Part shown: piece after piece, positions 1-64,000 of the stretch
How the letters are laid out: each line of letters begins with the position of its first letter
How positions within the stretch are numbered: the stretch's first letter is position 1
Made by a program: the position numbers and the translations under genes
The notes under the pieces: generated by a model
The model's input: the letters and a program-made list of their open reading frames with translations, nothing else
The model's database searches: none
What the model was told of the DNA's origin: nothing
IMG/VR virus record: IMGVR_UViG_3300029993_000005
Coordinates: 62,001-126,000 of that record
Strand: one strand, 5' to 3'
DNA length: 64,000 bases

Positions 1-996
1 CACCCGCCTACGGACTTGGCACACGTGCTTACGTGTCTCTACATCAACGTCTAAGCCCCGGACCCAGGTTTGAAAGAAGTCCTCTGTCTTGATGATCAGT
101 TCTTTACATTCGGATAAATCTTCAGTCAGGACCAGGGCTAAGTCAGATTTTGATTTGTAGTTCTTAATAATTGCGATGTTAGTCAGGGACGCCCAATCAG
201 AAGGTCCTACATCAGCACCATCTTGAATCACCAACTTTACCAAATCGAACTTCGAGTGCGGTATCAGTTTCAAGTCTTCTCTATGCTCCAACACAATATT
301 GTGCAACTTGTATTTCGGCTCGTGATTGACCAATGTTATGTTGAAATCTTGAGCACTATTGAACTCGATATGATGGAAATACTTGGGTAGGGACTCTCCA
401 AAATTAGTCTGATACAGGGTGCCGCAGTAATGCGTGTTACGAATCCTGTGTGCCGTATGTAAGTGACCGCCAATTGCCACAGCCTTTGACTTGGACAATG
501 ACTCATCGGTAGCTAAACGTCCGCTATCACCTTTCGAGCCATAGACCTCGTTGTGAAATATGTTAAGGGCATTAGGATCGAAATTGGTAGAAGGATAAGG
601 CAAGAATCTTACGTCCACACCATCAACGGTTATTGATTTAGGACGGGTAAAATATCGAACATTGGGTTGCTTGAAATTCTGTAGAATTTGAAGGCTGTGA
701 CCGGTGTCCGGGGTCAGTCCGTAGAGATCATGATTTCCAGTCATCAAATAAAACGTAAAATCAGGATTGCTGGAAAACAGTCCCGAGAGAGCCAACATGC
801 CAGGATAGCTCCCCCTAGGCCCGTCAAAGATATCACCAGGAAATATGATTTTGTTCAGGCCTTTTGAACGTCCATAGGCCAGTACTTTATCAACCTCAGA
901 AACTACAAACTGGTCGGGGTCCTCTATGTATTTCGATAGTCCACCAGTTCCATCTGAGGCGGTAAGATGCAAGTCACCAACGCAAAGCAGCTCCAC
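1..996 (-). CDS. SbcD/Mre11-like metallophosphoesterase nuclease (3' end runs off the window)
   Basis: Not in ORF track; translated by hand from GTG at 994-996 with no stop to position 1. Motifs GDLH, GDIFD, GNHD, GHLH and YCGTLYQTNFGE. Confidence 0.85.
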   Translation of the reverse strand, partial: MELLCVGDLHLTASDGTGGLSKYIEDPDQFVVSEVDKVLAYGRSKGLNKIIFPGDIFDGPRGSYPGMLALSGLFSSNPDFTFYLMTGNHDLYGLTPDTGHSLQILQNFKQPNVRYFTRPKSITVDGVDVRFLPYPSTNFDPNALNIFHNEVYGSKGDSGRLATDESLSKSKAVAIGGHLHTAHRIRNTHYCGTLYQTNFGESLPKYFHHIEFNSAQDFNITLVNHEPKYKLHNIVLEHREDLKLIPHSKFDLVKLVIQDGADVGPSDWASLTNIAIIKNYKSKSDLALVLTEDLSECKELIIKTEDFFQTWVRGLDVDVETRKHVCQVRRRV

Positions 997-1592
997 TATT
1001 TGCTCCGTTTACGTCGTGATAAAATATTCCAATAGCCAGATGCCTGGTCCTCCTCAGGTTCTAGCTCAGGTTCAAGATTTGGAAACGGATGAAATGCTGG
1101 TTTCTGTGTCGGATAGGAATGGTCACTATCAGACAAGACGCGATCAATAATAGGTTTGGGTTCTGTATCAAAGAGTCTTTGACGCTCTACAAGTCCTTCT
1201 TTGGACTTCAGCAAAAGCTTGGTGCGCCACTCAGGAATCACACGTAGTGAATCCCGTTCAACCAAATTAATGAAATCTGCGGTCCAACCAAAATTAGTTA
1301 GTGGTGCTTGCATTGTCAGATCAATGGGTATCCACGCAGCAGGAATCTTAATAGCGATGAGGTGTCTGGCTTCGTCAGCGCCATTAAACTTAGGAACCGA
1401 AAACAGAATCTCTGCCTGCTGGTGGCGAGCATGGGGAATCTGCGATGTTTCCCACGTACTAAGTTGGTGACTATTCACCACGTACAGAGGACCTTTAGCT
1501 TTAGCTAGGATCCCGCGTACCTTAGCCAAAGACTGACCCTTCAACAACCACAGAATGTAGCTCTTACGTAAATTAGCAATAATTTGTTTCAT
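996..1592 (-). CDS. hypothetical protein
   Basis: 198 aa ORF, RBS-like GGAG, AGTAAATA box upstream, stop overlaps next start. Confidence 0.7.
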   Translation of the reverse strand: MKQIIANLRKSYILWLLKGQSLAKVRGILAKAKGPLYVVNSHQLSTWETSQIPHARHQQAEILFSVPKFNGADEARHLIAIKIPAAWIPIDLTMQAPLTNFGWTADFINLVERDSLRVIPEWRTKLLLKSKEGLVERQRLFDTEPKPIIDRVLSDSDHSYPTQKPAFHPFPNLEPELEPEEDQASGYWNILSRRKRSK

Positions 1593-1619
1593 TGAGAACT
1601 CCTTTGTATAATTACTTTT

Positions 1620-1627
1620 TATTTACT
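1620..1627 (-). promoter_or_regulatory. AGTAAATA box (candidate phage late promoter)
   Basis: TATTTACT on +, about 28 nt upstream of the 996..1592 start. Confidence 0.55.
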
Positions 1628-1636
1628 AGACTCGAA

Positions 1637-1966
1637 TTAGTTACTATTGTGGAGATAGTGTGCCAACGCATTAAAATCTTTAGCACTTTTGAGTTCGGAT
1701 ATCAATTTAGGATGAATAACTAATATAGGGTTGCGTGCAAATTCAGTAGCGCCAAGAATGTAGACCGCTGGTTCCAACACAAAACCGTGTATTAAATTTA
1801 ACTTTTCTTGTTGGCGATTAATCCACCACTGGGGATGGAACCACTTTTTGTTGAAAATTACTTTTGGAATCGTTCCTGTCTTGGTCGCTAAATCGGAGAC
1901 CCTGAAGTCTAAGCCTAGTATTTGATTGTGAGTCTTAACGTTGGTCCTCAACATCAAGTCCCTCAC
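1637..1966 (-). CDS. hypothetical protein
   Basis: 109 aa ORF in tightly packed minus-strand run. Confidence 0.55.
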   Translation of the reverse strand: MRDLMLRTNVKTHNQILGLDFRVSDLATKTGTIPKVIFNKKWFHPQWWINRQQEKLNLIHGFVLEPAVYILGATEFARNPILVIHPKLISELKSAKDFNALAHYLHNSN

Positions 1967-1991
1967 CTCGTTGATAGATTTAAGAATATTG

Positions 1992-2219
1992 TCAGTAGCT
2001 AGGGATGGGGGGTGGGGGTGGGGACGAAGTATTCATTGAATGGTTGGTAGCCGTTGTGGTCATATTCTGGGTGGTCCCAGTCCCAGTCACCACCCAAGCC
2101 TTTCTAATTTGCTCTCCAATACTCGATGCAAGTTCTGTTTCGTAACATCGTGACCCCACGGACATCTCTTCTATTACTTGAACCGTGTCCTTGCCCGTGC
2201 TCTTCTTATAGTCTGCCAT
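1992..2219 (-). CDS. hypothetical protein, Thr/Pro-rich C-terminus
   Basis: 75 aa ORF packed against 2223..2822. Confidence 0.5.
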   Translation of the reverse strand: MADYKKSTGKDTVQVIEEMSVGSRCYETELASSIGEQIRKAWVVTGTGTTQNMTTTATNHSMNTSSPPPPPIPSY

Positions 2220-2222
2220 TTC

Positions 2223-2822
2223 TCAACCCTCTTTCTCAAACATGCGCTGGTTGATAATAAGCCATGAATGAGGCCCCAACTTGTTCAGGTCTAGGGCAAC
2301 GAGTCTTAGCCAAGCTGTCAACACTGGTGACCCCGAAATGTAGGCTCGTAGTTCCTCAGTGAACTCAACATGGGTTATGGAAGAGACCAAATCTTTAACT
2401 GAGGTCAAAGCCTTAATCTCACCGTAAGTTTTCTTGTGTCGATCTCTGTTGTTCGTGATCTGGATCCTGGAATTAAATCCTTGTTCAAGCCTAGTTGTTA
2501 AAAATGATTGTATCAATTCTAGCAAACCTTTGAAAACTAACAATGATTCTACATGAGGTTCAGGTAGCAACAAGATGGGTGCCAACGAAAAAGAAATAAG
2601 AGTTCCACTTAGATAGACATTTGCTTCCTTGTAGCCTACCTTAGTTCTAGTGAATCTGAAGCTTATGAACTGGGTCAACACGTCTAGACGGGTTTTAACA
2701 CAGTCCCTAACATAAGATTCTTCTGTCGCATGTTCAGCTCTTCTATTTGTGTACGGATGTCCTGAAAACAGAATACATCCATTGTTATTAATTGCTTCGT
2801 CTAGAATTTGTAGGGCATTCAT
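2223..2822 (-). CDS. hypothetical protein
   Basis: 199 aa ORF with GAGG RBS. Confidence 0.65.
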   Translation of the reverse strand: MNALQILDEAINNNGCILFSGHPYTNRRAEHATEESYVRDCVKTRLDVLTQFISFRFTRTKVGYKEANVYLSGTLISFSLAPILLLPEPHVESLLVFKGLLELIQSFLTTRLEQGFNSRIQITNNRDRHKKTYGEIKALTSVKDLVSSITHVEFTEELRAYISGSPVLTAWLRLVALDLNKLGPHSWLIINQRMFEKEG

Positions 2823-2834
2823 TTGGTCCTCAGT

Positions 2835-2921
2835 TTAATGTTGGTGCGTGCGTGCTTGTTGTAATTTATCACTTTCGTTGGCTTCTTGATGCTTGTTTGG
2901 TAATTCCAGTTCACTCTTCAT
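2835..2921 (-). CDS. possible 28-aa leader peptide (MKSELELPNKHQEANESDKLQQARTHQH)
   Basis: GAGGA RBS directly after AGTAAATA box; very short. Confidence 0.3.
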   Translation of the reverse strand: MKSELELPNKHQEANESDKLQQARTHQH

Positions 2922-2932
2922 TCCTCAGCTTT

Positions 2933-2940
2933 TATTTACT
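2933..2940 (-). promoter_or_regulatory. AGTAAATA box
   Basis: TATTTACT on +, at head of the minus-strand gene run. Confidence 0.55.
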
Positions 2941-2980
2941 AGAGTCCTCAATGTTGGGTAGCTAGGTTGGTTCTAGATCA

Positions 2981-3040
2981 AAAAGTTAATATGGAATTTC
3001 TCTATAAGATAGGTAAGTTTCCTGTTTGTATTAACTATAG
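2981..3040. repeat. ~60-bp imperfect direct repeat, copy 1 (copy 2 at 3779-3838)
   Basis: aaaagttaatatgg...ctgtttgtattaact(a/g)tag shared between both copies. Confidence 0.85.
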
Positions 3041-3069
3041 CGTGTGCTGTGCTGTGCTGTGATGTGCTG
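3041..3069. repeat. short (GTGCT)n tandem repeat
   Basis: cgtgtgctgtgctgtgctgtgatgtgctg. Confidence 0.7.
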
Positions 3070-3092
3070 GGGTTCCAGATTTAAGCTTAAAC

Positions 3093-3197
3093 TCGCGTTG
3101 TTGGAACCCTGTAACCAAAGTCGCGTTGTTGGCAGGGGGAGTGGGTAGGCTCAGCTATCGACTCTTCTCTTCTTTTATAACGTAACAACGCGACTTT
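3093..3197. repeat. iteron-like TCGCGTTGTT repeats
   Basis: tcgcgttgttgg at 3093-3104 and 3121-3132; inverted copy aacaacgcgacttt at 3184-3197 pairs with 3117-3130. Confidence 0.7.
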
Positions 3198-3365
3198 AGT
3201 CGAATAACAGCGGAAAAACAGCCAAAAACGCAAAAATACCCAATGATAGATTACCCTTAAACCCCAATCTATCCCCCACCCCACTCCAGCCAATAATGGA
3301 GAATAACCCCCCAAGTCTAGAGGACTATGAAGTTTAAAGTCCTTTTATAATAGTTGGCACCATCG

Positions 3366-3397
3366 TCCAAGCGTACATATTTTTAGATCCGCCGTTT
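3366..3397. repeat. 32-bp perfect inverted repeat, left arm
   Basis: tccaagcgtacatatttttagatccgccgttt is the exact reverse complement of 3858-3889. Confidence 0.95.
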
Positions 3398-3778
3398 CAA
3401 TTAGAGATACGCGCCTACGGCGCAAAACAATTTAGAGACCTTCAAAACTAAAGTCGACTGTGGTTTTAGGGTTTAAAAAAGAAATATGCATGAAGGGGCA
3501 AAGCCCCGAATGCAATTGGCAAGCAGCGCTAGCTGCGCAGCCAATACCAAACAAAACAGAATCTAAAATGAGGTTGTTGTGGTTGTTATATATTGAGGGC
3601 TTACGCCCTCCCTGCCCAAAAATACGGATTCTCCTGCGGGGCATTCGCCCCTTGGTGAATTTCCGTATTTTGTGTTCAGGAAAACCTAAAAACCAAAACC
3701 ACAATCTACATTTTAATACATATCAGAAAATATATCGTAAAAAGCATAAAAAACACTATTAAAACAGGCCTTTAGGCC

Positions 3779-3838
3779 AAAAGTTAATATGGGATTTGTC
3801 TATAGAATAGATAAAATCTCTGTTTGTATTAACTGTAG
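3779..3838. repeat. ~60-bp imperfect direct repeat, copy 2
   Basis: matches 2981-3040; ends in an AGTAAATA box (3837-3844). Confidence 0.85.
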
Positions 3839-3857
3839 TAAATATAGGGTGTAGTGA

Positions 3858-3889
3858 AAACGGCGGATCTAAAAATATGTACGCTTGGA
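3858..3889. repeat. 32-bp perfect inverted repeat, right arm
   Basis: aaacggcggatctaaaaatatgtacgcttgga; overlaps the ATG at 3877. Confidence 0.95.
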
Positions 3890-5967
3890 GAAAACAATTT
3901 ATGGGCACCAACACTAAAAGATTTGGACATTTGATTGAATTTGTAGACTCGCTGCCTGGCATGGGCAAGACTGAAGCAGCAATAAATTTGATGGCTGAGC
4001 ATCTTCTATCGGATGTGCCTGGGCTTCTCATCTACGTGGCACCAACGCATGAACTGCTATTGCGCGTGAAAGATGATCGATTGATTCCATTGCTGCGTCA
4101 ACGCAAAGCCACACCTCGTCAACTGGGGTCCATTCGTTCATACGACAGTAAAGTCAAATCTGATCTTTTTTTAGGATCCGTCGTTGCGTCCATACGTCGA
4201 GACATAGAAGGTGGGTACGAGGCCAAAGGTAATGTAAAAATAAATGCACAGGTGAACGGCGTGTTACTCGTCACGCATTCTGCTTTCTTTCGTTTGCCAA
4301 TGGCTTTGAAAAATAAGGAGCACGTTCAAATTATTTTTGACGAAGCTCGCAAGTGTGTGTTCGAGCCCTCAACACTACCTATGACCGACAAAGAAGAAGA
4401 GCTGTTCAATCAGTATCTTCAAGAGGACACGCTTCCTGGAACTTCAGCCTTCAAGAAAATTGTCTTCAATTCCTCAATTGAGGTCCAAGCTGAACTGAAG
4501 GCCAAGCTCGAAGTATGGAAAAAGAAACGTAAGGTCCATGCTGCAGCTTATGGGCGGTTCATATCCATGGTCGAATCTTTAGAGCTGGGGACCACTGAGG
4601 TCTACTGTTTGCGCCGCGAGTCTAAGAACCACCGCCAAACAACGTTTCAATTTTACGAAGTTCATATCCCATCCAAGATTTTTTCGGGGTGGAAACGCGT
4701 GATCGTCATGTCTGCCTTTTTAAAGAAAACTCAGTTATGGGCCATGTTTTGCCGGTCGACCTTCGTTCTTAATGGAAAGTCTCAACGTATGGGCCAGCGG
4801 AAGGACGGGGCTTGGATTCCAGTACCTGCCGGTCGAAATGACACTGCCTACTATCACCTGAAGGACATAACGCAAACCTTCATCCCAAAGTATAGACAAC
4901 GTGAACAACAGATATTGAAACGTTATGGTCAAGCAGTTATTGTTTCCTTGACTGGGACGAGCAAGACTAAAGCTACGTGGAAACATTTGATTTCCTCGAC
5001 CAAACTCAATGGTATATTTGTTAAAGATAAAGAGGCAGCTCAACACTATCAGGAATCGTTCAAAATTTTCTGCCGAAGTCATGCTAAGCAGGTATCAAAA
5101 CTAACGTCTCTCGATTTAAAACGCATCATAAATCCTACTACTGCTGGTGCAGAAACTTTGAGTGAGTTTGGGCAAGCTTTGAGAGACTGGGTTGACTCTG
5201 TGGAAAAAGTCGCAGATGCTCCGTACCTTTGGTACTTGCGCCACGGTCTTAGTGTTGCTAAACAATGGTTCACTAGTGACACAGGATTGGACCGCCCATT
5301 GTTTCTCGCCAATAAAAATCATATGTCTAAGCTTCAGCGTAGTTATCCTCAGGCCAAGCAGCGATTAGAATTTTTACCACACTCCTGCCATGGTCTGGAC
5401 AACTACAAAGACCATTGCATGGTCCTGTTTCAGGCCGCAACTAATCCTAAAAAAGAGGCTCGTGACTTTTATGAAAGCCAAATACCCTGGTATGACTACA
5501 ATCAAGATCACATCGTTGAGACGGCTATTCAGGCGGTGACCCGCACATCTATACGCGACACCACACAATCGGATCCAGTACTGATTGTTGTGCCTGATCC
5601 TTACCTGGCTGCATTGTTGAGCGAACGTCTTAATGATGCACCTATAGAATATGCCAATGAAAAATATGGTGTTCCCTCATTCAGCATTCTGTATATAACC
5701 AAACCTGATCTGACCGTTACTGAACGTGGACGTAAATTTAGAGACACTGAAAGTGGTAAGACTTCTGCACAAAAAGTTAAAGACTCGCGAGCGCTTAGTC
5801 CTTTTTGGGGCAAACTCAACAGCAAGACAGTCATGTTGTCTAAAGCTCGTAAACAATTCAAAGAGACTGGCGATGATAAGGCATTCGAGAAATGTCAAAC
5901 TCTGTTGAAAGAGCAGGAACTACTGTCTGAACAACATGCTAAATGGGTTCGAGAAAGTCAGTGGTGA
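3877..5967 (+). CDS. SF2-like helicase/ATPase, candidate origin-binding or replication protein (start could be 3901)
   Basis: Walker A SLPGMGKT, YVAPTHELL, LVTHSAF, Walker B IFDEARK, VMSAF, HGLDNY, QAVTRTSIR. Confidence 0.7.
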   Translation: MYAWRKQFMGTNTKRFGHLIEFVDSLPGMGKTEAAINLMAEHLLSDVPGLLIYVAPTHELLLRVKDDRLIPLLRQRKATPRQLGSIRSYDSKVKSDLFLGSVVASIRRDIEGGYEAKGNVKINAQVNGVLLVTHSAFFRLPMALKNKEHVQIIFDEARKCVFEPSTLPMTDKEEELFNQYLQEDTLPGTSAFKKIVFNSSIEVQAELKAKLEVWKKKRKVHAAAYGRFISMVESLELGTTEVYCLRRESKNHRQTTFQFYEVHIPSKIFSGWKRVIVMSAFLKKTQLWAMFCRSTFVLNGKSQRMGQRKDGAWIPVPAGRNDTAYYHLKDITQTFIPKYRQREQQILKRYGQAVIVSLTGTSKTKATWKHLISSTKLNGIFVKDKEAAQHYQESFKIFCRSHAKQVSKLTSLDLKRIINPTTAGAETLSEFGQALRDWVDSVEKVADAPYLWYLRHGLSVAKQWFTSDTGLDRPLFLANKNHMSKLQRSYPQAKQRLEFLPHSCHGLDNYKDHCMVLFQAATNPKKEARDFYESQIPWYDYNQDHIVETAIQAVTRTSIRDTTQSDPVLIVVPDPYLAALLSERLNDAPIEYANEKYGVPSFSILYITKPDLTVTERGRKFRDTESGKTSAQKVKDSRALSPFWGKLNSKTVMLSKARKQFKETGDDKAFEKCQTLLKEQELLSEQHAKWVRESQW

Positions 5968-5990
5968 GGAACCTAAACTTTTAGCCTCTT

Positions 5991-5998
5991 AGTAAATA
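5991..5998 (+). promoter_or_regulatory. AGTAAATA box
   Basis: intergenic, upstream of 6089. Confidence 0.55.
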
Positions 5999-6088
5999 AC
6001 AAGAGTGACAGAAGCAAACGTGCATAGGCACGCACCCAACCAAGATTAAAGCACCAACATTAAATAATTCAACAACCAAAGGAAAATT

Positions 6089-7183
6089 ATGCCATACGAA
6101 GAAGAAGTTCAAGATGTAGAGTTCAAGCAAGTCCAGGATAACCAGGCAGAACAAAACACTGGCACGGGCACTGATACTGAACAAAAACTGTATCGTGTGT
6201 TCCATGTTCAAGTGGGAGGCAATCCGACTGTTGAAGCCCTGTCCCAGATTGCAACTGGCGTCAAGCACATGTTGGAGTCCAAAAGCGCTCAAGAAGTGAT
6301 GGTGTCCAATCCTGATATCTCAATCTTTGAATACGCGCTAGATACTCCGGTAGATAGTCTAATCATCAAGGGCGCTATCACTTTGGAAACCGTAGCCAAA
6401 ACCGCGTGGACAGTCAATCAAGGTTATTGTGGTTCGTTGGGTGATACATCAATCGTTGACTGGGAGCAAGCTGGTACAGATCAGCAACAGAATTATCTGA
6501 AGGCTATTAACAATAGTCTGCGATTCAACTACACGCCAGAGCAACAACACGAAGCTTGGTTGAAGTCCAAGACTGATGATGGCTGGACCTATGGATCAGT
6601 CAAAGACGAGGGGACAAAGAAACATCCGTCAATACTACCTTACGCAGCCTTACCCAAAGAAATTCAAACCAAAGACTATTTGTTCCGTAGTGTAGTCAAT
6701 GGTTTGAAATCGCAACTCCCTGTTCCTTCAGAAACTCGCGAAATTGAGATTGTCGTTGATGATAAAAACAATCCGTTCCTGCCCTGGAAATTCGCGCACC
6801 TTAAACCAGGTCTGATCTTCCGTTTCGTTGGTGCCTCTGACGAACTCGTTTATCGGGCAGTCAGTGAAGTCTATGTTGATTACTTGTCTGAGGCACCGGC
6901 TTTCACCGCCGATGTTGAGACCCTAAATTTGAGTTCAGTACTTGGGACTCTAACAGCTACCGAAGTTACTATCACTGGCACGGGCACGGACACTGGTATT
7001 GAATCCAGTAGTAAGTCGGATACTACGGTTGAGACCAAATCCCAACCCATAGTCCCCAAGTCAAAGAAAGTGGATAAGAAAATAACTGAAAAATGGACAG
7101 CACCCACTCCCAAGCCCACTCCCAAGGCTAAGACAGGTCCAAAGAAATCTGCAGAAAAGAAAGCTAAGTCCAAGTCCAAATAG
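6089..7183 (+). CDS. multidomain protein with RyR (ryanodine receptor repeat) domain and Lys-rich tail
   Basis: PEQQHEAWLKSKTDDGWTYGSVKDEGTKKHPSILPYAALPKEIQTKDYLF fits the RyR pattern HExW...GWxYG...HP.LxPY..L...KD. Confidence 0.75.
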   Translation: MPYEEEVQDVEFKQVQDNQAEQNTGTGTDTEQKLYRVFHVQVGGNPTVEALSQIATGVKHMLESKSAQEVMVSNPDISIFEYALDTPVDSLIIKGAITLETVAKTAWTVNQGYCGSLGDTSIVDWEQAGTDQQQNYLKAINNSLRFNYTPEQQHEAWLKSKTDDGWTYGSVKDEGTKKHPSILPYAALPKEIQTKDYLFRSVVNGLKSQLPVPSETREIEIVVDDKNNPFLPWKFAHLKPGLIFRFVGASDELVYRAVSEVYVDYLSEAPAFTADVETLNLSSVLGTLTATEVTITGTGTDTGIESSSKSDTTVETKSQPIVPKSKKVDKKITEKWTAPTPKPTPKAKTGPKKSAEKKAKSKSK

Positions 7184-7267
7184 TACGTGCCACGTGCTGT
7201 TTTAAGGCCCTTTTAAGGCCCGTGGCGACCCTAAATTGGGGGTCCTTGGTATTTGTACATAAACAAA

Positions 7268-7304
7268 GGAAAAGCTCTAAAATCACCAGTTTTAGAGCTT
7301 TTCC
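7268..7304. terminator. 15-bp perfect hairpin between RyR gene and thyX
   Basis: ggaaaagctctaaaa-tcaccag-ttttagagcttttcc; AT-rich stem, so terminator or operator. Confidence 0.5.
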
Positions 7305-7341
7305 TATTTAAAATCACCAATTAAATATAAGGAATAAATAA

Positions 7342-8037
7342 ATGACGAAATTGACGCATAACGAAATTAAAGTCTTGGATCACGGACATGTCCGACTTGT
7401 TGAGTCCATGGGCAGTGACTTGTCTTTGGTGAGGAATGCACGCGTGAGCTACGATGCAGAATGGCGCACAGGTGAGGACGAAGGTAAGGATGCTAAATTG
7501 ATTGACTATCTAGTCAAGAACCGACATACCAGTCCTTTCGAGTCCGTGATCTTTACATTCGACGTAAAAGCTCCCATCTTTGTTTTTCGTCAATGGCATA
7601 GACATCGTACTTTTTCAATTAACGAGGTGTCCGCCAGATACTCAGAACTGCCTGAAGAATTCTATGTACCGGAACTGGAGGACATCACTACGCAAGCTCA
7701 TGGTAACAAGCAGATGCGAACAACTGATCAGCATGAATTCGCTGGTGCCTTGGCCGCAATGATTAAAGAATCAGGTCGAGCCTCGTTCAAAGTCTATCAT
7801 GAACTATTGGCTTCCGGTTGCCCTCGTGAGCTAGCTAGGTCCGTACTTCCTGTTGGCACCTATAGCCATATGTTCTGTACAATTGATCTTCACAACTTGA
7901 TGCACTTCTTGAAACTCAGATTGCACGAACATGCACAGAAAGAGATTCGTGTTTATGCAGAAGCTATGCTTGCTTTGATCGAGCCTATTGTGCCTATAGC
8001 AGTGGCAGCAATGAAGAAACATTTGTTGGGACTCTAA
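7342..8037 (+). CDS. thyX: FAD-dependent thymidylate synthase
   Basis: RHRTFSINEVSARY (RHRx7SxR motif), HTSPFE, ELARSVLP, HAQKEIR. Confidence 0.95.
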   Translation: MTKLTHNEIKVLDHGHVRLVESMGSDLSLVRNARVSYDAEWRTGEDEGKDAKLIDYLVKNRHTSPFESVIFTFDVKAPIFVFRQWHRHRTFSINEVSARYSELPEEFYVPELEDITTQAHGNKQMRTTDQHEFAGALAAMIKESGRASFKVYHELLASGCPRELARSVLPVGTYSHMFCTIDLHNLMHFLKLRLHEHAQKEIRVYAEAMLALIEPIVPIAVAAMKKHLLGL

Positions 8038-8039
8038 CT

Positions 8040-8837
8040 ATGGGACCCAAACTTGAGTTTATGCGCGGAGACTGCTTGAAGTTGATGTCCCGTATACCTG
8101 ATAATTCTGTGGACTTGATTTTGTGTGACCTGCCCTATGGAACGACTGGCTGTTCCTGGGACTCGGTAATTCCATTTGAACCCCTATGGGCTCAATATAA
8201 GCGGATAATCAAGGACCGGGCACCGCTAGTTTTAACCGCTAGTCAGCCTTTCACCACTGCATTAATAAATTCCAATTTCGATTGGTTTAAATATTGTTGG
8301 GTTTGGGAGAAAAGCACGGCTGGTGATATGTTTAATGCTAAGAATAAACCTATGAAGAAGCATGAAGATATTTTAGTGTTTTCTAGTGGAACTACAGCTA
8401 ATAAATCGTTGAGACGAATGCCTTATTATCCTCAAGGTCTTTATGACGTGAACAAAATTTGTAAAAATAGCGGCAAGGACAGTGCCTTTTCCAGAGGTAG
8501 TAAAAATCCTGAAGCTACGTATACCCAGACTTAGTCTGGGTACCCAACATCTGTCCTGAAGTTCAGCAATCCTTCCAAGAGTGTCCACCCGACTCAAAAG
8601 CCGGTGGACTTGATGGAATACTTGATCAAGACTTATACTCTTGATGGTGCTACAGTACTGGACAACTGTATGGGTTCAGGTACTACCGGCATTGCTTGTG
8701 TCAATACAGGTAGAAATTTCATAGGCATAGAGCAGGATCCAAAATACTATGAATTGGCCGTTGAACGCGTAAAGGAAGCTAAGGCTGAAATTGTCAGAGA
8801 AATTCAAGAAGCACCTTTTCTGATTCATCGTGCATAA
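8040..8837 (+). pseudogene. beta-class N4/N6 DNA methyltransferase interrupted by in-frame TAG at 8532-8534
   Basis: GDCL, DLPYG, then after the stop in the same frame SGYPTSVLKF, HPTQKP, LDNCMGSGTTG, FIGIEQD. Confidence 0.85.
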
Positions 8838-8842
8838 AAGAG

Positions 8843-8872
8843 TTGGCACCAACTGCAAAATAGGTATATAGT
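8843..8872 (+). promoter_or_regulatory. sigma70-like early promoter (TTGGCA ... TATAGT)
   Basis: intergenic; -35-like TTGGCA with 16-18 nt spacer; similar element at 9149. Confidence 0.5.
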
Positions 8873-8912
8873 GAAGTCCTTGAGCTGAAATCCAACTAAA
8901 AGGAAGAACAAA

Positions 8913-9140
8913 ATGACTGATACCTATTTTGCACCCCTGACCCTTCTCCCCTCAGTGATTAATGAATTTGGTGACTACTTGACAAGGAGTGGAGAAATCG
9001 TGACTATTATGTCATTGTCATCTAGCTCCGACTTTAAGAACCTTGGAGTCCACGAGACGGGGGTCCTTGCTGCATGGCATCGTAGCGGTCGTATTCTGAC
9101 TTCAAGTGAAACGTCCAATGACATCGTGCGGCCTATCTAA
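8913..9140 (+). CDS. hypothetical protein
   Basis: strong RBS aaaaggaagaacaaaATG. Confidence 0.7.
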   Translation: MTDTYFAPLTLLPSVINEFGDYLTRSGEIVTIMSLSSSSDFKNLGVHETGVLAAWHRSGRILTSSETSNDIVRPI

Positions 9141-9148
9141 AATAATTG

Positions 9149-9177
9149 TTGGCACCATCGTTAAGTTGAGCTATACT
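9149..9177 (+). promoter_or_regulatory. sigma70-like early promoter TTGGCA-N17-TATACT
   Basis: near-consensus boxes, 17-nt spacer, intergenic. Confidence 0.7.
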
Positions 9178-9224
9178 GGAATCACTGCACTGAATCAAAT
9201 AACCCAACGAAAAGGAAGAACAAA

Positions 9225-9506
9225 ATGACCGCAATCCAACAGACAGAGAAATTCATCGGCTACACGCTCGGTCTTGAATGCTGGGTCAACGATAGATTGA
9301 TTATGACTAAAGTTGAGTATAGCAAGACTGATGCCGGCGTTGTACTTCGCGCAGTGAGCGGACGTAATCTTTCTGCTCTCCCAACATATCAAGTGATGCT
9401 TTCCCAAGCGGAATTTGAAGAACGTCCGGTCAGCGCAGTTGATAAAATTCCGCAGACGATTTGGGCGCTAGGAAAGCTCGGACTTAAACCGGCTGCGATT
9501 GACTAA
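9225..9506 (+). CDS. hypothetical protein
   Basis: same RBS aaaaggaagaacaaaATG as 8913. Confidence 0.7.
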   Translation: MTAIQQTEKFIGYTLGLECWVNDRLIMTKVEYSKTDAGVVLRAVSGRNLSALPTYQVMLSQAEFEERPVSAVDKIPQTIWALGKLGLKPAAID

Positions 9507-9550
9507 TAGGAGAGACGAAATGACGAAGGACCAACGAAAAGGATAATATC

Positions 9551-10129
9551 ATGGATCATCTGCGCGATAATTTAAATTCGAACAGTAAGGTGAAGATGCC
9601 GAGCACAGATGTTCAATCAAAACCTAGCGCTATGGACACGGGAGCCTTGATTCTGACTCTTAATCAGCTAGACGAAGAACATTATATGTATCCTTGGGCT
9701 GATCGCTTTGTTATGGGGTTTCCTTTGCCTAGTTGGCAGCGTGCCTTTAAATGGAGCCTACATCAACAACGGGCGTTCATCGACAGCATGTGGCGGGGCC
9801 TAGACCTTTCCAGCTATATGGTCAATAATTGGCGTATGACCGATAACCAACATTTTGACAAATTCAGCAATATACTGCTTGACGGTCAGCAACGACTGTT
9901 CACCATTGAACGATTCATTACGGATCAACTGGCAGTGCCTGATAGTCAAGGAAAATTGCGTATTTGGTCTGACTTAGGACTGCTTGAACGTCGGCGGTTT
10001 GCTCATACCTTGTTTGCACGCAGCACTGTCGATGTTTGGACAGAAACAGAGTTGTGCGAGATTTACAATCGTCGTAATTTCGGTGGAACTGCCCACCTTG
10101 AAAGTGAACGTGCGGTCTCCAAGAATTGA
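9551..10129 (+). CDS. stand-alone DUF262 (ParB/Srx-fold) protein
   Basis: LPSWQRAFKW, FIDSMWRG, LLDGQQRLFTI, FARSTV, YNRRNFGGT. Confidence 0.75.
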   Translation: MDHLRDNLNSNSKVKMPSTDVQSKPSAMDTGALILTLNQLDEEHYMYPWADRFVMGFPLPSWQRAFKWSLHQQRAFIDSMWRGLDLSSYMVNNWRMTDNQHFDKFSNILLDGQQRLFTIERFITDQLAVPDSQGKLRIWSDLGLLERRRFAHTLFARSTVDVWTETELCEIYNRRNFGGTAHLESERAVSKN

Positions 10130-10160
10130 AGACCTAACGAAAAGGAAAGGAAAGAAAGTC

Positions 10161-10358
10161 ATGAAACCGAAAATGCCATGTATCACGGAACCCGACGAAG
10201 ACTTGGTGCATTACGAGTCTGAGTCACTTATGGGAAACGTCACGCTCTGTGGAATTACAGACTTTTTAGGCAGTACTTCTGGCGAATACACTGACGAGTC
10301 AGTAACTTGCAGTGCCTGTCAAGCCATTTTCAAATTCTGCAATTCTCACCGAGCCTAA
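10161..10358 (+). CDS. small Cys-containing hypothetical protein
   Basis: RBS before ATG at 10161; TLCG...VTCSAC. Confidence 0.6.
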   Translation: MKPKMPCITEPDEDLVHYESESLMGNVTLCGITDFLGSTSGEYTDESVTCSACQAIFKFCNSHRA

Positions 10359-10359
10359 A

Positions 10360-11166
10360 ATGTCCAAAATTCTGTCCTACCACAACGACCCCAAAGTCAA
10401 AGATTTCCACGTAGCCTTGGCTAAGAAGCATCTGGCACAGGACCAATTAGTTGCCAATACGTACGGTCAATTCGAATGGCAAAAATTCAAAGGTTGCAGT
10501 GTAGGGTGCATGGCCCAGGATATTAAACACGATTGGAGTTTTGCACCTGAATCAGAATTACCTCATACTATAGTAGCTGAAAGCGCTGGCTGGCCCATGT
10601 GGCTCGTCTACTTGAACGACGATATTTTCGAAGGACTTCCGGAGGGTGAACGCGAAGTCTTTCATGTTAAGCTTCGTGAAGCTATTCCTGTGGGTATTGA
10701 CCTGGAACCCTTGTTCTGGAAATTAGCCAGTATCCGGCTGTCAAAAATATGGGCTACTTTTTTGAAAACCTCAGGCATCAAGCCGGATGAAGAAATTCAA
10801 GCCAAGATCACGACCTGTTTTAATTATTTTGAACGTGAGTTAGCGAATAGGGCAACTATTGAAGAACGGGAAACGGTGAAAAAGCTGTATTTCGCATCCG
10901 AGGGACGACGCACTGGTAATACGCTGACTAATGATTTAGATGAAACCTTGTTCAAATATTTTGGACGCTGGTCTTTAACCAATTTAGCTGGATGGGCATC
11001 CTCTGGTCGACTACTGATTATAGGTCCCACAAGCTCAGACCTTGAAGTTGAACTAGCCTTCATCGAGCATTGGCGTTTTGAACGCGATACCCTGTTCCGG
11101 TTGCTAGCTGTAATGACAAAACATCAGGTCTTGGTCAACAGTCTGGGAGACGAACCATGTACCTAG
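10360..11166 (+). CDS. hypothetical phage protein
   Basis: start refined to ATG 10360 (MSKILSYHNDP); KGCSVGC motif. Confidence 0.7.
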   Translation: MSKILSYHNDPKVKDFHVALAKKHLAQDQLVANTYGQFEWQKFKGCSVGCMAQDIKHDWSFAPESELPHTIVAESAGWPMWLVYLNDDIFEGLPEGEREVFHVKLREAIPVGIDLEPLFWKLASIRLSKIWATFLKTSGIKPDEEIQAKITTCFNYFERELANRATIEERETVKKLYFASEGRRTGNTLTNDLDETLFKYFGRWSLTNLAGWASSGRLLIIGPTSSDLEVELAFIEHWRFERDTLFRLLAVMTKHQVLVNSLGDEPCT

Positions 11167-11573
11167 TCTTCATTTATCAAGGTCACAGTGAATATGGTGG
11201 CCTCAATGATTTGGCTGGCACCTGTGCGGAAATTACGCTTGATTCGATAACGCCTATTATACAAAATTTCGTTTATGACTCTATGCGTGACGACGGTTTC
11301 AAGTATTTTACTGGCTTTTGGACGGGCTTCATTTTTGTACAAATTATTGATGGCTGCAACCCTGACCTGAGATTTGGTTTCGATCTTTTTATTAGTGACT
11401 CCTATGACAAAGACCTTGGGCGTAATATTTATAAGGTCGAAATTTCGGAACATAAACTGTACGTACCTTGTGGTCCCGACCTAATACTGCCATTTGTCCC
11501 AGGTGCTCAAGACGAAGACTGGGCCTTGAGACTAGGTATCAATCTAAAAAACGCTAGGATCAAATATGAGTGA
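11157..11573 (+). CDS. hypothetical protein
   Basis: 138 aa, overlap-coupled with neighbours. Confidence 0.6.
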   Translation: MYLVFIYQGHSEYGGLNDLAGTCAEITLDSITPIIQNFVYDSMRDDGFKYFTGFWTGFIFVQIIDGCNPDLRFGFDLFISDSYDKDLGRNIYKVEISEHKLYVPCGPDLILPFVPGAQDEDWALRLGINLKNARIKYE

Positions 11574-12111
11574 TATCAAGGTGAATTACGATCTTAATTT
11601 GGTATTCCAGAAGAGCACTCCAAAAGAGCTCCGGTCCTCTATTTATGACTCATTTGCATTGGCATTGGAGCCAACTATTGGTAAATCAACTGGTATAGCA
11701 GAACGAACCTCAACAGTTGAGACTTGCACTACTTATCTTGATTCCTTGATTGAGCAGAAACAACTCGTGGGATACAACGTTGTCCCTGGCGAAATCTATA
11801 GGGTGACGAGGACTAGGCTCACGAAACACAACCAAGTGCAGGAACTACGTACTGAGCTTTCTACAGGGGCCCTTAGCTGGCACCCAGTCGATGACTGGGT
11901 CCTGGGCCTGGAGACTTGGCGTCAAGGTCCTCACAAACCACGACGTAAACTAAGACAGGCAGCCCGTTGTCTTGTGGGCAGAACCCATCATCCAATGAAT
12001 GTTTGGTTCACCCTCGTACAGCCCGTGAACCACATTATGCTGACAATCCAGGCTGAACCTGATGTACTAACCAGTAAATACAAAGACATAGTTTTCGAAC
12101 GTGACTATTGA
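11566..12111 (+). CDS. protein resembling tail-sheath C-terminal domain
   Basis: FALALEPTIG...TTYLDSLIEQKQLVGYNVV...NVWFTLVQPVNHIMLTI resembles sheath C-terminal pattern. Confidence 0.4.
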   Translation: MSDIKVNYDLNLVFQKSTPKELRSSIYDSFALALEPTIGKSTGIAERTSTVETCTTYLDSLIEQKQLVGYNVVPGEIYRVTRTRLTKHNQVQELRTELSTGALSWHPVDDWVLGLETWRQGPHKPRRKLRQAARCLVGRTHHPMNVWFTLVQPVNHIMLTIQAEPDVLTSKYKDIVFERDY

Positions 12112-12758
12112 GGACACCTTCTATGCCTGCCCCAAATAAAAAGAAAAACATTATCGCTAATTTCGTGGACCACCGTGTCTACGTCGATACCTACCGCAAG
12201 AACGTGGTACGGGTTCTACGCAACATTCAAAAAGGATCAGTTGTTGAAGACGATTTGAATAAACTCTTGAATTTCTGCCAAATGTCACTGGCGTTGCTCG
12301 AAGTAGTAAATATAGATCACATACGTCAAGCCTGGACTAATGCAGAACTCATGTCATTCATGCACCCGGAAGCCGAAGACCTAGAAGTGGTGTTGGATCC
12401 CAAGTTGCAACTGCGAACAGTTGATGACGAGTTCACACGCGTAGGTGCTCTATCATCTGGTTACGAGCGTAAGGTTGGGACCCTAGCCTCAGAAATGTTG
12501 GGACTAAAGATTAGAGATACTATGGCTGGGAATGCTCATAACCTACCGGAGCTCCAACGCATGATTGACCATGTTAAGACCTTGAACATAAAATCTGTAA
12601 TCCAAGATCATGTGGTAGAAGGTGAGAAGACAAAACTAACGTTGTTTGCCTTGGGTGTAGACTACCCGCGGCGTTTGGTCGCAATCTCGGATGATAGGTT
12701 TGGTATCTTCTGTAGTCGGGATACCGCTCAGTATATTCTTGATACTTATAAGGAATAA
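12108..12758 (+). CDS. hypothetical protein
   Basis: 216 aa, overlap-coupled. Confidence 0.65.
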   Translation: MRTPSMPAPNKKKNIIANFVDHRVYVDTYRKNVVRVLRNIQKGSVVEDDLNKLLNFCQMSLALLEVVNIDHIRQAWTNAELMSFMHPEAEDLEVVLDPKLQLRTVDDEFTRVGALSSGYERKVGTLASEMLGLKIRDTMAGNAHNLPELQRMIDHVKTLNIKSVIQDHVVEGEKTKLTLFALGVDYPRRLVAISDDRFGIFCSRDTAQYILDTYKE

Positions 12759-12761
12759 TTC

Positions 12762-13358
12762 ATGACCACTTTCTTTCTTAATCTACCCAAAGAAATTATT
12801 GGTGTATGCGCCGAAAACGGTATTGACGGAACTACCTACAGTCTCAATAACGGACAAGCCTTTGACCTATACCAGAAGCTTCAGACAAGCTTAAACGCTG
12901 TGAGTGAACGCCAACTTGAGTCTAAGATAGCAGAACTTCGGAAAGAAATTCTTGAGTTGGGTCAAGTCAATACTCAGATTCAGGAAGAACTTGCTGATAC
13001 CAATGATGAGCTTAAGAGCAGTCAGCTAATGCTTGCACTGACTCGTCAAGAACTGGCCGAGGCTAATAAAACAATTGACGAAACCTCAGAAGGTCAGCAC
13101 CGTAAGTACAGCCTAGCTGAAAACTCAAGTATCATAGGCTTCGATGTCATTTCAGTTGGCACCATAGAGGCTATTGAAGATGAATTCGAACATATTTTGT
13201 TTGCTGATTTGCTAGTATCCTCATGTGACGCTGAGGAACCACGAAGGGTCCGTTTCTTCAACATAGAAAAAGATAGCGGTGTAGATAAGGAAGTAGAATT
13301 TATTGATAAACGTATAGCTTATTTGACAATGGTATCTATGTTGGAGTCGAAACTATGA
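12762..13358 (+). CDS. coiled-coil hypothetical protein, paralog of 14575..15198
   Basis: YSLAENSSIIGFDVISVGTI vs FNLAPNTRVLGFSIKTLGTV. Confidence 0.65.
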   Translation: MTTFFLNLPKEIIGVCAENGIDGTTYSLNNGQAFDLYQKLQTSLNAVSERQLESKIAELRKEILELGQVNTQIQEELADTNDELKSSQLMLALTRQELAEANKTIDETSEGQHRKYSLAENSSIIGFDVISVGTIEAIEDEFEHILFADLLVSSCDAEEPRRVRFFNIEKDSGVDKEVEFIDKRIAYLTMVSMLESKL

Positions 13359-13735
13359 CCTTCAAGAAATCGAAGGAGCACGCTGTGTTTGACGCCGATT
13401 CGATGACGTCGTTCACCGGTAGCATCGGATTCGCTGGGGCTGAGCCGGCCACTGAGGGACAAGCCAACCAAAAGGAACGTGAGAAGAGATCTGAATTCTT
13501 TGGTCGTAGTCTAAGTGCATGGATAGAGAAAGCTCATATGTCGTTGACCTATGAAGCTAGGGTCGCAAGTCCAGACGCCTACACTTACGAATATCAATGG
13601 GTTGCCACCTCGCACACGATTGACGGGTTCCCTGTTGGGGCAGCCAGGGCTTCAACACCAGAGGACGCAGTGTACCAATGCATCTATCACTCGACGCCAG
13701 TCTCAAGAACAGCTATCAATAGACCGGAGTACTAA
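13355..13735 (+). CDS. hypothetical protein
   Basis: 126 aa, overlap-coupled. Confidence 0.6.
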   Translation: MTFKKSKEHAVFDADSMTSFTGSIGFAGAEPATEGQANQKEREKRSEFFGRSLSAWIEKAHMSLTYEARVASPDAYTYEYQWVATSHTIDGFPVGAARASTPEDAVYQCIYHSTPVSRTAINRPEY

Positions 13736-13738
13736 TTC

Positions 13739-14137
13739 ATGAACATCATTAAAGAAGGTGAGAGCGATGACGACAATACGGCGTCAACCAATTTCGATGC
13801 CCAACTCTTGAAGTCCTTCAGTCCTACGGGGAACAACCAGGAAGGCGCGGGCTTGCAGACTGTAACGGATGAAATCATAGGGTCGGCCATGGACGAAGAC
13901 ATGTACCACGTAATTGTGGTGACCCACAGTAGTTTAAATACTCAGCACTGGTATCTTACGGGGAAGCAACTGAAGAACCGGCTTGAAGAAAATTGTTGGG
14001 GAACTGCACAAGTCGTCGAGCCAAACGACCTGAACTTAAACAACAGTGCGGGTGGCTTCAATGGGCTGTTGGTTATTAAAGGTGGAACTCATGTGGTTCC
14101 TAAGTGCGAGACCGTAACCACGTGGAATCTGCCCTGA
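13739..14137 (+). CDS. hypothetical protein
   Basis: 132 aa with RBS. Confidence 0.6.
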   Translation: MNIIKEGESDDDNTASTNFDAQLLKSFSPTGNNQEGAGLQTVTDEIIGSAMDEDMYHVIVVTHSSLNTQHWYLTGKQLKNRLEENCWGTAQVVEPNDLNLNNSAGGFNGLLVIKGGTHVVPKCETVTTWNLP

Positions 14138-14176
14138 TAAAAGTTTAAGTCCCCAACACTCAACCGAGGCTAATCC

Positions 14177-14563
14177 ATGCTCTCACGTTTGCACCCAGCA
14201 TTAGATATGGCTTGGAAATTGATTAGTGACAAATTCCCATTCATTGGCTATTCCGCGTTCATGAGACCCTTGAACTACGAGTGTGTAGAAATTGTGTTGG
14301 CTCCCTGGACTACTGAGTCCCAAAGTCCTGGCGACAAAGAATTAGCGTTGGTGCGTCACGTTGCAGGCCTAATCAATGGGACGATTGCATACGAGAAGAG
14401 GGGGAGCGATACGTGCTTTAAACGTAGAGACTTCGAGTTCGGTCGAGTCCGTTACGAGCTGACGTTACCTCCTAATTTAGGGCTTATGATTCATGTAGAG
14501 ATATTGAAACTTAACGCCATAGGTACTAAAGTGATCGAACATGCAAAATCATTAGTTAAATAA
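14177..14563 (+). CDS. hypothetical protein
   Basis: 128 aa with GAGG RBS. Confidence 0.6.
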   Translation: MLSRLHPALDMAWKLISDKFPFIGYSAFMRPLNYECVEIVLAPWTTESQSPGDKELALVRHVAGLINGTIAYEKRGSDTCFKRRDFEFGRVRYELTLPPNLGLMIHVEILKLNAIGTKVIEHAKSLVK

Positions 14564-14574
14564 GGAGCTGGATC

Positions 14575-15198
14575 ATGATCTATCTTAAAAGCACTAGCTG
14601 CAAACGAAGAATGAAACAACGTCAAATAGAAATCAATGGTGTTGATGATTTGGATGATGAACTGACACTCATCTTGTCCTATGGGACAGCAGAACAGTTA
14701 CTTATTCAGATTAATAACGAGCTGGTCAACGAATCGATTCTAAACCCAATTTCGACACTTAATGAATATGTAATCAAGCAGTTAACAGAAAAACTGGCGG
14801 TAGCACAAGAAAAATTGAAAGTGACTGAACGTAAGCTAGCTGCTGTAGAAAACCAAGTAAGCCACGCGAATGAAACCGAACGGGATGCTACAGATTTGTA
14901 TTCCTCGACGTCCGCAGAGAAAGAAGAATCTGTAGCGAAACAGCAATTCAATTTGGCACCAAACACTAGAGTCTTAGGTTTCAGTATTAAGACGTTAGGC
15001 ACAGTCTTAACTGAGAATAAAGAAGCACCCTTCTTTACCGATGTTGACATAACATTTAAGAATTCCGCCGGTGAAGTGGTGACGCAGCAGACCCGATTCA
15101 TGGAAGTGCATCATGCAGAGCATGTAGAGCGTTGCATACAAGACGGTGTTCCTTATAATATACTTGTGTCTATGGTTAATCCGAGTACTACCAAATGA
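14575..15198 (+). CDS. coiled-coil hypothetical protein, paralog of 12762..13358
   Basis: AAGGAG RBS; shared C-terminal domain. Confidence 0.65.
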   Translation: MIYLKSTSCKRRMKQRQIEINGVDDLDDELTLILSYGTAEQLLIQINNELVNESILNPISTLNEYVIKQLTEKLAVAQEKLKVTERKLAAVENQVSHANETERDATDLYSSTSAEKEESVAKQQFNLAPNTRVLGFSIKTLGTVLTENKEAPFFTDVDITFKNSAGEVVTQQTRFMEVHHAEHVERCIQDGVPYNILVSMVNPSTTK

Positions 15199-15632
15199 TG
15201 ATAGACAAAACACGAATCAAGCTGCAGGAGCTGAATGAACAGTATTACGATGAATGGCTTGTACTGTTCAACGACTACAACGTGTTCGGCATCCCTGACA
15301 CCAATGTTGTATGGCGAAAACTGATGAACCCCAAGTCAACTTTAGCTGGGTTTATTGCGGTCTACGAAAATAAACTCGTTGGCTTTGTCCATTATCTTCA
15401 CCATGAATCAGCACATTCAACTGCCTTTGACTGTCATCTGTCCGATTTATACGTAAGCCCGGATTTTAGGAACTTGGGGTTAGGAAAACAATTAATTGAC
15501 CAAGTGCGATTGGTTGCTAAATTCTGGACTTGGAGACGTGTCTATTGGACGACCGGTCATAACAGTGACGCACGTAAGCTCTATGACAAATACGTCAAGT
15601 CAGATTGCGTGGGCTATCAAATAAAGGCTTAG
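15195..15632 (+). CDS. GNAT family acetyltransferase
   Basis: LSDLYVSPDFRNLGLGKQLI (acetyl-CoA motif A), VYWTTGHNSDARKLYDK. Confidence 0.85.
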   Translation: MMIDKTRIKLQELNEQYYDEWLVLFNDYNVFGIPDTNVVWRKLMNPKSTLAGFIAVYENKLVGFVHYLHHESAHSTAFDCHLSDLYVSPDFRNLGLGKQLIDQVRLVAKFWTWRRVYWTTGHNSDARKLYDKYVKSDCVGYQIKA

Positions 15633-15677
15633 TTCAAGTCAGAAACTGAAGTCGAAGACTGCTAAATAAGTCAAAAT

Positions 15678-16118
15678 ATGGGAAACAGAATGCGTGAAAT
15701 CAGGTATGTTGAATGGGCCGACTACGATGATTGGGCTTCTATGGTAAGAGACTACGATTCAGACATACCTGACCCGGATGTCGCATGGACGAGGTTCTTC
15801 ACTCTAGGTACGGACTTACGATGCTTCGTAGCCGTGGAAGACCAACAGCTTGTGGGTTTTGTTAATTTCTTCCCCCACCAGACGCCGTTCAATACGGGTC
15901 AAATCTGTTACTTAGCTAACCTATATGTTAAACCTGAATTCCGCCGCCGTGGTATTGCCCGAGCCTTAGTCAACGAGGTGATAGAGAAGGCCGTGGCTAT
16001 GAACTGGTTGCGTGTCTATTGGGTGACAGAAAACGAAAATCCTGCGCGAGCCTTGTATGATTCTTACGCCGAGTCAGATTATGTACGCTATCACATAAAC
16101 CTCAAGGGCTTTGTATGA
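15678..16118 (+). CDS. GNAT family acetyltransferase, tandem paralog
   Basis: LANLYVKPEFRRRGIARALV, VYWVTENENPARALYD. Confidence 0.85.
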   Translation: MGNRMREIRYVEWADYDDWASMVRDYDSDIPDPDVAWTRFFTLGTDLRCFVAVEDQQLVGFVNFFPHQTPFNTGQICYLANLYVKPEFRRRGIARALVNEVIEKAVAMNWLRVYWVTENENPARALYDSYAESDYVRYHINLKGFV

Positions 16119-16927
16119 AACCCATGTTTGCAGTTCAATTCACAGATCGTGACGACACCGAACTACACAAAACTGTCGACGCCCTAAAGTCCGCTAGGCT
16201 GGACTATGAGTTGTTCGGTTTAATTCACTACTCGGATGACGTTACCAACCTTGAATCCTTCCCAACTGATCGTCCGGTCATACCACTGGGCTCGACGAAG
16301 ATGCTTGAGCTATACCTAAATGGTAAGTTGCCGTCGAACTGGAAAGTGATTTATGATGTCAACGCTTTTGATCAACAGCGCTACGCTAATCATTACGAGG
16401 GTGAATTGTTGAACTACGATGCCAAATACGACGTATACTGTTATGCTCGTGATTGGTGTTATCTCAAGGATGTATTCGTAAAGCCTGTCAATGACTTAAA
16501 GGTATTCGGTGGTTTTATTCTGGAAGCTCACACCACCCTTGACCAAGCACTAGCAAAAACAAGTCATGCTGAAATCAACTCCTACGAAAAGCTACTGTTC
16601 GCTCCTACCATTAACATCTACCGTGAATTCCGACTATTTATTGTCGACGGTGAAATCGTTGATGCTAGTGAATACCGTAACAACGGGCAGATCAAGCATC
16701 GCAAGGTCAGCGAAGATACTGGGTTCAAGCTTCAAGACTATTTCCAGAGCATCAAAGACCCTAACGCACCGTCTATGTATGCATTAGATATTGGTGAAGT
16801 CGACGGACCAGAAGGTATCGTCTTCAAGGTGATTGAACTTAACTGCTTTCACTGTAGTGGTATGTATGCATGCGATCAATCATTGATCTATCAGGAAGTC
16901 GCACACTACATGGGGCACATGAAATGA
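16115..16927 (+). CDS. ATP-grasp fold protein (DUF4343/R2K-like)
   Basis: VFVKPVNDLKVFGG, EFRLFIVDGEIV, YALDIG, KVIELNCFHCSG. Confidence 0.7.
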   Translation: MKPMFAVQFTDRDDTELHKTVDALKSARLDYELFGLIHYSDDVTNLESFPTDRPVIPLGSTKMLELYLNGKLPSNWKVIYDVNAFDQQRYANHYEGELLNYDAKYDVYCYARDWCYLKDVFVKPVNDLKVFGGFILEAHTTLDQALAKTSHAEINSYEKLLFAPTINIYREFRLFIVDGEIVDASEYRNNGQIKHRKVSEDTGFKLQDYFQSIKDPNAPSMYALDIGEVDGPEGIVFKVIELNCFHCSGMYACDQSLIYQEVAHYMGHMK

Positions 16928-17436
16928 CGCATCTACGCGGAAGCCGACGAGCTACCCGCCTCGTTAAGCGTGCAAGACCACAAACTTCCCAGTCTCTACT
17001 ACTGAAGCCCACCCCTATGCAGAACACCTACATAATGACCGGCCTAACTCCTTATGACACGGCGATGCAACTACTGATCGCCGATCTGTGTCGATCATTG
17101 GAAAACTTAGTAGCCGACGTAAAGACCAGGGCTGCGTGTGCCGATCTCAACCAGGATCTAGAAGATTTGTGTGACAGGTACAAAGCAAGTGACCCTCACT
17201 TTGAGGTGCTCCAGCCAGGATCAGCCACATCGTTCAAACGTGAGGCCAATTACCCGTACCGTTTGATACTGCCCATCCAACTTATCTTGCGCATGAAGGG
17301 TAGAACACGTCTGACTTTCATCAATTGCTATTGTCGCCTCACCGGGGAAGACGATTACGGACGGTTGCCGATTCGCAATCTTGACAACCAACAGTCGGAT
17401 GCAGAAAATCAAGAGCTAAACAGGGAAGCCCCATGA
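16924..17436 (+). CDS. hypothetical protein
   Basis: start refined to ATG 16924 overlapping the upstream stop. Confidence 0.5.
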   Translation: MTHLRGSRRATRLVKRARPQTSQSLLLKPTPMQNTYIMTGLTPYDTAMQLLIADLCRSLENLVADVKTRAACADLNQDLEDLCDRYKASDPHFEVLQPGSATSFKREANYPYRLILPIQLILRMKGRTRLTFINCYCRLTGEDDYGRLPIRNLDNQQSDAENQELNREAP

Positions 17437-17582
17437 CCTCAACATTAACACCCGATTACAAGGTAGAGCCGACGTTCGCGTCTGGTGTCAACATAGTCCC
17501 GGTACTGTCTGGTAGCCCATTCGCGAAATACCCTCAGCTACGCACCATTTGGGCGTCATCCTTCAATCTTTATACGTCATGA
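17433..17582 (+). CDS. 49-aa peptide similar to N-terminus of 18624..19097
   Basis: IVPVLSGSPFAKYPQLRTIW vs IVPATGDPFALYPQLRTIW; both ends overlap-coupled; not in ORF track. Confidence 0.5.
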   Translation: MTSTLTPDYKVEPTFASGVNIVPVLSGSPFAKYPQLRTIWASSFNLYTS

Positions 17583-17959
17583 ACTATATAGTTGAGCCCT
17601 TAACCTTGCTTAATAGTGAGCCCTGCGCGACCCAAACCAAGGTCTGGAAAGCTAAGAAATTTAAAGCTAAAGATGTGGCCTATCGTGTGCTGATGAAGTT
17701 ACTACAGAAGTACCGGATAGTTATCTGCGATATGTCTCAAACCCCATTGGGAAAATCCTTCTGGGAGAAGGCAATGCTTAGCGCACTTCAGTCTGGGCTA
17801 GAGGTTGGGTTCGCTAACTTTGAGGACAAAACAATTAGCCGATGTGTAGAGTCCAAAGAATTCAACCAGTGGTTGTGGGACCTGCAATGGGCTTGGAAAT
17901 ACAACTCGGCCAAGCATCAAAAATATCGATTCTTCATTAACCGTGCTGGTGTATTTTAA
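17579..17959 (+). CDS. hypothetical protein, possible degenerate GNAT-like fold
   Basis: IVICDMSQTPLGKSFWEK resembles the D..QT..G...W GNAT C-terminal motif. Confidence 0.45.
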   Translation: MNYIVEPLTLLNSEPCATQTKVWKAKKFKAKDVAYRVLMKLLQKYRIVICDMSQTPLGKSFWEKAMLSALQSGLEVGFANFEDKTISRCVESKEFNQWLWDLQWAWKYNSAKHQKYRFFINRAGVF

Positions 17960-17976
17960 CTAAAAGGAAATTCAAA

Positions 17977-18426
17977 ATGTCAGACACACGACTTATTCGC
18001 GGCATCAGTCTAAATTATTCGGATATCGAAGCGACTATCAAGAGCGCGGCCTACCATCAGTTCCCCGGAACCACAATGATCGTGTGTGCCCTAACTTTAA
18101 CCTTCGGCGGTCATATCGTCATTGGTTACAGTCGTCCTATTGATGACAAGCTGTTCAATGAGACGCTGGGTAAGACTGCAGCCCGCGACCGTGCAGTAGC
18201 GCATATATGGGACATCGCAGCTGTACAGGTGCGCATCGCAATGGAAGCAGAGACTTGGCAAGGGCCACAAAACCAACGTTCGCGTACACGTCTTATCAAC
18301 AAGGCGTTGGGACTTGCGGCGAGTGACACGGAGCCAACGCCAAAAGTAGTAGCAGTAGCTTCGACAACTCCGGACGTCGAAGACGATCTGCACTTGCACC
18401 TGAGAACTGGTGGGCCATCGGAGTGA
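17977..18426 (+). CDS. N4 gp49/Sf6 gp66-like (Acb4-like) protein, paralog A
   Basis: YHQFPGTTMIVCALTL...GYSRPIDDKLFNETLGKTAARDRAVAHIW. Confidence 0.7.
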   Translation: MSDTRLIRGISLNYSDIEATIKSAAYHQFPGTTMIVCALTLTFGGHIVIGYSRPIDDKLFNETLGKTAARDRAVAHIWDIAAVQVRIAMEAETWQGPQNQRSRTRLINKALGLAASDTEPTPKVVAVASTTPDVEDDLHLHLRTGGPSE

Positions 18427-18611
18427 TTCCAGAAGCTATAGCCTTTCAGTTAGTCCCTGTATACGCGGTGATTATCATTGGAGCGATCTCATGGATCGTG
18501 GTGATTGGTAGCGATTTGTATTTTAAACGACTGGCCTATTCGTGGCGCACTGCGGCATTTGCGGTGACTGTTACGGCGGGTATTGCTTGTGCTATTATTG
18601 AGAGACATTAA
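18423..18611 (+). CDS. small membrane protein
   Basis: two hydrophobic segments. Confidence 0.55.
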   Translation: MIPEAIAFQLVPVYAVIIIGAISWIVVIGSDLYFKRLAYSWRTAAFAVTVTAGIACAIIERH

Positions 18612-18623
18612 CAAGGAAGCAAA

Positions 18624-19097
18624 ATGACAGTGCTAATTGTGCCAGCGACAGGTGACCCCTTTGCGCTGTACCCACAGCTTCGTACAATCTGGCCCACACC
18701 ATTTAAAGAAATGGCGGAAGAAGCGTCTAAGGACCATAGTCATACGGGACAGGTGTGGTTGATTCTGAAAGACAACGATGTGGTAGGTATTACGGGTGTG
18801 TTCGACGATGACGAATGGCCTGATGTCGTTTTATTGCGGTGGCATGGGGTCGTGCCTCAACTCAGGGGCCAAGGTATAGGTCGACTAGCACTGGACCTTC
18901 TGGTGGCTCATGTTTGTCCTAAATTCTATCCTGAGTACAAACGTTTGGTAGAATTCGTACCTCACAATGATTATGGAAAGACCAAGGTGTACCAGTTCTT
19001 CAAGCGCTGCAACTTCGTAGACTATGGACCATTGGTGGACTTAGGCTATGGTCCCAAACTGTGGCAACCTGTTTCCTTAGATATAGGAATTGCATGA
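18624..19097 (+). CDS. GNAT family acetyltransferase
   Basis: VVGITG, LRWHGVVPQLRGQGIGRLAL, FFKRCNF. Confidence 0.75.
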   Translation: MTVLIVPATGDPFALYPQLRTIWPTPFKEMAEEASKDHSHTGQVWLILKDNDVVGITGVFDDDEWPDVVLLRWHGVVPQLRGQGIGRLALDLLVAHVCPKFYPEYKRLVEFVPHNDYGKTKVYQFFKRCNFVDYGPLVDLGYGPKLWQPVSLDIGIA

Positions 19098-19591
19098 CTA
19101 GGGTCAGTACTAACGATATTGTCATGACCCCAGATTGGGTTGCTGCAGATGTTATGTCATACTTCCCAGTCAAGGGAAAATTACTTGAGCCTTGTCGCGG
19201 CGATGGTGCGTTTTACAATCTAATGCCTAGTGGTTCAGATTGGGCCGAAATACGCCAGGGGCGTGATTTCTTCGATTACAGGCATAGAGTGGATTGGATC
19301 GTCACCAATCCACCCTATTCAATTTTCAATTCATTTCTGGACCATGCACTCAATATAGCCACTAACATCGTATTTATTATACCGGTCCCAAAGCTTATGG
19401 CAAGCTATGTTAAGCTAGATAAAATTTATGCTTGGGGGTCAATAAGGGAAGTTAGATACTATGGTACAGGTCGGCAGCTGGGGTTTCCTTTCGGGTTTCC
19501 TGTGGGCGCATTCTGGCTGGTCAAGAGTAGAACGCGGGATACAATGAAGATATCATTCGCAGTCACACCAAATAAAAGGAAGCGCAAATGA
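19094..19591 (+). CDS. small N6-adenine DNA methyltransferase
   Basis: TPDWVA, LLEPCRGDGAF (SAM motif I), DWIVTNPPYS (motif IV); start refined to ATG 19094. Confidence 0.8.
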   Translation: MTRVSTNDIVMTPDWVAADVMSYFPVKGKLLEPCRGDGAFYNLMPSGSDWAEIRQGRDFFDYRHRVDWIVTNPPYSIFNSFLDHALNIATNIVFIIPVPKLMASYVKLDKIYAWGSIREVRYYGTGRQLGFPFGFPVGAFWLVKSRTRDTMKISFAVTPNKRKRK

Positions 19592-19797
19592 GACCGCTTG
19601 AAGAATGTCGTAAATATGAAGTGTTGCTACCAGATGGTACATGGCAACCTGTGCATTGGGAGCAGTTGGACAAAGGTGACACCATTCGCTGCAATCCACC
19701 GTTGTTGGGTGACATTTATCACAGCTATGAGCCTTTTCTAGTGAACCGATTACCGTACTTATCCGCTGAACCCTTACCTGCTGAGGTCAAGTTATGA
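19588..19797 (+). CDS. hypothetical protein, paralog of 25436..25675
   Basis: LEECRKYEVLLPDGTWQPVHWEQLDKGD vs LDQCSKFQILDKDRTWIDVQMVQLEPGD. Confidence 0.6.
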   Translation: MRPLEECRKYEVLLPDGTWQPVHWEQLDKGDTIRCNPPLLGDIYHSYEPFLVNRLPYLSAEPLPAEVKL

Positions 19798-20066
19798 ACC
19801 CGCTTGGCTGTACTGGTTGCTTCACCGCAGAATGCCCACTGTCCTTCTGCCACTGCGGTTGCCATCGTGAAGGTTCGAACATGATGCACTGCATGCCCTG
19901 TTGTAGTTTCGTGATGTGCCGTAAGTGCGGTGAGGCTAAGCCTAATGTGACAATGGACTTGGGTGACTTCAAGTCCACGCCCAAGATTGAAGCGGAGAAA
20001 GAGCGTGAACTGTACGCAGAACTACACAAACGTTTTGGTCCGTGTCCCAGTAAGACTGTGGACTAA
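19794..20066 (+). CDS. Cys-rich (Zn-binding) hypothetical protein
   Basis: multiple CxxC/CxC/H clusters. Confidence 0.6.
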   Translation: MNPLGCTGCFTAECPLSFCHCGCHREGSNMMHCMPCCSFVMCRKCGEAKPNVTMDLGDFKSTPKIEAEKERELYAELHKRFGPCPSKTVD

Positions 20067-20081
20067 TAAAGGGAGAACTAA

Positions 20082-20267
20082 ATGAAGATGTCGGACAAAA
20101 CCTATCACCTGACGGTCAACACTTGCATAATCATTGTCGTCTTACTAGCGGCGGCCGTATCCTTCGCGCCACACCCACACAAGAAATGGGTTGAGCACGT
20201 GGCCGTAATTTTGATGGCTGCCCTATGTTCGATCTGTGTTGGTCTACGACTGTGGGCTAAGAAATAA
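20082..20267 (+). CDS. small two-TM membrane protein
   Basis: GGGAG RBS, two hydrophobic helices. Confidence 0.55.
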   Translation: MKMSDKTYHLTVNTCIIIVVLLAAAVSFAPHPHKKWVEHVAVILMAALCSICVGLRLWAKK

Positions 20268-20295
20268 GGAAACCTATATAAAGGTGTGGAGTAAA

Positions 20296-20556
20296 ATGAT
20301 GAACGATGAACTACAGAAACTCGTAAATGAACACGACAAGGCGAAGATGGTTGCCCAGATTGCTAAGCTGGAAGTTGCTGTAGCCTTCGAGAAAATAAGA
20401 GCCGCGTGTATGCATGATAAAGAAGATCTAGAAATAAAGTCGGATTACTTCCCTGGCAGTTATTCGGATACGGCATATACTGACCGCTGGAACCAGTGTA
20501 AAGTCTGTGGTGCTAAGAGCGTAGTTGAACGAACCAGTCACGGCTACTATGGGTGA
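20296..20556 (+). CDS. hypothetical protein
   Basis: GGAG RBS before ATG 20296; C-terminal CKVC. Confidence 0.6.
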   Translation: MMNDELQKLVNEHDKAKMVAQIAKLEVAVAFEKIRAACMHDKEDLEIKSDYFPGSYSDTAYTDRWNQCKVCGAKSVVERTSHGYYG

Positions 20557-20787
20557 TTGCAAATGAAAATCAGAATGCACAGAGGTTGTCGTACCGAGTC
20601 CCTTGCAACCTTAGAGGACATACCATCAAATTTAGAGGCTGTGACTGATTATCTAGTGAGACACGACCTAGCCATCACTGATGAGGTGACAGTAGAACTC
20701 TACGTAACCATTGCAGGCGAGGATACGTATGTTGTTAGGGTTGGTGATGTTCCATGGGCATTTGCGGGCGGAGGCATACATAAATGA
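20557..20787 (+). CDS. hypothetical protein
   Basis: 76 aa, packed. Confidence 0.55.
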   Translation: MQMKIRMHRGCRTESLATLEDIPSNLEAVTDYLVRHDLAITDEVTVELYVTIAGEDTYVVRVGDVPWAFAGGGIHK

Positions 20788-21056
20788 ATGCACATCAGAG
20801 ACGTAAACTTAGGCGTCATCCAGTAGTGCGTAAGATAAAATACGTTCCTTCCGGTGTCTACGTGTGGGAATTTAATTTCTCTTCAGTGGTTCCTAACCAC
20901 AGCGGTGCAAAATATCTTCTTACCGGCTCTGTGGTGTTATGACCAAAAGATTTATTCTGGGAAAAAATTACACGGCTTGTAGCATGGGAGGCCGCGCAAC
21001 GACGCGAAAAGCGACTTGCCTCTCGCCGTAAGCAAAAGGAGCAATCGGATGCGTAA
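20784..21056 (+). pseudogene. ~90-codon gene interrupted by in-frame TGA at 20940-20942
   Basis: frame continues PKDLFWEKITRLVAWEAAQRREKRLASRRKQKEQSDA to TAA 21054-56, overlapping the next RBS/ATG. Confidence 0.5.
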
Positions 21057-21297
21057 CAGTATGAATAGCAGTCTAACCACCTCGGCGGTACCCATTTTCT
21101 TCTGTGTCGTATTTGTTCTTATTATCGCCTTTGGCGTATATGATCGGATACAACATCAAGCACTTTTACGCGCACATGGGTGCCTGTTATACACGGAAGC
21201 GCCCACCGGTCACTATCGTCTGGTAGGTAAAGTAATAACGCCTGAATACGTGTACGTCTACGAATGCACGGATGGCCTGCGCACAGAGATACGCTGA
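21049..21297 (+). CDS. membrane-anchored hypothetical protein
   Basis: AAGGAG RBS, ATG 21049, one TM segment. Confidence 0.6.
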   Translation: MRNSMNSSLTTSAVPIFFCVVFVLIIAFGVYDRIQHQALLRAHGCLLYTEAPTGHYRLVGKVITPEYVYVYECTDGLRTEIR

Positions 21298-21363
21298 AAG
21301 TTATTGAGTGATTGAATGAATGACAATGGATTCAAACTCAGCTAAGCGAAAGGAAAATAAGAA

Positions 21364-21690
21364 ATGTCAGATAGCACACCTGTTAGGCACGTGATTGTTT
21401 TGCGATACCTCTTCAAGACCCACGAGATTCGTGAATGGCGGAAACCGTACTACATATCACCCAAAGGCAGATGGTGCTTCCGCTGGGGCGCTGGTACATG
21501 GAACGGGTTGAATCCCGCCCGTATTGGTCAATTCGAATACTGGGGTGACTCCGCTGAGATGTATACGACACCCGACAGGTATCACGAGGATCGTGCCCAT
21601 TTCTATTCGTGCGTCGTCAAAGATCTCCACAGAAGGCACTTGGAGGTCGTGCGTAAATACGAAGTCAAATTCCAGCGCAAGGGTACTTGA
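21364..21690 (+). CDS. hypothetical protein
   Basis: gcgaaaggaaaataagaaATG RBS. Confidence 0.6.
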   Translation: MSDSTPVRHVIVLRYLFKTHEIREWRKPYYISPKGRWCFRWGAGTWNGLNPARIGQFEYWGDSAEMYTTPDRYHEDRAHFYSCVVKDLHRRHLEVVRKYEVKFQRKGT

Positions 21691-21717
21691 AATGGCTGTG
21701 GCTACACTGAATAGGGA

Positions 21718-23007
21718 TTGATAATGCATTTCATATTACACGTATATCAACAAATAACTGAATTAGCAAAGACAAACCAGTTGGTGGCAGGGGCTATTTC
21801 ATTGTGGGGTTTATCGGTACTTACGTACACGGCACGTAACATACCGTCTCAAGTACGGAATTTTGTTCTCGGTCAAGTTACCACCAGCTTAGTATTCAAC
21901 AACACTGGGTTCTATGGTAATCGGTACGTGTTCTTGGCTTTCTGCGAATGGTACAAAATAAACAAGGGAGCACACCTATCCAGAACACTATCTTTGGATG
22001 CCACGGATGCCCATGGTGGTGTTGTTATGGGGCCTGGTTATGGCTCACATATATTCTGGGCAGAAGGTCGTCTATTTTGGTTTGCTAAATCCAAGCTTGA
22101 GAGTAAAGCGGATATGGGCATCCAAGAAATAATAACCCTTACCACCTTTGGTCGCTCAAGAAAACCATTCGAAGTTTTAGTAGATAGGTTCAAACCTCGC
22201 GAGGATGCCGACTGTACTAAAATATTTGGGATAACAAATGATGGCAAGTGGGATTTAACAGCTGAAGTACCTAAACGATCCTGGTCATCCGTTGTCTTGT
22301 CACCGGCAACAAAGGATCAAATCACAACACAGCTAGATCAATTCTATGCAATGCGGTCTTGGTATATCGATAACGGGTTGGCACATAAGCTGTGTACGTT
22401 GGTGCATGGTAAGCCTGGGTGTGGAAAGACATCTATGATTAAGGCCTTGGCCGCCAAGTACGGGGCTAATATCTACTCGTTGAGTTTGAACTCAGTAACT
22501 GACAGATCGCTCCCAATATTTCTATCCAATGTCCCTACAGGATCATTTGTACTGATAGAAGACTTCGATTCGTATTCGGCAGTAAAGTCTCGAACGGAAC
22601 CTAAGCCGGATAGCAATAAAGTTACGGACCTGTTCGCAGACGCCGGAGGTTTGACGCTATCTGGGGTACTTAATTCATTGGACGGTGTAGTATCATTGGA
22701 TAATGTGGTGATTTTTATGACCACAAATCATATTGAAAAGATAGACCAAGCAATGCTACGCAAAGGCAGGACTGACTTGATAATGGAGTTAGGCTATATG
22801 GAAACACCGGAGATTCAAGAGTATGTGCACTCAGCTTACGGCAAAGCTATTAATGAGCAGTTCATTCCGGTAGCTGGATGCGAGCTGCAAGGGTTGTTAC
22901 TAGAACACAAGCAGAATTTTGAAACTTTCCACATAGCACTTACAACCAAGTTCGGAGCCAGTAGCACCACGGGTTCCAACATTAGTACCCTGGTAAATAG
23001 GAATTGA
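21718..23007 (+). CDS. BCS1-like AAA+ ATPase
   Basis: N-terminal TM, GPGYGSHIFW (BCS1_N-like), HGKPGCGKTS, LIEDFD, TLSGVLNSLDG, MTTNH, MLRKGRTD. Confidence 0.85.
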   Translation: MIMHFILHVYQQITELAKTNQLVAGAISLWGLSVLTYTARNIPSQVRNFVLGQVTTSLVFNNTGFYGNRYVFLAFCEWYKINKGAHLSRTLSLDATDAHGGVVMGPGYGSHIFWAEGRLFWFAKSKLESKADMGIQEIITLTTFGRSRKPFEVLVDRFKPREDADCTKIFGITNDGKWDLTAEVPKRSWSSVVLSPATKDQITTQLDQFYAMRSWYIDNGLAHKLCTLVHGKPGCGKTSMIKALAAKYGANIYSLSLNSVTDRSLPIFLSNVPTGSFVLIEDFDSYSAVKSRTEPKPDSNKVTDLFADAGGLTLSGVLNSLDGVVSLDNVVIFMTTNHIEKIDQAMLRKGRTDLIMELGYMETPEIQEYVHSAYGKAINEQFIPVAGCELQGLLLEHKQNFETFHIALTTKFGASSTTGSNISTLVNRN

Positions 23008-24038
23008 TAATGCGTGAATTTATTCTCAACCCTGATATAGAACCCCGCCCCTATACTATGTGCGGGGCCGAAAAGCTTGGACATAAACTGGCGTATATAC
23101 TAAAAGAAGCAGCTAAGTCAAAAGACTACACCTTGTTGAGCGCCAACTATGAGCAGCCACGTGATATGAACATGCCTCAGCGTATGACCCTAGGCTTCTT
23201 CGACAATTTGGCTGTTGCTTATTCCGCACACAGGTCTATAGAACTCGACCCAAAGGACCTGTGGTTTATTGTCCTATGCGAATTGGCCGACTACATCAAA
23301 AATAATCATGAACAGCTACGTTCATTGTTCACTAAAGAAAAAGGTAAGGTGACGATCCTTGTGCCGACAGCTGATCATGCACAAATTGATCTGTTAGCAG
23401 TGCTGCGCCAGCTACGTGATTTGGTGCCCTTGGATGTAGATTTGTTTGTACCCAAGCTTAGTACGCAGACTGAAGCCTGCGAACTGGCTATGGTCGCTGC
23501 TCTGTGTGATGGACTTCAACGTTATTATGACTACATGACATTTATGTGTGGCATAAAAGCCATCCGCTTACTGGGGACTCCTGAAGACTGGCTAACACTG
23601 GCACGCACCGCAGTTCAGCTGATGGCCTTGTTTATACCCATTGTTGGAACTACTGATAAAGTAATCTCATATCTGAAGAGCATTCATCAGACGTTCATCA
23701 AACTAAGCAAGTGCTACGATGAAGAGCTGATGTCCAAAGCTGAGACACTAGACTTCCTTGGACAAATATTCTCGACAACTCGCGTAGGTAGCGGCGGACA
23801 GCTCGATATCGATGGCTGGATAAGCAGCCTCTATTTCCCACGCAAGACCAAGCGTTTCGAAAATTTCCAGAATTCACTGGCTATCGTCCCTTACTCGAAT
23901 CTTGAGTCTGGACGTCAGTTCAAGACTATTCATGGTGCTTTTTCGAACTACGATGCAGACGATTTTATCGCCACGGGTTACGGACATTTTGTTTTTGAGG
24001 AAGTAGAAACTCCACCTGAACAGAAAGCAGGAGCCTAA
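23004..24038 (+). CDS. DUF4419-like protein
   Basis: GFFDNLAVAYSAHRSIELDPKDLWFIVL...LRSLF...GKVTILV, CGIKAIRLLGTPEDW, IDGWI. Confidence 0.65.
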   Translation: MIMREFILNPDIEPRPYTMCGAEKLGHKLAYILKEAAKSKDYTLLSANYEQPRDMNMPQRMTLGFFDNLAVAYSAHRSIELDPKDLWFIVLCELADYIKNNHEQLRSLFTKEKGKVTILVPTADHAQIDLLAVLRQLRDLVPLDVDLFVPKLSTQTEACELAMVAALCDGLQRYYDYMTFMCGIKAIRLLGTPEDWLTLARTAVQLMALFIPIVGTTDKVISYLKSIHQTFIKLSKCYDEELMSKAETLDFLGQIFSTTRVGSGGQLDIDGWISSLYFPRKTKRFENFQNSLAIVPYSNLESGRQFKTIHGAFSNYDADDFIATGYGHFVFEEVETPPEQKAGA

Positions 24039-24039
24039 T

Positions 24040-24372
24040 ATGGCAAAAAGATTTGAGGGCTATTCAGAGTTCCAGGCTCGCGTGTTGGACCTAGGTACTG
24101 CCAACCTTATAATGCAAGGCAAATCAGGAAGGCTGATCAGTTTCAATATTGCTGATACGCATCAAACGGCGTTCCCTCGTCATCTGTACGAGAACTGTCA
24201 GGCCATATTCGTGGTCGAACCATTTAAGGGCGAGTTCAAGTCGCCTTTGCCTGAAGGCTCAGCTTTGTACGGTGAGTATTTAGGAGCTGGTCCATTTGTG
24301 TCATGTATCAACTATATATCTGAACCTGTAACTGGGTTCAAGGTGGAGAACAGGGACCTAAAATGCGAATAG
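24040..24372 (+). CDS. hypothetical protein
   Basis: GGAG RBS. Confidence 0.6.
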   Translation: MAKRFEGYSEFQARVLDLGTANLIMQGKSGRLISFNIADTHQTAFPRHLYENCQAIFVVEPFKGEFKSPLPEGSALYGEYLGAGPFVSCINYISEPVTGFKVENRDLKCE

Positions 24373-24845
24373 TTAACTTGGACCAGTTCTTAGGGCTACC
24401 AAACGACACTGTGTTTTGCAAATATCGCCACTGTAGCTTTGGTGCCATACAGATCAAGACCTCTAATCAGGGTGGTGAATCCAAAGACTTCTACACGCAA
24501 GATCTTCTGGAGGTCAAGTGCAGTGGTAGTGGTGAATTATTCAATATTTTGTTAGACGCTGCGAACCACGACCTTTCGTTTGAGTTGGACCTTGACTGCG
24601 TGGGCCGGGATGGCTTCTACGAAAAGGATCAGCTATACGCGGTCTTCGAGCCGGCCGATGTCCAGGCTATAATCAAGCGCCTGCTCGACACGTTACCGTC
24701 GCTCCGGGAACAACCACAGTCCAGCATCCCTCCTGTGGCTCCAACTCTCGTAGACGAAAGAATGGCTGCGATGCAGCAAGAACTGTACGAGGCTATTGAC
24801 CGTGATTTCTTAAAGCGGGCGATTGCAGAACAATCTACCAAGTGA
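24363..24845 (+). CDS. hypothetical phage protein
   Basis: 160 aa, overlap-coupled. Confidence 0.65.
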   Translation: MRIVNLDQFLGLPNDTVFCKYRHCSFGAIQIKTSNQGGESKDFYTQDLLEVKCSGSGELFNILLDAANHDLSFELDLDCVGRDGFYEKDQLYAVFEPADVQAIIKRLLDTLPSLREQPQSSIPPVAPTLVDERMAAMQQELYEAIDRDFLKRAIAEQSTK

Positions 24846-24852
24846 TAAGATA

Positions 24853-25449
24853 ATGAAAACTTATTACGAAACCGGGGAATTCTTTCATCCCGAAAGCGTT
24901 GATGGTGGCGAAGACAACCTGGAGATCATTTGTTGTCAGGAGTTGATGCCGTTCCAAACTGAAAGCGGGATCCGTAATGACTTCATGCATTCTGAATACG
25001 TAGGGGTGTTGATCTCACCAGGGGATTCGTACAAGCTCCCGAGTGTAGAACTGTACTGCATGGCCCTGCACCGCAGCACCCCACGGTCTGCATCTAGATT
25101 TTATGTATGTCGGTCAGCAGCAAAGATGGTCAAGGCTGTTTATCCATTGCCTGACCTGGACTCAGTGATGACGGCCTTGGGCTACATGAAGATCTTGGGC
25201 TGCACGAAGATCGACAAGCCAAAGTCAAAGGCCTGTGCATGCGTAAGTCCTGCTGATAAACAGCAAGGTCCATGCGAGTATCAGTGGATGGTGTGGCCCG
25301 AGGGAAGCACAGAATGGGTACACACCTTTAGCAAGGACTTCGCCCGTCACGTTGCGTACACTGCTGGAGGCTCGAACGTTATTGAGTACATGCGTGTTAG
25401 GCCTGAAAACGTAACCTACAACGAGGGCTTCGCACATGAAATCTCTTGA
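24853..25449 (+). CDS. hypothetical protein
   Basis: start refined to ATG 24853. Confidence 0.55.
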   Translation: MKTYYETGEFFHPESVDGGEDNLEIICCQELMPFQTESGIRNDFMHSEYVGVLISPGDSYKLPSVELYCMALHRSTPRSASRFYVCRSAAKMVKAVYPLPDLDSVMTALGYMKILGCTKIDKPKSKACACVSPADKQQGPCEYQWMVWPEGSTEWVHTFSKDFARHVAYTAGGSNVIEYMRVRPENVTYNEGFAHEIS

Positions 25450-25675
25450 TCAGTGTTCAAAATTTCAAATTCTAGATAAGGACCGCACGTGGATTGATGT
25501 TCAAATGGTACAGTTGGAACCTGGGGATGTATATCGTAGACTCCATCCAACATCTGGACTGCCAGACCCTCAATTCGGGTTACCAGAGAAAAGAATTGTT
25601 AAGAAGGGTCCTTATATAGAAGTTCAGATACTCTTCGAAAATAATCCAACCGACGTTACGGAAACACCTGAATGA
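25436..25675 (+). CDS. hypothetical protein, paralog of 19588..19797
   Basis: shared L..C.K(F/Y).IL....W..V...QL..GD motif. Confidence 0.6.
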   Translation: MKSLDQCSKFQILDKDRTWIDVQMVQLEPGDVYRRLHPTSGLPDPQFGLPEKRIVKKGPYIEVQILFENNPTDVTETPE

Positions 25676-25953
25676 AGACTTTACAAGAAGTATTCGCTGA
25701 AAGCTTCCAACGCGATGACCTAGCCGGGGCCAAGGCCTGGGCCTTACGTTGGAATCGTGAATGGGATCAAGTCGTGCCTGATCACGACGATCCGAATGAT
25801 CCTAGTGATTGCTACAGCCAGCGGGCAATGGCTGGTCACATCTCGGACTACCTGGAAGGTTTCACTGGTACAGAACCTGCGTCATACAGTGCGAGCAACA
25901 AGAACTATATGGTGACAAAGTACGGTTCGGAAATCTATTGGGCAATGGGATAG
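25672..25953 (+). CDS. hypothetical protein
   Basis: 93 aa, overlap-coupled. Confidence 0.6.
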   Translation: MKTLQEVFAESFQRDDLAGAKAWALRWNREWDQVVPDHDDPNDPSDCYSQRAMAGHISDYLEGFTGTEPASYSASNKNYMVTKYGSEIYWAMG

Positions 25954-25965
25954 CTTGCGTGCGGT

Positions 25966-25973
25966 AGTAAATA
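25966..25973 (+). promoter_or_regulatory. AGTAAATA box
   Basis: intergenic, upstream of paralog array. Confidence 0.55.
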
Positions 25974-26001
25974 AGGTAAACACAACCCCAGAGGTTCACT
26001 T

Positions 26002-26346
26002 ATGACCGAGCAGGAAATTCAATGCGAGATTGACAAAATCGAACCGCAGTATGTTGCGGAAAGTCGCGAGGCAGAGACCCTATCGTTGTTCCGTGGTTCG
26101 CTCGCGGCGCTTCGTACCAAAGTAGAGTCTTTGATAGATTCTTACGATGAAGAAACTCTTATTATGTTCACAGCTGACGGCGAGACTTATGTGTTGAGCA
26201 GCACCGACGCTAGAGCTCACGCTATAAAGCAAATTGAAGACAGAGAAGCTAGAGCGCAGAGAAGAGAACAGAGAAAAGTAAAATACGATCGGGAGCTGTT
26301 CGAAGAACTGAAAGCACGCTTCGAACCGGAGGTTAAAAATGACTGA
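26002..26346 (+). CDS. paralog array member 1
   Basis: LFRGSLAALRTKVESLIDSY...ELFEELKARF. Confidence 0.65.
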   Translation: MTEQEIQCEIDKIEPQYVAESREAETLSLFRGSLAALRTKVESLIDSYDEETLIMFTADGETYVLSSTDARAHAIKQIEDREARAQRREQRKVKYDRELFEELKARFEPEVKND

Positions 26347-26671
26347 CAACATCGATATTTCCAAAACTAGTGCGTCCTCCGTCAAAGGAAAGGTTAAGTT
26401 GACAGGCTTTAGTTATTTCGACGGCTGGGTGTCCGAGCTACAGGACATGGTTAATGGTATTGCTGAGACTTACGGGGCTGACGCCCGCATAGAGTTAACG
26501 GATTACGAAGGCCTTGAAGTATGGGTGGTGACCGCCGCCAAGGCCCGTGAACACGTAAAGAATGAGGGGCTGCGATGCGCAGCCCGTATGAAGGCCCTAT
26601 CCGAAACTCAGGAGCAGAAAGAGCGTGAAATATATGCCGTGCTCCATGCCAAATACGGGGCATCGAAATGA
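26339..26671 (+). CDS. paralog array member 2
   Basis: YFDGWVSELQDMVNGIAETYGADARIEL...LHAKYG. Confidence 0.7.
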   Translation: MTDNIDISKTSASSVKGKVKLTGFSYFDGWVSELQDMVNGIAETYGADARIELTDYEGLEVWVVTAAKAREHVKNEGLRCAARMKALSETQEQKEREIYAVLHAKYGASK

Positions 26672-27006
26672 CCAAACGAAAAGAAAACGAATTGTTAGAT
26701 GTTCATGACATGAGTGCTAGTCTGGTCGTACCTAATAACCGCGTCTACGAACTAGAATATTTTGAGGGCTATCTGTTCGAATTGCAGGAACGCGTAACTA
26801 AGCTGATAACTACGTATGGACCACACGCGCGTATAGAGTTTTCGGCAGACAACGATTCAGCTAATGTTTATATCGCGACGCAGGAACAGATTAAAGTCCA
26901 ACTAGCTAGGGACCAGGAGCGGCACAAACAGCAGGCCAAGCTCACAAAAGAACATGAGCTTCTGCTGCTAAAGAATCTGCAAGCCAAATATGGAACTCCG
27001 AAATGA
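26668..27006 (+). CDS. paralog array member 3
   Basis: YFEGYLFELQERVTKLITTYGPHARIEF...LQAKYG. Confidence 0.7.
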   Translation: MTKRKENELLDVHDMSASLVVPNNRVYELEYFEGYLFELQERVTKLITTYGPHARIEFSADNDSANVYIATQEQIKVQLARDQERHKQQAKLTKEHELLLLKNLQAKYGTPK

Positions 27007-27326
27007 AGTACATCACAATCTTGATCATGGCCTTGTCCTTGTACGGTTGCGATGAACACTACCAAGGGACGGTGAAGGGCAAGCAGTATACGCCTGCAAC
27101 TTATGGGACTGGTATCACGTCAAATGGAAAATTAGTCTCTACATCAACAGACGCCCAATATTCGGTGGAACTCGATGGTGGGGCCTCCGACTTTGAAGTA
27201 GACCACCTATATTACAAAAAGCTAAAGCTAGGCGACGTCATCGACTACCATCGACATTTCTGGACCAGTGAAATGATGATATCCCGAGGTGGTTCGGTCG
27301 TCTTCGATAATGAGAAAACACCATGA
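27003..27326 (+). CDS. predicted lipoprotein
   Basis: signal peptide with lipobox-like LYGC. Confidence 0.6.
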   Translation: MKYITILIMALSLYGCDEHYQGTVKGKQYTPATYGTGITSNGKLVSTSTDAQYSVELDGGASDFEVDHLYYKKLKLGDVIDYHRHFWTSEMMISRGGSVVFDNEKTP

Positions 27327-27511
27327 TCAGTGTCACCGGGCTAGGCCCAGACCACAACCTAATGCTTGAAATCCACAAGGACTCTAAGTCAGAATCCTTC
27401 TTTATCTGGACCAGTGACTATTTCAAGGACTCGAACTTCAGCATCGAAGATTTGACGCGTATACGTGATGCACTTACGCGATTCATTGACTTGGAGACCC
27501 AATTCAAATGA
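27323..27511 (+). CDS. hypothetical protein
   Basis: 62 aa, overlap-coupled. Confidence 0.5.
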   Translation: MISVTGLGPDHNLMLEIHKDSKSESFFIWTSDYFKDSNFSIEDLTRIRDALTRFIDLETQFK

Positions 27512-27963
27512 GCCTCGACTGTTCGCACTGCAAGTTGCCTATCAATCAGGGCGACAATGCAATAATGATGGAAGGTGGTATCGTCCACCAACATTGTAAA
27601 CAAGCTCATGTGGCACGGCTAGAATCCACAATTGACATAAGCAACGTCAGCGCTTCTCTTGTGGACGGGAACGTCGTAATATACGAACTCAATTTATTCG
27701 ATGGTAGCCTGTCTGATTTTCAGACCTTGGTGTCCTCTGTTGTAGAAAAGTATGGGATCGACGCTCGTATCGATTTGACCAACGACTGTGGTTATTTAGA
27801 AGTTTGCGTGGCGACGGCCGAGCAGTGCAGGACGCATGTAAAACATAGGGCAGAGGTCGACAAGCAGCGGGCATTTAATAATGAGGCTGCTCGGCAGCTG
27901 GACGGGGAGAAGTACAAAGCCTTGTTCGATGCAAACTACGCCAAGTACAAGGGACTCGAATGA
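27508..27963 (+). CDS. paralog array member 4 with N-terminal CxxC...HxxC finger
   Basis: LFDGSLSDFQTLVSSVVEKYGIDARIDL...YAKYKG. Confidence 0.7.
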   Translation: MSLDCSHCKLPINQGDNAIMMEGGIVHQHCKQAHVARLESTIDISNVSASLVDGNVVIYELNLFDGSLSDFQTLVSSVVEKYGIDARIDLTNDCGYLEVCVATAEQCRTHVKHRAEVDKQRAFNNEAARQLDGEKYKALFDANYAKYKGLE

Positions 27964-28100
27964 TGCTCAAGGCCTTCCTATTAGCTTTATTGCTCTTAGC
28001 AGTGTTCTTTGGCGTCTTCTACTACGAACACCTTCTGTGGGTCGAATGCCGGGCCACCCCGCATACGTGGTGGTACTGCTATCGCACGCTTAGCCGCTAA
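27963..28100 (+). CDS. 45-aa membrane peptide
   Basis: MLKAFLLALLLLAVFFGVFYY...; fills the gap, not in ORF track. Confidence 0.5.
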   Translation: MLKAFLLALLLLAVFFGVFYYEHLLWVECRATPHTWWYCYRTLSR

Positions 28101-28108
28101 GGACTATC

Positions 28109-28360
28109 ATGAGAGATTATTTCTTTGAGACGGGTCAGCCGCTAACTGACGCCGATTCTTTTGGTAGGGCAAAGAATCTTCTAGTGGCCGCCAACCTACC
28201 TGATGCTGAAATTGATTCAATACGGTTATACCACGTAACTGAGCCGCATGAATACGCATGGGTCGAGATCACGTACTGGCGAGGCGGTGGCTTAACCATA
28301 ATGTCTCGTCCCTTTGAGATGTTTGACAACAGTAGTCCAATCTATTTAAAGGCAAAATAA
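28109..28360 (+). CDS. hypothetical protein
   Basis: AAGGA RBS. Confidence 0.6.
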   Translation: MRDYFFETGQPLTDADSFGRAKNLLVAANLPDAEIDSIRLYHVTEPHEYAWVEITYWRGGGLTIMSRPFEMFDNSSPIYLKAK

Positions 28361-29203
28361 ATGTCGAACTTAAGAATTACCCCCGAGCATATCGATGCAA
28401 TGATTGTGAATCAGCAGTACCATCAGTTTCCTGGGACCACGCTGATCGCCTGCGCCCTGACCCTCACTGTAGGCCATCACATGGTTGTTGGCTATAGCCG
28501 CCCTGTCGACGAATCCAACTTCAAGTACAAGCTTGGACAGGCTGCTGCACTAAAGAACGCACGAGACCAGATCTGGGAAGTAGCGGGCACCGCCCTTCGC
28601 CTTGCATTGGCGCGAACAGATGGCTATCGTGATCCAGGCCCGTTCTTTGTGGTCAACGCGCTTGACCTAAGCTACAGCCAGGACGGCAGTCTGGTGCCAA
28701 CTCCAAAAGCAGCAGTAACTTCGACAGGGCCGGCCGTCGAAGACGAGCACACGCTTGCACCTGAGAACCGTGAGCCATCTAAAAAGACGAAAGGTGACTT
28801 AATAGCGCTTCTTCGGGAGCGGAACGCGGAAGCTCTTAAAAAGATTGAAGCCCTGGAGCAGTTGTGTGCGGCTGCTTATCAGATGGCGGGCATAGTCAAT
28901 GCACCTGTGCGGTTTCTCGACGCACTGAGTGATGCTGCTAACGGTGAACTCGGTGCTCGTGTTCTGACTGATAACCTCCTGCCAATCAACGCCAATGAAA
29001 GCGGATCCTTCTACGCCGATATGCCACCGGCTAAGAACAGACGTGTGTACCATATCACAGCAGGCGCTGCCGACTGGAATCCGACGACGGCTCAGCTCAA
29101 GGCTCTTGAGGACCAGTTTAAAGATGCAAAATTTGACGACAACGGAAATGCGTTTGTAGCCACTCGCGTCGAGGCCAACGTTTCGGTACTGGATCTGTTC
29201 TGA
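28361..29203 (+). CDS. N4 gp49/Sf6 gp66-like (Acb4-like) protein, paralog B, with extra C-terminal domains
   Basis: ITPEHIDAMIVNQQYHQFPGTTLIACALTL...SNFKYKLGQAAALKNARDQIW. Confidence 0.75.
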   Translation: MSNLRITPEHIDAMIVNQQYHQFPGTTLIACALTLTVGHHMVVGYSRPVDESNFKYKLGQAAALKNARDQIWEVAGTALRLALARTDGYRDPGPFFVVNALDLSYSQDGSLVPTPKAAVTSTGPAVEDEHTLAPENREPSKKTKGDLIALLRERNAEALKKIEALEQLCAAAYQMAGIVNAPVRFLDALSDAANGELGARVLTDNLLPINANESGSFYADMPPAKNRRVYHITAGAADWNPTTAQLKALEDQFKDAKFDDNGNAFVATRVEANVSVLDLF

Positions 29204-29204
29204 T

Positions 29205-29705
29205 ATGTTCAAGATTGATTTTAGTATGGACGGTTCTTTGATCTCTACAAAGCCACCGACAACAGCCGAGACCCTGCGCCACATTGCTGACCAGTTGTTT
29301 CCCGGTGAAGTGATGGTGGCTAACGTATTAAATAACGCGGCACTTGAACTAGAGACCAGATACACCGAGGCTGAGCTTAAGGCTGCGTTCTGGAACGTGT
29401 TCCACAAGGCCGGGGAGCTCTTCTTCCCAAGCGATTCTGAAGAAGAGGATTTAAACACGGAATTCACTACCGACTGGTTTAACGACCTACTGGAAAACTT
29501 GCACAAGGAAAAGAACATGTTGGAAAAAGACGCCGAAAAGAAGATCAGAGAGTCACGTGACAGCCTTAATCAAACGATAAAGGCACTGTCGTTGGTGGTC
29601 GTCGACCAAGTTGACGGGACTACTGATTTTCACAGTGTGTATCTATCCAAGCTTCGTGATAATTTGGCGAAGCTGCTGGAAATACGTGCTAATCTTTACC
29701 AATAG
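29205..29705 (+). CDS. hypothetical protein
   Basis: 166 aa, packed. Confidence 0.6.
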   Translation: MFKIDFSMDGSLISTKPPTTAETLRHIADQLFPGEVMVANVLNNAALELETRYTEAELKAAFWNVFHKAGELFFPSDSEEEDLNTEFTTDWFNDLLENLHKEKNMLEKDAEKKIRESRDSLNQTIKALSLVVVDQVDGTTDFHSVYLSKLRDNLAKLLEIRANLYQ

Positions 29706-29707
29706 GC

Positions 29708-29863
29708 ATGACAGTAGACCACGCGTTTCGTGAGGGGTACGAGGCCTATCACATGGGAATGACTAGCAGCCAGTACGAAGATATTGGGGACACCAAGCCA
29801 CACTACGCGGAATGGTGGCGCGGCTGGAACCAAGCACGAGATGAAGACGAGTACGACGTTTAA
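29708..29863 (+). CDS. Rmf-like (ribosome modulation factor fold) 51-aa protein
   Basis: AFREGYEAY..G.....PHYAEWWRGWNQAR resembles Rmf AxxxGYxAG...W..GW; not in ORF track. Confidence 0.55.
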   Translation: MTVDHAFREGYEAYHMGMTSSQYEDIGDTKPHYAEWWRGWNQARDEDEYDV

Positions 29864-29911
29864 CCTTGCAGGAACGTCGTTGGTTGGTTCAGTACAAAGA
29901 ACAACTGGCGG

Positions 29912-29919
29912 AGTAAATA
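29912..29919 (+). promoter_or_regulatory. AGTAAATA box upstream of tRNA pair
   Basis: 11 nt before the tRNA 5' end. Confidence 0.6.
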
Positions 29920-29930
29920 CAATGCAGTAA

Positions 29931-30007
29931 GGGCCGGTGGCGCAATTGGTTAGCGCGGAGAATTCATAATTCTAAGGTTGTCGGTTCAAGTCCGGCTCGG
30001 CCCACCA
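29931..30007 (+). tRNA. tRNA with CAT anticodon, probably Ile2 (lysidine) rather than Met
   Basis: full cloverleaf, 7-bp acceptor GGGCCGG/TCGGCCC, TTCAAGT T-loop, encoded CCA; C4:G69 and C5:G68 pairs as in bacterial tRNA-Ile2. Confidence 0.9.
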
Positions 30008-30012
30008 CTTTT

Positions 30013-30083
30013 GTCTGCTTCGTCTAACTGGCCTAAGACGCCTGATGTCAGGAAATACTGGTTCGAATCCAGAGCAGACGCCA
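30013..30083 (+). ncRNA. tRNA-Glu-like RNA with truncated anticodon arm
   Basis: acceptor GTCTGCT/AGCAGAC + G + CCA, D-stem GTCT/AGAC, TTCGAAT T-loop; anticodon arm only CCTG-ATGT-CAGG. Confidence 0.75.
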
Positions 30084-30104
30084 CAAACACAACCGAAGGA
30101 CTCT

Positions 30105-30563
30105 ATGGAAATCCCCGCGAAACAAATTCTGGACTTAGCTTTAAGAGCTAATGAGGTTAACGGATATTTTCACAAGAAAATTTGGGACTGCTTTAGTCTA
30201 GAAGAACAGACTCCAGAAAGACTGTACCGGCACCTGCGCGATTTTCAAACTATTGTCCTGGGCCTGCCCCATCGTACTGGAAAAACCACAGCGGTTGCTC
30301 AAGAGTTACTTCCTGGTGATCTTTTAGTACTAAGTAATACCACGTTTATTCAAGAACATCGTAGAGATTACCCACACCAACACCTAGTAGACATATTGCC
30401 CCGTTACTATCTAACCAAAAATTATCTACCAGCCTGGGCCAAAGGCAAGGTCTACAATCGAGTGTTCATTGATACTTGGAGTCTGCCGAGTCCAGCATTT
30501 TTACGTAATGCCATAAAGCTCTTAGGACATAATATCGATCAACAGTTCATAGTGGTGTTCTGA
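30105..30563 (+). CDS. small degenerate P-loop-like protein
   Basis: IVLGLPHRTGKTT and VFIDTW; start refined to ATG 30105 after GAAGGA. Confidence 0.5.
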   Translation: MEIPAKQILDLALRANEVNGYFHKKIWDCFSLEEQTPERLYRHLRDFQTIVLGLPHRTGKTTAVAQELLPGDLLVLSNTTFIQEHRRDYPHQHLVDILPRYYLTKNYLPAWAKGKVYNRVFIDTWSLPSPAFLRNAIKLLGHNIDQQFIVVF

Positions 30564-30597
30564 TGTTCAATTTTATAGCATAACCTTAGATCGTCAT

Positions 30598-30605
30598 AGT
30601 AAATA
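30598..30605 (+). promoter_or_regulatory. AGTAAATA box
   Basis: intergenic, upstream of glycosyltransferase pair. Confidence 0.55.
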
Positions 30606-30640
30606 AAGGGTGGGACCGTGATAGGTCCCACCCTTTTCTT
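30605..30640 (+). terminator. intrinsic terminator
   Basis: 13-bp perfect stem aaagggtgggacc/ggtcccacccttt followed by T-run. Confidence 0.8.
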
Positions 30641-30661
30641 TTGTTACCTGAGGAATAAATC

Positions 30662-31387
30662 ATGTCCATGGTCTTTGCCAAACTAAATCAGCACCAACGA
30701 GAATTAGCCTATCGAACGGTAAGTGCTTGGTCTTTCTTCTATATCGTCGGTGACTACTTGCTGAACAATAGACCATTATCAATCGTGCGTATGGGTGACG
30801 GCGAACGTTCTATTATAGACCTTTGCATCAAGGCCTCTGCTAACGGTACTACAGTCAATTCACCTATTGATATCTATGATCAGGCAAAGCGTCAGAACAT
30901 GGGCCTTGACGGCTTGACCTACAAAGATTTATACCGTCGATTGCTAAGGGCTGGTAACGACTGTACTTACTTTGCACCCTCGGTGTCAGGTCTCACCCAA
31001 GAAGCTTATTCCTTGCATCATTATTTCCATCAGAGAGAATCTTACATCGATAATTTCTTTGTCAATATTTGGGACTATGAGGCAAAAGCTACATTGTACA
31101 AAGCAGCCGGATCCATACTCTTCATCCACAAGAATCCTAATACTGCGGCCTCAATTACCCGGCAGTGTAAAGACAGATTTAACATCGACGTTGAATTCAT
31201 TCAAATGGATAAATGGCAACAGGCTGAAGCAACAATTGAACAGGCTCGATCCAGCAGTGCCCGCCTAGTCCTGTTTGCTGCGGGTCCCGCATCTAAGTAT
31301 ATTGCATCAGACATCGTGCAAGGCACCAACAAAATTGCATTGGACCTAGGCAATAGCGTTGATGCTTGGACTTTCGGCAACAACTAA
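30662..31387 (+). CDS. GT-D fold glycosyltransferase-like protein
   Basis: LSIVRMGDGE, LVLFAAGPASK, ALDLGNSVD. Confidence 0.7.
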   Translation: MSMVFAKLNQHQRELAYRTVSAWSFFYIVGDYLLNNRPLSIVRMGDGERSIIDLCIKASANGTTVNSPIDIYDQAKRQNMGLDGLTYKDLYRRLLRAGNDCTYFAPSVSGLTQEAYSLHHYFHQRESYIDNFFVNIWDYEAKATLYKAAGSILFIHKNPNTAASITRQCKDRFNIDVEFIQMDKWQQAEATIEQARSSSARLVLFAAGPASKYIASDIVQGTNKIALDLGNSVDAWTFGNN

Positions 31388-31416
31388 AAATTAGCATTAC
31401 GTAAAGTAGAGAAATT

Positions 31417-32517
31417 ATGAATCCTAAAATTCTGTTTGTACTAAAGCACGTCAAGAATCCCTATGACGGATACTCATGGGACCCTAGCGAGACTCTAAAT
31501 ACTTCCTATTCTGAGGGCAAGCCCCCAATGAGCAGCGGGCTTTATAACAGTGCCAGATTTGTTGCCGATATGTTGAGTGCCCATGATATTGAAGTGAAAC
31601 TAGTTACGGTCAAGGACAACAATGCTATTGCTGCTGAGGTTCAATCCTTCGGTGCCGATATAGTCATTATTGAAGCTTTCTGGGTTGTGCCATCTAAATT
31701 TGAAGAACTAAAGACCCAGTGTCCTGACACTAAGTTTGTGATAAGAAATCATTCGGAAACCCCGTTCCTGGCATCTGATGGAATTGCCTTTGACTGGATG
31801 CTGCAGTACGCGGATATGTCAAATACTTATTTAGCCTGTAATTCAAGACGAATGTTTGACGATACGCGATTCTTGGTCCAGACCAATAGCCCAACTATTA
31901 GTCCTCAACAATTAGACTCCAAGGTATCCTATCTGCCTAATTATTATCCGTTGGACTCAACCGAAATTACTAGGGTCCAGGCCTCAGAGTTTGTTGACGT
32001 CGGGTGTTTCGGTGCCATACGTCTACTCAAGAATCATATGACGCAGGCTGTTGCATCCTTGATGTTCGCTAAATCAAGCGGAAAGCGTTTACGGTTCCAT
32101 ATTAACAGCGGTGGTAGCGATCAATCTGGTGAGCAGATACTGAAGAACCTGCAACGCTTGTTTGCCCACTATCCTCAGCATCAGTTAGTTAGTCATGCTT
32201 GGCTTCCGCATCCGCAGTTCAAGGCCCTCTTGCAGTCAATGGACATCATAGTTCAAGTCTCGTTTTCAGAGACTTTCAATATCATAGCCGCCGATGCCGT
32301 GACGTCAGGTGTAGCAACCATTACTTCAGACGAAGTTTCGTGGACCCACAATTGCTTTAAGGCTGATCCAACGGATAGCTCAAACATAGCTAAGACAATG
32401 GAAAAAGCGTATCTCATCAAGAAGGCTATCCCATCATTCAATCCAAGTCTTAAAGGACTGAAGGCTTATAACAAAGAAGCGGTGCAAGACTGGCTATCTT
32501 TTATTGCCTCACACTGA
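31417..32517 (+). CDS. GT-B fold (GT4-like) glycosyltransferase
   Basis: CFGAIRLLKN, DIIVQVSFSETFNIIAADAVTSGVATITS. Confidence 0.75.
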   Translation: MNPKILFVLKHVKNPYDGYSWDPSETLNTSYSEGKPPMSSGLYNSARFVADMLSAHDIEVKLVTVKDNNAIAAEVQSFGADIVIIEAFWVVPSKFEELKTQCPDTKFVIRNHSETPFLASDGIAFDWMLQYADMSNTYLACNSRRMFDDTRFLVQTNSPTISPQQLDSKVSYLPNYYPLDSTEITRVQASEFVDVGCFGAIRLLKNHMTQAVASLMFAKSSGKRLRFHINSGGSDQSGEQILKNLQRLFAHYPQHQLVSHAWLPHPQFKALLQSMDIIVQVSFSETFNIIAADAVTSGVATITSDEVSWTHNCFKADPTDSSNIAKTMEKAYLIKKAIPSFNPSLKGLKAYNKEAVQDWLSFIASH

Positions 32518-32530
32518 TTAGGATTCCGAA

Positions 32531-32896
32531 GTGACCTACTCTGAATGGAAGTCCAGCTTTTGGTACACTTCTGCGCTGACCGGTGATCCGTCCATAACTG
32601 GGTCTAAACTGTTTATCAATCCTCGCACAGGTGAAGGACTAACACTAGGTTATTATCAGTTAAAACACTATGTTGATAGTCAGTGGTTGTCCTTGAAGTT
32701 TCCTCATGCGCAACTAGACGAGCTACAAGAACTACTCCAAATCATTCAGATATTTATCAATGACATGGAGCACAGTATTTATCGCTATCACGGACAGAAG
32801 GTTCCTGTCCCAGGAGTAATGCATGAACGAACTAACGACGAAAGTTATTCCTACTCAGCAATCGGCGGAGATCGTCCACCAAAGTCCAAGTCGTGA
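32531..32896 (+). CDS. hypothetical protein
   Basis: 121 aa. Confidence 0.5.
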   Translation: MTYSEWKSSFWYTSALTGDPSITGSKLFINPRTGEGLTLGYYQLKHYVDSQWLSLKFPHAQLDELQELLQIIQIFINDMEHSIYRYHGQKVPVPGVMHERTNDESYSYSAIGGDRPPKSKS

Positions 32897-33224
32897 GCTT
32901 TCATTAAAGCATGGAATTTATGATCTACTCGTGTCGGTATTCAGACAAGGTGCGTTCTACGAAACCTATCTAAGCCAGGTTCGTGTTGGTGACAGTTTCT
33001 GTTTTGAGAAAAGAGATAAGGATTGGTTTTTATGTGTGACACCGATCAAGAATATGTGTACGTCTAGAGGGGATATGGACAACCCAACATTCTTGTTAGG
33101 TGCCCTAGAAGTGCTGCAGGCCAAGCCTATTGCTATTGAGTACCCAGCTCCAGAGGTCCCTAAACTTGAATCATCCAAACCCAAACTTGAGTTTGAAGAC
33201 GTTGAGTTCAAGTCCTCAACTTAG
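32823..33224 (+). CDS. hypothetical protein (start uncertain)
   Basis: 133 aa; overlaps upstream ORF. Confidence 0.5.
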   Translation: MNELTTKVIPTQQSAEIVHQSPSRELSLKHGIYDLLVSVFRQGAFYETYLSQVRVGDSFCFEKRDKDWFLCVTPIKNMCTSRGDMDNPTFLLGALEVLQAKPIAIEYPAPEVPKLESSKPKLEFEDVEFKSST

Positions 33225-33255
33225 TACAGGGCTCATAGCATCGAATGCAGACAGC

Positions 33256-33263
33256 AGTAAATA
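33256..33263 (+). promoter_or_regulatory. AGTAAATA box
   Basis: intergenic, 6 nt before ATG 33270. Confidence 0.5.
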
Positions 33264-33269
33264 CAAGTA

Positions 33270-33812
33270 ATGCCAAGGAGAACTATAGTGACTAGCTTTG
33301 AAGAAATAGACGATTTAATTATCTGCATCGATGCTGAAGACCCGATGACCTACGATCAAGAATTCATAAATCGAGTGCGTTATGGAAACTTCGTCAAATG
33401 TAGTTCAGACTTTAGCGATGAGTCTAGGGCCTTTGTTCAATCTGATGTAGACCGCGATCCCTTGATGCTCAACAAGTTCTTTATCGAAGTCTACACTGAC
33501 AAGTTTTTGGACTTCGTGCAGGCTACACTTTACAATCATCAGTGGCAAAGAGCTTTAATATTCAGAGAAGAACGATCAATAGGTCCGGACATCGATTTAA
33601 CATCTGAGGACTTAGACCCAACCGAAATTTCAGAAATGATGCTAGTCAGTCATATCTACGAGTTGAAGACCCTGGCTAAAACTGACCTGAGCGTCTACGA
33701 TGACTCGGATGTCGAGGTCGAAACCTCGTCTGAAAAAGATGAATCAGAGCTGGATAAAAAGATGGACGCAGAGACCTCGCTGTTCTTGAAGGCTCCAAAA
33801 TCCGTACACTAA
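33270..33812 (+). CDS. acidic hypothetical protein
   Basis: 180 aa. Confidence 0.6.
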   Translation: MPRRTIVTSFEEIDDLIICIDAEDPMTYDQEFINRVRYGNFVKCSSDFSDESRAFVQSDVDRDPLMLNKFFIEVYTDKFLDFVQATLYNHQWQRALIFREERSIGPDIDLTSEDLDPTEISEMMLVSHIYELKTLAKTDLSVYDDSDVEVETSSEKDESELDKKMDAETSLFLKAPKSVH

Positions 33813-33846
33813 AATCGAATTTAAGTGCATAAGGGAATCCTGTGCT

Positions 33847-35547
33847 ATGCAGCATCCAAATAAAATAGGCAACGCTGTTAAATCGCTGATCAAAGAAACG
33901 GCCTTACACCTGAACCTTAGCTCACGCGAACTTCTTAATTTGGTTGCAGCTTTAAAGCTGCATACCAGTCCTCGTCTTTCTTTTTGTGCCTGCTGTCTTC
34001 ATCTTGAAAGTGTTGCTGACTCTCCTTTGAGACTAGCCTTGAACGAGCACGAAGAGGGCGAAGACATTTTCATAGAGGAGAAGACGGTCAGCGATTTTAG
34101 ATTTGGACTTGTCTATGACATGATACAAGCCTTCTATCTGGGAAAACCCTCGACTTTCTTTGAGACCACAACAATAGAGTCAGTTCCCCATATAGGCGTA
34201 GGCTTAGCTTTTAATAATAAGTCTCAACCGGTACATACACCCGAGGAAGAATCTGATATCAGACTTCAGATCAAAGAATTCGGAACAGCCCCAGTTTTCA
34301 AGGTTCCGATGCTTCCGGGCGAGCGTCCTAATATTCCTTGGAATGCTGAGCAGGATAAATCATTTGCTGCTGTCTTTAATTGGTTGAAACAGAAAAGTAT
34401 TAAACCTGTATTCAGGTTGTTCGGGTATTCAGGAACAGGCAAAACTAGTTTAGCTCGTGAAATTTCCTGGAACGTTGAGACTGGTGCGAACGGAATACCC
34501 AGAGGTACTGTCTTGTTTGCCGCCTACTCGGGTAAAGCAGCAGCCCGATTACGTGAAACTGGATGTGCTAGTGCCTGCACCGTTCACTCTTTAATCTACA
34601 AGCCTCAGATCGATCCTTTGACAGGGAAACCTATAGGTTTCATTCTCAATCAGGATTCTCCTCTACGTTTCGCTAAGCTTCTGATTTTGGACGAAGTTAG
34701 TATGATCGATGACGAGATGGGCCTTGATCTATTGTCATTTGGCGTGCCCATACTGCTTCTTGGTGACCCTGGACAGCTCAAACCTATACGAGGACTTGGA
34801 TTCTTTACCCGAAGCCAAGATGCCCCGGATGTGATGCTTACAACGGTAGAGCGTCAGGCTAAAGATGATCCTATTATTTATTTGGCAACCAGAGCTAGAC
34901 TAGGACTTCGGTTGAAGCCCGGAACTTATGGTGATTCACGAGTACTAGCAGCATCCTCTAATATCACTGATGCTATGATTGAAGCCTCAGACCAAATTTT
35001 AGTCGGCACCAATCGTTCACGTATATCCTACAACACTAGGGTTCGCAGGCTTAACGGAAACTATGAACTAGATACACAGTTTCCGGTTAAAGGTGACCGT
35101 CTGATGTGCATCAAGAACAACAAAGACAACGGACTTTTGAATGGTACGGTCTGGACCTGCAATCAGCCAGAAATCAAAGCAATAATGAGGCTCAAGGACT
35201 ATCGAAATCCTAAACTGGGATTGGTGGCTACGAATATAGAGGGCCTGCACATCAAGCTCCGATCAGAGGATATGTACCATAGCAATGGTAGTCCGATCAT
35301 TGTAAATACAGTATGTAGTACTCATCATTTCGATGAGAATTTACCCGAGCCACCTTGGCGCGAAATAGCGGGTACCGATGCATTTACATTTGGCTATGCA
35401 TCAACTATTCACAAGGCGCAAGGTTCAGAATGGGGCTCTGGAATCTTGATTGATGAATCCTCTATATTCACGGATCAAATAAACGAACATAGGTACACTG
35501 GAATCACGCGTATAGCAAAAAATTTAATAATTAGACTCACTGACTAG
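33847..35547 (+). CDS. SF1B Dda/RecD-like DNA helicase
   Basis: GYSGTGKTS, AAYSGKAA, TVHSLIY, ILDEVSM, GDPGQLKP, GYASTIHKAQGSEW, YTGITR. Confidence 0.9.
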   Translation: MQHPNKIGNAVKSLIKETALHLNLSSRELLNLVAALKLHTSPRLSFCACCLHLESVADSPLRLALNEHEEGEDIFIEEKTVSDFRFGLVYDMIQAFYLGKPSTFFETTTIESVPHIGVGLAFNNKSQPVHTPEEESDIRLQIKEFGTAPVFKVPMLPGERPNIPWNAEQDKSFAAVFNWLKQKSIKPVFRLFGYSGTGKTSLAREISWNVETGANGIPRGTVLFAAYSGKAAARLRETGCASACTVHSLIYKPQIDPLTGKPIGFILNQDSPLRFAKLLILDEVSMIDDEMGLDLLSFGVPILLLGDPGQLKPIRGLGFFTRSQDAPDVMLTTVERQAKDDPIIYLATRARLGLRLKPGTYGDSRVLAASSNITDAMIEASDQILVGTNRSRISYNTRVRRLNGNYELDTQFPVKGDRLMCIKNNKDNGLLNGTVWTCNQPEIKAIMRLKDYRNPKLGLVATNIEGLHIKLRSEDMYHSNGSPIIVNTVCSTHHFDENLPEPPWREIAGTDAFTFGYASTIHKAQGSEWGSGILIDESSIFTDQINEHRYTGITRIAKNLIIRLTD

Positions 35548-35832
35548 GTGGCAATCATGACGACTACGGAGAGCGTGGAAGTTTTAGCTATAGCTGCAAT
35601 TTTGTATGGAGCCTACATTTTTGTACCTTGGTTTCTAAAACTGGTGTTGACTCACGATGACGAAACAGAATTTTGGTTAGGCTATAGCTATGCACGCTTG
35701 GCTATTCTAGATGGACGAGAAACTAGTGAATCCCTGCTGTCCAGATTGCACAACATTGAACACGATCATTATGAACGTGGCATCAAATCAGCAGTTGATG
35801 ACTACGAATTAAAACAAAACGAGCTACGTTAA
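35548..35832 (+). CDS. membrane-anchored hypothetical protein
   Basis: N-terminal TM. Confidence 0.55.
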   Translation: MAIMTTTESVEVLAIAAILYGAYIFVPWFLKLVLTHDDETEFWLGYSYARLAILDGRETSESLLSRLHNIEHDHYERGIKSAVDDYELKQNELR

Positions 35833-36390
35833 ATGACCAATAGAATTTTTGTACAAATTGATTTGGAAACTCTGGGTCTACACATGAGTGCACCTATCGT
35901 AAGCGTTGGTGCAGCGGCCTATGACTATGATCGTGGAATTTTTGATGAATTCCATATGTTCTTTAATCTTGATGAACAGTTCAAAGATGGTCGGTCCATG
36001 AATCAAGACACGTTGTTTTGGTGGCTTAAGCAAAGTGCGGAAGCCCGTGCTAGTCTCGCTGATGACACGGTGCTACGTGAAAGTACATTGGGCGTATGCA
36101 ATGCGTTTCATCGCTGGTGGCTTGGCCTAGCTCCTACCGAAGCCGAACGCAAGAACATCTACCCAATGGGTAATGCTTCTGAGTTTGATTTGGCAATGCT
36201 CCGTAACCTATGGGGTACTCAAATGCCTTGGAGCTACAAAAACGTGTTGTGCTGGCGCACTATTGCTACCTTGCATAAAGACGAATTAGTCTGGGAGGGC
36301 AAAGGTGCGGCTCACAACGCAGTAGAAGATGCTAGGGCACAGGCCAGAGCACATCTAAGATTGATGGCTAACAATCCACGTCTGCGGTAG
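35833..36390 (+). CDS. DEDDh 3'-5' exonuclease
   Basis: IDLETLG, GNASEFDLAML, HNAVEDA. Confidence 0.85.
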   Translation: MTNRIFVQIDLETLGLHMSAPIVSVGAAAYDYDRGIFDEFHMFFNLDEQFKDGRSMNQDTLFWWLKQSAEARASLADDTVLRESTLGVCNAFHRWWLGLAPTEAERKNIYPMGNASEFDLAMLRNLWGTQMPWSYKNVLCWRTIATLHKDELVWEGKGAAHNAVEDARAQARAHLRLMANNPRLR

Positions 36391-36407
36391 ATAAAGAGAG
36401 AACAAAA

Positions 36408-36773
36408 ATGAAGCACTGGAAAGAATGGATTGGCTGTGATTTCGATGGCACTTTATGTGTGTACGATAAATGGCGGGGACCAACTCACGCTGGTGCACCT
36501 ATTCCAAAGATGGTGAAGCGAATACAAAAATTGATTGCCGAGGGCAAAACCGTAAAAATTTTCACCGCCCGTGTAGGTAAGCTGGAAAATGACACCGATG
36601 AGTCCGTAGAAGAGGCCCGCAAGTTTGTATCAGACTGGACCTTGAAGCACATAGGGACCCGTCTTGAGGTCACGAATATTAAAGACCAAGGTATGACACT
36701 TTTGTACGATGACCGAGCAATCCAAGTTTTGAAAAACACAGGCCGCATTGTTGTAGTGAAAGACAAACAGTAA
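36408..36773 (+). CDS. HAD-superfamily hydrolase
   Basis: CDFDGTL, IFTAR, LYDDRA. Confidence 0.8.
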   Translation: MKHWKEWIGCDFDGTLCVYDKWRGPTHAGAPIPKMVKRIQKLIAEGKTVKIFTARVGKLENDTDESVEEARKFVSDWTLKHIGTRLEVTNIKDQGMTLLYDDRAIQVLKNTGRIVVVKDKQ

Positions 36774-36776
36774 ATA
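36769..36776 (+). promoter_or_regulatory. AGTAAATA box upstream of DNA polymerase
   Basis: overlaps the upstream stop, 28 nt before ATG 36805. Confidence 0.5.
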
Positions 36777-36804
36777 GAAAGTTCTACCCTTAGAGGTTCC
36801 CTCA

Positions 36805-39800
36805 ATGTTAGAAAACGTATTCAAGCCAGATGCTAGTTTTGATGCATTCGGCAAACGCGAAGGTTACGATTTAGAACTCCGTATTTGTGATGGTTGGACC
36901 CGGTCTAAACGTAGGATTCTGATCGTAGCTCAGACAGTTGACGGACGTGATTTACGAGCTGGTGAACTGATGTCCGATATCGCTACTTCACAGCCGCTGT
37001 CGAATGCCATCAAATATGCACGTAAAATAGCCAACAAATATCTGAAGGACAGGCAAGTCCCTGATGCCTCATGGGCATTAGTAAATTTTAACTCCTACAA
37101 GCATCTCCATCTTCCAAAAATAAAACAACGAGAAGCTGAGTCCACGTTTGCTGAACGCGTGCACGCTCTAATCAGAAAGCTTAGGCCTACACATATTCTT
37201 ATGTCCGGCGATGAATCAATGTATTCCTGCTTTCCCCAGGTTGAACACCCACAGTACAAGCGAGGATGGGTACACAATTTAGAATTGGATGATCTGAAGT
37301 TCAAGCTAGTGAATACACTGGATTTCTATCGTTTGTTAGAGAAGGATGGAGCCAAGGCTAATCTGTTAGGCTTCTGGTGCCGACACTTGGCCAACTTGAT
37401 GTTGGGACGTAACCCCCATGATTTATCAGGTCTAGAGGTAGAGCCCCGCTACGTTGATACAATTGAAAAATTCGATCAATTGATGCACAGATTCGATACC
37501 GCAGAAAGATGTGCTATCGATACAGAAACACGTAATCTGTCCGTGCTCCACAATAAAATATACACGATTCAGTTTTGCACTAACCACAATGAGAATGTAG
37601 GATACGTCCTGTCAGTTGACCACCCTCTGACTCACTGGACAACCGATCAAATCAAGTATATCAAACAGCAATTACGTAAGCGGTTCATGGCCCGTACAGG
37701 ACCCCTGCTCATTACGTTCAACGGCATGTTCGACTTGCGTATTATTCGTCAATGCCTAAAAATCCCGTTCATGTGGTTGAAAATATGGGAAATCACTTTC
37801 GGTGAACATGGGCTAGACGAGAATTACACAGCACTGAACGGTGTCTGTGCAATGCCTGATCTGCAACTTGGATCAGCGTCTAAGTTCGGTGGCCTACGCC
37901 CTATCTTTGCTAGCTACGGAAATGACTTCTACCTAAGAGCCTCAGAATTCGGTAAGCAGGATCGAAATACGACAGGTACAATCGCACCGAATAATCCAGC
38001 ATTCTTAAAATACGCGGCAACGGACGTATCTAGCATTACCGGAATTTATCACCAACAGCTAGCAAGGGCCGCAGTTCAAGAAATAGCAGGTAAAAACTTC
38101 AAGCCTTATTTTATTCGTCACATGCTGTACCAGATGTCTGACTGTGCCCATGTACTCTCACACATGAGTCAAGATGGCTCCCTAGTAGACCGTAAATATC
38201 TGCGTAAACTTTTAGGTGTAGGATCAGAACTTAGAGCAGAGCTTAAACGCAGCTTAGGCGCGCTGTCCCTGCACAAAGAGGTGAAGCAAGCCAACGCCGA
38301 ACTTCTAGAAGAATCGGGTTTCAGATCGAAGTCATTGTTCAGTAGAGCCAAGACCGCTACTCAATGGATGTTTGGTTTCAACAAGACTGATCACAAGAAG
38401 AAACTGTTCTTCGATATCTTGGGCCTAGAAGCCGTGTCTCAGACAAAGACTGGTCAGGACTCGGTAGATAAGAAATTCATTGCCCATCATAAGGACAAGA
38501 ACAAGATTGTTGGACTCTACGGTGAGTATAAACAGGCATCAACTTTAGTCTCAACCTATGTCAAAGGTTGGTACAAAAAGATGGTGAACAAGCTGGACGA
38601 AGCTACTGATGGATTCCTTCGTGCTAGCTACAGTATTGTTGACACAGGACGCCTGAAATCGTTTGATCCTAACCTTCAGCAAATTCCGAGTAGGGGACGA
38701 TTGGTCAAGATCATCAAGCGTATGTTTATCATACCAAAAGGTTATTTATCCTGGCGGTTTGACTATTCAGCGCATGAGGTCCGTGTGTGGTCAATTGTCT
38801 CTGGTGATGAAGTATTGGCCGATGCTTTTCGTGCGGGTCAAAAACTGAGGCAGGCCTTTATCCAAGATCCAACAGAAGAAAACTTAAAAGCAATTAAGGT
38901 TAAAGGGGACATTCATCTACTTAATGTTTACAGGTTTTTTGGTAAGCAAGTAGATAAAGACCACCCATTGCGTGACGCAGTTAAACGGGTCGTTTTTGGG
39001 GTCCTCTACGGTAAGGGTGCAGAAACTTTAGGTATAGACACTAAGGAAGGTGATCTGTCAGCATTGAAATCTAAGATTGGTGTTCTCTATGACGAGTCGT
39101 TGGTCACTAAAGACAACAAACGGTTATTGGAAATTAATAAGCTTCTAGAAGAACTTGACTTCAAGCTCACGGCTCTATACGAAGAAGATCGTACTGAATA
39201 TGCTCAAGGCATTGTTGACAAAATGTTCCAGGAGTTCAAGGCCGGTGCACGCTGGACCGAGAAGATGCAGAAGATGGCTGAAACAGACTTTATGGTCTAC
39301 GCGCCAAACGGGCGTATACGCCATTTGTTTGCGGCTCTTACCGGTGACCGCAAAATCGTTAGCCGTCAGGTTAGACGAGGTTCTAATGCCCCTGTACAGG
39401 GGTTTGCCTCGGAGATTGGGGTTAAAGGTGCCTATCTTATTCTCAAGTCTTACTATGAAAACTTGAAAATCTTCAAGGAGAAACTAGGAATTACCAAAAG
39501 TGATTGGGAAATGCGTGTGAAGTTCAGCCGTAGCGTGCATGACGCACTATATCTTTATGTTCCCTACGCAATGAGTATTCCATTTTTACATATTCTTCAG
39601 TGGCAGGCTACTTATGGCGTTACTAAAGCTTATAAAGATGAATTCAATATAAAGTTCACAGTCGAACCTGAATTGGAAGTCGAGGTTAGCGCCCGTGACG
39701 ATTTGTCACGTAAATGGGACTTTGCGCTCCCCAATCTGGTGACAATAACCAAACAGGCAGTTGCCGATGCTGAAGAGTTCGGACTTCTTGAAGGCACCCA

Positions 39801-39972
39801 GTCAGAGGTCCTGAAACTTATTTTTAAACCTTGGCAATTGAAGTCCATGAGAGAACTCCTGCAGTCCAAATTCCCACTGCTTAACGTTAAGGACTTAGAC
39901 CAGCAGATCAAGGGTGCGCTCAAGGACGCAACGGTTCCCTACGTCAAACCAATGGAAAAGGAGAAAGTCTAG
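36805..39972 (+). CDS. polA: family A DNA polymerase with 3'-5' exonuclease and degenerate UDG-like N-terminal domain
   Basis: AIDTET, FNGMFDL, YAATD; TGRLKS, PNLQQIP, DYSAHE (motif A), KRVVFGVLYG (B), NAPVQG, SVHDAL (C). Confidence 0.95.
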   Translation: MLENVFKPDASFDAFGKREGYDLELRICDGWTRSKRRILIVAQTVDGRDLRAGELMSDIATSQPLSNAIKYARKIANKYLKDRQVPDASWALVNFNSYKHLHLPKIKQREAESTFAERVHALIRKLRPTHILMSGDESMYSCFPQVEHPQYKRGWVHNLELDDLKFKLVNTLDFYRLLEKDGAKANLLGFWCRHLANLMLGRNPHDLSGLEVEPRYVDTIEKFDQLMHRFDTAERCAIDTETRNLSVLHNKIYTIQFCTNHNENVGYVLSVDHPLTHWTTDQIKYIKQQLRKRFMARTGPLLITFNGMFDLRIIRQCLKIPFMWLKIWEITFGEHGLDENYTALNGVCAMPDLQLGSASKFGGLRPIFASYGNDFYLRASEFGKQDRNTTGTIAPNNPAFLKYAATDVSSITGIYHQQLARAAVQEIAGKNFKPYFIRHMLYQMSDCAHVLSHMSQDGSLVDRKYLRKLLGVGSELRAELKRSLGALSLHKEVKQANAELLEESGFRSKSLFSRAKTATQWMFGFNKTDHKKKLFFDILGLEAVSQTKTGQDSVDKKFIAHHKDKNKIVGLYGEYKQASTLVSTYVKGWYKKMVNKLDEATDGFLRASYSIVDTGRLKSFDPNLQQIPSRGRLVKIIKRMFIIPKGYLSWRFDYSAHEVRVWSIVSGDEVLADAFRAGQKLRQAFIQDPTEENLKAIKVKGDIHLLNVYRFFGKQVDKDHPLRDAVKRVVFGVLYGKGAETLGIDTKEGDLSALKSKIGVLYDESLVTKDNKRLLEINKLLEELDFKLTALYEEDRTEYAQGIVDKMFQEFKAGARWTEKMQKMAETDFMVYAPNGRIRHLFAALTGDRKIVSRQVRRGSNAPVQGFASEIGVKGAYLILKSYYENLKIFKEKLGITKSDWEMRVKFSRSVHDALYLYVPYAMSIPFLHILQWQATYGVTKAYKDEFNIKFTVEPELEVEVSARDDLSRKWDFALPNLVTITKQAVADAEEFGLLEGTQSEVLKLIFKPWQLKSMRELLQSKFPLLNVKDLDQQIKGALKDATVPYVKPMEKEKV

Positions 39973-39973
39973 G

Positions 39974-40399
39974 ATGTCATCCTATCGCTATATTATTGAT
40001 AGGGTTGGAACTCATGAGTGGCTATTGTTTGACCGAATGACCAAGCAAACGCCACTCACGTATTTATTGTACTTAGTGGCTCTGAATGGGAAACTCAATA
40101 CTCAATTGATATTGACGTCCTATGATGCAGTGGCCTCCGCTGCTCACGAGTTTCCTGTTTTAGGCCCCGAGATATATTCCACAAAAGTTTATATCCAAGG
40201 TGGACTACCTGTCTATTCAGAAACTCAGTCTAAGTCAGATGAGTTGTTGACCGCTAATTTCATGGAAGACTTCTTCACCGAATTGATGGACCTTGATCTA
40301 TCAAATCCCGTGGAGCTACCCCGGATGTTTGGCGGTCATACTTATTCAGAAACTTCAAGTCCCGACCAAGACTCACGTCGTATACTAAATACAAATTAA
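39974..40399 (+). CDS. hypothetical protein
   Basis: start refined to ATG 39974. Confidence 0.6.
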   Translation: MSSYRYIIDRVGTHEWLLFDRMTKQTPLTYLLYLVALNGKLNTQLILTSYDAVASAAHEFPVLGPEIYSTKVYIQGGLPVYSETQSKSDELLTANFMEDFFTELMDLDLSNPVELPRMFGGHTYSETSSPDQDSRRILNTN

Positions 40400-40420
40400 T
40401 CCATACCCTAGAGGTTCTTT

Positions 40421-41152
40421 ATGTTTTCCCACGTCTACGGGGAGCTAGTGGTTGCCGCTAGTTCTCCAGCTACTAGTTTCAAAATTTTTGATGATCCCAA
40501 CACAAGATCCGGTGACCACAGTGGACATTCGGATCACAGTCTTTTGTTCAATACAAAATTCAAGACTTTGGCCCGTGGACTATCCGTGGTCAGCCAAAAT
40601 GTAGCATTGCCTCAACGAAACAAATACATGGTACTCGATTGTCTAGCGAATTCTAGTGAGGCCGCACTAACTACTTGTACTGAACTGGCCGTTGGCCTGA
40701 CCTCACTGGATACGAAATTTGAAAATAGTCGTCAGCTCTACAAGGTTCATCAATTAATGCTAGACGTGGGCACAAAAACTTCCGACTTCGTGGCCGTCAT
40801 CAACAATGAAAGCGAACACTGCAATTTCAATCTGTTGGCCTTCGGTGGACTAGAACTTGAAGTCTTCGGTATTTATGACGTAGTAAATAAGAGTATAAGA
40901 CTGATGTGGACTACGGACTCGTCTTTTGTTTCTAAAATAAAGTCTGAGGACTCAACACGCTACATATTTTATCGATTCCCTACGCTCCGTAATCGACCCT
41001 TGTTTATTCACACGCAGTACGTGGTATCCAAACTCTACAAGTGGTCATTGGTCTTTGACGGACGTGATAGTGTATTAAAGTTGTTCAACGCTCTAGAAAA
41101 TTTCTTGTATGGAAATCCTAATCAGCCAGAATGGATTCCAGTTTCTAAGTGA
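40421..41152 (+). CDS. hypothetical protein
   Basis: agaggttc RBS shared with polymerase gene. Confidence 0.65.
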   Translation: MFSHVYGELVVAASSPATSFKIFDDPNTRSGDHSGHSDHSLLFNTKFKTLARGLSVVSQNVALPQRNKYMVLDCLANSSEAALTTCTELAVGLTSLDTKFENSRQLYKVHQLMLDVGTKTSDFVAVINNESEHCNFNLLAFGGLELEVFGIYDVVNKSIRLMWTTDSSFVSKIKSEDSTRYIFYRFPTLRNRPLFIHTQYVVSKLYKWSLVFDGRDSVLKLFNALENFLYGNPNQPEWIPVSK

Positions 41153-41164
41153 AGGCGGCCATCC

Positions 41165-42199
41165 ATGAATGACGCGCTTAGACTTAGCACTCGGTCCCAG
41201 TTTATATCATCCCAGCTAGCATCTTACAGCGGACCTAAGAGGGAACAGGGTGATCGTCTGTTCATCAGCTGTCCATTTCATAGTGAACGAACGCCTAGCG
41301 GCAAAGTTGATCGTGAACGTGGGACCTTCTATTGTTTTGGCTGTGGTGCTAAGTGCTCTTGGGACGAACTGGCGGCCAAGATTGGGCTTCAACCCTTTAT
41401 CAAAGGTAAGCCCAAGGATGAGACATCAACCGATTTGTTCATGCAGAAAGCACTGGCTCTGTTAAAAAATGAACAACCTTTTGTTCAAGATCGTTTACGT
41501 TTCACAGCCATACCCAAGAACAAGGTTTGGCGCTCAATATCCACCAATCTGTTGATTGATCTTGGTGGTCGCTTGTGTATCAAATATAGTAAAGAGTATG
41601 AACGCTGGGGCTCCACCAAATTCATACATTTTCCCGTCATAGTAAATAAAGAACAGTGCGGTTATTTCTTGGCCAGACTAAAGAAGCATCCGGACTATCC
41701 ATCATATATGTTGGCATCAGCGTCAGTTAATCAAAAATGGGTCTTAAGCCGTGGCTTATGGCCTTTTGACTATTCGTTGGAGCTAATGAAGAACCTAGGT
41801 TCAACGTCCATGGTGCTGGTCGAGGGTCAAAGAGATGCCTTACGTTTAATTCTTTCAGGAATCCCCGCACTCTGTATTTTTGGCACCCAAAGTTGGTCGG
41901 ATAAAAAGGCACAACTACTGGAGGTTGCGGGAGTAACCAAACTCATAATCCTCATGGATGGTGACGATGCTGGAATTAAGGCATCCGAAAAAATAAAAGA
42001 TCGAGCCTCGTCTTTGCTGAATGTCGCTGAGATCAAACTCTGGAACATCAAGGGCAGTCCCTACTTAGAATTCGAGGACCTAGCCGAACCTAGTAAGACC
42101 GCAAAACTAAAAGGTGTGGAACTGTGGGACCCTTGTAACGCGCCGCAATGGATAATTGACAAATTGAAATTTAAATACTTTCACAAATTTAGGGAGTAA
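41165..42199 (+). CDS. DnaG-like primase
   Basis: CPFH...FYCFGC zinc finger, TOPRIM LVEGQRDA and MDGDDAG. Confidence 0.9.
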   Translation: MNDALRLSTRSQFISSQLASYSGPKREQGDRLFISCPFHSERTPSGKVDRERGTFYCFGCGAKCSWDELAAKIGLQPFIKGKPKDETSTDLFMQKALALLKNEQPFVQDRLRFTAIPKNKVWRSISTNLLIDLGGRLCIKYSKEYERWGSTKFIHFPVIVNKEQCGYFLARLKKHPDYPSYMLASASVNQKWVLSRGLWPFDYSLELMKNLGSTSMVLVEGQRDALRLILSGIPALCIFGTQSWSDKKAQLLEVAGVTKLIILMDGDDAGIKASEKIKDRASSLLNVAEIKLWNIKGSPYLEFEDLAEPSKTAKLKGVELWDPCNAPQWIIDKLKFKYFHKFRE

Positions 42200-42202
42200 A
42201 CG

Positions 42203-42691
42203 ATGCCTATCACATTAGAAGCACAGTTGATCAAATGGGGGCTTATAGTTCTGGCCCTTGCAGCCGTCCTATTCGGAGTTTTCGAAATGGGCACTAGCCA
42301 TGGATACAAGCAAGGTTGGGACATCCAGCAGAAAACGATTCAGGCTATGGTTGATAAGCAAAATGCGCAGACAACGGCACAGAATTTGGCAATCACTGGC
42401 TTGGAGCAACAAGCCTCAGATGCGGCGGACAAAGCTAGAGAAGCCAGCAATCTAGCAAGTCAGGCCCGTAGCACGGTGATTACGAAGTACAAAACGCAGT
42501 ATCAGACAATTGCCAGCTCCTGTGGCTGGGACGTTCCAACAGTCCAGGCCATCAATGCAATCATCAACTCCGATCCGGACAATGCTGCAGCAAATGCGCT
42601 AGCCCCTTCTACCCCAGCATCTAGCACAGGAATCATTCCAACACCAAGCCTACCGCTTCCTAGTGCACCAGCTACAACACAGACCAAATAA
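42203..42691 (+). CDS. Rz-like inner-membrane spanin
   Basis: N-terminal TM then coiled-coil, directly upstream of a lipoprotein. Confidence 0.6.
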   Translation: MPITLEAQLIKWGLIVLALAAVLFGVFEMGTSHGYKQGWDIQQKTIQAMVDKQNAQTTAQNLAITGLEQQASDAADKAREASNLASQARSTVITKYKTQYQTIASSCGWDVPTVQAINAIINSDPDNAAANALAPSTPASSTGIIPTPSLPLPSAPATTQTK

Positions 42692-42703
42692 TTGGAGTTC
42701 CAA

Positions 42704-43039
42704 ATGAAGACCCTATTCTCTATAATTCTGCTTTCTTTGGTTAGTGCATGCGCCATTCATGAGGATCCCAGCGCTACACCCTTGCCTATTGTTGCACCCG
42801 ATCAAGAAGTCGTTATCCCTAAATCTTTAATGAGTCCGTGTCCTACAATGAATGCTCTACCAGTACAAACGTATAACCAAGGTCAAAGCCTGGACCAAGT
42901 CAAGGCTTGGCAGGATCAGTACACTAGTTGCCGTAACATCCAAATTAAGTTGATCCAGTTGACGGCCAAGGCCTTCAATATTCAGGATCCAACAATCGAT
43001 AACACAATTTCTATTCCTAGTACCAGCGTCAAAAAGTAA
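42704..43039 (+). CDS. Rz1-like outer-membrane lipoprotein spanin
   Basis: lipobox LVSAC, Pro-rich IPKSLMSPCP, second Cys. Confidence 0.65.
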   Translation: MKTLFSIILLSLVSACAIHEDPSATPLPIVAPDQEVVIPKSLMSPCPTMNALPVQTYNQGQSLDQVKAWQDQYTSCRNIQIKLIQLTAKAFNIQDPTIDNTISIPSTSVKK

Positions 43040-43052
43040 AGTTTGAGTCTCT

Positions 43053-43060
43053 AGTAAATA
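43053..43060 (+). promoter_or_regulatory. AGTAAATA box
   Basis: intergenic; context ctctagtaaata identical to the 2933 copy. Confidence 0.55.
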
Positions 43061-43125
43061 GATTACGTGATGTATAAAATCAAGGAACGGCCGTTCCCTT
43101 CCCACAAATATAGAGGACTCTAGAA

Positions 43126-44421
43126 ATGGCAACAAACAACTCAGCAGTTCAACTTGAGATGTTGACTCAAGGTTCAGTATGGAAACGTAATGTAGGAAAG
43201 TTTAAGGGTAAAGAAGTCAAATTTCTTTTCCTCACCAATTCGAATCTTCCGGCTAAGGGTCAGCTCAAACACCCGCCTCAAGTGATCTACGTTGATGAAA
43301 AGAATGCGATCTACAACCGTGAATTGGATAGTTTTTTGTCGGCCTACACGTTCTACAACGTTGACAGCGATCTAGAGTCAAAGCTTGAAAGCCTGTTTGT
43401 TTTCAATGAGTCTCTTATTGAAGATGACGAGGAAGAAATTGAATATCAAATCCCAGAGGGCTCAGATCAAGAATCGGTAGAAGAAGCTCAGGTACAACCG
43501 GCAGAAACCGAAACCCAGGTACAAACAGATATCAAGGCCAAGACTGTAGCAGAGCTGTGGTTGGAACCAGCCGAAGATGCGGTAAAGGGCAGCTTTATTA
43601 TTTCGAAGGTTCCGGGTTACGAGAACCCACCGTCAATTGACGAAAAACAATTGGCACTGGCTTTCGTCGGTTACAGCCAAGAGCCGTTGCTTTCGCACGG
43701 CCTATTGGGCCATCGATTGACCTTTAAACAAACTGATAACATTACGGTTGAATCGATTGATCGTGCATTTGCACCGAATGACCACGTGAATACGGTTGAG
43801 TCATTCATCATTCAACATCGAGACAATATTCAACAAGTGTTGTGGACTACTTGGTTGGGTGTCTACCCGCAATTGACGCTTCAGGGTAATTTCTTGACCG
43901 TGCTCGTTGCTACAGATGACTTGCCTTTGACTGCTAATGATGGTCAACAAGAAACTGACATTGAATTGGATGCTGAACATCAAGACGTGCTGACAAACAT
44001 GATGCAAGAGCTTGGACTATCAGCTTTTGGTGGCTCCGAAGTTGAGAAGGCAGAAACAGAAACAGGTATCACCACGGAAGCAGCTACCACGGAACAATCA
44101 GTACTTGCTGAAGCACCCGTAACTGTTCACGTAACTAGAATTGAGGCAGCTGTTGATCACAGTGGTATTAACGTCAGCACAGACCCCGAGTTGGTAGCGA
44201 CTCCGGTGCCCGCAGTTGTTAATGCTCCTGGACCTGTACTAGCCGAGAATCCAGCCTTGGTTGCCCAAGTAGCTCAACAGGTACACGCACATATAACCCA
44301 ACCTCAGCAAGCCTTAGTATCGCCTGTAGAAGCCTTTGTGCAGGCAATTGCGGTTACTAATGTGCAACCTCAAGTAGTGGTCCATAACCAGCAACAACCA
44401 TTCGTACCACCTACGCTATAA
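43126..44421 (+). CDS. large acidic hypothetical protein
   Basis: 431 aa, GAGGA RBS. Confidence 0.7.
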   Translation: MATNNSAVQLEMLTQGSVWKRNVGKFKGKEVKFLFLTNSNLPAKGQLKHPPQVIYVDEKNAIYNRELDSFLSAYTFYNVDSDLESKLESLFVFNESLIEDDEEEIEYQIPEGSDQESVEEAQVQPAETETQVQTDIKAKTVAELWLEPAEDAVKGSFIISKVPGYENPPSIDEKQLALAFVGYSQEPLLSHGLLGHRLTFKQTDNITVESIDRAFAPNDHVNTVESFIIQHRDNIQQVLWTTWLGVYPQLTLQGNFLTVLVATDDLPLTANDGQQETDIELDAEHQDVLTNMMQELGLSAFGGSEVEKAETETGITTEAATTEQSVLAEAPVTVHVTRIEAAVDHSGINVSTDPELVATPVPAVVNAPGPVLAENPALVAQVAQQVHAHITQPQQALVSPVEAFVQAIAVTNVQPQVVVHNQQQPFVPPTL

Positions 44422-44430
44422 ACCAATGGT

Positions 44431-44438
44431 AGTAAATA
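44431..44438 (+). promoter_or_regulatory. AGTAAATA box
   Basis: intergenic. Confidence 0.5.
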
Positions 44439-44454
44439 AGGCTTATACAAGCCG

Positions 44455-44495
44455 AAAAGCCCGGTACCTGTATTTTGGTCCGGGCTTTTATTTTA
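44455..44495 (+). terminator. intrinsic terminator
   Basis: aaaagcccgg...ccgggctttt followed by atttt. Confidence 0.65.
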
Positions 44496-44529
44496 TCTAA
44501 AACGAATATTTCAAACTCCAGGATTACTT

Positions 44530-45555
44530 ATGATGATCGAAAAAGGCCGCTATGTGGTGGCAGCATTAAAGACAGACAAGGGTCGTGGTACACCATTTCT
44601 ACTCAAGGTTGACTCGGTAGATAAGTCAATCGTCCAAGGCACATTGGAGCGTAACTCACATATTTCGCAGCTCAAGAAAACTGTGGAAGTCCTGGTTAAA
44701 GACGTAGTAGCTGATCTTGGTACTAGTCCTCATTATGGAAAGGCCTACGGCTGCGATACTTCGAATATTTATGCGGGTCGAAAATCGCATGACGATTTTG
44801 GTAGTCTCCATTTCTTCTACAAACCTGAAAAGGAAAAGGCCAAACAACTGACGGATGCCTTCACCAAAGTCAGTAAGTCATTGGTTCATGCTGGTCTAGA
44901 CTTTCTTATTGATCCTTCGACCTGTATATGGGAAATTCTACCGTACCATGGTGAGAAATATGCGGGCATGTATATTCGGTCCAAGAATGTAGATAAGACG
45001 CCGCACAGGTTCCAAATCCGTCCAGAGATGATGCCCTACGGAGAATTTCCTTATGTGATTTATCACGAACTGGGACACCACCTACACCTTGAGTTTGCGA
45101 CAGGTAAAAAGCTGCAAGCCGAATGGGTACGCCTGTACAACACGTCAATTAAAGTCACACCAATCAAGAAAGAGAAAAGCCAAGAATTACTTGACGCCTT
45201 GTTAGCCGGTGAGGACCGACCCTCTGATTTTAAGACAAACCTTAGTGAAGAAGATACGCTGGTTTACAAGTGGATTATTCGTGTGATAGGCCAGCAGCAT
45301 AGTCTTTCTATTAAAGAATTGGACCTGTTGTTTGAGGCCCAATATTTTGAGGATATCCGTGGAATCTGGCCTGTGCGTGGGGTACCCATGAAAGATCTAG
45401 CACCTATTGTTACTGAGTATGCCACTAAAAATTTCAAAGAATTAATCGCTGAAAGTTTCGCCTTCCGCATGGTAGGTAAGAAACTGCCCAAATCAGTTGA
45501 TGCACTGCTGGACAAGACCTTAAGCTATGCAAAGGCAAATCATGACAAATCCTGA
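44530..45555 (+). CDS. zincin-like metallopeptidase
   Basis: YHELGHHLH (HExxH) and distal YATKNFKELIAESFA. Confidence 0.65.
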   Translation: MMIEKGRYVVAALKTDKGRGTPFLLKVDSVDKSIVQGTLERNSHISQLKKTVEVLVKDVVADLGTSPHYGKAYGCDTSNIYAGRKSHDDFGSLHFFYKPEKEKAKQLTDAFTKVSKSLVHAGLDFLIDPSTCIWEILPYHGEKYAGMYIRSKNVDKTPHRFQIRPEMMPYGEFPYVIYHELGHHLHLEFATGKKLQAEWVRLYNTSIKVTPIKKEKSQELLDALLAGEDRPSDFKTNLSEEDTLVYKWIIRVIGQQHSLSIKELDLLFEAQYFEDIRGIWPVRGVPMKDLAPIVTEYATKNFKELIAESFAFRMVGKKLPKSVDALLDKTLSYAKANHDKS

Positions 45556-45871
45556 GTCCGAATGGCGTTCCCACTTGACCTACACTTTTGCTGGTGTTAC
45601 CCATTCGTTCGCACATACCGGACATGAGGTGATTTTAACGGAAGCCGACTTACAGCCATTGACAACCGACCAGTATTTGGGAACCCAGCCAAAAGATAGC
45701 AATCCGGTGGTACTTCCTATTGATAGCCTCGTGGGCCTGACGCTCCCTGCATTTGAAGGCGGCTTCTATTTCCACGAATCATACCTCTATGATCCCGTTT
45801 TGCTCAGAAGCTTGCGTAAACTACATAACAAGCGCAAGAAACAGGCACGTGCCAGAACCGGGAGACGCTAA
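45542..45871 (+). CDS. hypothetical protein
   Basis: start refined to ATG 45542. Confidence 0.55.
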   Translation: MTNPESEWRSHLTYTFAGVTHSFAHTGHEVILTEADLQPLTTDQYLGTQPKDSNPVVLPIDSLVGLTLPAFEGGFYFHESYLYDPVLLRSLRKLHNKRKKQARARTGRR

Positions 45872-46050
45872 TGATAAATCCAGATGAACTGGAAGACGTT
45901 GACGTAGCCTACCGCGATTCAGCTGCAAGAGAAGAGACTGGAGTGTCTCGTTCCGAAAAGAAGGTGCGATTCCAAGATCAGAAGCAACTCCAGAACAAAC
46001 AGAAGTCGAAGATGGGCAACAACTTTCTAAAGCTAAAAGGGCGGCGATAA
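45871..46050 (+). CDS. 59-aa charged hypothetical protein
   Basis: fills the gap exactly, TAATG coupling at both ends; not in ORF track. Confidence 0.55.
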   Translation: MINPDELEDVDVAYRDSAAREETGVSRSEKKVRFQDQKQLQNKQKSKMGNNFLKLKGRR

Positions 46051-46547
46051 TGAACTCTGATTATACCCTGGCACTCGATCCGAATGTCTGGTACTACCTT
46101 TTGCGGAATGCTGGTGGCTTTATCCTAGTATTTGGTCTTGCTGCATCCTTAGCCTTTGGTGCGTGTAAAGCCTTTGAGTTCATAGTATTTGAAATTGATT
46201 GTGGCTTTTTCTTTAAACCTAGACGTGAGTTTAGCTTACCATCCAAGGCTAGTCTGCTCCCAGCTCCCGATGTTACTATCATCACAAAATTTGAGTCTAA
46301 CCCCAAGCCTGTTGGCGCTAGCTCATTGAGATACATGTATGCTGGACTTACACTCTACAATCAAGTAATTCTTGTAGACTTCGGAAAGACTAGACCTAGA
46401 CGCTGTTCTGAAACAGATTATAATAAATACGAATCATTCATTTCTCAAGGTAATAGAATCCATGGTCTATTCGTTATTGATGAGGTCGAAGGTCTCGATA
46501 ACATATGGGAGTGTAGTTATGACTATTTCGAGAAACTTCCAGAATGA
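46050..46547 (+). CDS. membrane-anchored hypothetical protein
   Basis: N-terminal TM. Confidence 0.55.
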   Translation: MNSDYTLALDPNVWYYLLRNAGGFILVFGLAASLAFGACKAFEFIVFEIDCGFFFKPRREFSLPSKASLLPAPDVTIITKFESNPKPVGASSLRYMYAGLTLYNQVILVDFGKTRPRRCSETDYNKYESFISQGNRIHGLFVIDEVEGLDNIWECSYDYFEKLPE

Positions 46548-46963
46548 AAATTCAGGGCTATCATGCATCAGATCGTAAATTTGACAGGCCTTGTACTATG
46601 GAATCAAAATTCCGACGAGATTTGGATTCATCGCGTCACGTGAATGGTTCCTTGGGTATTTGGGTGACCACGGACCCAAATGAAAAATCGAAAGACGCCT
46701 ATGGTAAATATTTATATGAATTCGAAGTGGACTTGAAACCAGACCAAGTTGGTACTTATGGGATTAGTCAGTTACGTAGCCTATCCTCTTTTGCAGAAAC
46801 TAAAACTGATGCAGAGTTCGCACATCTCCAGCTTCGTGACCAGTGGCTAAGCCTAGGTCTTAAGTTCATAAACTTGTTAGAACACGATGGAAAGTCTAAG
46901 CTCGGTATTATATTAGACAAGCGCGTTATTAGCCGTTGGGAACTGATCAAAATCAAGGACTGA
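46544..46963 (+). CDS. possible ADP-ribosyltransferase-fold protein
   Basis: GYHASDRKF...GSLGIWVTTD...AYGKYLYEFEV matches YHG(S/T)...GxGxYxT...YG pattern. Confidence 0.45.
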   Translation: MKIQGYHASDRKFDRPCTMESKFRRDLDSSRHVNGSLGIWVTTDPNEKSKDAYGKYLYEFEVDLKPDQVGTYGISQLRSLSSFAETKTDAEFAHLQLRDQWLSLGLKFINLLEHDGKSKLGIILDKRVISRWELIKIKD

Positions 46964-46965
46964 TC

Positions 46966-47352
46966 ATGCATTACAAAAATAAAGACGTGCCATTGGCTAC
47001 CCCACGTTTAGACTTCACCACGCTAGAGGATTTTGAACTTTTAGCAAGCTGTGCCCCCGCCAACATACAGGCCTTGCATATTTTGGTGGACGCCTCTACC
47101 TATGCAATCCTGTGTGATCAAATCGAGGACTTCAAGTATCTCAGGTTCACTCAAGCTGGATTTAAGACCCCGATTCCACATGATGGTTATGTTTGCTACG
47201 TAGCTAATGCTCTGGTGTTCACCGATGCCTGGCTACCAGTAAATAAACAGTGGGTGAACGACAATGGACAGGCCGGACGTCCTCAATTCTTGATTGTGCC
47301 CGAAGAGAATTTCAAACCATATATTCCGAAACCAAAACAACACGGTGACTGA
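46966..47352 (+). CDS. hypothetical protein
   Basis: start refined to ATG 46966. Confidence 0.55.
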   Translation: MHYKNKDVPLATPRLDFTTLEDFELLASCAPANIQALHILVDASTYAILCDQIEDFKYLRFTQAGFKTPIPHDGYVCYVANALVFTDAWLPVNKQWVNDNGQAGRPQFLIVPEENFKPYIPKPKQHGD

Positions 47353-47353
47353 C

Positions 47354-47563
47354 ATGGACCTAGCCGATGACGATGCAATTAGACTAGCCTTGATTCTAGG
47401 TATTGTTTTGCTACTCATGTTCAGTAACCAAGCATTAATCGCCATAGATGCTGTGCACAACAAACTGTTGAGGTTCAATCGCTGGCTTATCCATAATAAG
47501 CTGAAGGCTCCCGTTGTCTTTACCTTGGTGCTTGTTCTCTTAGTTCTGTTAATGAGACCCTAA
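47354..47563 (+). CDS. small two-TM membrane protein
   Basis: two hydrophobic helices. Confidence 0.5.
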   Translation: MDLADDDAIRLALILGIVLLLMFSNQALIAIDAVHNKLLRFNRWLIHNKLKAPVVFTLVLVLLVLLMRP

Positions 47564-47565
47564 AA

Positions 47566-48693
47566 ATGTTTGATAAGAACTACGATTGGTACGTCGTTGG
47601 ATCAGGATTTACTGGTGCTTCATTCGCTAGGGCGCGTGCTGATAAAGGTGACAGAGTGCTCGTGGTTGAACAACGCAACCACATCGGCGGTAATGCTTAC
47701 GACTATTGGGAAAATGGACAACTACTAGCCAAGTATGGACCTCACTTGTTTCACACGAATTCACAAAAAGTAGTGGATTTTCTTTCACGATTCACCAACT
47801 GGCGTCCCTACGAGCACCGAGTAGCGGTCGAGGTCGACGGACAGTCTATACCGTTACCCATCAATTATAATTCACTTGAACAGTGGTTTGGAACCGAGGG
47901 TTCTGCTGAAATACTTATGGACCTGCGTGACCACTATGGTTTCGACAAGACAGTAAATATACTGCAGCTCCGTGAGGACAACAAGACAAAGCTCCTTGAA
48001 GCAGTTGCTGACCTTATTTATAAGAAAGTGTTCGAACCTTATAGCCGAAAGCAGTGGGGCTCGCATTTCGAAAATCTAGATTCTTCGGTTATGGGTCGGG
48101 TGCCTATTCGGTTGAATCGAGATGACCGATATTTCACAGACAGTTTTCAAATGATGCCTACTGACGGCTACACCACAATGTTTGAGAACATGCTTAGTCA
48201 TCCTAACATTCAGATTTTGCTGAACGCTGATTACAACGATCTCATGTCTGGACCCCAGCCAGTTCCTGTTTTCTATACGGGTTCGATTGATGAGTATTTC
48301 AATTACAAACTTGGTATCCTTCCCTACAGAACCTTAGACTTCGCCAACGTGACAAGTGAATACTATAAGCAGAGCATAGCTACTATGAACATGCCTCAGC
48401 ATATGCTTTATACACGGGCCACGAACCAGACATTGGTCAACGGGTATAAAGGACAGCCTCAAGTTATTACCTTTGAGTCCGCACGTGAATTTGAACTTGG
48501 TACTTCAGATATTCGATATTACCCGGTACCCACGTCCGAGACACAAAATTTGTATAAAGACTACGATAAATATGCTGAGACCTATCTCAAGGGTTGCACA
48601 CCCGTGCATTTCGCCGGACGTTTGGGTAGCTATCAATACTTGAATATGGATCAGGCCTGTGCTCAAGGTCTACAGCGGGCAGCTACACTATGA
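47566..48693 (+). CDS. glf: UDP-galactopyranose mutase
   Basis: VVGSGFTG, EQRNHIGGNAYD, YGPHLFHTN, RDDRYFTD, PYRTLDF, RYYP, GRLGSYQYLNMDQA. Confidence 0.95.
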   Translation: MFDKNYDWYVVGSGFTGASFARARADKGDRVLVVEQRNHIGGNAYDYWENGQLLAKYGPHLFHTNSQKVVDFLSRFTNWRPYEHRVAVEVDGQSIPLPINYNSLEQWFGTEGSAEILMDLRDHYGFDKTVNILQLREDNKTKLLEAVADLIYKKVFEPYSRKQWGSHFENLDSSVMGRVPIRLNRDDRYFTDSFQMMPTDGYTTMFENMLSHPNIQILLNADYNDLMSGPQPVPVFYTGSIDEYFNYKLGILPYRTLDFANVTSEYYKQSIATMNMPQHMLYTRATNQTLVNGYKGQPQVITFESAREFELGTSDIRYYPVPTSETQNLYKDYDKYAETYLKGCTPVHFAGRLGSYQYLNMDQACAQGLQRAATL

Positions 48694-48872
48694 CTACTAT
48701 TATGAAAGTTCGTCGATTTTCCGGGCGTTCTGAAGAACTATGCACTTTTATCAATAGTCGCCACATGTCTGAAGCTGTGGTGAGCATATCCGTAGTAGCT
48801 AGACTTAGAGATGGAGCTCCTTGGACTTATGATATTTTCTACAAAGAAGAACAAAGTGAGTTTGCCCCATGA
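48690..48872 (+). CDS. hypothetical protein
   Basis: 60 aa, overlap-coupled. Confidence 0.5.
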   Translation: MTTIMKVRRFSGRSEELCTFINSRHMSEAVVSISVVARLRDGAPWTYDIFYKEEQSEFAP

Positions 48873-49762
48873 TCATAAGCCAGGCACACAAATTCGCGTT
48901 TATTCATAATCCAAAGGTGGCTGGTACGTCTGTACGCAAGGCTATTGCCAGCTACCATGATTATCCAGAGCGCTTCTGGCACCAGGGATTCTTGGAGGAG
49001 CATAATCGTGTAGTGGACTTAGCACATATCCCTTACAGGGACCTGGATGCACGCATAAAGACTGCGTTATCCAAGTGCTTCGTCTTTGGGTTTGTTAGGC
49101 ACCCAGTGTTAAGATTTTGGGCCTCTTTAGCAGAGTTCCGTAGGCAGCATGCTGATTGGAACGTTGCTAAGCTAAGTGCTGACGAGCTATTGAATACTTG
49201 GTTGACACCAGCCAACATTCGTTACGACTGGCGGTTTACGCATTTCTGCCCTCAGCATTACTTCTTCTACGAGGGCAACAAGTGCAAGGCCGATTACATT
49301 GGTCGACACGAGGACTTCAAACGCTCGTGGTCCAATGTTCAAAAATTAATTGGCTTGGACCTCGATCCTTTGGACAACAATCGAAGTCGGGGATATCTAG
49401 AACCAGAGGCTCTGGAACCAGCCTCTTACGCACACATACAACGCCTGTACATGAAAGACACGCTGCTCTTTGGTTACGAGCGTTGGGACACTAGTTGCGA
49501 TGCCATTGCTGAAGACGGAAGGCCAAGTCCTCAGTGTCAACCAATTCCCAATACGCATGAACATCGTGTGGAACTTATCCATGTCCCTTATTTGGATGCC
49601 AGCACGCTAGCCGATCTACCTTTGGGCGAACGTGTAGCCTTTCTCGAAACAAGGGTTCGTCAGTACGAACGTGAGTTCAAGCTCAGAAATAAACACCAAG
49701 AAGCTCAAGAAATAGGTGATAAACAATTTTCTTTACCCGATGAACAAGTTCAAGATATATAA
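48869..49762 (+). CDS. sulfotransferase family 2-like protein
   Basis: FIHNPKVAGTS (5'-PSB), FVRHPVLRFWAS (3'-PB), HFCPQH, YIGRHED. Confidence 0.8.
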   Translation: MIISQAHKFAFIHNPKVAGTSVRKAIASYHDYPERFWHQGFLEEHNRVVDLAHIPYRDLDARIKTALSKCFVFGFVRHPVLRFWASLAEFRRQHADWNVAKLSADELLNTWLTPANIRYDWRFTHFCPQHYFFYEGNKCKADYIGRHEDFKRSWSNVQKLIGLDLDPLDNNRSRGYLEPEALEPASYAHIQRLYMKDTLLFGYERWDTSCDAIAEDGRPSPQCQPIPNTHEHRVELIHVPYLDASTLADLPLGERVAFLETRVRQYEREFKLRNKHQEAQEIGDKQFSLPDEQVQDI

Positions 49763-49775
49763 ATAGGAACTCACT

Positions 49776-50045
49776 ATGAAACGTCGTTCTTTTCTATCCG
49801 TGCTCGGAATGTCTCCGGCCTTGGTAGCGCTGCCCTCAGTCAGTAAAAATGTTCCTGTGGTTAAAGCTTGGACACAACCGGCTGCTGAAAACATTAGTCC
49901 TCTAGACCGTCTGACAGAACTTGATAACCAGGGTGTTCCTATCCCTATGCGCGTATGTGCCCGTGCTGCAGGCATAAACTACGATTTGTTGCTTAAAGAT
50001 ATTCAAGCTGATGCTTATTACCGTCAACTTTTATCGGAAGCCTGA
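49776..50045 (+). CDS. small protein with twin-arginine-like N-terminus
   Basis: MKRRSFLSVLG. Confidence 0.5.
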   Translation: MKRRSFLSVLGMSPALVALPSVSKNVPVVKAWTQPAAENISPLDRLTELDNQGVPIPMRVCARAAGINYDLLLKDIQADAYYRQLLSEA

Positions 50046-50047
50046 CT

Positions 50048-50332
50048 ATGTCTAGAATAGGTGAACAACAATTAGAAGCATGGACATCTGCAAAAACACG
50101 GTGGCCTGCATACACATTTGCTAGGCACTACAAGGGTGGCACTTATCGCGTACTACGCATAGCTTTCGCTGAAGCTGATCTAGAAATTCAGGTGGTGTAT
50201 GAAAATGGTGAAGGCCTAGTATTCACACGCCCACTGGATGATTTTGAGTCCTATGTATTTACTGATATTTCACTTAAGCGATTCGTTGCTATCGATGTGG
50301 TACCTACTGACTGGCAGTCCGTATCATGGTGA
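50048..50332 (+). CDS. DUF1653-like protein
   Basis: RHYKGGTYRVL...VVYE...FTRPLDDF. Confidence 0.75.
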   Translation: MSRIGEQQLEAWTSAKTRWPAYTFARHYKGGTYRVLRIAFAEADLEIQVVYENGEGLVFTRPLDDFESYVFTDISLKRFVAIDVVPTDWQSVSW

Positions 50333-50898
50333 ATAAAGTCATGTTTGGAGACTTTAGCGCTCTGACCTCCAGAGTAACCCCTGATTTGAATCCTCCACCA
50401 CTAAGTCCTAGCCCAAACCCAATAATTCTAAGGGAAACAATGATACAGACCCTAACGTTCGAAGACTCAACTATCCCTGATACTGATTTTGAGGCAATGT
50501 TTCAACTCGCTAAAGATCGTATTGACTTGTGTAAGAAGAAAAATGAGGAGTACGGGAGTAGTTGGTGTAAGCGTGGTGGGGCCGGTGCTTTCTTCAGTGT
50601 GATACGTAAAACAGACAGACTGGAGACTCAGGCTAGGAATAGAAACTACGATCTGTTTAATGTTGACGAGGACCCGAATAGCACAGAGTCTCTGGACGAA
50701 ACCCTGCTCGATACTGTTGCTTACTATCTTTTGATTCTTGAAAAGAGACAGGCTAAGCGTCAAATGATGGCCAATCTAATTGAACAGTTCCAAGCAGCCG
50801 ATACATACCCTATCGGAGCCTCTGTTACGAATTCAAGTAACCATCAAACTAATACGTTTGATATTAGCTATAACAACGGTATCAAAGATGACAGTTAA
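50326..50898 (+). CDS. DUF1599 / nucleotide-modification-associated domain 1-like protein
   Basis: KKKNEEYGSSW...RKTDRL...ESLDETLLDTVAYYLL. Confidence 0.65.
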   Translation: MVNKVMFGDFSALTSRVTPDLNPPPLSPSPNPIILRETMIQTLTFEDSTIPDTDFEAMFQLAKDRIDLCKKKNEEYGSSWCKRGGAGAFFSVIRKTDRLETQARNRNYDLFNVDEDPNSTESLDETLLDTVAYYLLILEKRQAKRQMMANLIEQFQAADTYPIGASVTNSSNHQTNTFDISYNNGIKDDS

Positions 50899-51355
50899 TC
50901 CTCACATAATTATTTGTGACATTGACGGTGTCTGTGTTGATGCTGATCACAGACTACCGTATCTTATGTCCGGAGACAGAGAATCTTATATCAAGGCCGC
51001 TGTTGATGATAAACCCCTAACCCCAGGCTGTGTCATATACAGAAAGTTTTTGAACGATAAGAACTACAAACTATTGTTCGTCACCAGTCGTAAAGACGTT
51101 CTCAATTATCGTCAAGTCACGTTGAATCAAATTCGCAATTTTGTCAGTCAAGAAATCGAGGACTGGCAACTTTTAATGCGTCCAGCAGATTCTGATTTCT
51201 ATACCGTACCTGACGCCGTACTGAAGCCCCTATTAGTAGAAGAACTGGGCATCAAGATCGAGGACATTTTTCTTGTGTTCGAGGACCGTGATTCGACGGT
51301 TAAGGCTTGGCGTGATCTAGGCTGCATAGTTTATCAAACAGCTAGCTGGGATTAA
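50888..51355 (+). CDS. T4 PNK 3'-phosphatase-like HAD protein
   Basis: CDIDG, FVTSR, LLMRP, DAVLK, VFEDRDSTVKAWRDLG; start refined to ATG 50888. Confidence 0.8.
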   Translation: MTVNPHIIICDIDGVCVDADHRLPYLMSGDRESYIKAAVDDKPLTPGCVIYRKFLNDKNYKLLFVTSRKDVLNYRQVTLNQIRNFVSQEIEDWQLLMRPADSDFYTVPDAVLKPLLVEELGIKIEDIFLVFEDRDSTVKAWRDLGCIVYQTASWD

Positions 51356-51411
51356 CCACGAAACTCAATAATCTCCGGTGCTTAATTTTATAATCTATAC
51401 CGGAGAACTGC

Positions 51412-52032
51412 ATGTTAACTCTATCCCAGATAATTAAGAAAACAGGGCCTCTCCGAATTGAAGGCTCCAAGTACGTGGTTATTACAGGTATGAAGAAGGG
51501 GTTTGACAGCTTGGGCCGTCCCTTTGTTGCAGGTGCTAGTTACACCACACATATCATTGGTCCCTATGGAAAGCCCATAGTAAATAAGATAAGACACCGA
51601 TATGTAACGGTCATCACGTTCTTGGACCGTCAACTGAATGTGCTCGTATCCTGTTCTTGTGACGATGCTCAGTACCGAACGGAATATGCACTGCATAGCA
51701 AAGGTGCTGCAGAAATCGAGTACTCGAATGGGGAATATCCATCACACACGAATCCAAAATTAATTCCCTATTGTTGCAAGCACGTATTAGGTCTCTACAA
51801 CAAGATCAAGAGCCAGCTTCCGCAGCCAGCAGGCAAACCGAGAATTACCTTGAAGACTAATCCAGCACAACCTACGGTCTCACCAGTTAAACCACATATT
51901 AAACTCAAACCAGCACCAACCACTGCTCCAGTACCCAGTCCGGTTAAGCCTCATGTCAAGCTCAAGACAGCACCAACTATTCCAACGTCTACACCACCGC
52001 CGAAACCTCGCATCACGCTCAAGTCTAAATAA
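51412..52032 (+). CDS. SWIM zinc-finger protein with Pro/Lys-rich repeat tail
   Basis: VSCSCDD...CCKHV; KPRITLK/KPHIKLK/KPHVKLK/KPRITLK repeats. Confidence 0.65.
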   Translation: MLTLSQIIKKTGPLRIEGSKYVVITGMKKGFDSLGRPFVAGASYTTHIIGPYGKPIVNKIRHRYVTVITFLDRQLNVLVSCSCDDAQYRTEYALHSKGAAEIEYSNGEYPSHTNPKLIPYCCKHVLGLYNKIKSQLPQPAGKPRITLKTNPAQPTVSPVKPHIKLKPAPTTAPVPSPVKPHVKLKTAPTIPTSTPPPKPRITLKSK

Positions 52033-52063
52033 ACTTTAAACCCTTAATTTAGGTGTACTGATC

Positions 52064-52249
52064 ATGATACGAAGAGAAGCGAAATTTGAAGGTGGTCCTT
52101 TAGACGGGAAAGTACTGACGCTCTACATCGGACAGGTTTCCAAACCGGCACCCGTCTACTCCACGTTCCTAGGTGGCTTAGAACATGAGTACAAGCCAAA
52201 GACAGCTAAGGGCCTTGAATATCTCTATCTAGGTCCGCGCAAAACTTAG
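52064..52249 (+). CDS. hypothetical protein
   Basis: GGPLDG motif, AGGT RBS. Confidence 0.55.
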   Translation: MIRREAKFEGGPLDGKVLTLYIGQVSKPAPVYSTFLGGLEHEYKPKTAKGLEYLYLGPRKT

Positions 52250-52263
52250 ACTAGGGATTCTCA

Positions 52264-53241
52264 ATGAGCACCAGAAATTACGAGCATAGCCATACCTTCG
52301 ACGTAATGAAAAACGTCAATGAACAGGTGGTGGGTAATCTGACTAGTCTTCAGTATCTGCAGACCCTAGATCTATTTCTGTGGAATGCACTGACACCTAT
52401 TCACGCTGAATGCCCATCCTTGTTCAACAATTATTTGGCCAAGATAGTTGCCCACCAATCGATTAACGCCAGCACCAAGTTCACTAGCGATGATCGATCC
52501 AAGTTAGCTATTCACTTGTTCAATGTTCTATCTAATCCTGATCCGAAAAAAGCCCACGAACAGGCACGTTTGATGTACATCAATAGAGGCTTGCTTTTCG
52601 GGTTCTTGGCCCTGTTTTTGAAGAAACTTAGGCGCTACGAAAAACTGCATTCTCCGTTCCTTAGCCTAGACCCAGTGGTCAGAAATTCAGAAATTCATCA
52701 AATAGAAAGAAGTGTGGGGCTCAGGCCAAACAGCTCTCTCTACGCGGTCATTCAGCAAGTTAGACACTGGCATGAAAAGGCTTTGTGGTGGAAGGGTGTG
52801 ATCCTAGAAAAGTACACGAGGATGACGCTGCTCCAAGCAAAGTCAGCGTATGAGGATTTCAATCACTACGTGAAGCTTAATGACGTGGTGCAAATCTATT
52901 TGATGGTCCTGAATCGTGCGGTTGACCGTTGTGACGCACGTCAGGGTGTGCTCACCACGTTCATTCAGAACTGGTACAAAAGCGCCCGCTCAGAAATAGC
53001 CGATTTATCAAAGACACAAACCGATGTTAGCTACGAATCAATAGCTGAAGAGCATGGAGATTCGGCATCAGACATTCTAGGTTTTGCGGAACTAGATACG
53101 GGTAGTGAAATGCTGGAGCACATAGCATACACAGCCAAACAGATTGATAAGCATGGCTACGTTAGAGCGCCATTAGGCATTCCTGAGTACGTGACACGAT
53201 CTCAACGTGAGCTCTTAGAGCTATTTATTGTCGAGGACTAG
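52264..53241 (+). CDS. sigma70-family-like transcription factor (region 2 present, region 4 not apparent)
   Basis: LEKYTRMTLLQAK...LNDVVQIYLMVLNRAVDRCDARQGVLTTFIQNWYKSA aligns by eye with sigma70 regions 2.1-2.4. Confidence 0.65.
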   Translation: MSTRNYEHSHTFDVMKNVNEQVVGNLTSLQYLQTLDLFLWNALTPIHAECPSLFNNYLAKIVAHQSINASTKFTSDDRSKLAIHLFNVLSNPDPKKAHEQARLMYINRGLLFGFLALFLKKLRRYEKLHSPFLSLDPVVRNSEIHQIERSVGLRPNSSLYAVIQQVRHWHEKALWWKGVILEKYTRMTLLQAKSAYEDFNHYVKLNDVVQIYLMVLNRAVDRCDARQGVLTTFIQNWYKSARSEIADLSKTQTDVSYESIAEEHGDSASDILGFAELDTGSEMLEHIAYTAKQIDKHGYVRAPLGIPEYVTRSQRELLELFIVED

Positions 53242-53244
53242 TTC

Positions 53245-53601
53245 ATGACCTATTCAAGTTCCAACTCCAGCCGTGAGGCCAGTCTAGAACTGTCTTTGCA
53301 GGCTATGAAGTCCTTGCTCTCAAGCTATGTATTGCGAGCAAAGCAGGCGGAACAAACAGCAGCCCTGTTAATGCAAGAAAAACTAACGGAGGCTCAACTA
53401 GAGGTTCTTCATTCAACAATTCTAGCTCAGTTAGAACAGCATTCGGCAGAGCGTTCAGTGCAACAACAAGCTCTACTGCAAGCCTCGCTAGTTACCCTAA
53501 ACGCAGCAGCAAGCTCACCAGATGAAACATGTAGGACCCTAGTAAATACAATGTTGAAGGACCTAACACTCGCCCTGTCCCACATGAATCCCAGGGCATA
53601 A
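53245..53601 (+). CDS. helical hypothetical protein
   Basis: 118 aa; AGTAAATA box at 53541-53548 near its end. Confidence 0.55.
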   Translation: MTYSSSNSSREASLELSLQAMKSLLSSYVLRAKQAEQTAALLMQEKLTEAQLEVLHSTILAQLEQHSAERSVQQQALLQASLVTLNAAASSPDETCRTLVNTMLKDLTLALSHMNPRA

Positions 53602-53625
53602 ATTTAAACAACAGAGGTTAAGACA

Positions 53626-55164
53626 ATGGCACAACGCGGATCAGATTTCGACTCAGTTAAAACAAATTCACGTCCAGAGAAAAGTCAACCCTCGGACAAG
53701 GTTACGGTTTTCAAATTTCCACCCAAGAAGTGGATTACTTTCAGATGCGCAGGGCCTATCCACAGCTATGCAACAGGCTGGATTAAGACCAAAAAGAAGG
53801 ATGGTAAGTCAGTTAAATTTCCTGTGGTCATGCCTTCCTATGACCCTGAAACTCAACAATTCGATAGCACGATTTACGATCCTTGGTACGGTGTATGGCA
53901 GGGTCAAAAAGATGTGGACCGTGAAGACCAGTTAGTACAACTCAGCACCAAGTATTATACAAACATGATTTGCCGTTCGGTTCAAAAACAAATGCCAGGC
54001 ACTTTGGTCAAGGCGACCTCAGGCGAGCGCAAATCGGGTTTCAAGGACAAGGATAGCGACACGTGGACGCCGTGGGTTGCTGTGAGCCTTCCTGCAGGCG
54101 CAATCGCCAAGATTAAGGACCTGAAGGGTACCAACGTCGTTGAATCAGCTAAGACAGGTAATAGCAAAGCTTATTCGGTAGCTGATGCTAAGTACGGTTG
54201 TGACATCCGTATTATGTATGATCCGGATAAGAGTCCAGCCGAACAATACTCGGTTCAGACAACCAACAAGCGGACACCCATTACCGAAGAAGAGCAAGCG
54301 TTTTTACGCTGGGACACCTCGGACTTGGCAAGTCCTATGACCAAAGAAGAGACCAAGACAGAGTTCGATAACTGGTCCAAGCGTATGGGTATTAAGGTCG
54401 GTAAAAAGGCCAAACCTGAAATTGATGAAGACGAGGACATTGATTCGGATTATGAAGACGACGAACTGGACGATGAGGAGCCTGTAAGCAAGAAGAAAGT
54501 TGCTAAGAAACCAGCGTCTAAGTCCAAGAAGAAAGTTGAAGAGGACGAGGATGAAGATTTTGACGACTCTGAGTCTGAAGACTTTGACGATTCCGATTCA
54601 GACGATGATTCTGACTTTGATGACGAAGAGGAAGACGAACCTGCACCGAAAAAGAAAGTATCAGCAAAACCTGCGGCAAAGGGTAAGAAAAAAGTTGTTG
54701 AGGAAGATGATGAAGACTTCGATGACGATGATTCAGAGGCTGATGACAGCGACGAAGACGACGAGGACTTTGACGATGAACCGGCACCCAAGAAAAAAGC
54801 CCCGGCCAAAAAGCCGGTAGCCAAGGGTAAGAAGAAAGTTGAGGAAGACGAGGACGAAGACTTTGATGACGAGGACGAGTCAGATTCCGATTCAGATGAC
54901 GGTGATGACTCAGACGATGACTTTGATGATGAAGATGATGAGCCTGCACCATCACCAAAGAAGAAGGCTCCCGTCAAGAAACCTGTAGCCAAAACCACGC
55001 CACCAAAGTCAAAACGCAAACCTGTAGTTGAAGATGACGAGGATGAGGACTTTGACGATTCCGATTCAGACGATGATTCTGACTTTGATGACGAAGAGGA
55101 AGACGAGCCCGCACCCCGTCGTAAGGCACCAGCAAAACCTGTTGCTAAGAAGGTCAAGCGTTAA
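53626..55164 (+). CDS. gp32-like single-stranded DNA-binding protein with long acidic/basic repeat tail
   Basis: WITFRCAG, KYYTNMI, GCDIRIMYD, QYSV core; position next to RecA; acidic tail. Confidence 0.6.
   Translation: MAQRGSDFDSVKTNSRPEKSQPSDKVTVFKFPPKKWITFRCAGPIHSYATGWIKTKKKDGKSVKFPVVMPSYDPETQQFDSTIYDPWYGVWQGQKDVDREDQLVQLSTKYYTNMICRSVQKQMPGTLVKATSGERKSGFKDKDSDTWTPWVAVSLPAGAIAKIKDLKGTNVVESAKTGNSKAYSVADAKYGCDIRIMYDPDKSPAEQYSVQTTNKRTPITEEEQAFLRWDTSDLASPMTKEETKTEFDNWSKRMGIKVGKKAKPEIDEDEDIDSDYEDDELDDEEPVSKKKVAKKPASKSKKKVEEDEDEDFDDSESEDFDDSDSDDDSDFDDEEEDEPAPKKKVSAKPAAKGKKKVVEEDDEDFDDDDSEADDSDEDDEDFDDEPAPKKKAPAKKPVAKGKKKVEEDEDEDFDDEDESDSDSDDGDDSDDDFDDEDDEPAPSPKKKAPVKKPVAKTTPPKSKRKPVVEDDEDEDFDDSDSDDDSDFDDEEEDEPAPRRKAPAKPVAKKVKR
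54580..55106. repeat. 59-bp exact direct repeat (54580-54638 and 55048-55106) inside SSB tail
   Basis: gactttgacgattccgattcagacgatgattctgactttgatgacgaagaggaagacga twice. Confidence 0.9.
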
Positions 55165-55197
55165 ACCTGTTAATTAGCAAGTGTGAAGTGCCCTCTG

Positions 55198-55235
55198 GCC
55201 CTGACCTGAACGCAGATTCACGTCGGGGCTTTTTC
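55198..55235 (+). terminator. probable intrinsic terminator after SSB
   Basis: gccctgac...gtcggggc then tttttc. Confidence 0.55.
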
Positions 55236-55257
55236 ATTATTGTCCTCAAGGATAACC

Positions 55258-56754
55258 ATGGTCACACGAACGACAAAGCCCTATCCTAAATCAGCGGCTA
55301 AGAAAACAATTAAAATGGAAAAACCTGAGAAAGATGCTGTTGACGAGGCTATTGAAAAAATCGTAGGCAAGAAAAGTCCTGCCACGTTTGACCCATATGC
55401 TTTATACACCACTACTATTGACGACATCAGCCGTAGACAAGGCGTTGACTCGGATTTGATGGAGGCCATTGTACCTCTGTCAACCGGCAATCTTATGCTG
55501 GACCTAGTCTATGGCGGCGGTATAAAGCCAGCTATGACGACGCATGCCGGTTGGGAGCAGAGCTGTAAGACCACGGGTGCCCTAACCATCATGGCCTCCG
55601 CAATAAAAGCTAAAATTCCACTGGTCTCACTTTGGGATTTCGAGAATTCAACGGGCAACAGTAAAAAATACGTCGCTAATATTTTGCGTACTGCTGGACT
55701 AAAGGTTTCTGTTGACGATGTATTTGGTAAAAAAGACCCAATGACCGGCAAGTGGTTGATTCAGCCTATGGTTCGTTATCACTCGGAGACTATAGGTGAA
55801 AAGTTTTTCAATTGGTTGTCTGAACTTTTGCGTCAGCTTCCAGACAAGAAATATGTAGCCAAGGAATGGTGGCTTGTTTATGAAGACACAAAAATCAATA
55901 AAACAAGACTGGGTGAACATGCTGTAGCTTCTATGTCCAAGAAATATGGAAAAGGGTTATGGGTGAAGGCTCCAGACGGCAACATGCAAGCTCTAATTAT
56001 GGTTGATAGCTATCCAGCGATGAATCCAGAGTCCAACGACGAGGAAGATTCGGATAGGTCTTTGGGACTCCATGCTCGTATGTTTTCGAAACACCTACCC
56101 AGAGTTAAAGGTAGGCTAGCTAAGAAAATGGTAGCGCTTTTGGGTATCAATCAGATGCGCGATATTCCGATGGTTAAGTATGGGCCAAAAGAACAAGAAC
56201 CTTGCGGCAAAGCTTTGCGTTTTAATTCAGATATCCGTATCAAATGGACTGCCCGTTCGTCTGGGATGCCTTTCAATCCTAAATTTGATACTGAAGAACG
56301 TGTTGAATTCGAACGCTCAATAGTCGATGGTGGCAAAGACCGCTATCGCTATATCCAAGTCCATGGTTTCAAGAACAAGCTGGCTAATCCTAATCGTAAG
56401 GCTTGGCTACGCTTATGGGTCGAGGACGCTACCGGAGAGGCTCGTGGTTTCGATCCCTTCTTTGATACTGCGTCATATCTTCGAGAGACTGGTCAGCTTA
56501 CGGGAAAAAGTCGTCAGTCTATGCAGTTGGATATCAATAGCTTGGGTAAAGCAAAGAAACCAATTGACTGGAAAACTCTGAAATTGTGGATCCTGGGTAC
56601 CAAAGAGGATAAGACAAAGATCAGTATTGCACAGGGCTACAAGGCTATGGACTTGAGACTTTTTTGTTTCAAACAGATGGCTAGCGGTGTAGGTGAAACC
56701 TTGTATGTTGCAAAACGACAGGCTGGCAAAGTTGCTGACTCAGAAGACGAATAG
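55258..56754 (+). CDS. recA: RecA/UvsX-like recombinase
   Basis: LSTGNLMLDLVYGGG, GWEQSCKTT, IMVDSY, INQMRD, CGKALRFNSDIRI, KNKL. Confidence 0.85.
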   Translation: MVTRTTKPYPKSAAKKTIKMEKPEKDAVDEAIEKIVGKKSPATFDPYALYTTTIDDISRRQGVDSDLMEAIVPLSTGNLMLDLVYGGGIKPAMTTHAGWEQSCKTTGALTIMASAIKAKIPLVSLWDFENSTGNSKKYVANILRTAGLKVSVDDVFGKKDPMTGKWLIQPMVRYHSETIGEKFFNWLSELLRQLPDKKYVAKEWWLVYEDTKINKTRLGEHAVASMSKKYGKGLWVKAPDGNMQALIMVDSYPAMNPESNDEEDSDRSLGLHARMFSKHLPRVKGRLAKKMVALLGINQMRDIPMVKYGPKEQEPCGKALRFNSDIRIKWTARSSGMPFNPKFDTEERVEFERSIVDGGKDRYRYIQVHGFKNKLANPNRKAWLRLWVEDATGEARGFDPFFDTASYLRETGQLTGKSRQSMQLDINSLGKAKKPIDWKTLKLWILGTKEDKTKISIAQGYKAMDLRLFCFKQMASGVGETLYVAKRQAGKVADSEDE

Positions 56755-56790
56755 TTAAGAGTTAAGAATTAAAAATTAAGAAATAAGGAA

Positions 56791-57558
56791 TTGAAAATGC
56801 AGAACAGCAAGAATTCAGTTGTCCTATCAACAGTTAGTGAAGAAAATGACGCCGATGATCTGCTGTCTGCACTTTCTACGATGGGGACGTCAATCCCCAA
56901 AAACAAACAGAAAAACATCAAGACTGTAAACTCAGTTCATGAGGAAGCAGCCAGACTAAACAAGGACTCCCTCTCTGACGAGTCTGAGTTCTCTACCTCA
57001 GGCCTATCCGTAGACCTGTCAAAAAAGAAATCAAAGTTCTTTTTTAGGGTCACTGAGTCTTTTGAAGAGGAAATGGCACGTCGTCAAAAGGACCTAGAGG
57101 ATTCACGTGATCCCGGTCTAGTTAATCTAGACGCTGAGGTTGATCTAAGGAAAGAGAAATACAGTAAAGAGCTGCCACCTAAGCTCCAACGTAATATTGT
57201 GGCTGTTCGCGAATTCTTTTTGAAAGAAATAGGTCCCTTGTCCCTAGCTGCGGGTGCGGGTTCAATACAGGCCCGAGAGGTCATGCAGCGAACATTGAAC
57301 GCACCTGTTGGTGAGCAGGCATTCGCCCAGTTTGAAAGGATGTTGAACTCGGCTAATACGATCAAGATGGCACGATTCATCACCAAATATACAGGCCTAT
57401 CAATTAATGAAGCACCTAGTTTAGTGGCATCTATTGCACCTAAGAAAGAAGCTTATTTCTTTCCTAATCAACCACCAGACGAGCGCAGAGTCAAGGCCAA
57501 GACCCAGCCTATCCAAGAAGCCAAGAAAGGTGAGTCCAAGGTTGAAATAGAGGACTAA
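56791..57558 (+). CDS. hypothetical protein upstream of TerL
   Basis: 255 aa, TAAGGA RBS. Confidence 0.65.
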   Translation: MKMQNSKNSVVLSTVSEENDADDLLSALSTMGTSIPKNKQKNIKTVNSVHEEAARLNKDSLSDESEFSTSGLSVDLSKKKSKFFFRVTESFEEEMARRQKDLEDSRDPGLVNLDAEVDLRKEKYSKELPPKLQRNIVAVREFFLKEIGPLSLAAGAGSIQAREVMQRTLNAPVGEQAFAQFERMLNSANTIKMARFITKYTGLSINEAPSLVASIAPKKEAYFFPNQPPDERRVKAKTQPIQEAKKGESKVEIED

Positions 57559-57560
57559 TT

Positions 57561-59816
57561 ATGATCAGGGAAAACTTCAATAATGTAGAGGCAGCAACTG
57601 ATCGCTTATTGGCAGCTAAAGCCGATCAATTCTTTCCCGGCTTGTTGTCTCAAGCGGAACTCCAGGCCGTCCATGACCGAAGGCTCAAGAAAGAACAGAT
57701 TAAGGCAAAGAAAGAAGGGCGCAAGATCAGGACCAAGGATTTTAAGGACTTAAATGCTGATCTTTATATAATACGTAAGGGGGGTTTAGACGACGCAGGT
57801 AACGCCGTTGACGATTTCGATATCGCAAAATATATGTTAGATGCTGAGGATCCTGCTACAGGCACTATACGTGATCTGAAGATCGATACTAGGCAACTCA
57901 AACACGCAAAGAACTACTACGACTTCACGATGAATATCTTGGGACCTGATGCTCCCAAATATAGTATTCCGTGGTCTCGTCAAATGTGGACAGGTCTCAT
58001 ACTATTCGGCGAAGTATGTCCCTGTTGCAGTGACAAGCGCGTATTTGACATTCACAATATTCCGAAGACCCTGCATCCAGAAAAGCTTTTGAAGTCAATG
58101 AAGCTTTTGGAATACGGAATATGTCCTAAATGCAAACGTCACAAATGGGATTTGATAAAAAATCATGGACTAAAAAACTATCAAGAACTGGTAAATGTGC
58201 TGGGCCAACGTAGCGGCAAATCGAGTGGAGCCGCAGGCTATTTTGCTTATAGCACGCATCAATATTTAATGTTTCCCAGCATTGCTGAGTTGGTGCCCAA
58301 CATCATGCAGGCCTCTACTCAGTTGACGTGTACCATGGTCAGCCTGAACTTTAACAAAGCTGTTGGTGTACTATGGGTTCCCTTCAAAAGAATTATTGAG
58401 GCCAGCTCGTGGTTTCAAGATTATTTCTCGATTTTGAAAGCTGAGAAACAAAGAACCGGAGTTGAACTCTATCATTCATCCTCTTTGTACTTAACGTTCC
58501 AGCACAGGAACATGAAGTTTTATCCTTCGGGGCCTAATTCAACTACCCTTCGAGGCGATAGCCGGTTCGCTGCAGGCCTAGACGAATTGGGGTTGTTCCC
58601 GCTGCCAAAAGGTAACGATGAAGAGGATGAACAGAGTGAACGTGCAAATGCGGATGAAGCGCATAAATCACTTACCAATAGTCTGACCACTGTCCAAGGT
58701 GCTGTTCTTCAACTTCTGCAGCAGGGTTATAGTTCGGCTCCAGCCTCGTTAATGTTAAGCGTTAGTTCACCCTACAGTAAGCGCGATAAGATCATGCGTT
58801 TATTGGCTGAATCACGAACCGAGGTTGGCTCGCAGTACATGCTGGGTGTCAATCTTCCCACTTGGGAAATGCACCCGACATGGGGGCGTGACCACCCGGT
58901 AATTGTCAGAGCTTACAATTCGAATCCTGAAAAGGCCGAGCGTGACTTTGGAGCCAATCCACCATCAGTTCATTCCCGATTCATGAACCCGAATCTGGTT
59001 AAAGAAGAGGTGTTCGTCAACGGCAATAACAGTCATAACTTCATCTACAAATATGACAGGCCTGATGAGATATATGGAACGGTTGAAAAAATCCGCACCT
59101 TTAAATATCCGGGATTGGTCACTATCGATGCTGGGGCAGTAGACAATTCATTTACGCTGACAGGTGGACACTACGATTTTGATACAGGTAAATCGGTGTG
59201 TACGACAATTGTTGAGTGCATGCCTCAAGAAGGGCGACGTGTGAATTTCAACATGATGTATCAGTACATCATATTACCCATGTTAAAAGACCTAAATGCT
59301 GTAGCCCTATTAGCCGATCAATGGCAGTCGATTGACATATTGAATCGAGCCCAGGACGACATGAAAAATAATCCTAACGGAAAGCCTAGATGTAGGGCCC
59401 GGCAGTACAGTCCTAGACGCAAGGACTTTGATGGAACTGTAGCCATGTTGAGAAACAAAAATATAATATGCCCAACAGTCACAGTCCTTGATATGACTCG
59501 CATTTGCAATGGTGAGATTGATAATTTCAAGACCGAAATGATCAACAAACCAGTTCAACATTTAGTACTACAAATGACTACTGTTCGTGATGTTGGGCCT
59601 ACACGTTGTCCAGAAAAGGGCGAGAACCAAACCGATGATATTTGGCGTGCGTTTGTTTTATGGGCTGCAAAACTGCATGATCCGAAAATCATGGAACGTT
59701 TAGTCGAGGCCAAAGACTGGAAATACGATGGTTCAGGTGGTCAACGTGCTGCCCCAGCCGCTGTATTTGTTGGACGATCATCTGGAGGTTTCAGACCAAT
59801 GAACGGATTGCGCTGA
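57561..59816 (+). CDS. terL: terminase large subunit
   Basis: LGQRSGKSS (Walker A), AGLDELG (Walker B), VSSP, VTIDAG (RNase H-like), DQWQS, TDD. Confidence 0.85.
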   Translation: MIRENFNNVEAATDRLLAAKADQFFPGLLSQAELQAVHDRRLKKEQIKAKKEGRKIRTKDFKDLNADLYIIRKGGLDDAGNAVDDFDIAKYMLDAEDPATGTIRDLKIDTRQLKHAKNYYDFTMNILGPDAPKYSIPWSRQMWTGLILFGEVCPCCSDKRVFDIHNIPKTLHPEKLLKSMKLLEYGICPKCKRHKWDLIKNHGLKNYQELVNVLGQRSGKSSGAAGYFAYSTHQYLMFPSIAELVPNIMQASTQLTCTMVSLNFNKAVGVLWVPFKRIIEASSWFQDYFSILKAEKQRTGVELYHSSSLYLTFQHRNMKFYPSGPNSTTLRGDSRFAAGLDELGLFPLPKGNDEEDEQSERANADEAHKSLTNSLTTVQGAVLQLLQQGYSSAPASLMLSVSSPYSKRDKIMRLLAESRTEVGSQYMLGVNLPTWEMHPTWGRDHPVIVRAYNSNPEKAERDFGANPPSVHSRFMNPNLVKEEVFVNGNNSHNFIYKYDRPDEIYGTVEKIRTFKYPGLVTIDAGAVDNSFTLTGGHYDFDTGKSVCTTIVECMPQEGRRVNFNMMYQYIILPMLKDLNAVALLADQWQSIDILNRAQDDMKNNPNGKPRCRARQYSPRRKDFDGTVAMLRNKNIICPTVTVLDMTRICNGEIDNFKTEMINKPVQHLVLQMTTVRDVGPTRCPEKGENQTDDIWRAFVLWAAKLHDPKIMERLVEAKDWKYDGSGGQRAAPAAVFVGRSSGGFRPMNGLR

Positions 59817-59869
59817 ACTACTTTTAATTGAGGGCCTGCAATTTTATGGCATATGTAGGAGAATTATAA

Positions 59870-60502
59870 ATGCCGAAGAAAAGCGGTCCGAAAAAGGAAC
59901 GAAAGCCTAATGATAGTTATGTAATACCTAATATTAGACTGAAGTCCACAACTAAAAGAATTCTCGCAATTGACCCAGGTTCTCGCAACATGGCTATTTC
60001 AGTAGTAGCCCTAAACGAAGAGCTCAAACTAGCAGTGGTTGCCAACTCTTTGATGACCAACACCATACATGATTTAACGGTGTTTGGTCTTCAAAGAGAT
60101 GCTTTTCTAAAAGAAATTGATGCTTGGATTACCCATTATAAACCTGATGGAATTGTGATCGAAAGATTTCAAACACGAGGACTCCAAGGTCCATTAATAG
60201 AACAAGTTTCCATCATGTTGGGGCTAATTGCTGGCAGCTACCCGCGTATACCCATCAAGCTCATCACGGCATCTACGTGGAAAAATAAATTTCATCGTAG
60301 GTTCAAGGACCGAGAATTATTGTTAGACGATCTGTACAAGGTGTGTAAGACCACGCCCCATCAACTAGATGCCTGTCTAATCGGCGTCTATGGCCTAGAG
60401 GTAGGCTTGAATTCGGATATTGACTACGACCCAGCACTAATCATTAAGAAAGCTGAGAACTCATCCTTAATCAAGCTAGTTGCGAGGAAAGCCCGACGAT
60501 GA
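59870..60502 (+). CDS. RuvC-like Holliday junction resolvase
   Basis: ILAIDPGSRN, IVIERFQ, ASTWKN, HQLDA. Confidence 0.8.
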   Translation: MPKKSGPKKERKPNDSYVIPNIRLKSTTKRILAIDPGSRNMAISVVALNEELKLAVVANSLMTNTIHDLTVFGLQRDAFLKEIDAWITHYKPDGIVIERFQTRGLQGPLIEQVSIMLGLIAGSYPRIPIKLITASTWKNKFHRRFKDRELLLDDLYKVCKTTPHQLDACLIGVYGLEVGLNSDIDYDPALIIKKAENSSLIKLVARKARR

Positions 60503-60840
60503 TTTCTTACTTAGCCGTCCAGATAGCTGCACAATTAGAATACCGTTATGTGCATTGCGTAGTCTTAAAACCTGGTGAAACTCCCAATCACGAACTCAAC
60601 GGAGAATCAATTAAACCGTCAGAGTTCAAATGGCAAATACTTGTGGACGACAGTCCGACGGATGAGAAAGTTATTCAGTCCGTGGTATCTGACATCATGC
60701 ATAGGATCTCCGTCCTGTGTCGTACAAAAATAGGTGGGTGCTTGGCTTCCGTTACGTTGAGAAATCTAGAGATTTCGGCCTTAACTGATGACCGAAATAG
60801 TTTGTTGGTTACGGCTGAATTAAGCGTGACTGCCATCTGA
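60499..60840 (+). CDS. hypothetical protein
   Basis: 113 aa, overlap-coupled. Confidence 0.55.
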   Translation: MISYLAVQIAAQLEYRYVHCVVLKPGETPNHELNGESIKPSEFKWQILVDDSPTDEKVIQSVVSDIMHRISVLCRTKIGGCLASVTLRNLEISALTDDRNSLLVTAELSVTAI

Positions 60841-60853
60841 ACAAGGATTAAAA

Positions 60854-61117
60854 ATGAAACAAATCCCACAGGCTTTTATTCAGGCCTCAGCAACAGTCAG
60901 CGAAAAGAAAATTCAGGTCGAGGCCAAAGCCAAAATTAAGGCTGAGGTCCAGGACCCAATCAAGGTGCAGGCACGTATTGACATGAGTGCGGAGGTAGCT
61001 GGTCGCGGACTATGTCCAGAATGCAAGAAGCCAATGACGCGCACCAACAGCAATGGCATTCCTATTCTATCATGTGACGAACATCGTATAGCTGTGCCTG
61101 TACCTGACGAGGCCTGA
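60854..61117 (+). CDS. small zinc-ribbon protein
   Basis: CPECKKPM...CDEH. Confidence 0.6.
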   Translation: MKQIPQAFIQASATVSEKKIQVEAKAKIKAEVQDPIKVQARIDMSAEVAGRGLCPECKKPMTRTNSNGIPILSCDEHRIAVPVPDEA

Positions 61118-61161
61118 TGGAACAACGTCGTAATCATAGTTAAAATAATAAGGAGCACTTA

Positions 61162-62004
61162 ATGCTCAATAACAAGAAACCCGATATGTCGTTTGATATC
61201 AGGAACCCTTCCCAAGGCCAGGAATCAAAGCGCGACCCCAAATCGAGTACAGATTCCAAGTCTCAGTCGGAAAAGAATTCAAAAAAATCTAAGCCAGAGG
61301 AAAAACGCGCTAGATCCACTTTTGAAGATGACGAAGAGGTCTATGATAGGCCTAAACCACCCAAACCTAAACGTAGGCTTAGGTCAAAGAATGCTGAAGA
61401 TGCACCCACATCAGTAGCTACGGTAAAGCCCAAAAGACCTAGGGCCTCAATTACGACGGCTTCAGTCACCAATGTTGTGAGCACGGGTGCAGGCACCCGT
61501 AGAAGTTCACGCTTAAGTAAAGGTGCTAGATCATCTATTGTTGGTGAGGACGCTGAAGCACTCCAGCAACTGCTAGAAGACGGTGATAGCGACTCAGCAA
61601 TAACGATGCTGAACAAGCGCTTGATACAAACGTGTATTGACCTGATATCTGAAGTGGAAGCGGGTATCCGTGAAAGCCAGGGGCGCTACGGTGTTCATTC
61701 GTTCAACGGATTAATTCAGTCTATCCGCGAACTGATGATTGATCTTCAAGCAACTCAGGATCGAGGGGCTATAGGTGTCAATCTTGTAGAATCCGTTATT
61801 CGTCCGGCTATGCAAGAAATAGCGATGTCCATCATGAAAGAATATCAATTACTGTACGACGATCTGAAATCCATAGGCATAAGCCAAGAACAATTGGTGT
61901 CGTTCAAAAAAGTCCAGATCGATAGTCGGACTCGTATTGGATCCTCTGTTCAAGATACCTATGAACGTATGAAACAAGAAGCTATTCAATTCCTACAGAG
62001 ATGA
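61162..62004 (+). CDS. hypothetical protein (basic disordered N-terminus, helical C-terminus)
   Basis: 280 aa, AAGGAG RBS. Confidence 0.65.
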   Translation: MLNNKKPDMSFDIRNPSQGQESKRDPKSSTDSKSQSEKNSKKSKPEEKRARSTFEDDEEVYDRPKPPKPKRRLRSKNAEDAPTSVATVKPKRPRASITTASVTNVVSTGAGTRRSSRLSKGARSSIVGEDAEALQQLLEDGDSDSAITMLNKRLIQTCIDLISEVEAGIRESQGRYGVHSFNGLIQSIRELMIDLQATQDRGAIGVNLVESVIRPAMQEIAMSIMKEYQLLYDDLKSIGISQEQLVSFKKVQIDSRTRIGSSVQDTYERMKQEAIQFLQR

Positions 62005-62507
62005 GTACACCAAATGTATCAACCGTTCCAATTACTCCAATCCCTCCTAAACTACCACTAACTGCGGCCGAAATAAAGGCTGTTGTTATTCAGTATTGCT
62101 TAGACAAGAATATGGCGGTTAACGCAGAAGTAGGGTTGTGCAAATATGGAAAACTAAGGGCTGACATACTAGCCCTGACCTTTGCTGGTGACACTACGGT
62201 AATAGAAATTAAAAGCTCAGTTTCTGATTTCAAATCAGACAAGAAATGGCATAACTACTTGCCATTCGCAAATAAATTTTATTTTGCAATGAGTCCTGAG
62301 GTCTACGCCAAAGTGCAGGACTCAATACCAAAAGAAGATGGTATTGGTGTCATGTTGATTACACAAGCAACTCATACTTACGGCAAACCTAGATTGCATA
62401 TAGAACGCAAATCCAAGCATAAAGAAATAGAAGCTAGCATCAATATTGAGCTGATAATTAGACTGGCGTTCCGCAATGCTATGTTCAATCGCCTACACCG
62501 GAAATAG
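62001..62507 (+). CDS. MmcB-like PD-(D/E)XK nuclease
   Basis: RADILAL...IEIKSSVSDFKSDKKWHNYLPFANKFYF. Confidence 0.8.
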   Translation: MSTPNVSTVPITPIPPKLPLTAAEIKAVVIQYCLDKNMAVNAEVGLCKYGKLRADILALTFAGDTTVIEIKSSVSDFKSDKKWHNYLPFANKFYFAMSPEVYAKVQDSIPKEDGIGVMLITQATHTYGKPRLHIERKSKHKEIEASINIELIIRLAFRNAMFNRLHRK

Positions 62508-62522
62508 AGGACTCAAATATTC

Positions 62523-64000
62523 ATGAGTACCAAGCCAGAGGCTTATGCGCGTGATCTAACCTGTGTCTATTGTGGTGGATCCTTGCCGGAAACTCATTCA
62601 GCCTATTCTAAGTTGAGCAAGTACACCAAGGTAAAGACTGGTAACAAGTTGGCATTTTGTTGTTTGAGTCATGCTACGTTGTTCAACAATGCAAAGCGAA
62701 CTCCTGAACAATTAGCCGATATTGGTGCAAAGACAAGTGCTGCACGTAGCAAACCAATACCAGCACACGATCTAAAATGTAATCATTGCGGCACCCCTAT
62801 ACATCTAGGTCACAAAGCCTACAAAACAATAGGTGCCTATAACAAAGCAAAGGCTGGATTAATCAACGTCTTTTGCAGTCTTAATCATGCTCAGCTTTAT
62901 ATCAATGAGCATCGTACCCACCAACAGAAACTCAAACGTAGGTCCACCATTTCTACTGGCTGTGTACAAAATGATAGTTCTAGCCAACGCCATGAGACAA
63001 TGAAGAACCGGGGTTCTTATAACCAGAGCAAGCCTGAACTAAGAATTTTTCATAAGCTGCGTCGAGTATTGCCGAACTTAGAATATCAGTATAGGAAGCG
63101 TGAGGGCTATCCCTATGCCGCTGATTTTTACGACCCCGACTCAGATACTATATTTGAGTATCAGGGCTTCATGACGCACGGTGGTGCTCCCTATGACTCT
63201 CAATCGTCCGAACATGCGTTAAGGGTCAAGCAGTTAAAACTCAGGGCCAAGACCGATAAATGGCTTGCTAAATTAACCTTAAAGATATGGACTAGTAGCG
63301 ATCCGCAGAAACGAGCGGCTATTCGTAAATCCAATATCAACTTTGTTGAATGGTTTACTGAGGAACAGTTTGAGACCTGGTATTCGACATTCCTTGCTCA
63401 ACACCTTGGCTCCGATAAATCAAAAGGACTGGCCTACAAATTTGGATCTCAAGTACTGTGTGCTTACGACGAGCTATTACGTGCCCGCCTATTGAATAAG
63501 TACCCTGATCTTATAACATTCTATCCCTGGGAAGACGTCAACAAGGTGGCTAAACTTCTGCTACCAAAAGACGTAATGTACGCTCGTAAATTAGAGGTGT
63601 GCGTAATACCCAACGATATAGCTGATCAATTCTGTGCCAAATATCACGTGCAGGGTAAATGTCGGGGAACTACTCTATCTATAGCTTTGGTTCAAGGACA
63701 TAGAATAATTGGGGCCATGACCTTTGGGACCCCTCGGTATAACAAGAATTTCGACTATGAATTATTACGCTTGTGTTTCAGCTCAGCCATAGTCGGCGGG
63801 TCCTCTAGAATGTGGAAACTCGCAGTCTCCAAATTAGGCAACCCTTCAGTAATATCCTATTGTGATCTCTCCAAATTTAACGGTAACGTTTATAGACAAT
63901 TAGGTTTCAAGCTCAAGAGAACCCCAATCCCAGGTCTTCATTGGTATAACCCGCTAAATGGACGCCATGTAACTGATAACCTATTACGTCAACGAGGATT
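62523..64000 (+). CDS. Hef-like homing endonuclease with N-terminal Zn fingers (runs off the window)
   Basis: not in ORF track; open from ATG 62523 to the end; CxxC...FC x2, ADFY...IFEYQG, YARKLEV, HVQG, MTFGTPR, YELLRLC, VGGSSR, ISYCD. Confidence 0.75.
   Translation, partial: MSTKPEAYARDLTCVYCGGSLPETHSAYSKLSKYTKVKTGNKLAFCCLSHATLFNNAKRTPEQLADIGAKTSAARSKPIPAHDLKCNHCGTPIHLGHKAYKTIGAYNKAKAGLINVFCSLNHAQLYINEHRTHQQKLKRRSTISTGCVQNDSSSQRHETMKNRGSYNQSKPELRIFHKLRRVLPNLEYQYRKREGYPYAADFYDPDSDTIFEYQGFMTHGGAPYDSQSSEHALRVKQLKLRAKTDKWLAKLTLKIWTSSDPQKRAAIRKSNINFVEWFTEEQFETWYSTFLAQHLGSDKSKGLAYKFGSQVLCAYDELLRARLLNKYPDLITFYPWEDVNKVAKLLLPKDVMYARKLEVCVIPNDIADQFCAKYHVQGKCRGTTLSIALVQGHRIIGAMTFGTPRYNKNFDYELLRLCFSSAIVGGSSRMWKLAVSKLGNPSVISYCDLSKFNGNVYRQLGFKLKRTPIPGLHWYNPLNGRHVTDNLLRQRG

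What the first reader, a model, noticed from the sequence alone, without database searches (positions are those of the whole stretch)
47566..49762. Phage-encoded UDP-galactopyranose mutase coupled to a sulfotransferase
Seen: glf, a 60-aa ORF and a sulfotransferase-2-like gene are overlap-coupled. Established: Glf makes UDP-galactofuranose, and this sulfotransferase family uses PAPS on carbohydrates. No PAPS synthesis gene is in the window. Inference: with the GT-D and GT-B genes at 30662-32517, the phage may build a sulfated Galf-containing glycan on virion proteins, host surface or DNA.
Basis: partly seen in the sequence, partly recalled or inferred. Interest (0 to 1): 0.62.

Follow-up and report, generated by a model that had tools for sequence, protein, structure and literature searches.

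The report
Orphaned Galf-sulfation pair from DNA-modification cassette
A peat jumbo phage carries an intact sugar-mutase and sulfotransferase gene pair which, in at least 13 related phages, sits inside a cluster predicted to decorate thymine in DNA, but this phage has lost the rest of that cluster, so the pair points to a possibly new sulfated DNA modification in its relatives rather than in itself.

Summary
Glf passes the TIGR00031 equivalog cut-off. The sulfotransferase (ST) keeps its PAPS-binding motifs, and its model best matches heparan-sulfate O-sulfotransferases.

The window lies in a 230-kb phiRSL1-like jumbo phage from peat. In 13 related loci the ST homologue sits in a thymidine (5-hmdU) DNA-hypermodification cassette. 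That cassette holds a ThyA-like hydroxymethylase, 5-hmdU DNA kinase, TAGT DNA glycosyltransferases and an APS-kinase-like gene. Eleven loci also have glf directly upstream of ST (ten of these 13, plus L018).

This phage has none of those partners anywhere in its genome. It encodes ThyX instead, so it most likely has ordinary thymine. Glf and ST are nevertheless intact and have diverged no faster than core genes.

Best reading: an orphaned, probably still active sugar-tailoring remnant whose acceptor here is unknown. The GT-D-like/GT-B pair are the only glycosyltransferases detected in the genome, but they belong to a much larger phage family and do not track glf.

The valuable lead is at family level: a predicted sulfated glycosyl-5-hmdU in phage DNA, testable in cultured phiRSL1. 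I found no paper describing it.

The parts
47566..48693 (+). glf, UDP-galactopyranose mutase (375 aa)
   Evidence: Pfam GLF 2.6e-56 plus NAD_binding_8. TIGR00031 equivalog 333 bits, above the 303.75 cut-off. 3HDQ E 7e-88 with the substrate/FAD motif blocks aligned. 45-55% identical to the Glf of full-cassette relatives.
48690..48872 (+). ORF60, a 60-codon frame bridging glf and ST with ATGA overlaps at both ends; coding status uncertain
   Evidence: No Pfam or PHROG match. Relatives have either no ORF here or unrelated ones of 67 and 93 aa. Sequence read.
48869..49762 (+). PAPS-dependent carbohydrate-type sulfotransferase (297 aa; catalytic domain about 1-205, C-terminal helical extension)
   Evidence: PF03567 33 bits; phrog_3347 1.2e-21. 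Invariant K16 in NPKVAGTS, plus R77, R82, H125 and Q129. Model pLDDT 89. HS 2-O-sulfotransferase Z 10.6, rmsd 3.4, 169 residues aligned.
44530..45555 (+). Conserved left flank of the variable island: peptidase-like protein (341 aa)
   Evidence: phrog_17197 2.6e-83. 57-63% identical homologues lie upstream of the cassette in L004, L015-L017, L021 and G006.
46936..47352 (+). 138-aa ORF conserved upstream of the cassette in relatives
   Evidence: tblastn matches to L016 6758-7165, L017 7430-7819 and G006 (E about 1e-19).
49776..50045 (+). 89-aa ORF; in relatives its homologue follows the GT1-like gene that is missing here
   Evidence: tblastn matches to L016 12151-12495 (1.6e-12) and L021 12491-12751 (7e-18).
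50326..50898 (+). Conserved right flank: 190-aa protein of unknown function found next to the cassette in all relatives
   Evidence: 52-68% identical over about 110 aa to L004, L007 and L015-L017. phrog_1485. No PDB sequence match.
50780..51355 (+). Conserved right flank: HAD/PNKP-type phosphatase-like protein
   Evidence: Homologues in L015-L017 carry PF25109 HAD_PNKP. 39-44% identical by tblastn.
52264..53241 (+). Conserved right flank: phage sigma-factor-like protein
   Evidence: phrog_17569 9.7e-78. 60-67% identical in relatives.
30662..31387 (+). GT-D-fold-like glycosyltransferase candidate (241 aa)
   Evidence: PF22882 45.8 bits, above the cut-off of 27. Atlas GT-D-like clusters, TM 0.82-0.83. 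Homologues in G001, phiRSL1 ORF259 and G006.
31417..32517 (+). GT-B (GT4-like) glycosyltransferase candidate (366 aa); the only GT1-type hit in the genome
   Evidence: Sub-threshold Pfam GT1 hits. Atlas structural matches to GT4 families, TM 0.71-0.74. 2,481 homologues, mostly on jumbo-phage-sized contigs. Sole PF00534 hit in G000.
7342..8037 (+). ThyX, flavin-dependent thymidylate synthase (231 aa): indicates that canonical dTMP is made
   Evidence: PF02511 2.7e-54. Absent from the complete relatives G003 and phiRSL1, which carry the ThyA-like gene instead.

Best explanation
glf-ORF60-ST is the surviving sugar-tailoring part of a seven-gene thymidine (5-hmdU) DNA-hypermodification cassette.

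In related phiRSL1-like jumbo phages, that cassette occupies the same syntenic island, between the peptidase-like gene and the 190-aa / HAD-PNKP / sigma genes. Its seven genes are:
- ThyA-like dUMP hydroxymethylase
- 5-hmdU DNA kinase
- a TAGT DNA glycosyltransferase of about 310 aa
- a GT1-like protein of about 440 aa
- an APS-kinase-like P-loop kinase
- Glf
- ST

In those relatives the inferred pathway is: 5-hmdU enters DNA, glycosyltransferases add sugar (Galf supplied by Glf), and ST sulfates the sugar with PAPS.

This phage keeps only Glf and ST. It has no hydroxymethylase, DNA kinase, TAGT, GT1-like or APS kinase gene, and it encodes ThyX. Its DNA therefore most likely contains ordinary thymine and cannot receive the ancestral modification.

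Both enzymes are intact and have diverged at the normal rate, so they are probably still active. Glf would convert host UDP-Galp to UDP-Galf. ST would use host-made PAPS to O-sulfate a sugar acceptor. That acceptor would be made either by the genome's only detected glycosyltransferases (the GT-D-like/GT-B pair) or by host enzymes.

Shown: gene identities, synteny, the absences, and the rates of divergence. Inferred: all chemistry, enzyme activity, and the acceptor.
For: Cassette context in relatives:
- Pfam on L004, L006 and L007 (phiRSL1).
- Precomputed Pfam on L015-L019 and L021-L023.
- Local tblastn on G006, L034 and L008.
- The gene order is rearranged between subgroups, with glf-ST lying between the DNA kinase and the ThyA-like gene in L019, L022 and L023. 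This argues for functional linkage rather than accidental proximity.
- L023 adds a GalE-like epimerase.
- The ThyA-like protein best matches a pyrimidine hydroxymethylase (MilA, 1e-17). It keeps a uracil-type Asn where MilA has Asp. 5-HMUDK is known to co-associate with dUMP hydroxymethylase (PMC5889632).

Absences in the own genome: PF00303, PF18723, PF20691 and PF01583 were not found. tblastn with every cassette protein found only Glf, ST and the flanking ORFs.

Thymidylate route: ThyX is present here. It is absent from the complete ThyA-like-bearing relatives.

Intactness and rate:
- 36 of 37 highly conserved ST columns are kept. The single exception (S85A, 'RFWAS') is shared with full-cassette relatives.
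- Identities to relatives are 45-55% for Glf and 49-63% for ST, against 52-67% for three core genes. They equal the identities among the relatives themselves.
- In the ST tree this phage nests inside the full-cassette clade (aLRT 99), with a median-length terminal branch.
- There is no GC anomaly.

ST clades follow the sugar-supply gene (glf versus nucleotidyltransferases). A Pantoea homologue sits in a glf/WbbM-like O-antigen cluster. Both support a sugar acceptor.
Against: - No Galf-transferase is recognisable in this genome. The GT-D-like/GT-B pair also occurs in phages without glf, so it presumably uses another donor.
- No activity, expression or chemistry data exist. No RNA run holds the locus.
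- Intactness could simply reflect a recent loss of the cassette. No close relative (above 63% ST identity) was found that could date the loss.
- The population in peat is nearly clonal (1 SNP in 5.9 kb), so present-day selection could not be measured.
- The genome is rated 97% complete, not 100%.
Confidence: 0.5

Rival explanations
1. Inert relic. The cassette was dismantled recently, and Glf and ST are leftovers with no acceptor in this phage. They are still intact only because too little time has passed for them to decay.
For: - Every recognisable partner is gone: both cassette glycosyltransferases, the APS kinase, the DNA kinase and the hydroxymethylase.
- No Galf-transferase candidate is specific to glf.
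- A 183-bp ORF of no known family has been inserted between the two genes.
Against: - At least two to three separate clean deletions removed five genes without debris, yet spared exactly this adjacent pair and its translational coupling.
- There is no excess divergence or loss of conserved residues.
- A second solo ST (L005) also persists in a ThyX-encoding relative.
Confidence: 0.27
2. The pair still modifies DNA by an unrecognised route. A divergent thymine dioxygenase or other hydroxylase would create the handle after replication. The GT-D-like/GT-B pair would act as DNA glycosyltransferases using UDP-Galf, and ST would then sulfate the product.
For: - Post-replicative phage T-dioxygenases exist, and many escape the TET/JBP Pfam model (PMC13229309).
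- The GT pair lies in the replication module beside the helicase, exonuclease and DNA polymerase genes.
- A phage Glf has been proposed to feed DNA glycosylation in Rhizobium phage RL38J1 (PMC13326640).
Against: - PF12851 gives only an 11.8-bit hit that contains a stop and is out of frame with the 653-aa ORF covering it.
- No TAGT was found.
- The GT pair is unrelated to any cassette protein.
- Its family is far more widespread than ST, and it is absent from complete ST-bearing G003.
Confidence: 0.13
3. The DNA-cassette association is coincidental. The island would be a hotspot for accessory genes, and in all these phages Glf-ST (with the neighbouring glycosyltransferases) would build a sulfated glycan on host envelope or virion proteins, independent of 5-hmdU.
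For: - The island varies between relatives.
- The nearest bacterial homologue works in an O-antigen cluster.
- Small membrane-like ORFs lie upstream of glf here.
Against: - The seven genes co-occur across deep divergence (ST identity down to 32-35%) and across gene-order rearrangements. One case, L018, lies in a different genomic context.
- TAGT is by definition a DNA-base glycosyltransferase family.
- In the two loci (this phage and L005) where no ThyA-like or 5-HMUDK gene was found, the cassette glycosyltransferases and the APS kinase were also not found.
Confidence: 0.08

Closest known systems
Thymidine (5-hmdU) hypermodification clusters of phages ViI, M6, SP10 and PhiW-14 (Iyer et al. 2013; Lee et al. 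2018, 2021; PMC5889632, PMC8989533)
   Same: In the relatives of this phage, the ST/Glf module is embedded with the two defining genes of these clusters: a ThyA-family dUMP hydroxymethylase and 5-HMUDK.
   Different: The known clusters append amino acids or polyamines through aGPT-Pplase/AADT, PLP and radical-SAM enzymes. Here the partners are TAGT and GT1-like glycosyltransferases, Glf, a sulfotransferase and an APS-kinase-like gene. The window's own phage has neither defining gene.
Glycosylated 5-hydroxycytosine pathway of Rhizobium phage RL38J1 / Pootjesviridae, with a phage UDP-galactopyranose mutase (Lee et al. 2026, PMC13326640)
   Same: A phage-encoded Glf is proposed to supply UDP-Galf for glycosylating a modified pyrimidine in DNA. 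The cluster also holds a ThyA homologue and glycosyltransferases.
   Different: That system uses 5-hydroxycytosine, made by a ThyA homologue with the D169N signature. It has no sulfotransferase and no 5-HMUDK. The ThyA-like protein of these relatives keeps Asp at that position. The Glf here is only 32% identical to those of Rhizobium/Agrobacterium phages.
Ralstonia phage phiRSL1 ORF230-238 (annotated sulfotransferase-like protein, APS kinase, thymidylate synthase family)
   Same: It is a cultured member of the same phage group. Its ST is 40% identical, and the island has the same flanks and the same GT-D-like/GT-B pair (ORF259/258).
   Different: phiRSL1 has the full 5-hmdU cassette and nucleotidyltransferases instead of glf. 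Its ST falls in a different clade. Five full-text searches and term checks in the four DNA-modification and jumbo-phage papers read gave no link between this cluster and DNA modification.
ABC-transporter-dependent galactan-type O-antigen cluster of Pantoea dispersa (wzm, wzt, glf, DUF4422+GT8 WbbM-like, GT1, GT2, sulfotransferase)
   Same: An ST homologue (44% identity) co-occurs with glf and glycosyltransferases, which implies sulfation of a Galf-containing glycan.
   Different: It is a bacterial cell-surface polysaccharide pathway with export genes. The phage has no export genes and no DUF4422, GT2 or GT8 transferase.

Membership tests
UDP-galactopyranose mutase (Glf, EC 5.4.99.9) | Full-length match to the curated equivalog model, above its trusted cut-off | tested here: met
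   TIGR00031 scores 333.1 bits against a cut-off of 303.75, covering residues 6-373. Pfam GLF matches 1-203 of 203 profile positions, 2.6e-56.
UDP-galactopyranose mutase (Glf, EC 5.4.99.9) | N-terminal Rossmann FAD-binding motif, plus the conserved substrate-binding Arg/Tyr/Trp blocks seen in solved UGMs | tested here: met
   VVGSGFTGAS with NAD_binding_8 1.9e-16. The blocks YGPHLFHTNS, YSRKQWG, RVPIRLNRDDRYF..Q.MP.DGYT, LPYRTLDF, YYPVP and GRLGSYQYLNMDQ align to 3HDQ. Individual residue roles were not verified.
UDP-galactopyranose mutase (Glf, EC 5.4.99.9) | Catalyses UDP-Galp <-> UDP-Galf | not testable with these tools
   Needs an enzyme assay.
PAPS-dependent sulfotransferase, Sulfotransfer_2 (carbohydrate O-sulfotransferase type) | Family profile match above the gathering score, and the sulfotransferase fold | tested here: met
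   PF03567 scores 33 bits against a cut-off of 22. In the model (pLDDT 89), residues 5-204 align to HS 2-O-sulfotransferase at Z 10.6 and to 6-OST at Z 9.8. Nearly all top-50 hits are sulfotransferases. No PDB match by sequence alone.
PAPS-dependent sulfotransferase, Sulfotransfer_2 (carbohydrate O-sulfotransferase type) | 5'-phosphosulfate-binding loop (PKxxGT/S) with the catalytic Lys | tested here: met
   N14-P-K16-V-A-G19-T-S21. P15, K16 and G19 are invariant in 60 homologues.
PAPS-dependent sulfotransferase, Sulfotransfer_2 (carbohydrate O-sulfotransferase type) | 3'-phosphate-binding motif (R...R..S) | tested here: inconclusive
   R77 is invariant and R82 is conserved. The usually conserved Ser (column 85) is Ala here, with Ser at position 86. 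The same 'RFWAS/G' variant occurs in P0003-P0005, which come from full-cassette phages.
PAPS-dependent sulfotransferase, Sulfotransfer_2 (carbohydrate O-sulfotransferase type) | Acceptor is a carbohydrate hydroxyl | not testable with these tools
   The support is indirect. The closest folds are glycosaminoglycan O-sulfotransferases. ST clades track the sugar-supply gene. A bacterial homologue lies in a Galf O-antigen cluster.
5-hmdU thymidine DNA-hypermodification system | ThyA-family dUMP hydroxymethylase | tested here: not met
   PF00303 is absent from the 230-kb genome. tblastn with relatives' proteins finds nothing. It is present in G001, G003, G004 and G005 and in L015-L017, L019, L022, L023, L034 and G006.
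5-hmdU thymidine DNA-hypermodification system | [quoted passage not shown] | tested here: not met
   Absent from the own genome. Present beside ST in 12 relatives.
5-hmdU thymidine DNA-hypermodification system | DNA-base glycosyltransferase (TAGT, PF20691) or another group-transfer enzyme acting on DNA | tested here: not met
   PF20691 is absent. There is no homologue of the cassette proteins of about 310 aa or about 440 aa.
5-hmdU thymidine DNA-hypermodification system | Modified thymidine in virion DNA | not testable with these tools
   Needs LC-MS or raw long-read signal. The presence of ThyX argues for canonical T.
   All four are present in this phage, G001 and G006. phiRSL1 has the GT pair and ST but no glf. 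Complete G003 has ST but no GT pair. GT-B has 2,481 homologues against 63 for ST.

The most novel reading that the evidence does not exclude
The Glf-ST module belongs to a pathway that writes a sulfated sugar onto 5-hydroxymethyl-uracil in the DNA of phiRSL1-like jumbo phages. The sugar would be galactofuranose in the glf-type cassettes and another sugar in phiRSL1. A sulfate ester on a DNA base adduct has not, to my knowledge or in the papers searched here, been described. This window's phage would then be a natural variant that lost the base handle, reverted to ThyX and thymine, and kept the sugar-tailoring pair for another use.
Probability: 0.4. Interest if true: 0.85.

Novelty: new variant of a known kind. 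Interest (0 to 1): 0.6.

Why it matters
Phage DNA hypermodifications defeat restriction enzymes and CRISPR nucleases, and they supply tools for biotechnology. Known thymidine hypermodifications carry amino acids, polyamines or sugars. None is known to carry sulfate.

The comparative result here makes a concrete, testable prediction for a cultured phage. phiRSL1 ORF230-238 should yield glycosylated, sulfated 5-hmdU. A glf-type cassette should do the same with galactofuranose.

The window's phage is useful as a natural contrast. It is the same phage group and the same island, but the base-activation genes are replaced by ThyX, while Glf and ST persist. That asks what else a phage does with UDP-Galf and PAPS.

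It also cautions against annotating phage glf or sulfotransferase genes as host-surface 'auxiliary metabolic genes' without looking at their context.

Tried and rejected
- **Nucleotide search.** Megablast of the locus against 50,697 phage records found nothing. Relatives are visible only at protein level.
- **PDB by sequence.** The search gave nothing for ST or GT-B, only noise for GT-D-like and only noise for the 190-aa flank protein. Foldseek on the ST model gave only weak E-values of 0.012 or worse. The VIA-align second look was needed to obtain usable Z scores.
- **Promoters and terminators.** The scan of 44000-53500 gave counts near shuffle expectation (promoter-like 13 vs 15.7 ± 4.2; terminator-like 12 vs 7.7 ± 2.8) and no + strand terminator between 44,800 and 52,600, which includes the island. 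No operon boundaries can be claimed.
- **Present-day selection.** I tried to measure it from strain variants in four peat runs. The low k-mer shares reflected fragmentary assemblies, not divergence: only one SNP in 5.9 kb. pN/pS is therefore impossible. Pairwise dN/dS against relatives was not attempted, because synonymous sites are saturated at 50-60% protein identity.
- **Expression.** No RNA run holds the locus.
- **TET/JBP.** The single sub-threshold hit contains an in-frame stop and is out of frame with the 653-aa ORF covering it, so I treated it as spurious.
- **DUF4422 (Galf-transferase).** The search found nothing, but its control genomes were also silent, so that absence is weak evidence.
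- **ThyX in G006.** Its absence there is uninformative, because that contig ends in the corresponding region.
- **Searches left unused.** The large exhaustive protein search and the complex prediction were not run. No claim here rests on absence of relatives or on protein binding.
Full report
**1. Observation**

Both junctions are ATGA overlaps.

- **Glf** is a full-length UDP-galactopyranose mutase. Pfam GLF scores 2.6e-56, with NAD_binding_8. TIGR00031 scores 333 bits against a cut-off of 303.75. D. radiodurans UGM 3HDQ matches at 7e-88, with the conserved motif blocks aligned.
- **ST** matches Sulfotransfer_2 above threshold and phrog_3347. It keeps the NPKVAGTS loop and the invariant K16, R77, H125 and Q129 of 60 homologues.
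- **The ST model** (pLDDT 89) aligns best to heparan-sulfate 2-O-, 6-O- and 3-O-sulfotransferases, Z 10.6-9.4. Cytosolic SULTs score lower.
- **ORF60** has no family and no conserved counterpart in relatives. Its coding status is open.

**2. Which genome**

The window is bases 62001-126000 of a 230,110-bp virus record rated 97% complete. It has no close nucleotide match among deposited phages.

Protein synteny places it with Ralstonia phage phiRSL1 and a set of uncultured jumbo-phage contigs. The locus occurs in 24 peat metagenome runs. Contigs from four of them bridge every junction of the island with at most one difference, so the gene order is real.

**3. The pair in relatives**

The ST homologue lies in one syntenic variable island. 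The left flank is a peptidase-like gene (window 44530-45555). The right flank is a 190-aa gene, a HAD/PNKP-like gene and a sigma-factor-like gene (window 50326-53241).

In 13 related loci the island holds a thymidine-hypermodification gene set:
- a ThyA-family protein (PF00303)
- a 5-hmdU DNA kinase (PF18723)
- one to four TET-associated DNA glycosyltransferases (TAGT, PF20691)
- an APS-kinase-like P-loop kinase (PF01583)
- ST

The 13 loci are L004/G001, L006/G003, L007 (phiRSL1), L008/G005, L015, L016, L017, L019, L021, L022, L023, L034 and G006. L021's contig ends before the last genes.

Eleven loci have glf immediately upstream of ST, usually with a direct overlap. These are L004, L015-L019, L021-L023, L034 and G006.

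Across those glf-bearing loci a seven-gene core recurs: Glf, ST, a GT1-like protein of about 440 aa, a TAGT of about 310 aa, the APS-kinase-like gene, 5-HMUDK and the ThyA-like gene. L018, which lies in another genomic context, shows APS kinase-Glf-ST-319 aa-TAGT, with no kinase or ThyA-like gene within 9 kb.

Several points argue that the association is functional:
- **Gene order differs between subgroups.** One order is APSK-Glf-ST-GT-TAGT-HMUDK-ThyA. The other is HMUDK-GT-Glf-ST-TAGT-APSK-ThyA.
- **L023 adds a GalE-like epimerase**.
- **phiRSL1-type cassettes lack glf.** They carry sugar nucleotidyltransferases instead, and their STs form a separate clade. The ST clade therefore follows the sugar-supply gene.
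- **The ThyA-like protein best matches the pyrimidine hydroxymethylase MilA** (1e-17). It keeps Asp at the ThyA-169 position, and has Asn where the cytosine-specific MilA has Asp. With 5-HMUDK alongside, this points to dUMP hydroxymethylation. The co-association of 5-HMUDK with dUMP hydroxymethylase is documented in PMC5889632; the role of these residues is described in PMC13326640.
- **The APS-kinase-like protein matches only APS-kinase models best**, but far below their cut-offs. Its role in PAPS supply is an inference.

**4. What this phage has**

None of the partners is present.
- PF00303, PF18723, PF20691, PF01583, PF01747 and PF01507 are absent from the 230 kb.
- tblastn with every cassette protein of eight relatives finds only Glf, ST and the small or flanking ORFs.
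- Relative to L016 and L021, the missing genes lie in at least three separate blocks: upstream of glf, directly after ST, and further downstream. The small neighbouring ORFs survive.
- The phage encodes ThyX at 7342-8037 (2.7e-54).
- ThyX and the ThyA-like gene are mutually exclusive in the data. The complete genomes G003 and phiRSL1 have ThyA-like only. This phage and the fragment G002 have ThyX only. G002 also carries a solo ST (L005) next to PrkA/DUF444/SpoVR genes.
- A TET/JBP dioxygenase is not detectable.
- There is no epimerase or GT2, and only one GT1-type hit, the GT-B at 31417-32517. DUF4422 was also not found, but its control genomes were silent too.

**5. Are Glf and ST decaying?**

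The evidence says no.
- 36 of 37 highly conserved ST columns are kept. The one exception is shared with full-cassette relatives.
- Identities to relatives are 45-55% for Glf and 49-63% for ST. That equals the identities among the relatives themselves and parallels three core genes at 52-67%.
- In a quick maximum-likelihood tree, the ST nests within the full-cassette clade (aLRT 99) with a median terminal branch. The other solo ST (L005) sits on a long stem. The careful tree search did not finish, so the topology is provisional.
- GC content is unremarkable.
- Present-day selection could not be measured, because the peat population is almost clonal.

**6. The GT-D-like/GT-B pair**

Both are credible glycosyltransferase folds, and they are conserved in G001, G006 and phiRSL1 (ORF259/258, beside the DNA polymerase).

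They are absent from complete G003 and from G005 (75% complete), which have ST. phiRSL1 has them without glf. GT-B has about 40 times more homologues than ST. Neither is related to any cassette protein.

So the pair has a function of its own. It may or may not accept UDP-Galf here.

**7. Interpretation**

Most likely (confidence about 0.5), the pair is an orphaned but still active remnant of a DNA-hypermodification cassette. Glf would make UDP-Galf from host UDP-Gal. ST would use host PAPS on a sugar acceptor that is not 5-hmdU-linked.

The sub-claims differ in strength:
- enzyme identities: about 0.9
- origin in the DNA cassette: about 0.85
- no ancestral DNA modification in this phage: about 0.75
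- retained activity on another acceptor: about 0.55

The rivals are an inert relic (0.27), DNA modification by an unrecognised route (0.13), and a coincidental association with the DNA genes in all these phages (0.08).

**8. Comparison with the literature**

Phage glf is common. It occurs in 89 phage records, all below 41% identity. A 2026 study proposes that a phage Glf feeds glycosylation of 5-hydroxycytosine in Rhizobium phage RL38J1 (PMC13326640).

phiRSL1's ST and APS kinase are annotated in its record. Full-text searches found no paper that links a sulfotransferase to DNA hypermodification or discusses the phiRSL1 cluster in that light. The library does not cover all journals, so this absence is provisional.

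**9. Verdict**

The locus itself is a reduced variant of a known kind of system. The family-level prediction, sulfated glycosyl-5-hmdU in DNA, is the interesting and directly testable part.

Noticed in passing
window 9551-10129 (+): A 192-aa phage protein with a GmrSD_N (DUF262, ParB-like) domain, 39.9 bits against a cut-off of 33.2. GmrSD enzymes cut glycosylated hydroxymethyl-pyrimidine DNA. In a phage that seems to have given up such a modification, it could target modified rivals, but this is speculation.
   Followed up: no
window 7342-8037 (+), with neighbours 8040-8534 and 6089-7183: ThyX lies in a poorly conserved region. It sits next to a 164-aa ORF with a weak N6/N4 DNA-methylase hit (E 0.004, below cut-off) and a 364-aa protein with a RyR domain. 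ThyX and the ThyA-like hydroxymethylase are mutually exclusive among the relatives examined.
   Followed up: partly
window 51412-52032 (+): A 206-aa protein with a SWIM-like Cys/His pattern. It is followed by a Pro/Thr-rich C-terminus with repeated KP(R/H)(I/V)(T/K)LK units. Its N-terminal 140 aa are conserved in relatives; phrog_18980, function unknown.
   Followed up: no
window 16115-16927 (+); also L022 643-1467: An R2K-clade ATP-grasp protein (PF18299/PF14243, about 1e-18). A homologous domain architecture lies a few kb from the cassette in L022.
   Followed up: no
L005 509-6207 (contig G002): A phage contig carries the bacterial PrkA / DUF444 / SpoVR triad plus an SPFH/Band-7 protein, just upstream of a solo sulfotransferase.
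   Followed up: no
L019 12925-13293; L023 18725-18765: Relatives carry Acb2/Tad1-like and Acb1-like (anti-CBASS/anti-Thoeris sponge or nuclease) genes within a few kb of the hypermodification cassette. YfbR-like dNMP phosphohydrolase and type IB topoisomerase genes lie there too.
   Followed up: no
window 47294-47563 (+) and 46050-46547 (+): Small ORFs just upstream of glf have strongly hydrophobic stretches that look like membrane segments, judged by eye from the translations. They have no family and no counterpart in relatives.
   Followed up: no
window 62523-63998 (+, runs off the window): A long ORF whose C-terminal part matches homing/HNH endonuclease PHROGs (1e-31) and, weakly, a Mom-like DNA-modification PHROG.
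   Followed up: no
window 28361-29203 (+): An N4 gp49/Sf6 gp66-family protein. Its C-terminal part shares a short domain with the conserved 190-aa island-flank protein, and a third copy lies just beyond the window end, at about 64936-65157 in window numbering.
   Followed up: no
window 47674-47707 and 47806-47840: In peat runs X13 and X17, contigs of other organisms match only about 34 bases inside glf and then diverge (loose ends). These are probably conserved stretches of unrelated glf genes, not variants of this phage.
   Followed up: no

What the first reader, a model, noticed from the sequence alone, without database searches (positions are those of the whole stretch)
52264..53241. Phage sigma factor lacking region 4 plus a single-box AGTAAATA promoter motif
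Seen: the protein aligns with sigma70 region 2 and has a short region-3-like segment (DVSYESIAEE) but no evident C-terminal HTH. AGTAAATA sits at or near gene starts at 1620(-), 2933(-), 3837, 5991, 25966, 29912, 30598, 33256, 36769, 43053, 44431 and 53541, always in the sense of the downstream gene. Six more copies are intragenic (12305, 40882, 41641, 47238, 47952, 51579). Established: T4 gp55 lacks region 4 and reads a lone TATAAATA box. Inference: an analogous but distinct sigma/promoter pair that also drives the replication genes.
Basis: partly seen in the sequence, partly recalled or inferred. Interest (0 to 1): 0.62.

Follow-up and report, generated by a model that had tools for sequence, protein, structure and literature searches.

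The report
Phage sigma factor and single-box promoters
A jumbo phage related to Ralstonia phage phiRSL1 encodes a sigma factor that has lost its -35-reading part and carries an 8-base promoter-like box in front of its replication genes; both are real and conserved, but it is not shown that this sigma reads this box.

Summary
Both observations hold. ORF 52264-53241 is the conserved sigma-70-family factor of phiRSL1/BcepSauron-like jumbo phages. Its model matches sigma region 1.2, an insert, and domain 2 (best E. coli sigma70 fragment, Z 11.7). Its last 73 residues match neither sigma3 nor sigma4.

AGTAAATA occurs 20 times in the window (2.5 expected) and 47 times in the 230-kb genome. Of those 47, 45 lie in the sense of local genes and 29 are intergenic. 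It is the most enriched 8-mer upstream of genes. It has no -35 partner and is conserved at orthologous genes in BcepSauron, phiRSL1 and Vibrio phage GR7B. It precedes replication and nucleotide-metabolism genes and a tRNA, so it is a middle-class promoter box.

The pairing of this sigma with this box is not established. The lineage has a second single-box class, cAATTT(T/G)At. That box heads capsid, tail, baseplate and lysis genes, and in about half the lineages the sigma operon itself. There is also a second, weakly supported sigma-like gene outside the window, which lies behind AGTAAATA-type boxes. The sigma family was already annotated; the three-class promoter map appears unreported in the searched library.

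The parts
52264..53241 (+). sigma-70-family factor (sigma#1), 325 aa
   Evidence: PHROG 17569 E 1e-77; AF2 pLDDT 87; fold matches to sigma domain 2; 173 homologues
52336..52464 (+). residues 25-67: two helices matching sigma region 1.2
   Evidence: VIA-align to 1sig_A and 7ye1_F starts at sigma70 residue 113
52465..52737 (+). residues 68-158: helical insert in the place of the sigma70 non-conserved region
   Evidence: 218 residues aligned to the sigma70 114-448 fragment, Z 11.7. hhalign aligns residues 142-241, which reach back into the end of this insert, with sigma70 342-438
52738..53019 (+). residues 159-252: sigma domain 2 (regions 2.1-2.4), with invariant RCD.R.GV.T.F...W.K
53020..53238 (+). 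residues 253-325: acidic linker plus 3-4 short helices; neither sigma3 nor sigma4
   Evidence: no Pfam r3/r4 hit; folded alone, best PDB match Z 2.1; hhalign to RpoD gives nothing
1620..1627 (-). AGTAAATA box, 27 nt upstream of ORF 996-1592
   Evidence: orthologue in BcepSauron also has the box
2933..2940 (-). AGTAAATA box at the head of the minus-strand gene block, 110 nt upstream of ORF 2223-2822
   Evidence: No strong early-type promoter was found upstream of it (the early-type matches stop at genome 57525), which argues for a promoter rather than an RNA site
3837..3844 (+). AGTAAATA box upstream of ORF 3901-5967
   Evidence: orthologue in phiRSL1 also has the box
5991..5998 (+). AGTAAATA box, 90 nt upstream of ORF 6089-7183
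12073..12080 (+).
25966..25973 (+). AGTAAATA box, 28 nt upstream of ORF 26002-26346
29912..29919 (+). AGTAAATA box, 11 nt upstream of tRNA-Met (29931-30007)
30598..30605 (+). AGTAAATA box, 29 nt after a late-type box and abutting a terminator hairpin; upstream of ORF 30662-31387
33256..33263 (+). AGTAAATA box, 24 nt upstream of ORF 33288-33812
36769..36776 (+). AGTAAATA box, 28 nt upstream of the DNA polymerase gene (36805-39972); its TAA is the stop of the preceding ORF
43053..43060 (+). AGTAAATA box, 65 nt upstream of ORF 43126-44421; box conserved at the orthologues in BcepSauron and phiRSL1
44431..44438 (+). AGTAAATA box followed by a strong terminator; upstream of the peptidase gene 44530-45555
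47238..47245 (+). AGTAAATA box in the 3' end of an ORF, 108 nt upstream of the next gene
53541..53548 (+). AGTAAATA box in the 3' end of ORF 53245-53601, 77 nt upstream of the SSB gene; kept at this place in almost every related locus
12305..12312 (+). intragenic, in-sense AGTAAATA copy (function open)
40882..40889 (+). intragenic, in-sense AGTAAATA copy
41641..41648 (+). intragenic, in-sense AGTAAATA copy
47952..47959 (+). intragenic, in-sense AGTAAATA copy
51579..51586 (+). intragenic, in-sense AGTAAATA copy, 684 nt upstream of the sigma gene
51384..51391 (+). late-type box AATTTTAT, 20 nt upstream of the first gene of the sigma operon, in the loop of an 8-bp inverted repeat
   Evidence: the same place in BcepSauron (138654) and phiRSL1 (161555)
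30569..30576 (+). late-type box AATTTTAT in tandem with the AGTAAATA box at 30598
59840..59847 (+). late-type box AATTTTAT, 22 nt upstream of the Holliday-junction resolvase gene (59870-60502); box also at the phiRSL1 orthologue
3354..3383 (+). early, host sigma70-type promoter (TTGGCA-N18-TATTTT)
8843..8872 (+). early, host sigma70-type promoter (TTGGCA-N18-TATAGT)
9149..9177 (+). early, host sigma70-type promoter (AAAATAATTG-TTGGCA-N17-TATACT-GGAATCAC consensus)
30606..30644 (+). intrinsic terminator hairpin directly after the box at 30598
44455..44496 (+). intrinsic terminator 17 nt after the box at 44431
55198..55234 (+). terminator closing the box-SSB transcription unit
   Evidence: read from the sequence
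51412..52032 (+). first gene of the sigma operon: 206 aa, weak SWIM-like zinc-finger match, C-terminal KP..LK repeats; conserved next to the sigma as far as phage PaBG (gp120)
53245..53601 (+). 118-aa helical ORF after the sigma; holds the SSB box; function unknown
53626..55164 (+). single-strand DNA-binding protein gene, downstream target of the box at 53541
   Evidence: PHROG 15004 E 1e-71

Best explanation
The ORF is a phage sigma subunit for the host core RNA polymerase. It keeps the promoter-melting module of a primary-type sigma (region 1.2, an insert, domain 2). It has lost domain 3 and the -35-reading domain 4, so it can read only a short -10-like box.

The phage runs a three-class programme that is conserved in its relatives:
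- Early: host sigma70 promoters (TTGGCA-N17-TATACT).
- Middle: the single box AGTAAATA, in front of replication, recombination and nucleotide-metabolism genes and a tRNA.
- Late: the single box cAATTT(T/G)At, in front of head, tail, baseplate, lysis and resolvase genes.

My preferred wiring, which is inferred and not shown: a second sigma-like protein (genome 26319-27269, outside the window) reads AGTAAATA. The sigma of this finding is made from AGTAAATA-driven read-through. It then reads the late box, including the copy in front of its own operon, which gives positive feedback.

Shown: the fold, the absence of region 4, the three motif classes, and their gene sets and conservation. Inferred: binding to host core, and which sigma reads which box.
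For: Sigma fold and missing region 4.

Three motif classes found without prior assumption in three genomes.

AGTAAATA has no -35 partner. It lies 11 nt before tRNA-Met. It heads a strand block and a lone gene. It is conserved at orthologues (Fisher p 4e-4) and in divergent genomes. Its downstream genes are replication and metabolism genes.

The late box precedes major head, tail tube, tail fibre, holin, baseplate wedge and resolvase genes and also has no -35 partner.

The late box lies 450-950 nt upstream of the sigma gene in about half of 26 lineages. GTAAATA boxes lie further upstream in 21 of 26.

Second sigma-like gene: homologue of PaBG gp112, for which PMC7412058 reports HHpred 97% to sigmaE. 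17 of 30 ESM Atlas look-alikes are Sigma70_r2 clusters. It lies 1.4-4.4 kb behind an in-sense GTAAATA box in most lineages.

Geometry: cAATTT places A and T at the positions of the two flipped bases of a canonical -10 (A-11, T-7). A conserved A then lies 7 nt after that T, where +1 would be (logos; the geometry is my own knowledge of sigma70 promoters). This sigma keeps region 1.2 and aligns F233/W237 with sigma70 Y430/W434.
Against: There is no expression or binding data; no RNA run was listed.

The wiring argument is weak. Neither sigma gene lies behind a clear early promoter, so both wirings need read-through to start.

AGTAAATA shares 6 of 8 bases with the T4 late box read by the sigma4-less gp55, which favours the sigma4-less protein of this finding.

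The second sigma-like gene has no HMMER, Pfam or hhalign support here, and its Atlas structure is poor (pLDDT 0.59).

In Vibrio phage GR7B both sigmas and the GTAAATA box are kept, but a late-type box was not recognisable.
Confidence: 0.4

Rival explanations
1. This sigma4-less sigma reads AGTAAATA, as T4 gp55 reads TATAAATA, and so drives the replication and middle genes. The late box is read by the second sigma-like protein, whose operon lies behind an AGTAAATA box. The late box in front of the sigma operon only keeps the middle sigma supplied late in infection.
For: AGTAAATA equals TATAAATA at positions 3-8, and gp55 is a structural match (Z 6.2). The box has no -35 partner and the protein has no region 4. 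The GTAAATA core and this sigma co-occur in every genome examined, down to 23% identity. The first base of the box differs where the region 2.4 helix differs (A in this genome, T in GR7B). The second sigma's operon is headed by this box in most lineages, as expected if the middle sigma makes the late sigma. In two lineages the box lies 44 nt upstream of the sigma gene itself.
Against: A sigma needed for middle genes should be made early. No early promoter lies near the gene in 26 lineages, and in this genome two strong terminators separate it from the early promoters. The proximal conserved signal is the late box. Co-occurrence does not discriminate, because the second sigma co-occurs too. AGTAAATA cannot be placed on the A-11/T-7 register of a canonical -10 (read from the sequence; own knowledge).
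Confidence: 0.33
2. The two sigma-like proteins act together, or this sigma acts with a cofactor from its own operon (the 206-aa SWIM-like protein or the 118-aa ORF). This would be a split specificity factor, like T4 gp55+gp33 or SPO1 gp33+gp34, and the partner would decide which box is read.
For: The sigma has no flap-binding domain 4 of its own. The SWIM-like gene is kept next to the sigma as far as PaBG. Both sigma-like genes are kept together across the clade.
Against: There is no evidence of contact. The 118-aa ORF may be missing or shorter in some lineages, since the box lies only 134-176 nt after the sigma there.
Confidence: 0.12
3. AGTAAATA acts on RNA (a processing, stability or 3'-UTR signal) rather than as a promoter. 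Its sense bias and intergenic position would follow from that too.
For: Several copies lie between a stop codon and a strong terminator, where a promoter looks futile: window 30598 and 44431; BcepSauron 142271, 189673 and 49892. An RNA signal shows the same strand bias.
Against: Copies head a strand block (window 2933, minus strand) and a lone plus-strand gene in an 86-nt divergent gap (genome 196021), with no strong early-type promoter found upstream. One copy lies 11 nt before a tRNA. The distance to start codons varies from 13 to 141 nt. In GR7B the box follows terminators, in the order expected for a promoter.
Confidence: 0.07
4. The protein is a sigma-derived RNA polymerase binder that does not confer promoter specificity, for example a decoy that displaces host sigma70.
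For: No DNA-binding test exists. Several sigma70 residues of the A-11 pocket are replaced (F419 to C, R423 to Q, Y425 to V, W433 to N; alignment, residue roles from my own knowledge).
Against: The region 2.3-2.4 segment is the most conserved part of the family, with an invariant RCD.R.GV.T.F...W.K. That conservation is expected for DNA recognition and melting.
Confidence: 0.05

Closest known systems
T4 gp55 with the late promoter TATAAATA (structure 7D7D)
   Same: Phage-encoded, with a sigma domain 2 fold (Z 6.2) and no region 4. The promoters are one AT-rich 8-base box without a -35 element. AGTAAATA is identical to the T4 box at positions 3-8.
   Different: There is no sequence relationship (hhalign probability 0.2%), and no gp55-family gene in the genome. 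This protein is 325 aa against 185. It carries region 1.2 and a large insert, like a primary sigma. The AGTAAATA box heads replication genes, not late genes. No gp33 or gp45-type partner was identified; the phage clamp is of the bacterial beta type, and docking of the sigma tail to it got no verdict.
Annotated sigma factors of phiRSL1 (ORF224), BcepSauron (gp240), Motura, BCSR5 (PHROG 17569) and PaBG gp118
   Same: The same family: 47-59% identity, with the same synteny of sigma, small ORF, SSB, RecA and terminase. PaBG gp118 is a distant member (phmmer 2e-18) with published HHpred 99.9% to sigma70 (PMC7412058).
   Different: This is a new, lower-GC (45%) member from a metagenome. In the searched library the published annotations do not mention the missing regions 3 and 4 or any cognate promoter.
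Bacterial primary sigma70 (E. coli RpoD fragment 1SIG)
   Same: Best structural match: Z 11.7 with 218 residues aligned, covering region 1.2, the non-conserved-region position and regions 2.1-2.4. hhalign aligns residues 142-241 with RpoD 342-438.
   Different: It lacks region 1.1, domain 3 and domain 4. Its Pfam region 2 score is far below the family cut-off.
Bacillus phage SPO1 cascade (gp28 for middle, gp33+gp34 for late)
   Same: A cascade of phage sigma-like factors replacing the host sigma for successive gene classes (own knowledge). This is the logic proposed here for two sigma-like genes and two phage-specific classes.
   Different: SPO1 middle and late promoters are two-box (-35 and -10), whereas both classes here are single-box. 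No homology was tested.

Membership tests
sigma-70 family | Domain 2 (regions 2.1-2.4) fold | tested here: met
   24 of the 25 best VIA-align rows are sigma factors, Z up to 11.7; Foldseek top 50 are nearly all sigma70 chains; 26 of 38 homologues hit Sigma70_r2 weakly
sigma-70 family | Pfam Sigma70_r2 above the gathering score | tested here: not met
   13.6 bits against a cut-off of 24; no hit for the protein alone
sigma-70 family | Domain 4 (regions 4.1-4.2 helix-turn-helix, reads -35 and binds the beta flap) | tested here: not met
   No r4 or r4_2 hit in 38 homologues or in six frames of the genome; the C-terminal part folded alone matches nothing above Z 2.1
sigma-70 family | Domain 3 | tested here: not met
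   No Sigma70_r3 hit. Structural matches end at residue about 252. PaBG and GR7B homologues carry an extra segment after region 2.4 that is absent here
sigma-70 family | Binds core RNA polymerase and confers promoter-specific initiation | not testable with these tools
   Needs purified protein and host core enzyme
T4 gp55 family (PHROG 234 / 12791) | Sequence membership | tested here: not met
   hhalign probability 0.2%; no match to phrog_234 or phrog_12791 in the genome at E 10
T4 gp55 family (PHROG 234 / 12791) | C-terminal sliding-clamp-binding tail | tested here: inconclusive
   The tail ..LLELFIVED resembles gp55 ..SLDFLYEAND but decays in divergent homologues and is absent in GR7B. The complex job with the phage beta clamp gave no verdict
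PHROG 17569 (phiRSL1-type phage sigma) | Full-length profile match and synteny | tested here: met
   E 9.7e-78 over residues 22-324; sigma-small ORF-SSB-RecA order as in phiRSL1 and BcepSauron
single-box (-10-only) phage promoter | Enriched, sense-oriented box upstream of genes without a -35 element | tested here: met
single-box (-10-only) phage promoter | Transcription start a few nt downstream | not testable with these tools
   No RNA run was listed. The only indirect support is the tRNA 11 nt downstream

The most novel reading that the evidence does not exclude
A wide clade of jumbo phages (phiRSL1, BcepSauron, Motura, PaBG, Vibrio GR7B and many uncultured ones) runs a conserved cascade with two phage sigma-like factors and two -35-less single-box promoter classes. 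One factor is a primary-type sigma that kept region 1.2 and domain 2 but shed domains 3 and 4. That would be a natural sigma4-less sigma that arose independently of T4 gp55. It would have to hold on to the polymerase, and possibly be activated, through its unusual C-terminal tail or a partner. AGTAAATA boxes placed just before terminators would then mark promoter-proximal termination control.
Probability: 0.3. Interest if true: 0.7.

Novelty: new variant of a known kind. Interest (0 to 1): 0.5.

Why it matters
Phage sigma factors that work without a -35 reader are known in depth only from T4 gp55. A second, independent solution would test which sigma functions are dispensable: flap binding, -35 contact and the sigma3.2 finger. 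This one derives from a primary-type sigma and is conserved from Burkholderia and Ralstonia phages to Vibrio phages.

The three-class promoter map has practical uses. It gives a ready annotation key for gene timing in phiRSL1-like jumbo phages, some of which are biocontrol candidates against Ralstonia and Burkholderia. It also offers short orthogonal promoter/sigma pairs for synthetic biology. The sigma annotation itself is not new.

Tried and rejected
- **Near-identical phage records:** none found.
- **PDB sequence searches:** the single protein and the profile both gave only noise.
- **hhalign against T4 gp55 and E. coli RpoD:** the family profile against gp55 and the C-terminal profile against RpoD gave nothing. 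The similarity I recalled between the C-terminal linker and sigma70 regions 3.2/4.1 is therefore unconfirmed and dropped.
- **A -35 or downstream partner for either box:** none found.
- **Host sigma70-type promoters near the sigma gene:** at chance level.
- **Public RNA runs for window 50800-56700:** none was listed.
- **Co-variation between boxes and sigma residues:** both boxes and both sigma-like genes are conserved together across 38 related loci and four divergent genomes, so this does not discriminate.
- **BcepSauron gp101 ('RNA polymerase'):** no PHROG match and no homologue here, so it was dropped as a conserved factor.
- **A second sigma next to the sigma gene:** Pfam on ten upstream ORFs found none.
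- **The second sigma-like family (A3):** nothing by HMMER against PDB, by Pfam, or by hhalign against the first family. Its support rests on the ESM Atlas and a published HHpred value.
- **Complex prediction, sigma tail (281-325) with a dimer of the phage beta clamp:** no verdict, score 0.01. This is not evidence either way.
- **An early promoter 2 kb upstream of the second sigma in BcepSauron:** it lacks that phage's early consensus, so it was not used.
- **Literature:** the phiRSL1 genome paper (Virology 2010) is not held. No held paper contains the box in a phage context.
Full report
**Source.** The window is bases 62001-126000 of a 230,110-bp virus record, estimated 97% complete, with about 45% G+C. 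The sigma ORF has protein matches in Burkholderia phages BcepSauron and BcepSaruman (59%), Ralstonia phage phiRSL1 (56%), BCSR5 (52%), Achromobacter phage Motura (47%) and, remotely, Vibrio phage GR7B (23%). The gene order sigma, small ORF, SSB, RecA-like, terminase, resolvase, portal is the same as in phiRSL1 and BcepSauron. This is therefore an uncultured, lower-GC member of the phiRSL1-like jumbo phages.

**The protein.** ORF 52264-53241 encodes 325 aa.
- Sequence methods alone are weak. There is no Pfam hit. TIGR02937 gives E 0.059 over residues 189-259. Pfam Sigma70_r2 scores 13.6 bits against a cut-off of 24.
- The family signal is clear. PHROG 17569 'RNA polymerase sigma factor' matches at E 1e-77. 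There are 173 homologues. 26 of 38 aligned homologues hit Sigma70_r2 and none hits r3 or r4.
- The AlphaFold model built on that alignment has pLDDT 87. Foldseek's best rows are nearly all sigma70 chains.
- In the Foldseek-independent search, 24 of the best 25 chains are sigma factors. The best are the E. coli sigma70 fragment 1SIG (Z 11.7, rmsd 3.9, 218 residues, model 25-249 on chain 113-446) and Caulobacter sigma73 (Z 11.4). T4 gp55 (7D7D chain F) scores Z 6.2.

The protein thus has the region 1.2 helices, an insert where sigma70 has its non-conserved region, and domain 2. hhalign aligns residues 142-241 with RpoD 342-438. That alignment puts the invariant F233 and W237 on sigma70 Y430 and W434.

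The most conserved stretch of the family is RCD.R.GVLTTFIQNW.KS, the region 2.3-2.4 position.

After residue 252 no structural match continues. Folded alone, the last 78 residues give 3-4 short helices (pLDDT 81) and match nothing in the PDB above Z 2.1. No Sigma70_r4 or r4_2 signal exists in any frame of the genome. 'No region 4' is therefore confirmed, and domain 3 is missing too.

The protein is not a gp55 relative by sequence.

**The box.**
- AGTAAATA occurs 20 times in the window against 2.5 expected, and 47 times in the genome against 8 for the reversed control.
- 29 of 47 copies touch the 10.5% of the genome that is intergenic (p 3e-17). 45 of 47 lie in the sense of the local genes (p 8e-12).
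- In an unbiased count it is the top 8-mer within 120 nt upstream of genes.
- Single substitutions are hardly used upstream of genes.
- Flanks show only a preferred T before the box and A-rich bases after it. There is no -35 element and no downstream -10.
- Distances to start codons run from 13 to 141 nt.
- One copy ends 11 nt before the mature 5' end of tRNA-Met.
- One copy heads the minus-strand block (window 2933). One is the only signal in the 86-nt divergent gap before a lone plus-strand gene (genome 196021).
- The SSB gene forms a complete unit: box (53541), gene, terminator (55198-55234).

These facts favour a core promoter element over an RNA signal.

**Conservation of the box.**
- BcepSauron (58% G+C) has 21 copies against 0 control. 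phiRSL1 has 17 against 2. In both it is among the top upstream words.
- Orthologous genes share the box more often than chance (own against BcepSauron 6 of 14, Fisher p 4e-4). These include the beta-clamp gene and, seen directly, the SSB gene.
- In 38 related loci the box lies about 300 nt after the sigma stop codon, in front of SSB, almost everywhere.
- Genomes whose sigma is only 38-41% identical keep GTAAATA: 20 against 1, 20 against 0 and 6 against 0.
- In Vibrio phage GR7B the top upstream word is TGTAAATA, often directly after terminators.

**Genes behind the box.**
- This genome: DNA polymerase, SSB, a peptidase, an NMN-adenylyltransferase-like gene, DnaB-like helicase, DNA methylase, a small DNA polymerase-like gene, a large helicase, a homing endonuclease and a tRNA.
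- BcepSauron: SSB, RecA, beta clamp, helicase, exonuclease and deaminase.

- *Early promoters.* There is a class of host-type early promoters with a long consensus, AAAATAATTG-TTGGCA-N17-TATACT-GGAATCAC. They lie in genome 0.4-71 kb (window 3354, 8843, 9149). BcepSauron has its own version, TATTGTTGACGGG.
- *A second single-box class, cAATTT(T/G)At.* In BcepSauron it lies 21-40 nt before tail tube, tail fibre and holin genes and 69 nt before the major head gene. Here it precedes the baseplate wedge, a structural protein and the resolvase. In phiRSL1, 18 of 26 copies of its core AATTTGA lie within 100 nt upstream of genes. It also has no -35 partner. A conserved A lies five bases after the box. 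This is the late class.
- *The late box in front of the sigma operon.* It sits in front of the small operon holding the sigma gene in this genome (51384), in BcepSauron, in phiRSL1 and in about half of 26 lineages. GTAAATA boxes lie further upstream in 21 of 26, and 44 nt upstream in two.
- *Tandem boxes.* Where both boxes occur together the late box always comes first, at a variable distance of 11-30 nt in six cases. They are therefore separate promoters and not one bipartite promoter.
- *A second sigma-like gene.* The PaBG paper notes a weak second sigma-like gene, gp112 (HHpred 97% to sigmaE; PMC7412058). Its homologue exists here at genome 26319-27269, outside the window, and also in BcepSauron, phiRSL1 and GR7B. 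HMMER, Pfam and hhalign give nothing for it. In the ESM Atlas, 17 of 30 feature look-alikes are viral Sigma70_r2 clusters, and several structure rows are sigma factors. It lies 1.4-4.4 kb behind an in-sense GTAAATA box in most of 22 lineages.

**Mechanism.** The firm part is that this is a sigma4-less sigma-family protein in a phage with two conserved -35-less promoter classes.

The open part is the wiring.
- AGTAAATA is close to the T4 late box.
- It co-occurs with this sigma throughout the clade.

Four arguments favour the late-box pairing:
- The proximal conserved signal of the sigma operon is the late box, which would be autoregulation.
- The sigma lies downstream of middle boxes.
- No early promoter reaches it. 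In this genome two strong terminators lie between the early promoters and the gene.
- cAATTT fits the A-11/T-7 register of a canonical -10, with an A where +1 would fall. This suits a sigma that keeps region 1.2.

Neither sigma gene has a clear early promoter, so both wirings need read-through to start.

**Unexplained.** Several AGTAAATA boxes lie between a stop codon and a strong terminator: window 30598 and 44431; BcepSauron 142271, 189673 and 49892. Transcripts starting there would meet the terminator within 50 nt. This may be promoter-proximal termination control, 5' hairpin stabilisation, or insulation from upstream transcription. I could not test these.

**Novelty.** The sigma family is already annotated in RefSeq and PHROGs and discussed for PaBG and for jumbo phages in general (PMC7824862). 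Its loss of domains 3 and 4, the AGTAAATA and cAATTTKAt classes and their conservation were not found in the searched library. The phiRSL1 genome paper could not be read. I rate it a new variant of a known kind.

Noticed in passing
window 3354-3383, 8843-8872, 9149-9177; genome 0.4-57.5 kb minus strand: Highly conserved early promoters of host sigma70 type, with a UP-like AAAATAATTG, TTGGCA-N17-TATACT, and a conserved GGAATCACTGCACTGA leader. Several are near-identical copies.
   Followed up: partly
window 30569, 51384, 59840; genome-wide; BcepSauron and phiRSL1: A second single-box motif, cAATTT(T/G)At, upstream of head, tail, baseplate, lysis and resolvase genes and of the sigma operon. Probably the late promoter class.
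   Followed up: yes
G000 26319-27269 (-), outside the window (L039:6319-7269): A 316-aa protein homologous to PaBG gp112. It is a possible second, ECF-like sigma, conserved in BcepSauron, phiRSL1 and GR7B. Support comes only from ESM Atlas look-alikes and a published HHpred value.
   Followed up: partly
window 30598-30644 and 44431-44496; BcepSauron 142271, 189673, 49892: AGTAAATA boxes immediately followed by strong intrinsic terminators, which is the reverse of the usual terminator-then-promoter order. In GR7B the usual order is seen (GGCTTTTTCATCTTGTAAATA, four copies).
   Followed up: partly
window 51373-51405: The late-type box before the sigma operon lies in the loop of an 8-bp inverted repeat (TCTCCGGT ... 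ACCGGAGA).
   Followed up: no
window 51412-52032: A 206-aa protein with a weak SWIM zinc-finger match and four C-terminal KP(R/H)(I/V)(T/K)LK repeats separated by proline-rich spacers. It is conserved next to the sigma as far as PaBG gp120 and may bind nucleic acid.
   Followed up: no
window 53626-55164: The SSB carries a C-terminal tail of about 250 aa made of alternating acidic (D/E, FDD) and basic (PAPKKK..KGKKKV) repeats. It creates long spurious ORFs on the opposite strand.
   Followed up: no
window 47566-48693 and 48869-49762: UDP-galactopyranose mutase (Pfam E 3e-56) and a sulfotransferase. phiRSL1 has glycosyl- and sulfotransferases in the same neighbourhood. This may be sugar modification of DNA or of the virion.
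   Followed up: no
L090:813-1883 (genome 179813-180883): The phage beta-clamp orthologue (by reciprocal best hit to BcepSauron gp302) has no Pfam DnaN hit. An AGTAAATA-type box (GTAAATA core) lies upstream of it in all three genomes.
   Followed up: partly
PaBG gp118 and GR7B sigma (L091, L116): Distant homologues of the sigma carry an extra 20-30 aa segment (..EYGVAY.VP..) right after region 2.4 that is deleted in the phiRSL1-like group. GR7B lacks the C-terminal ..L..F..E tail.
   Followed up: no
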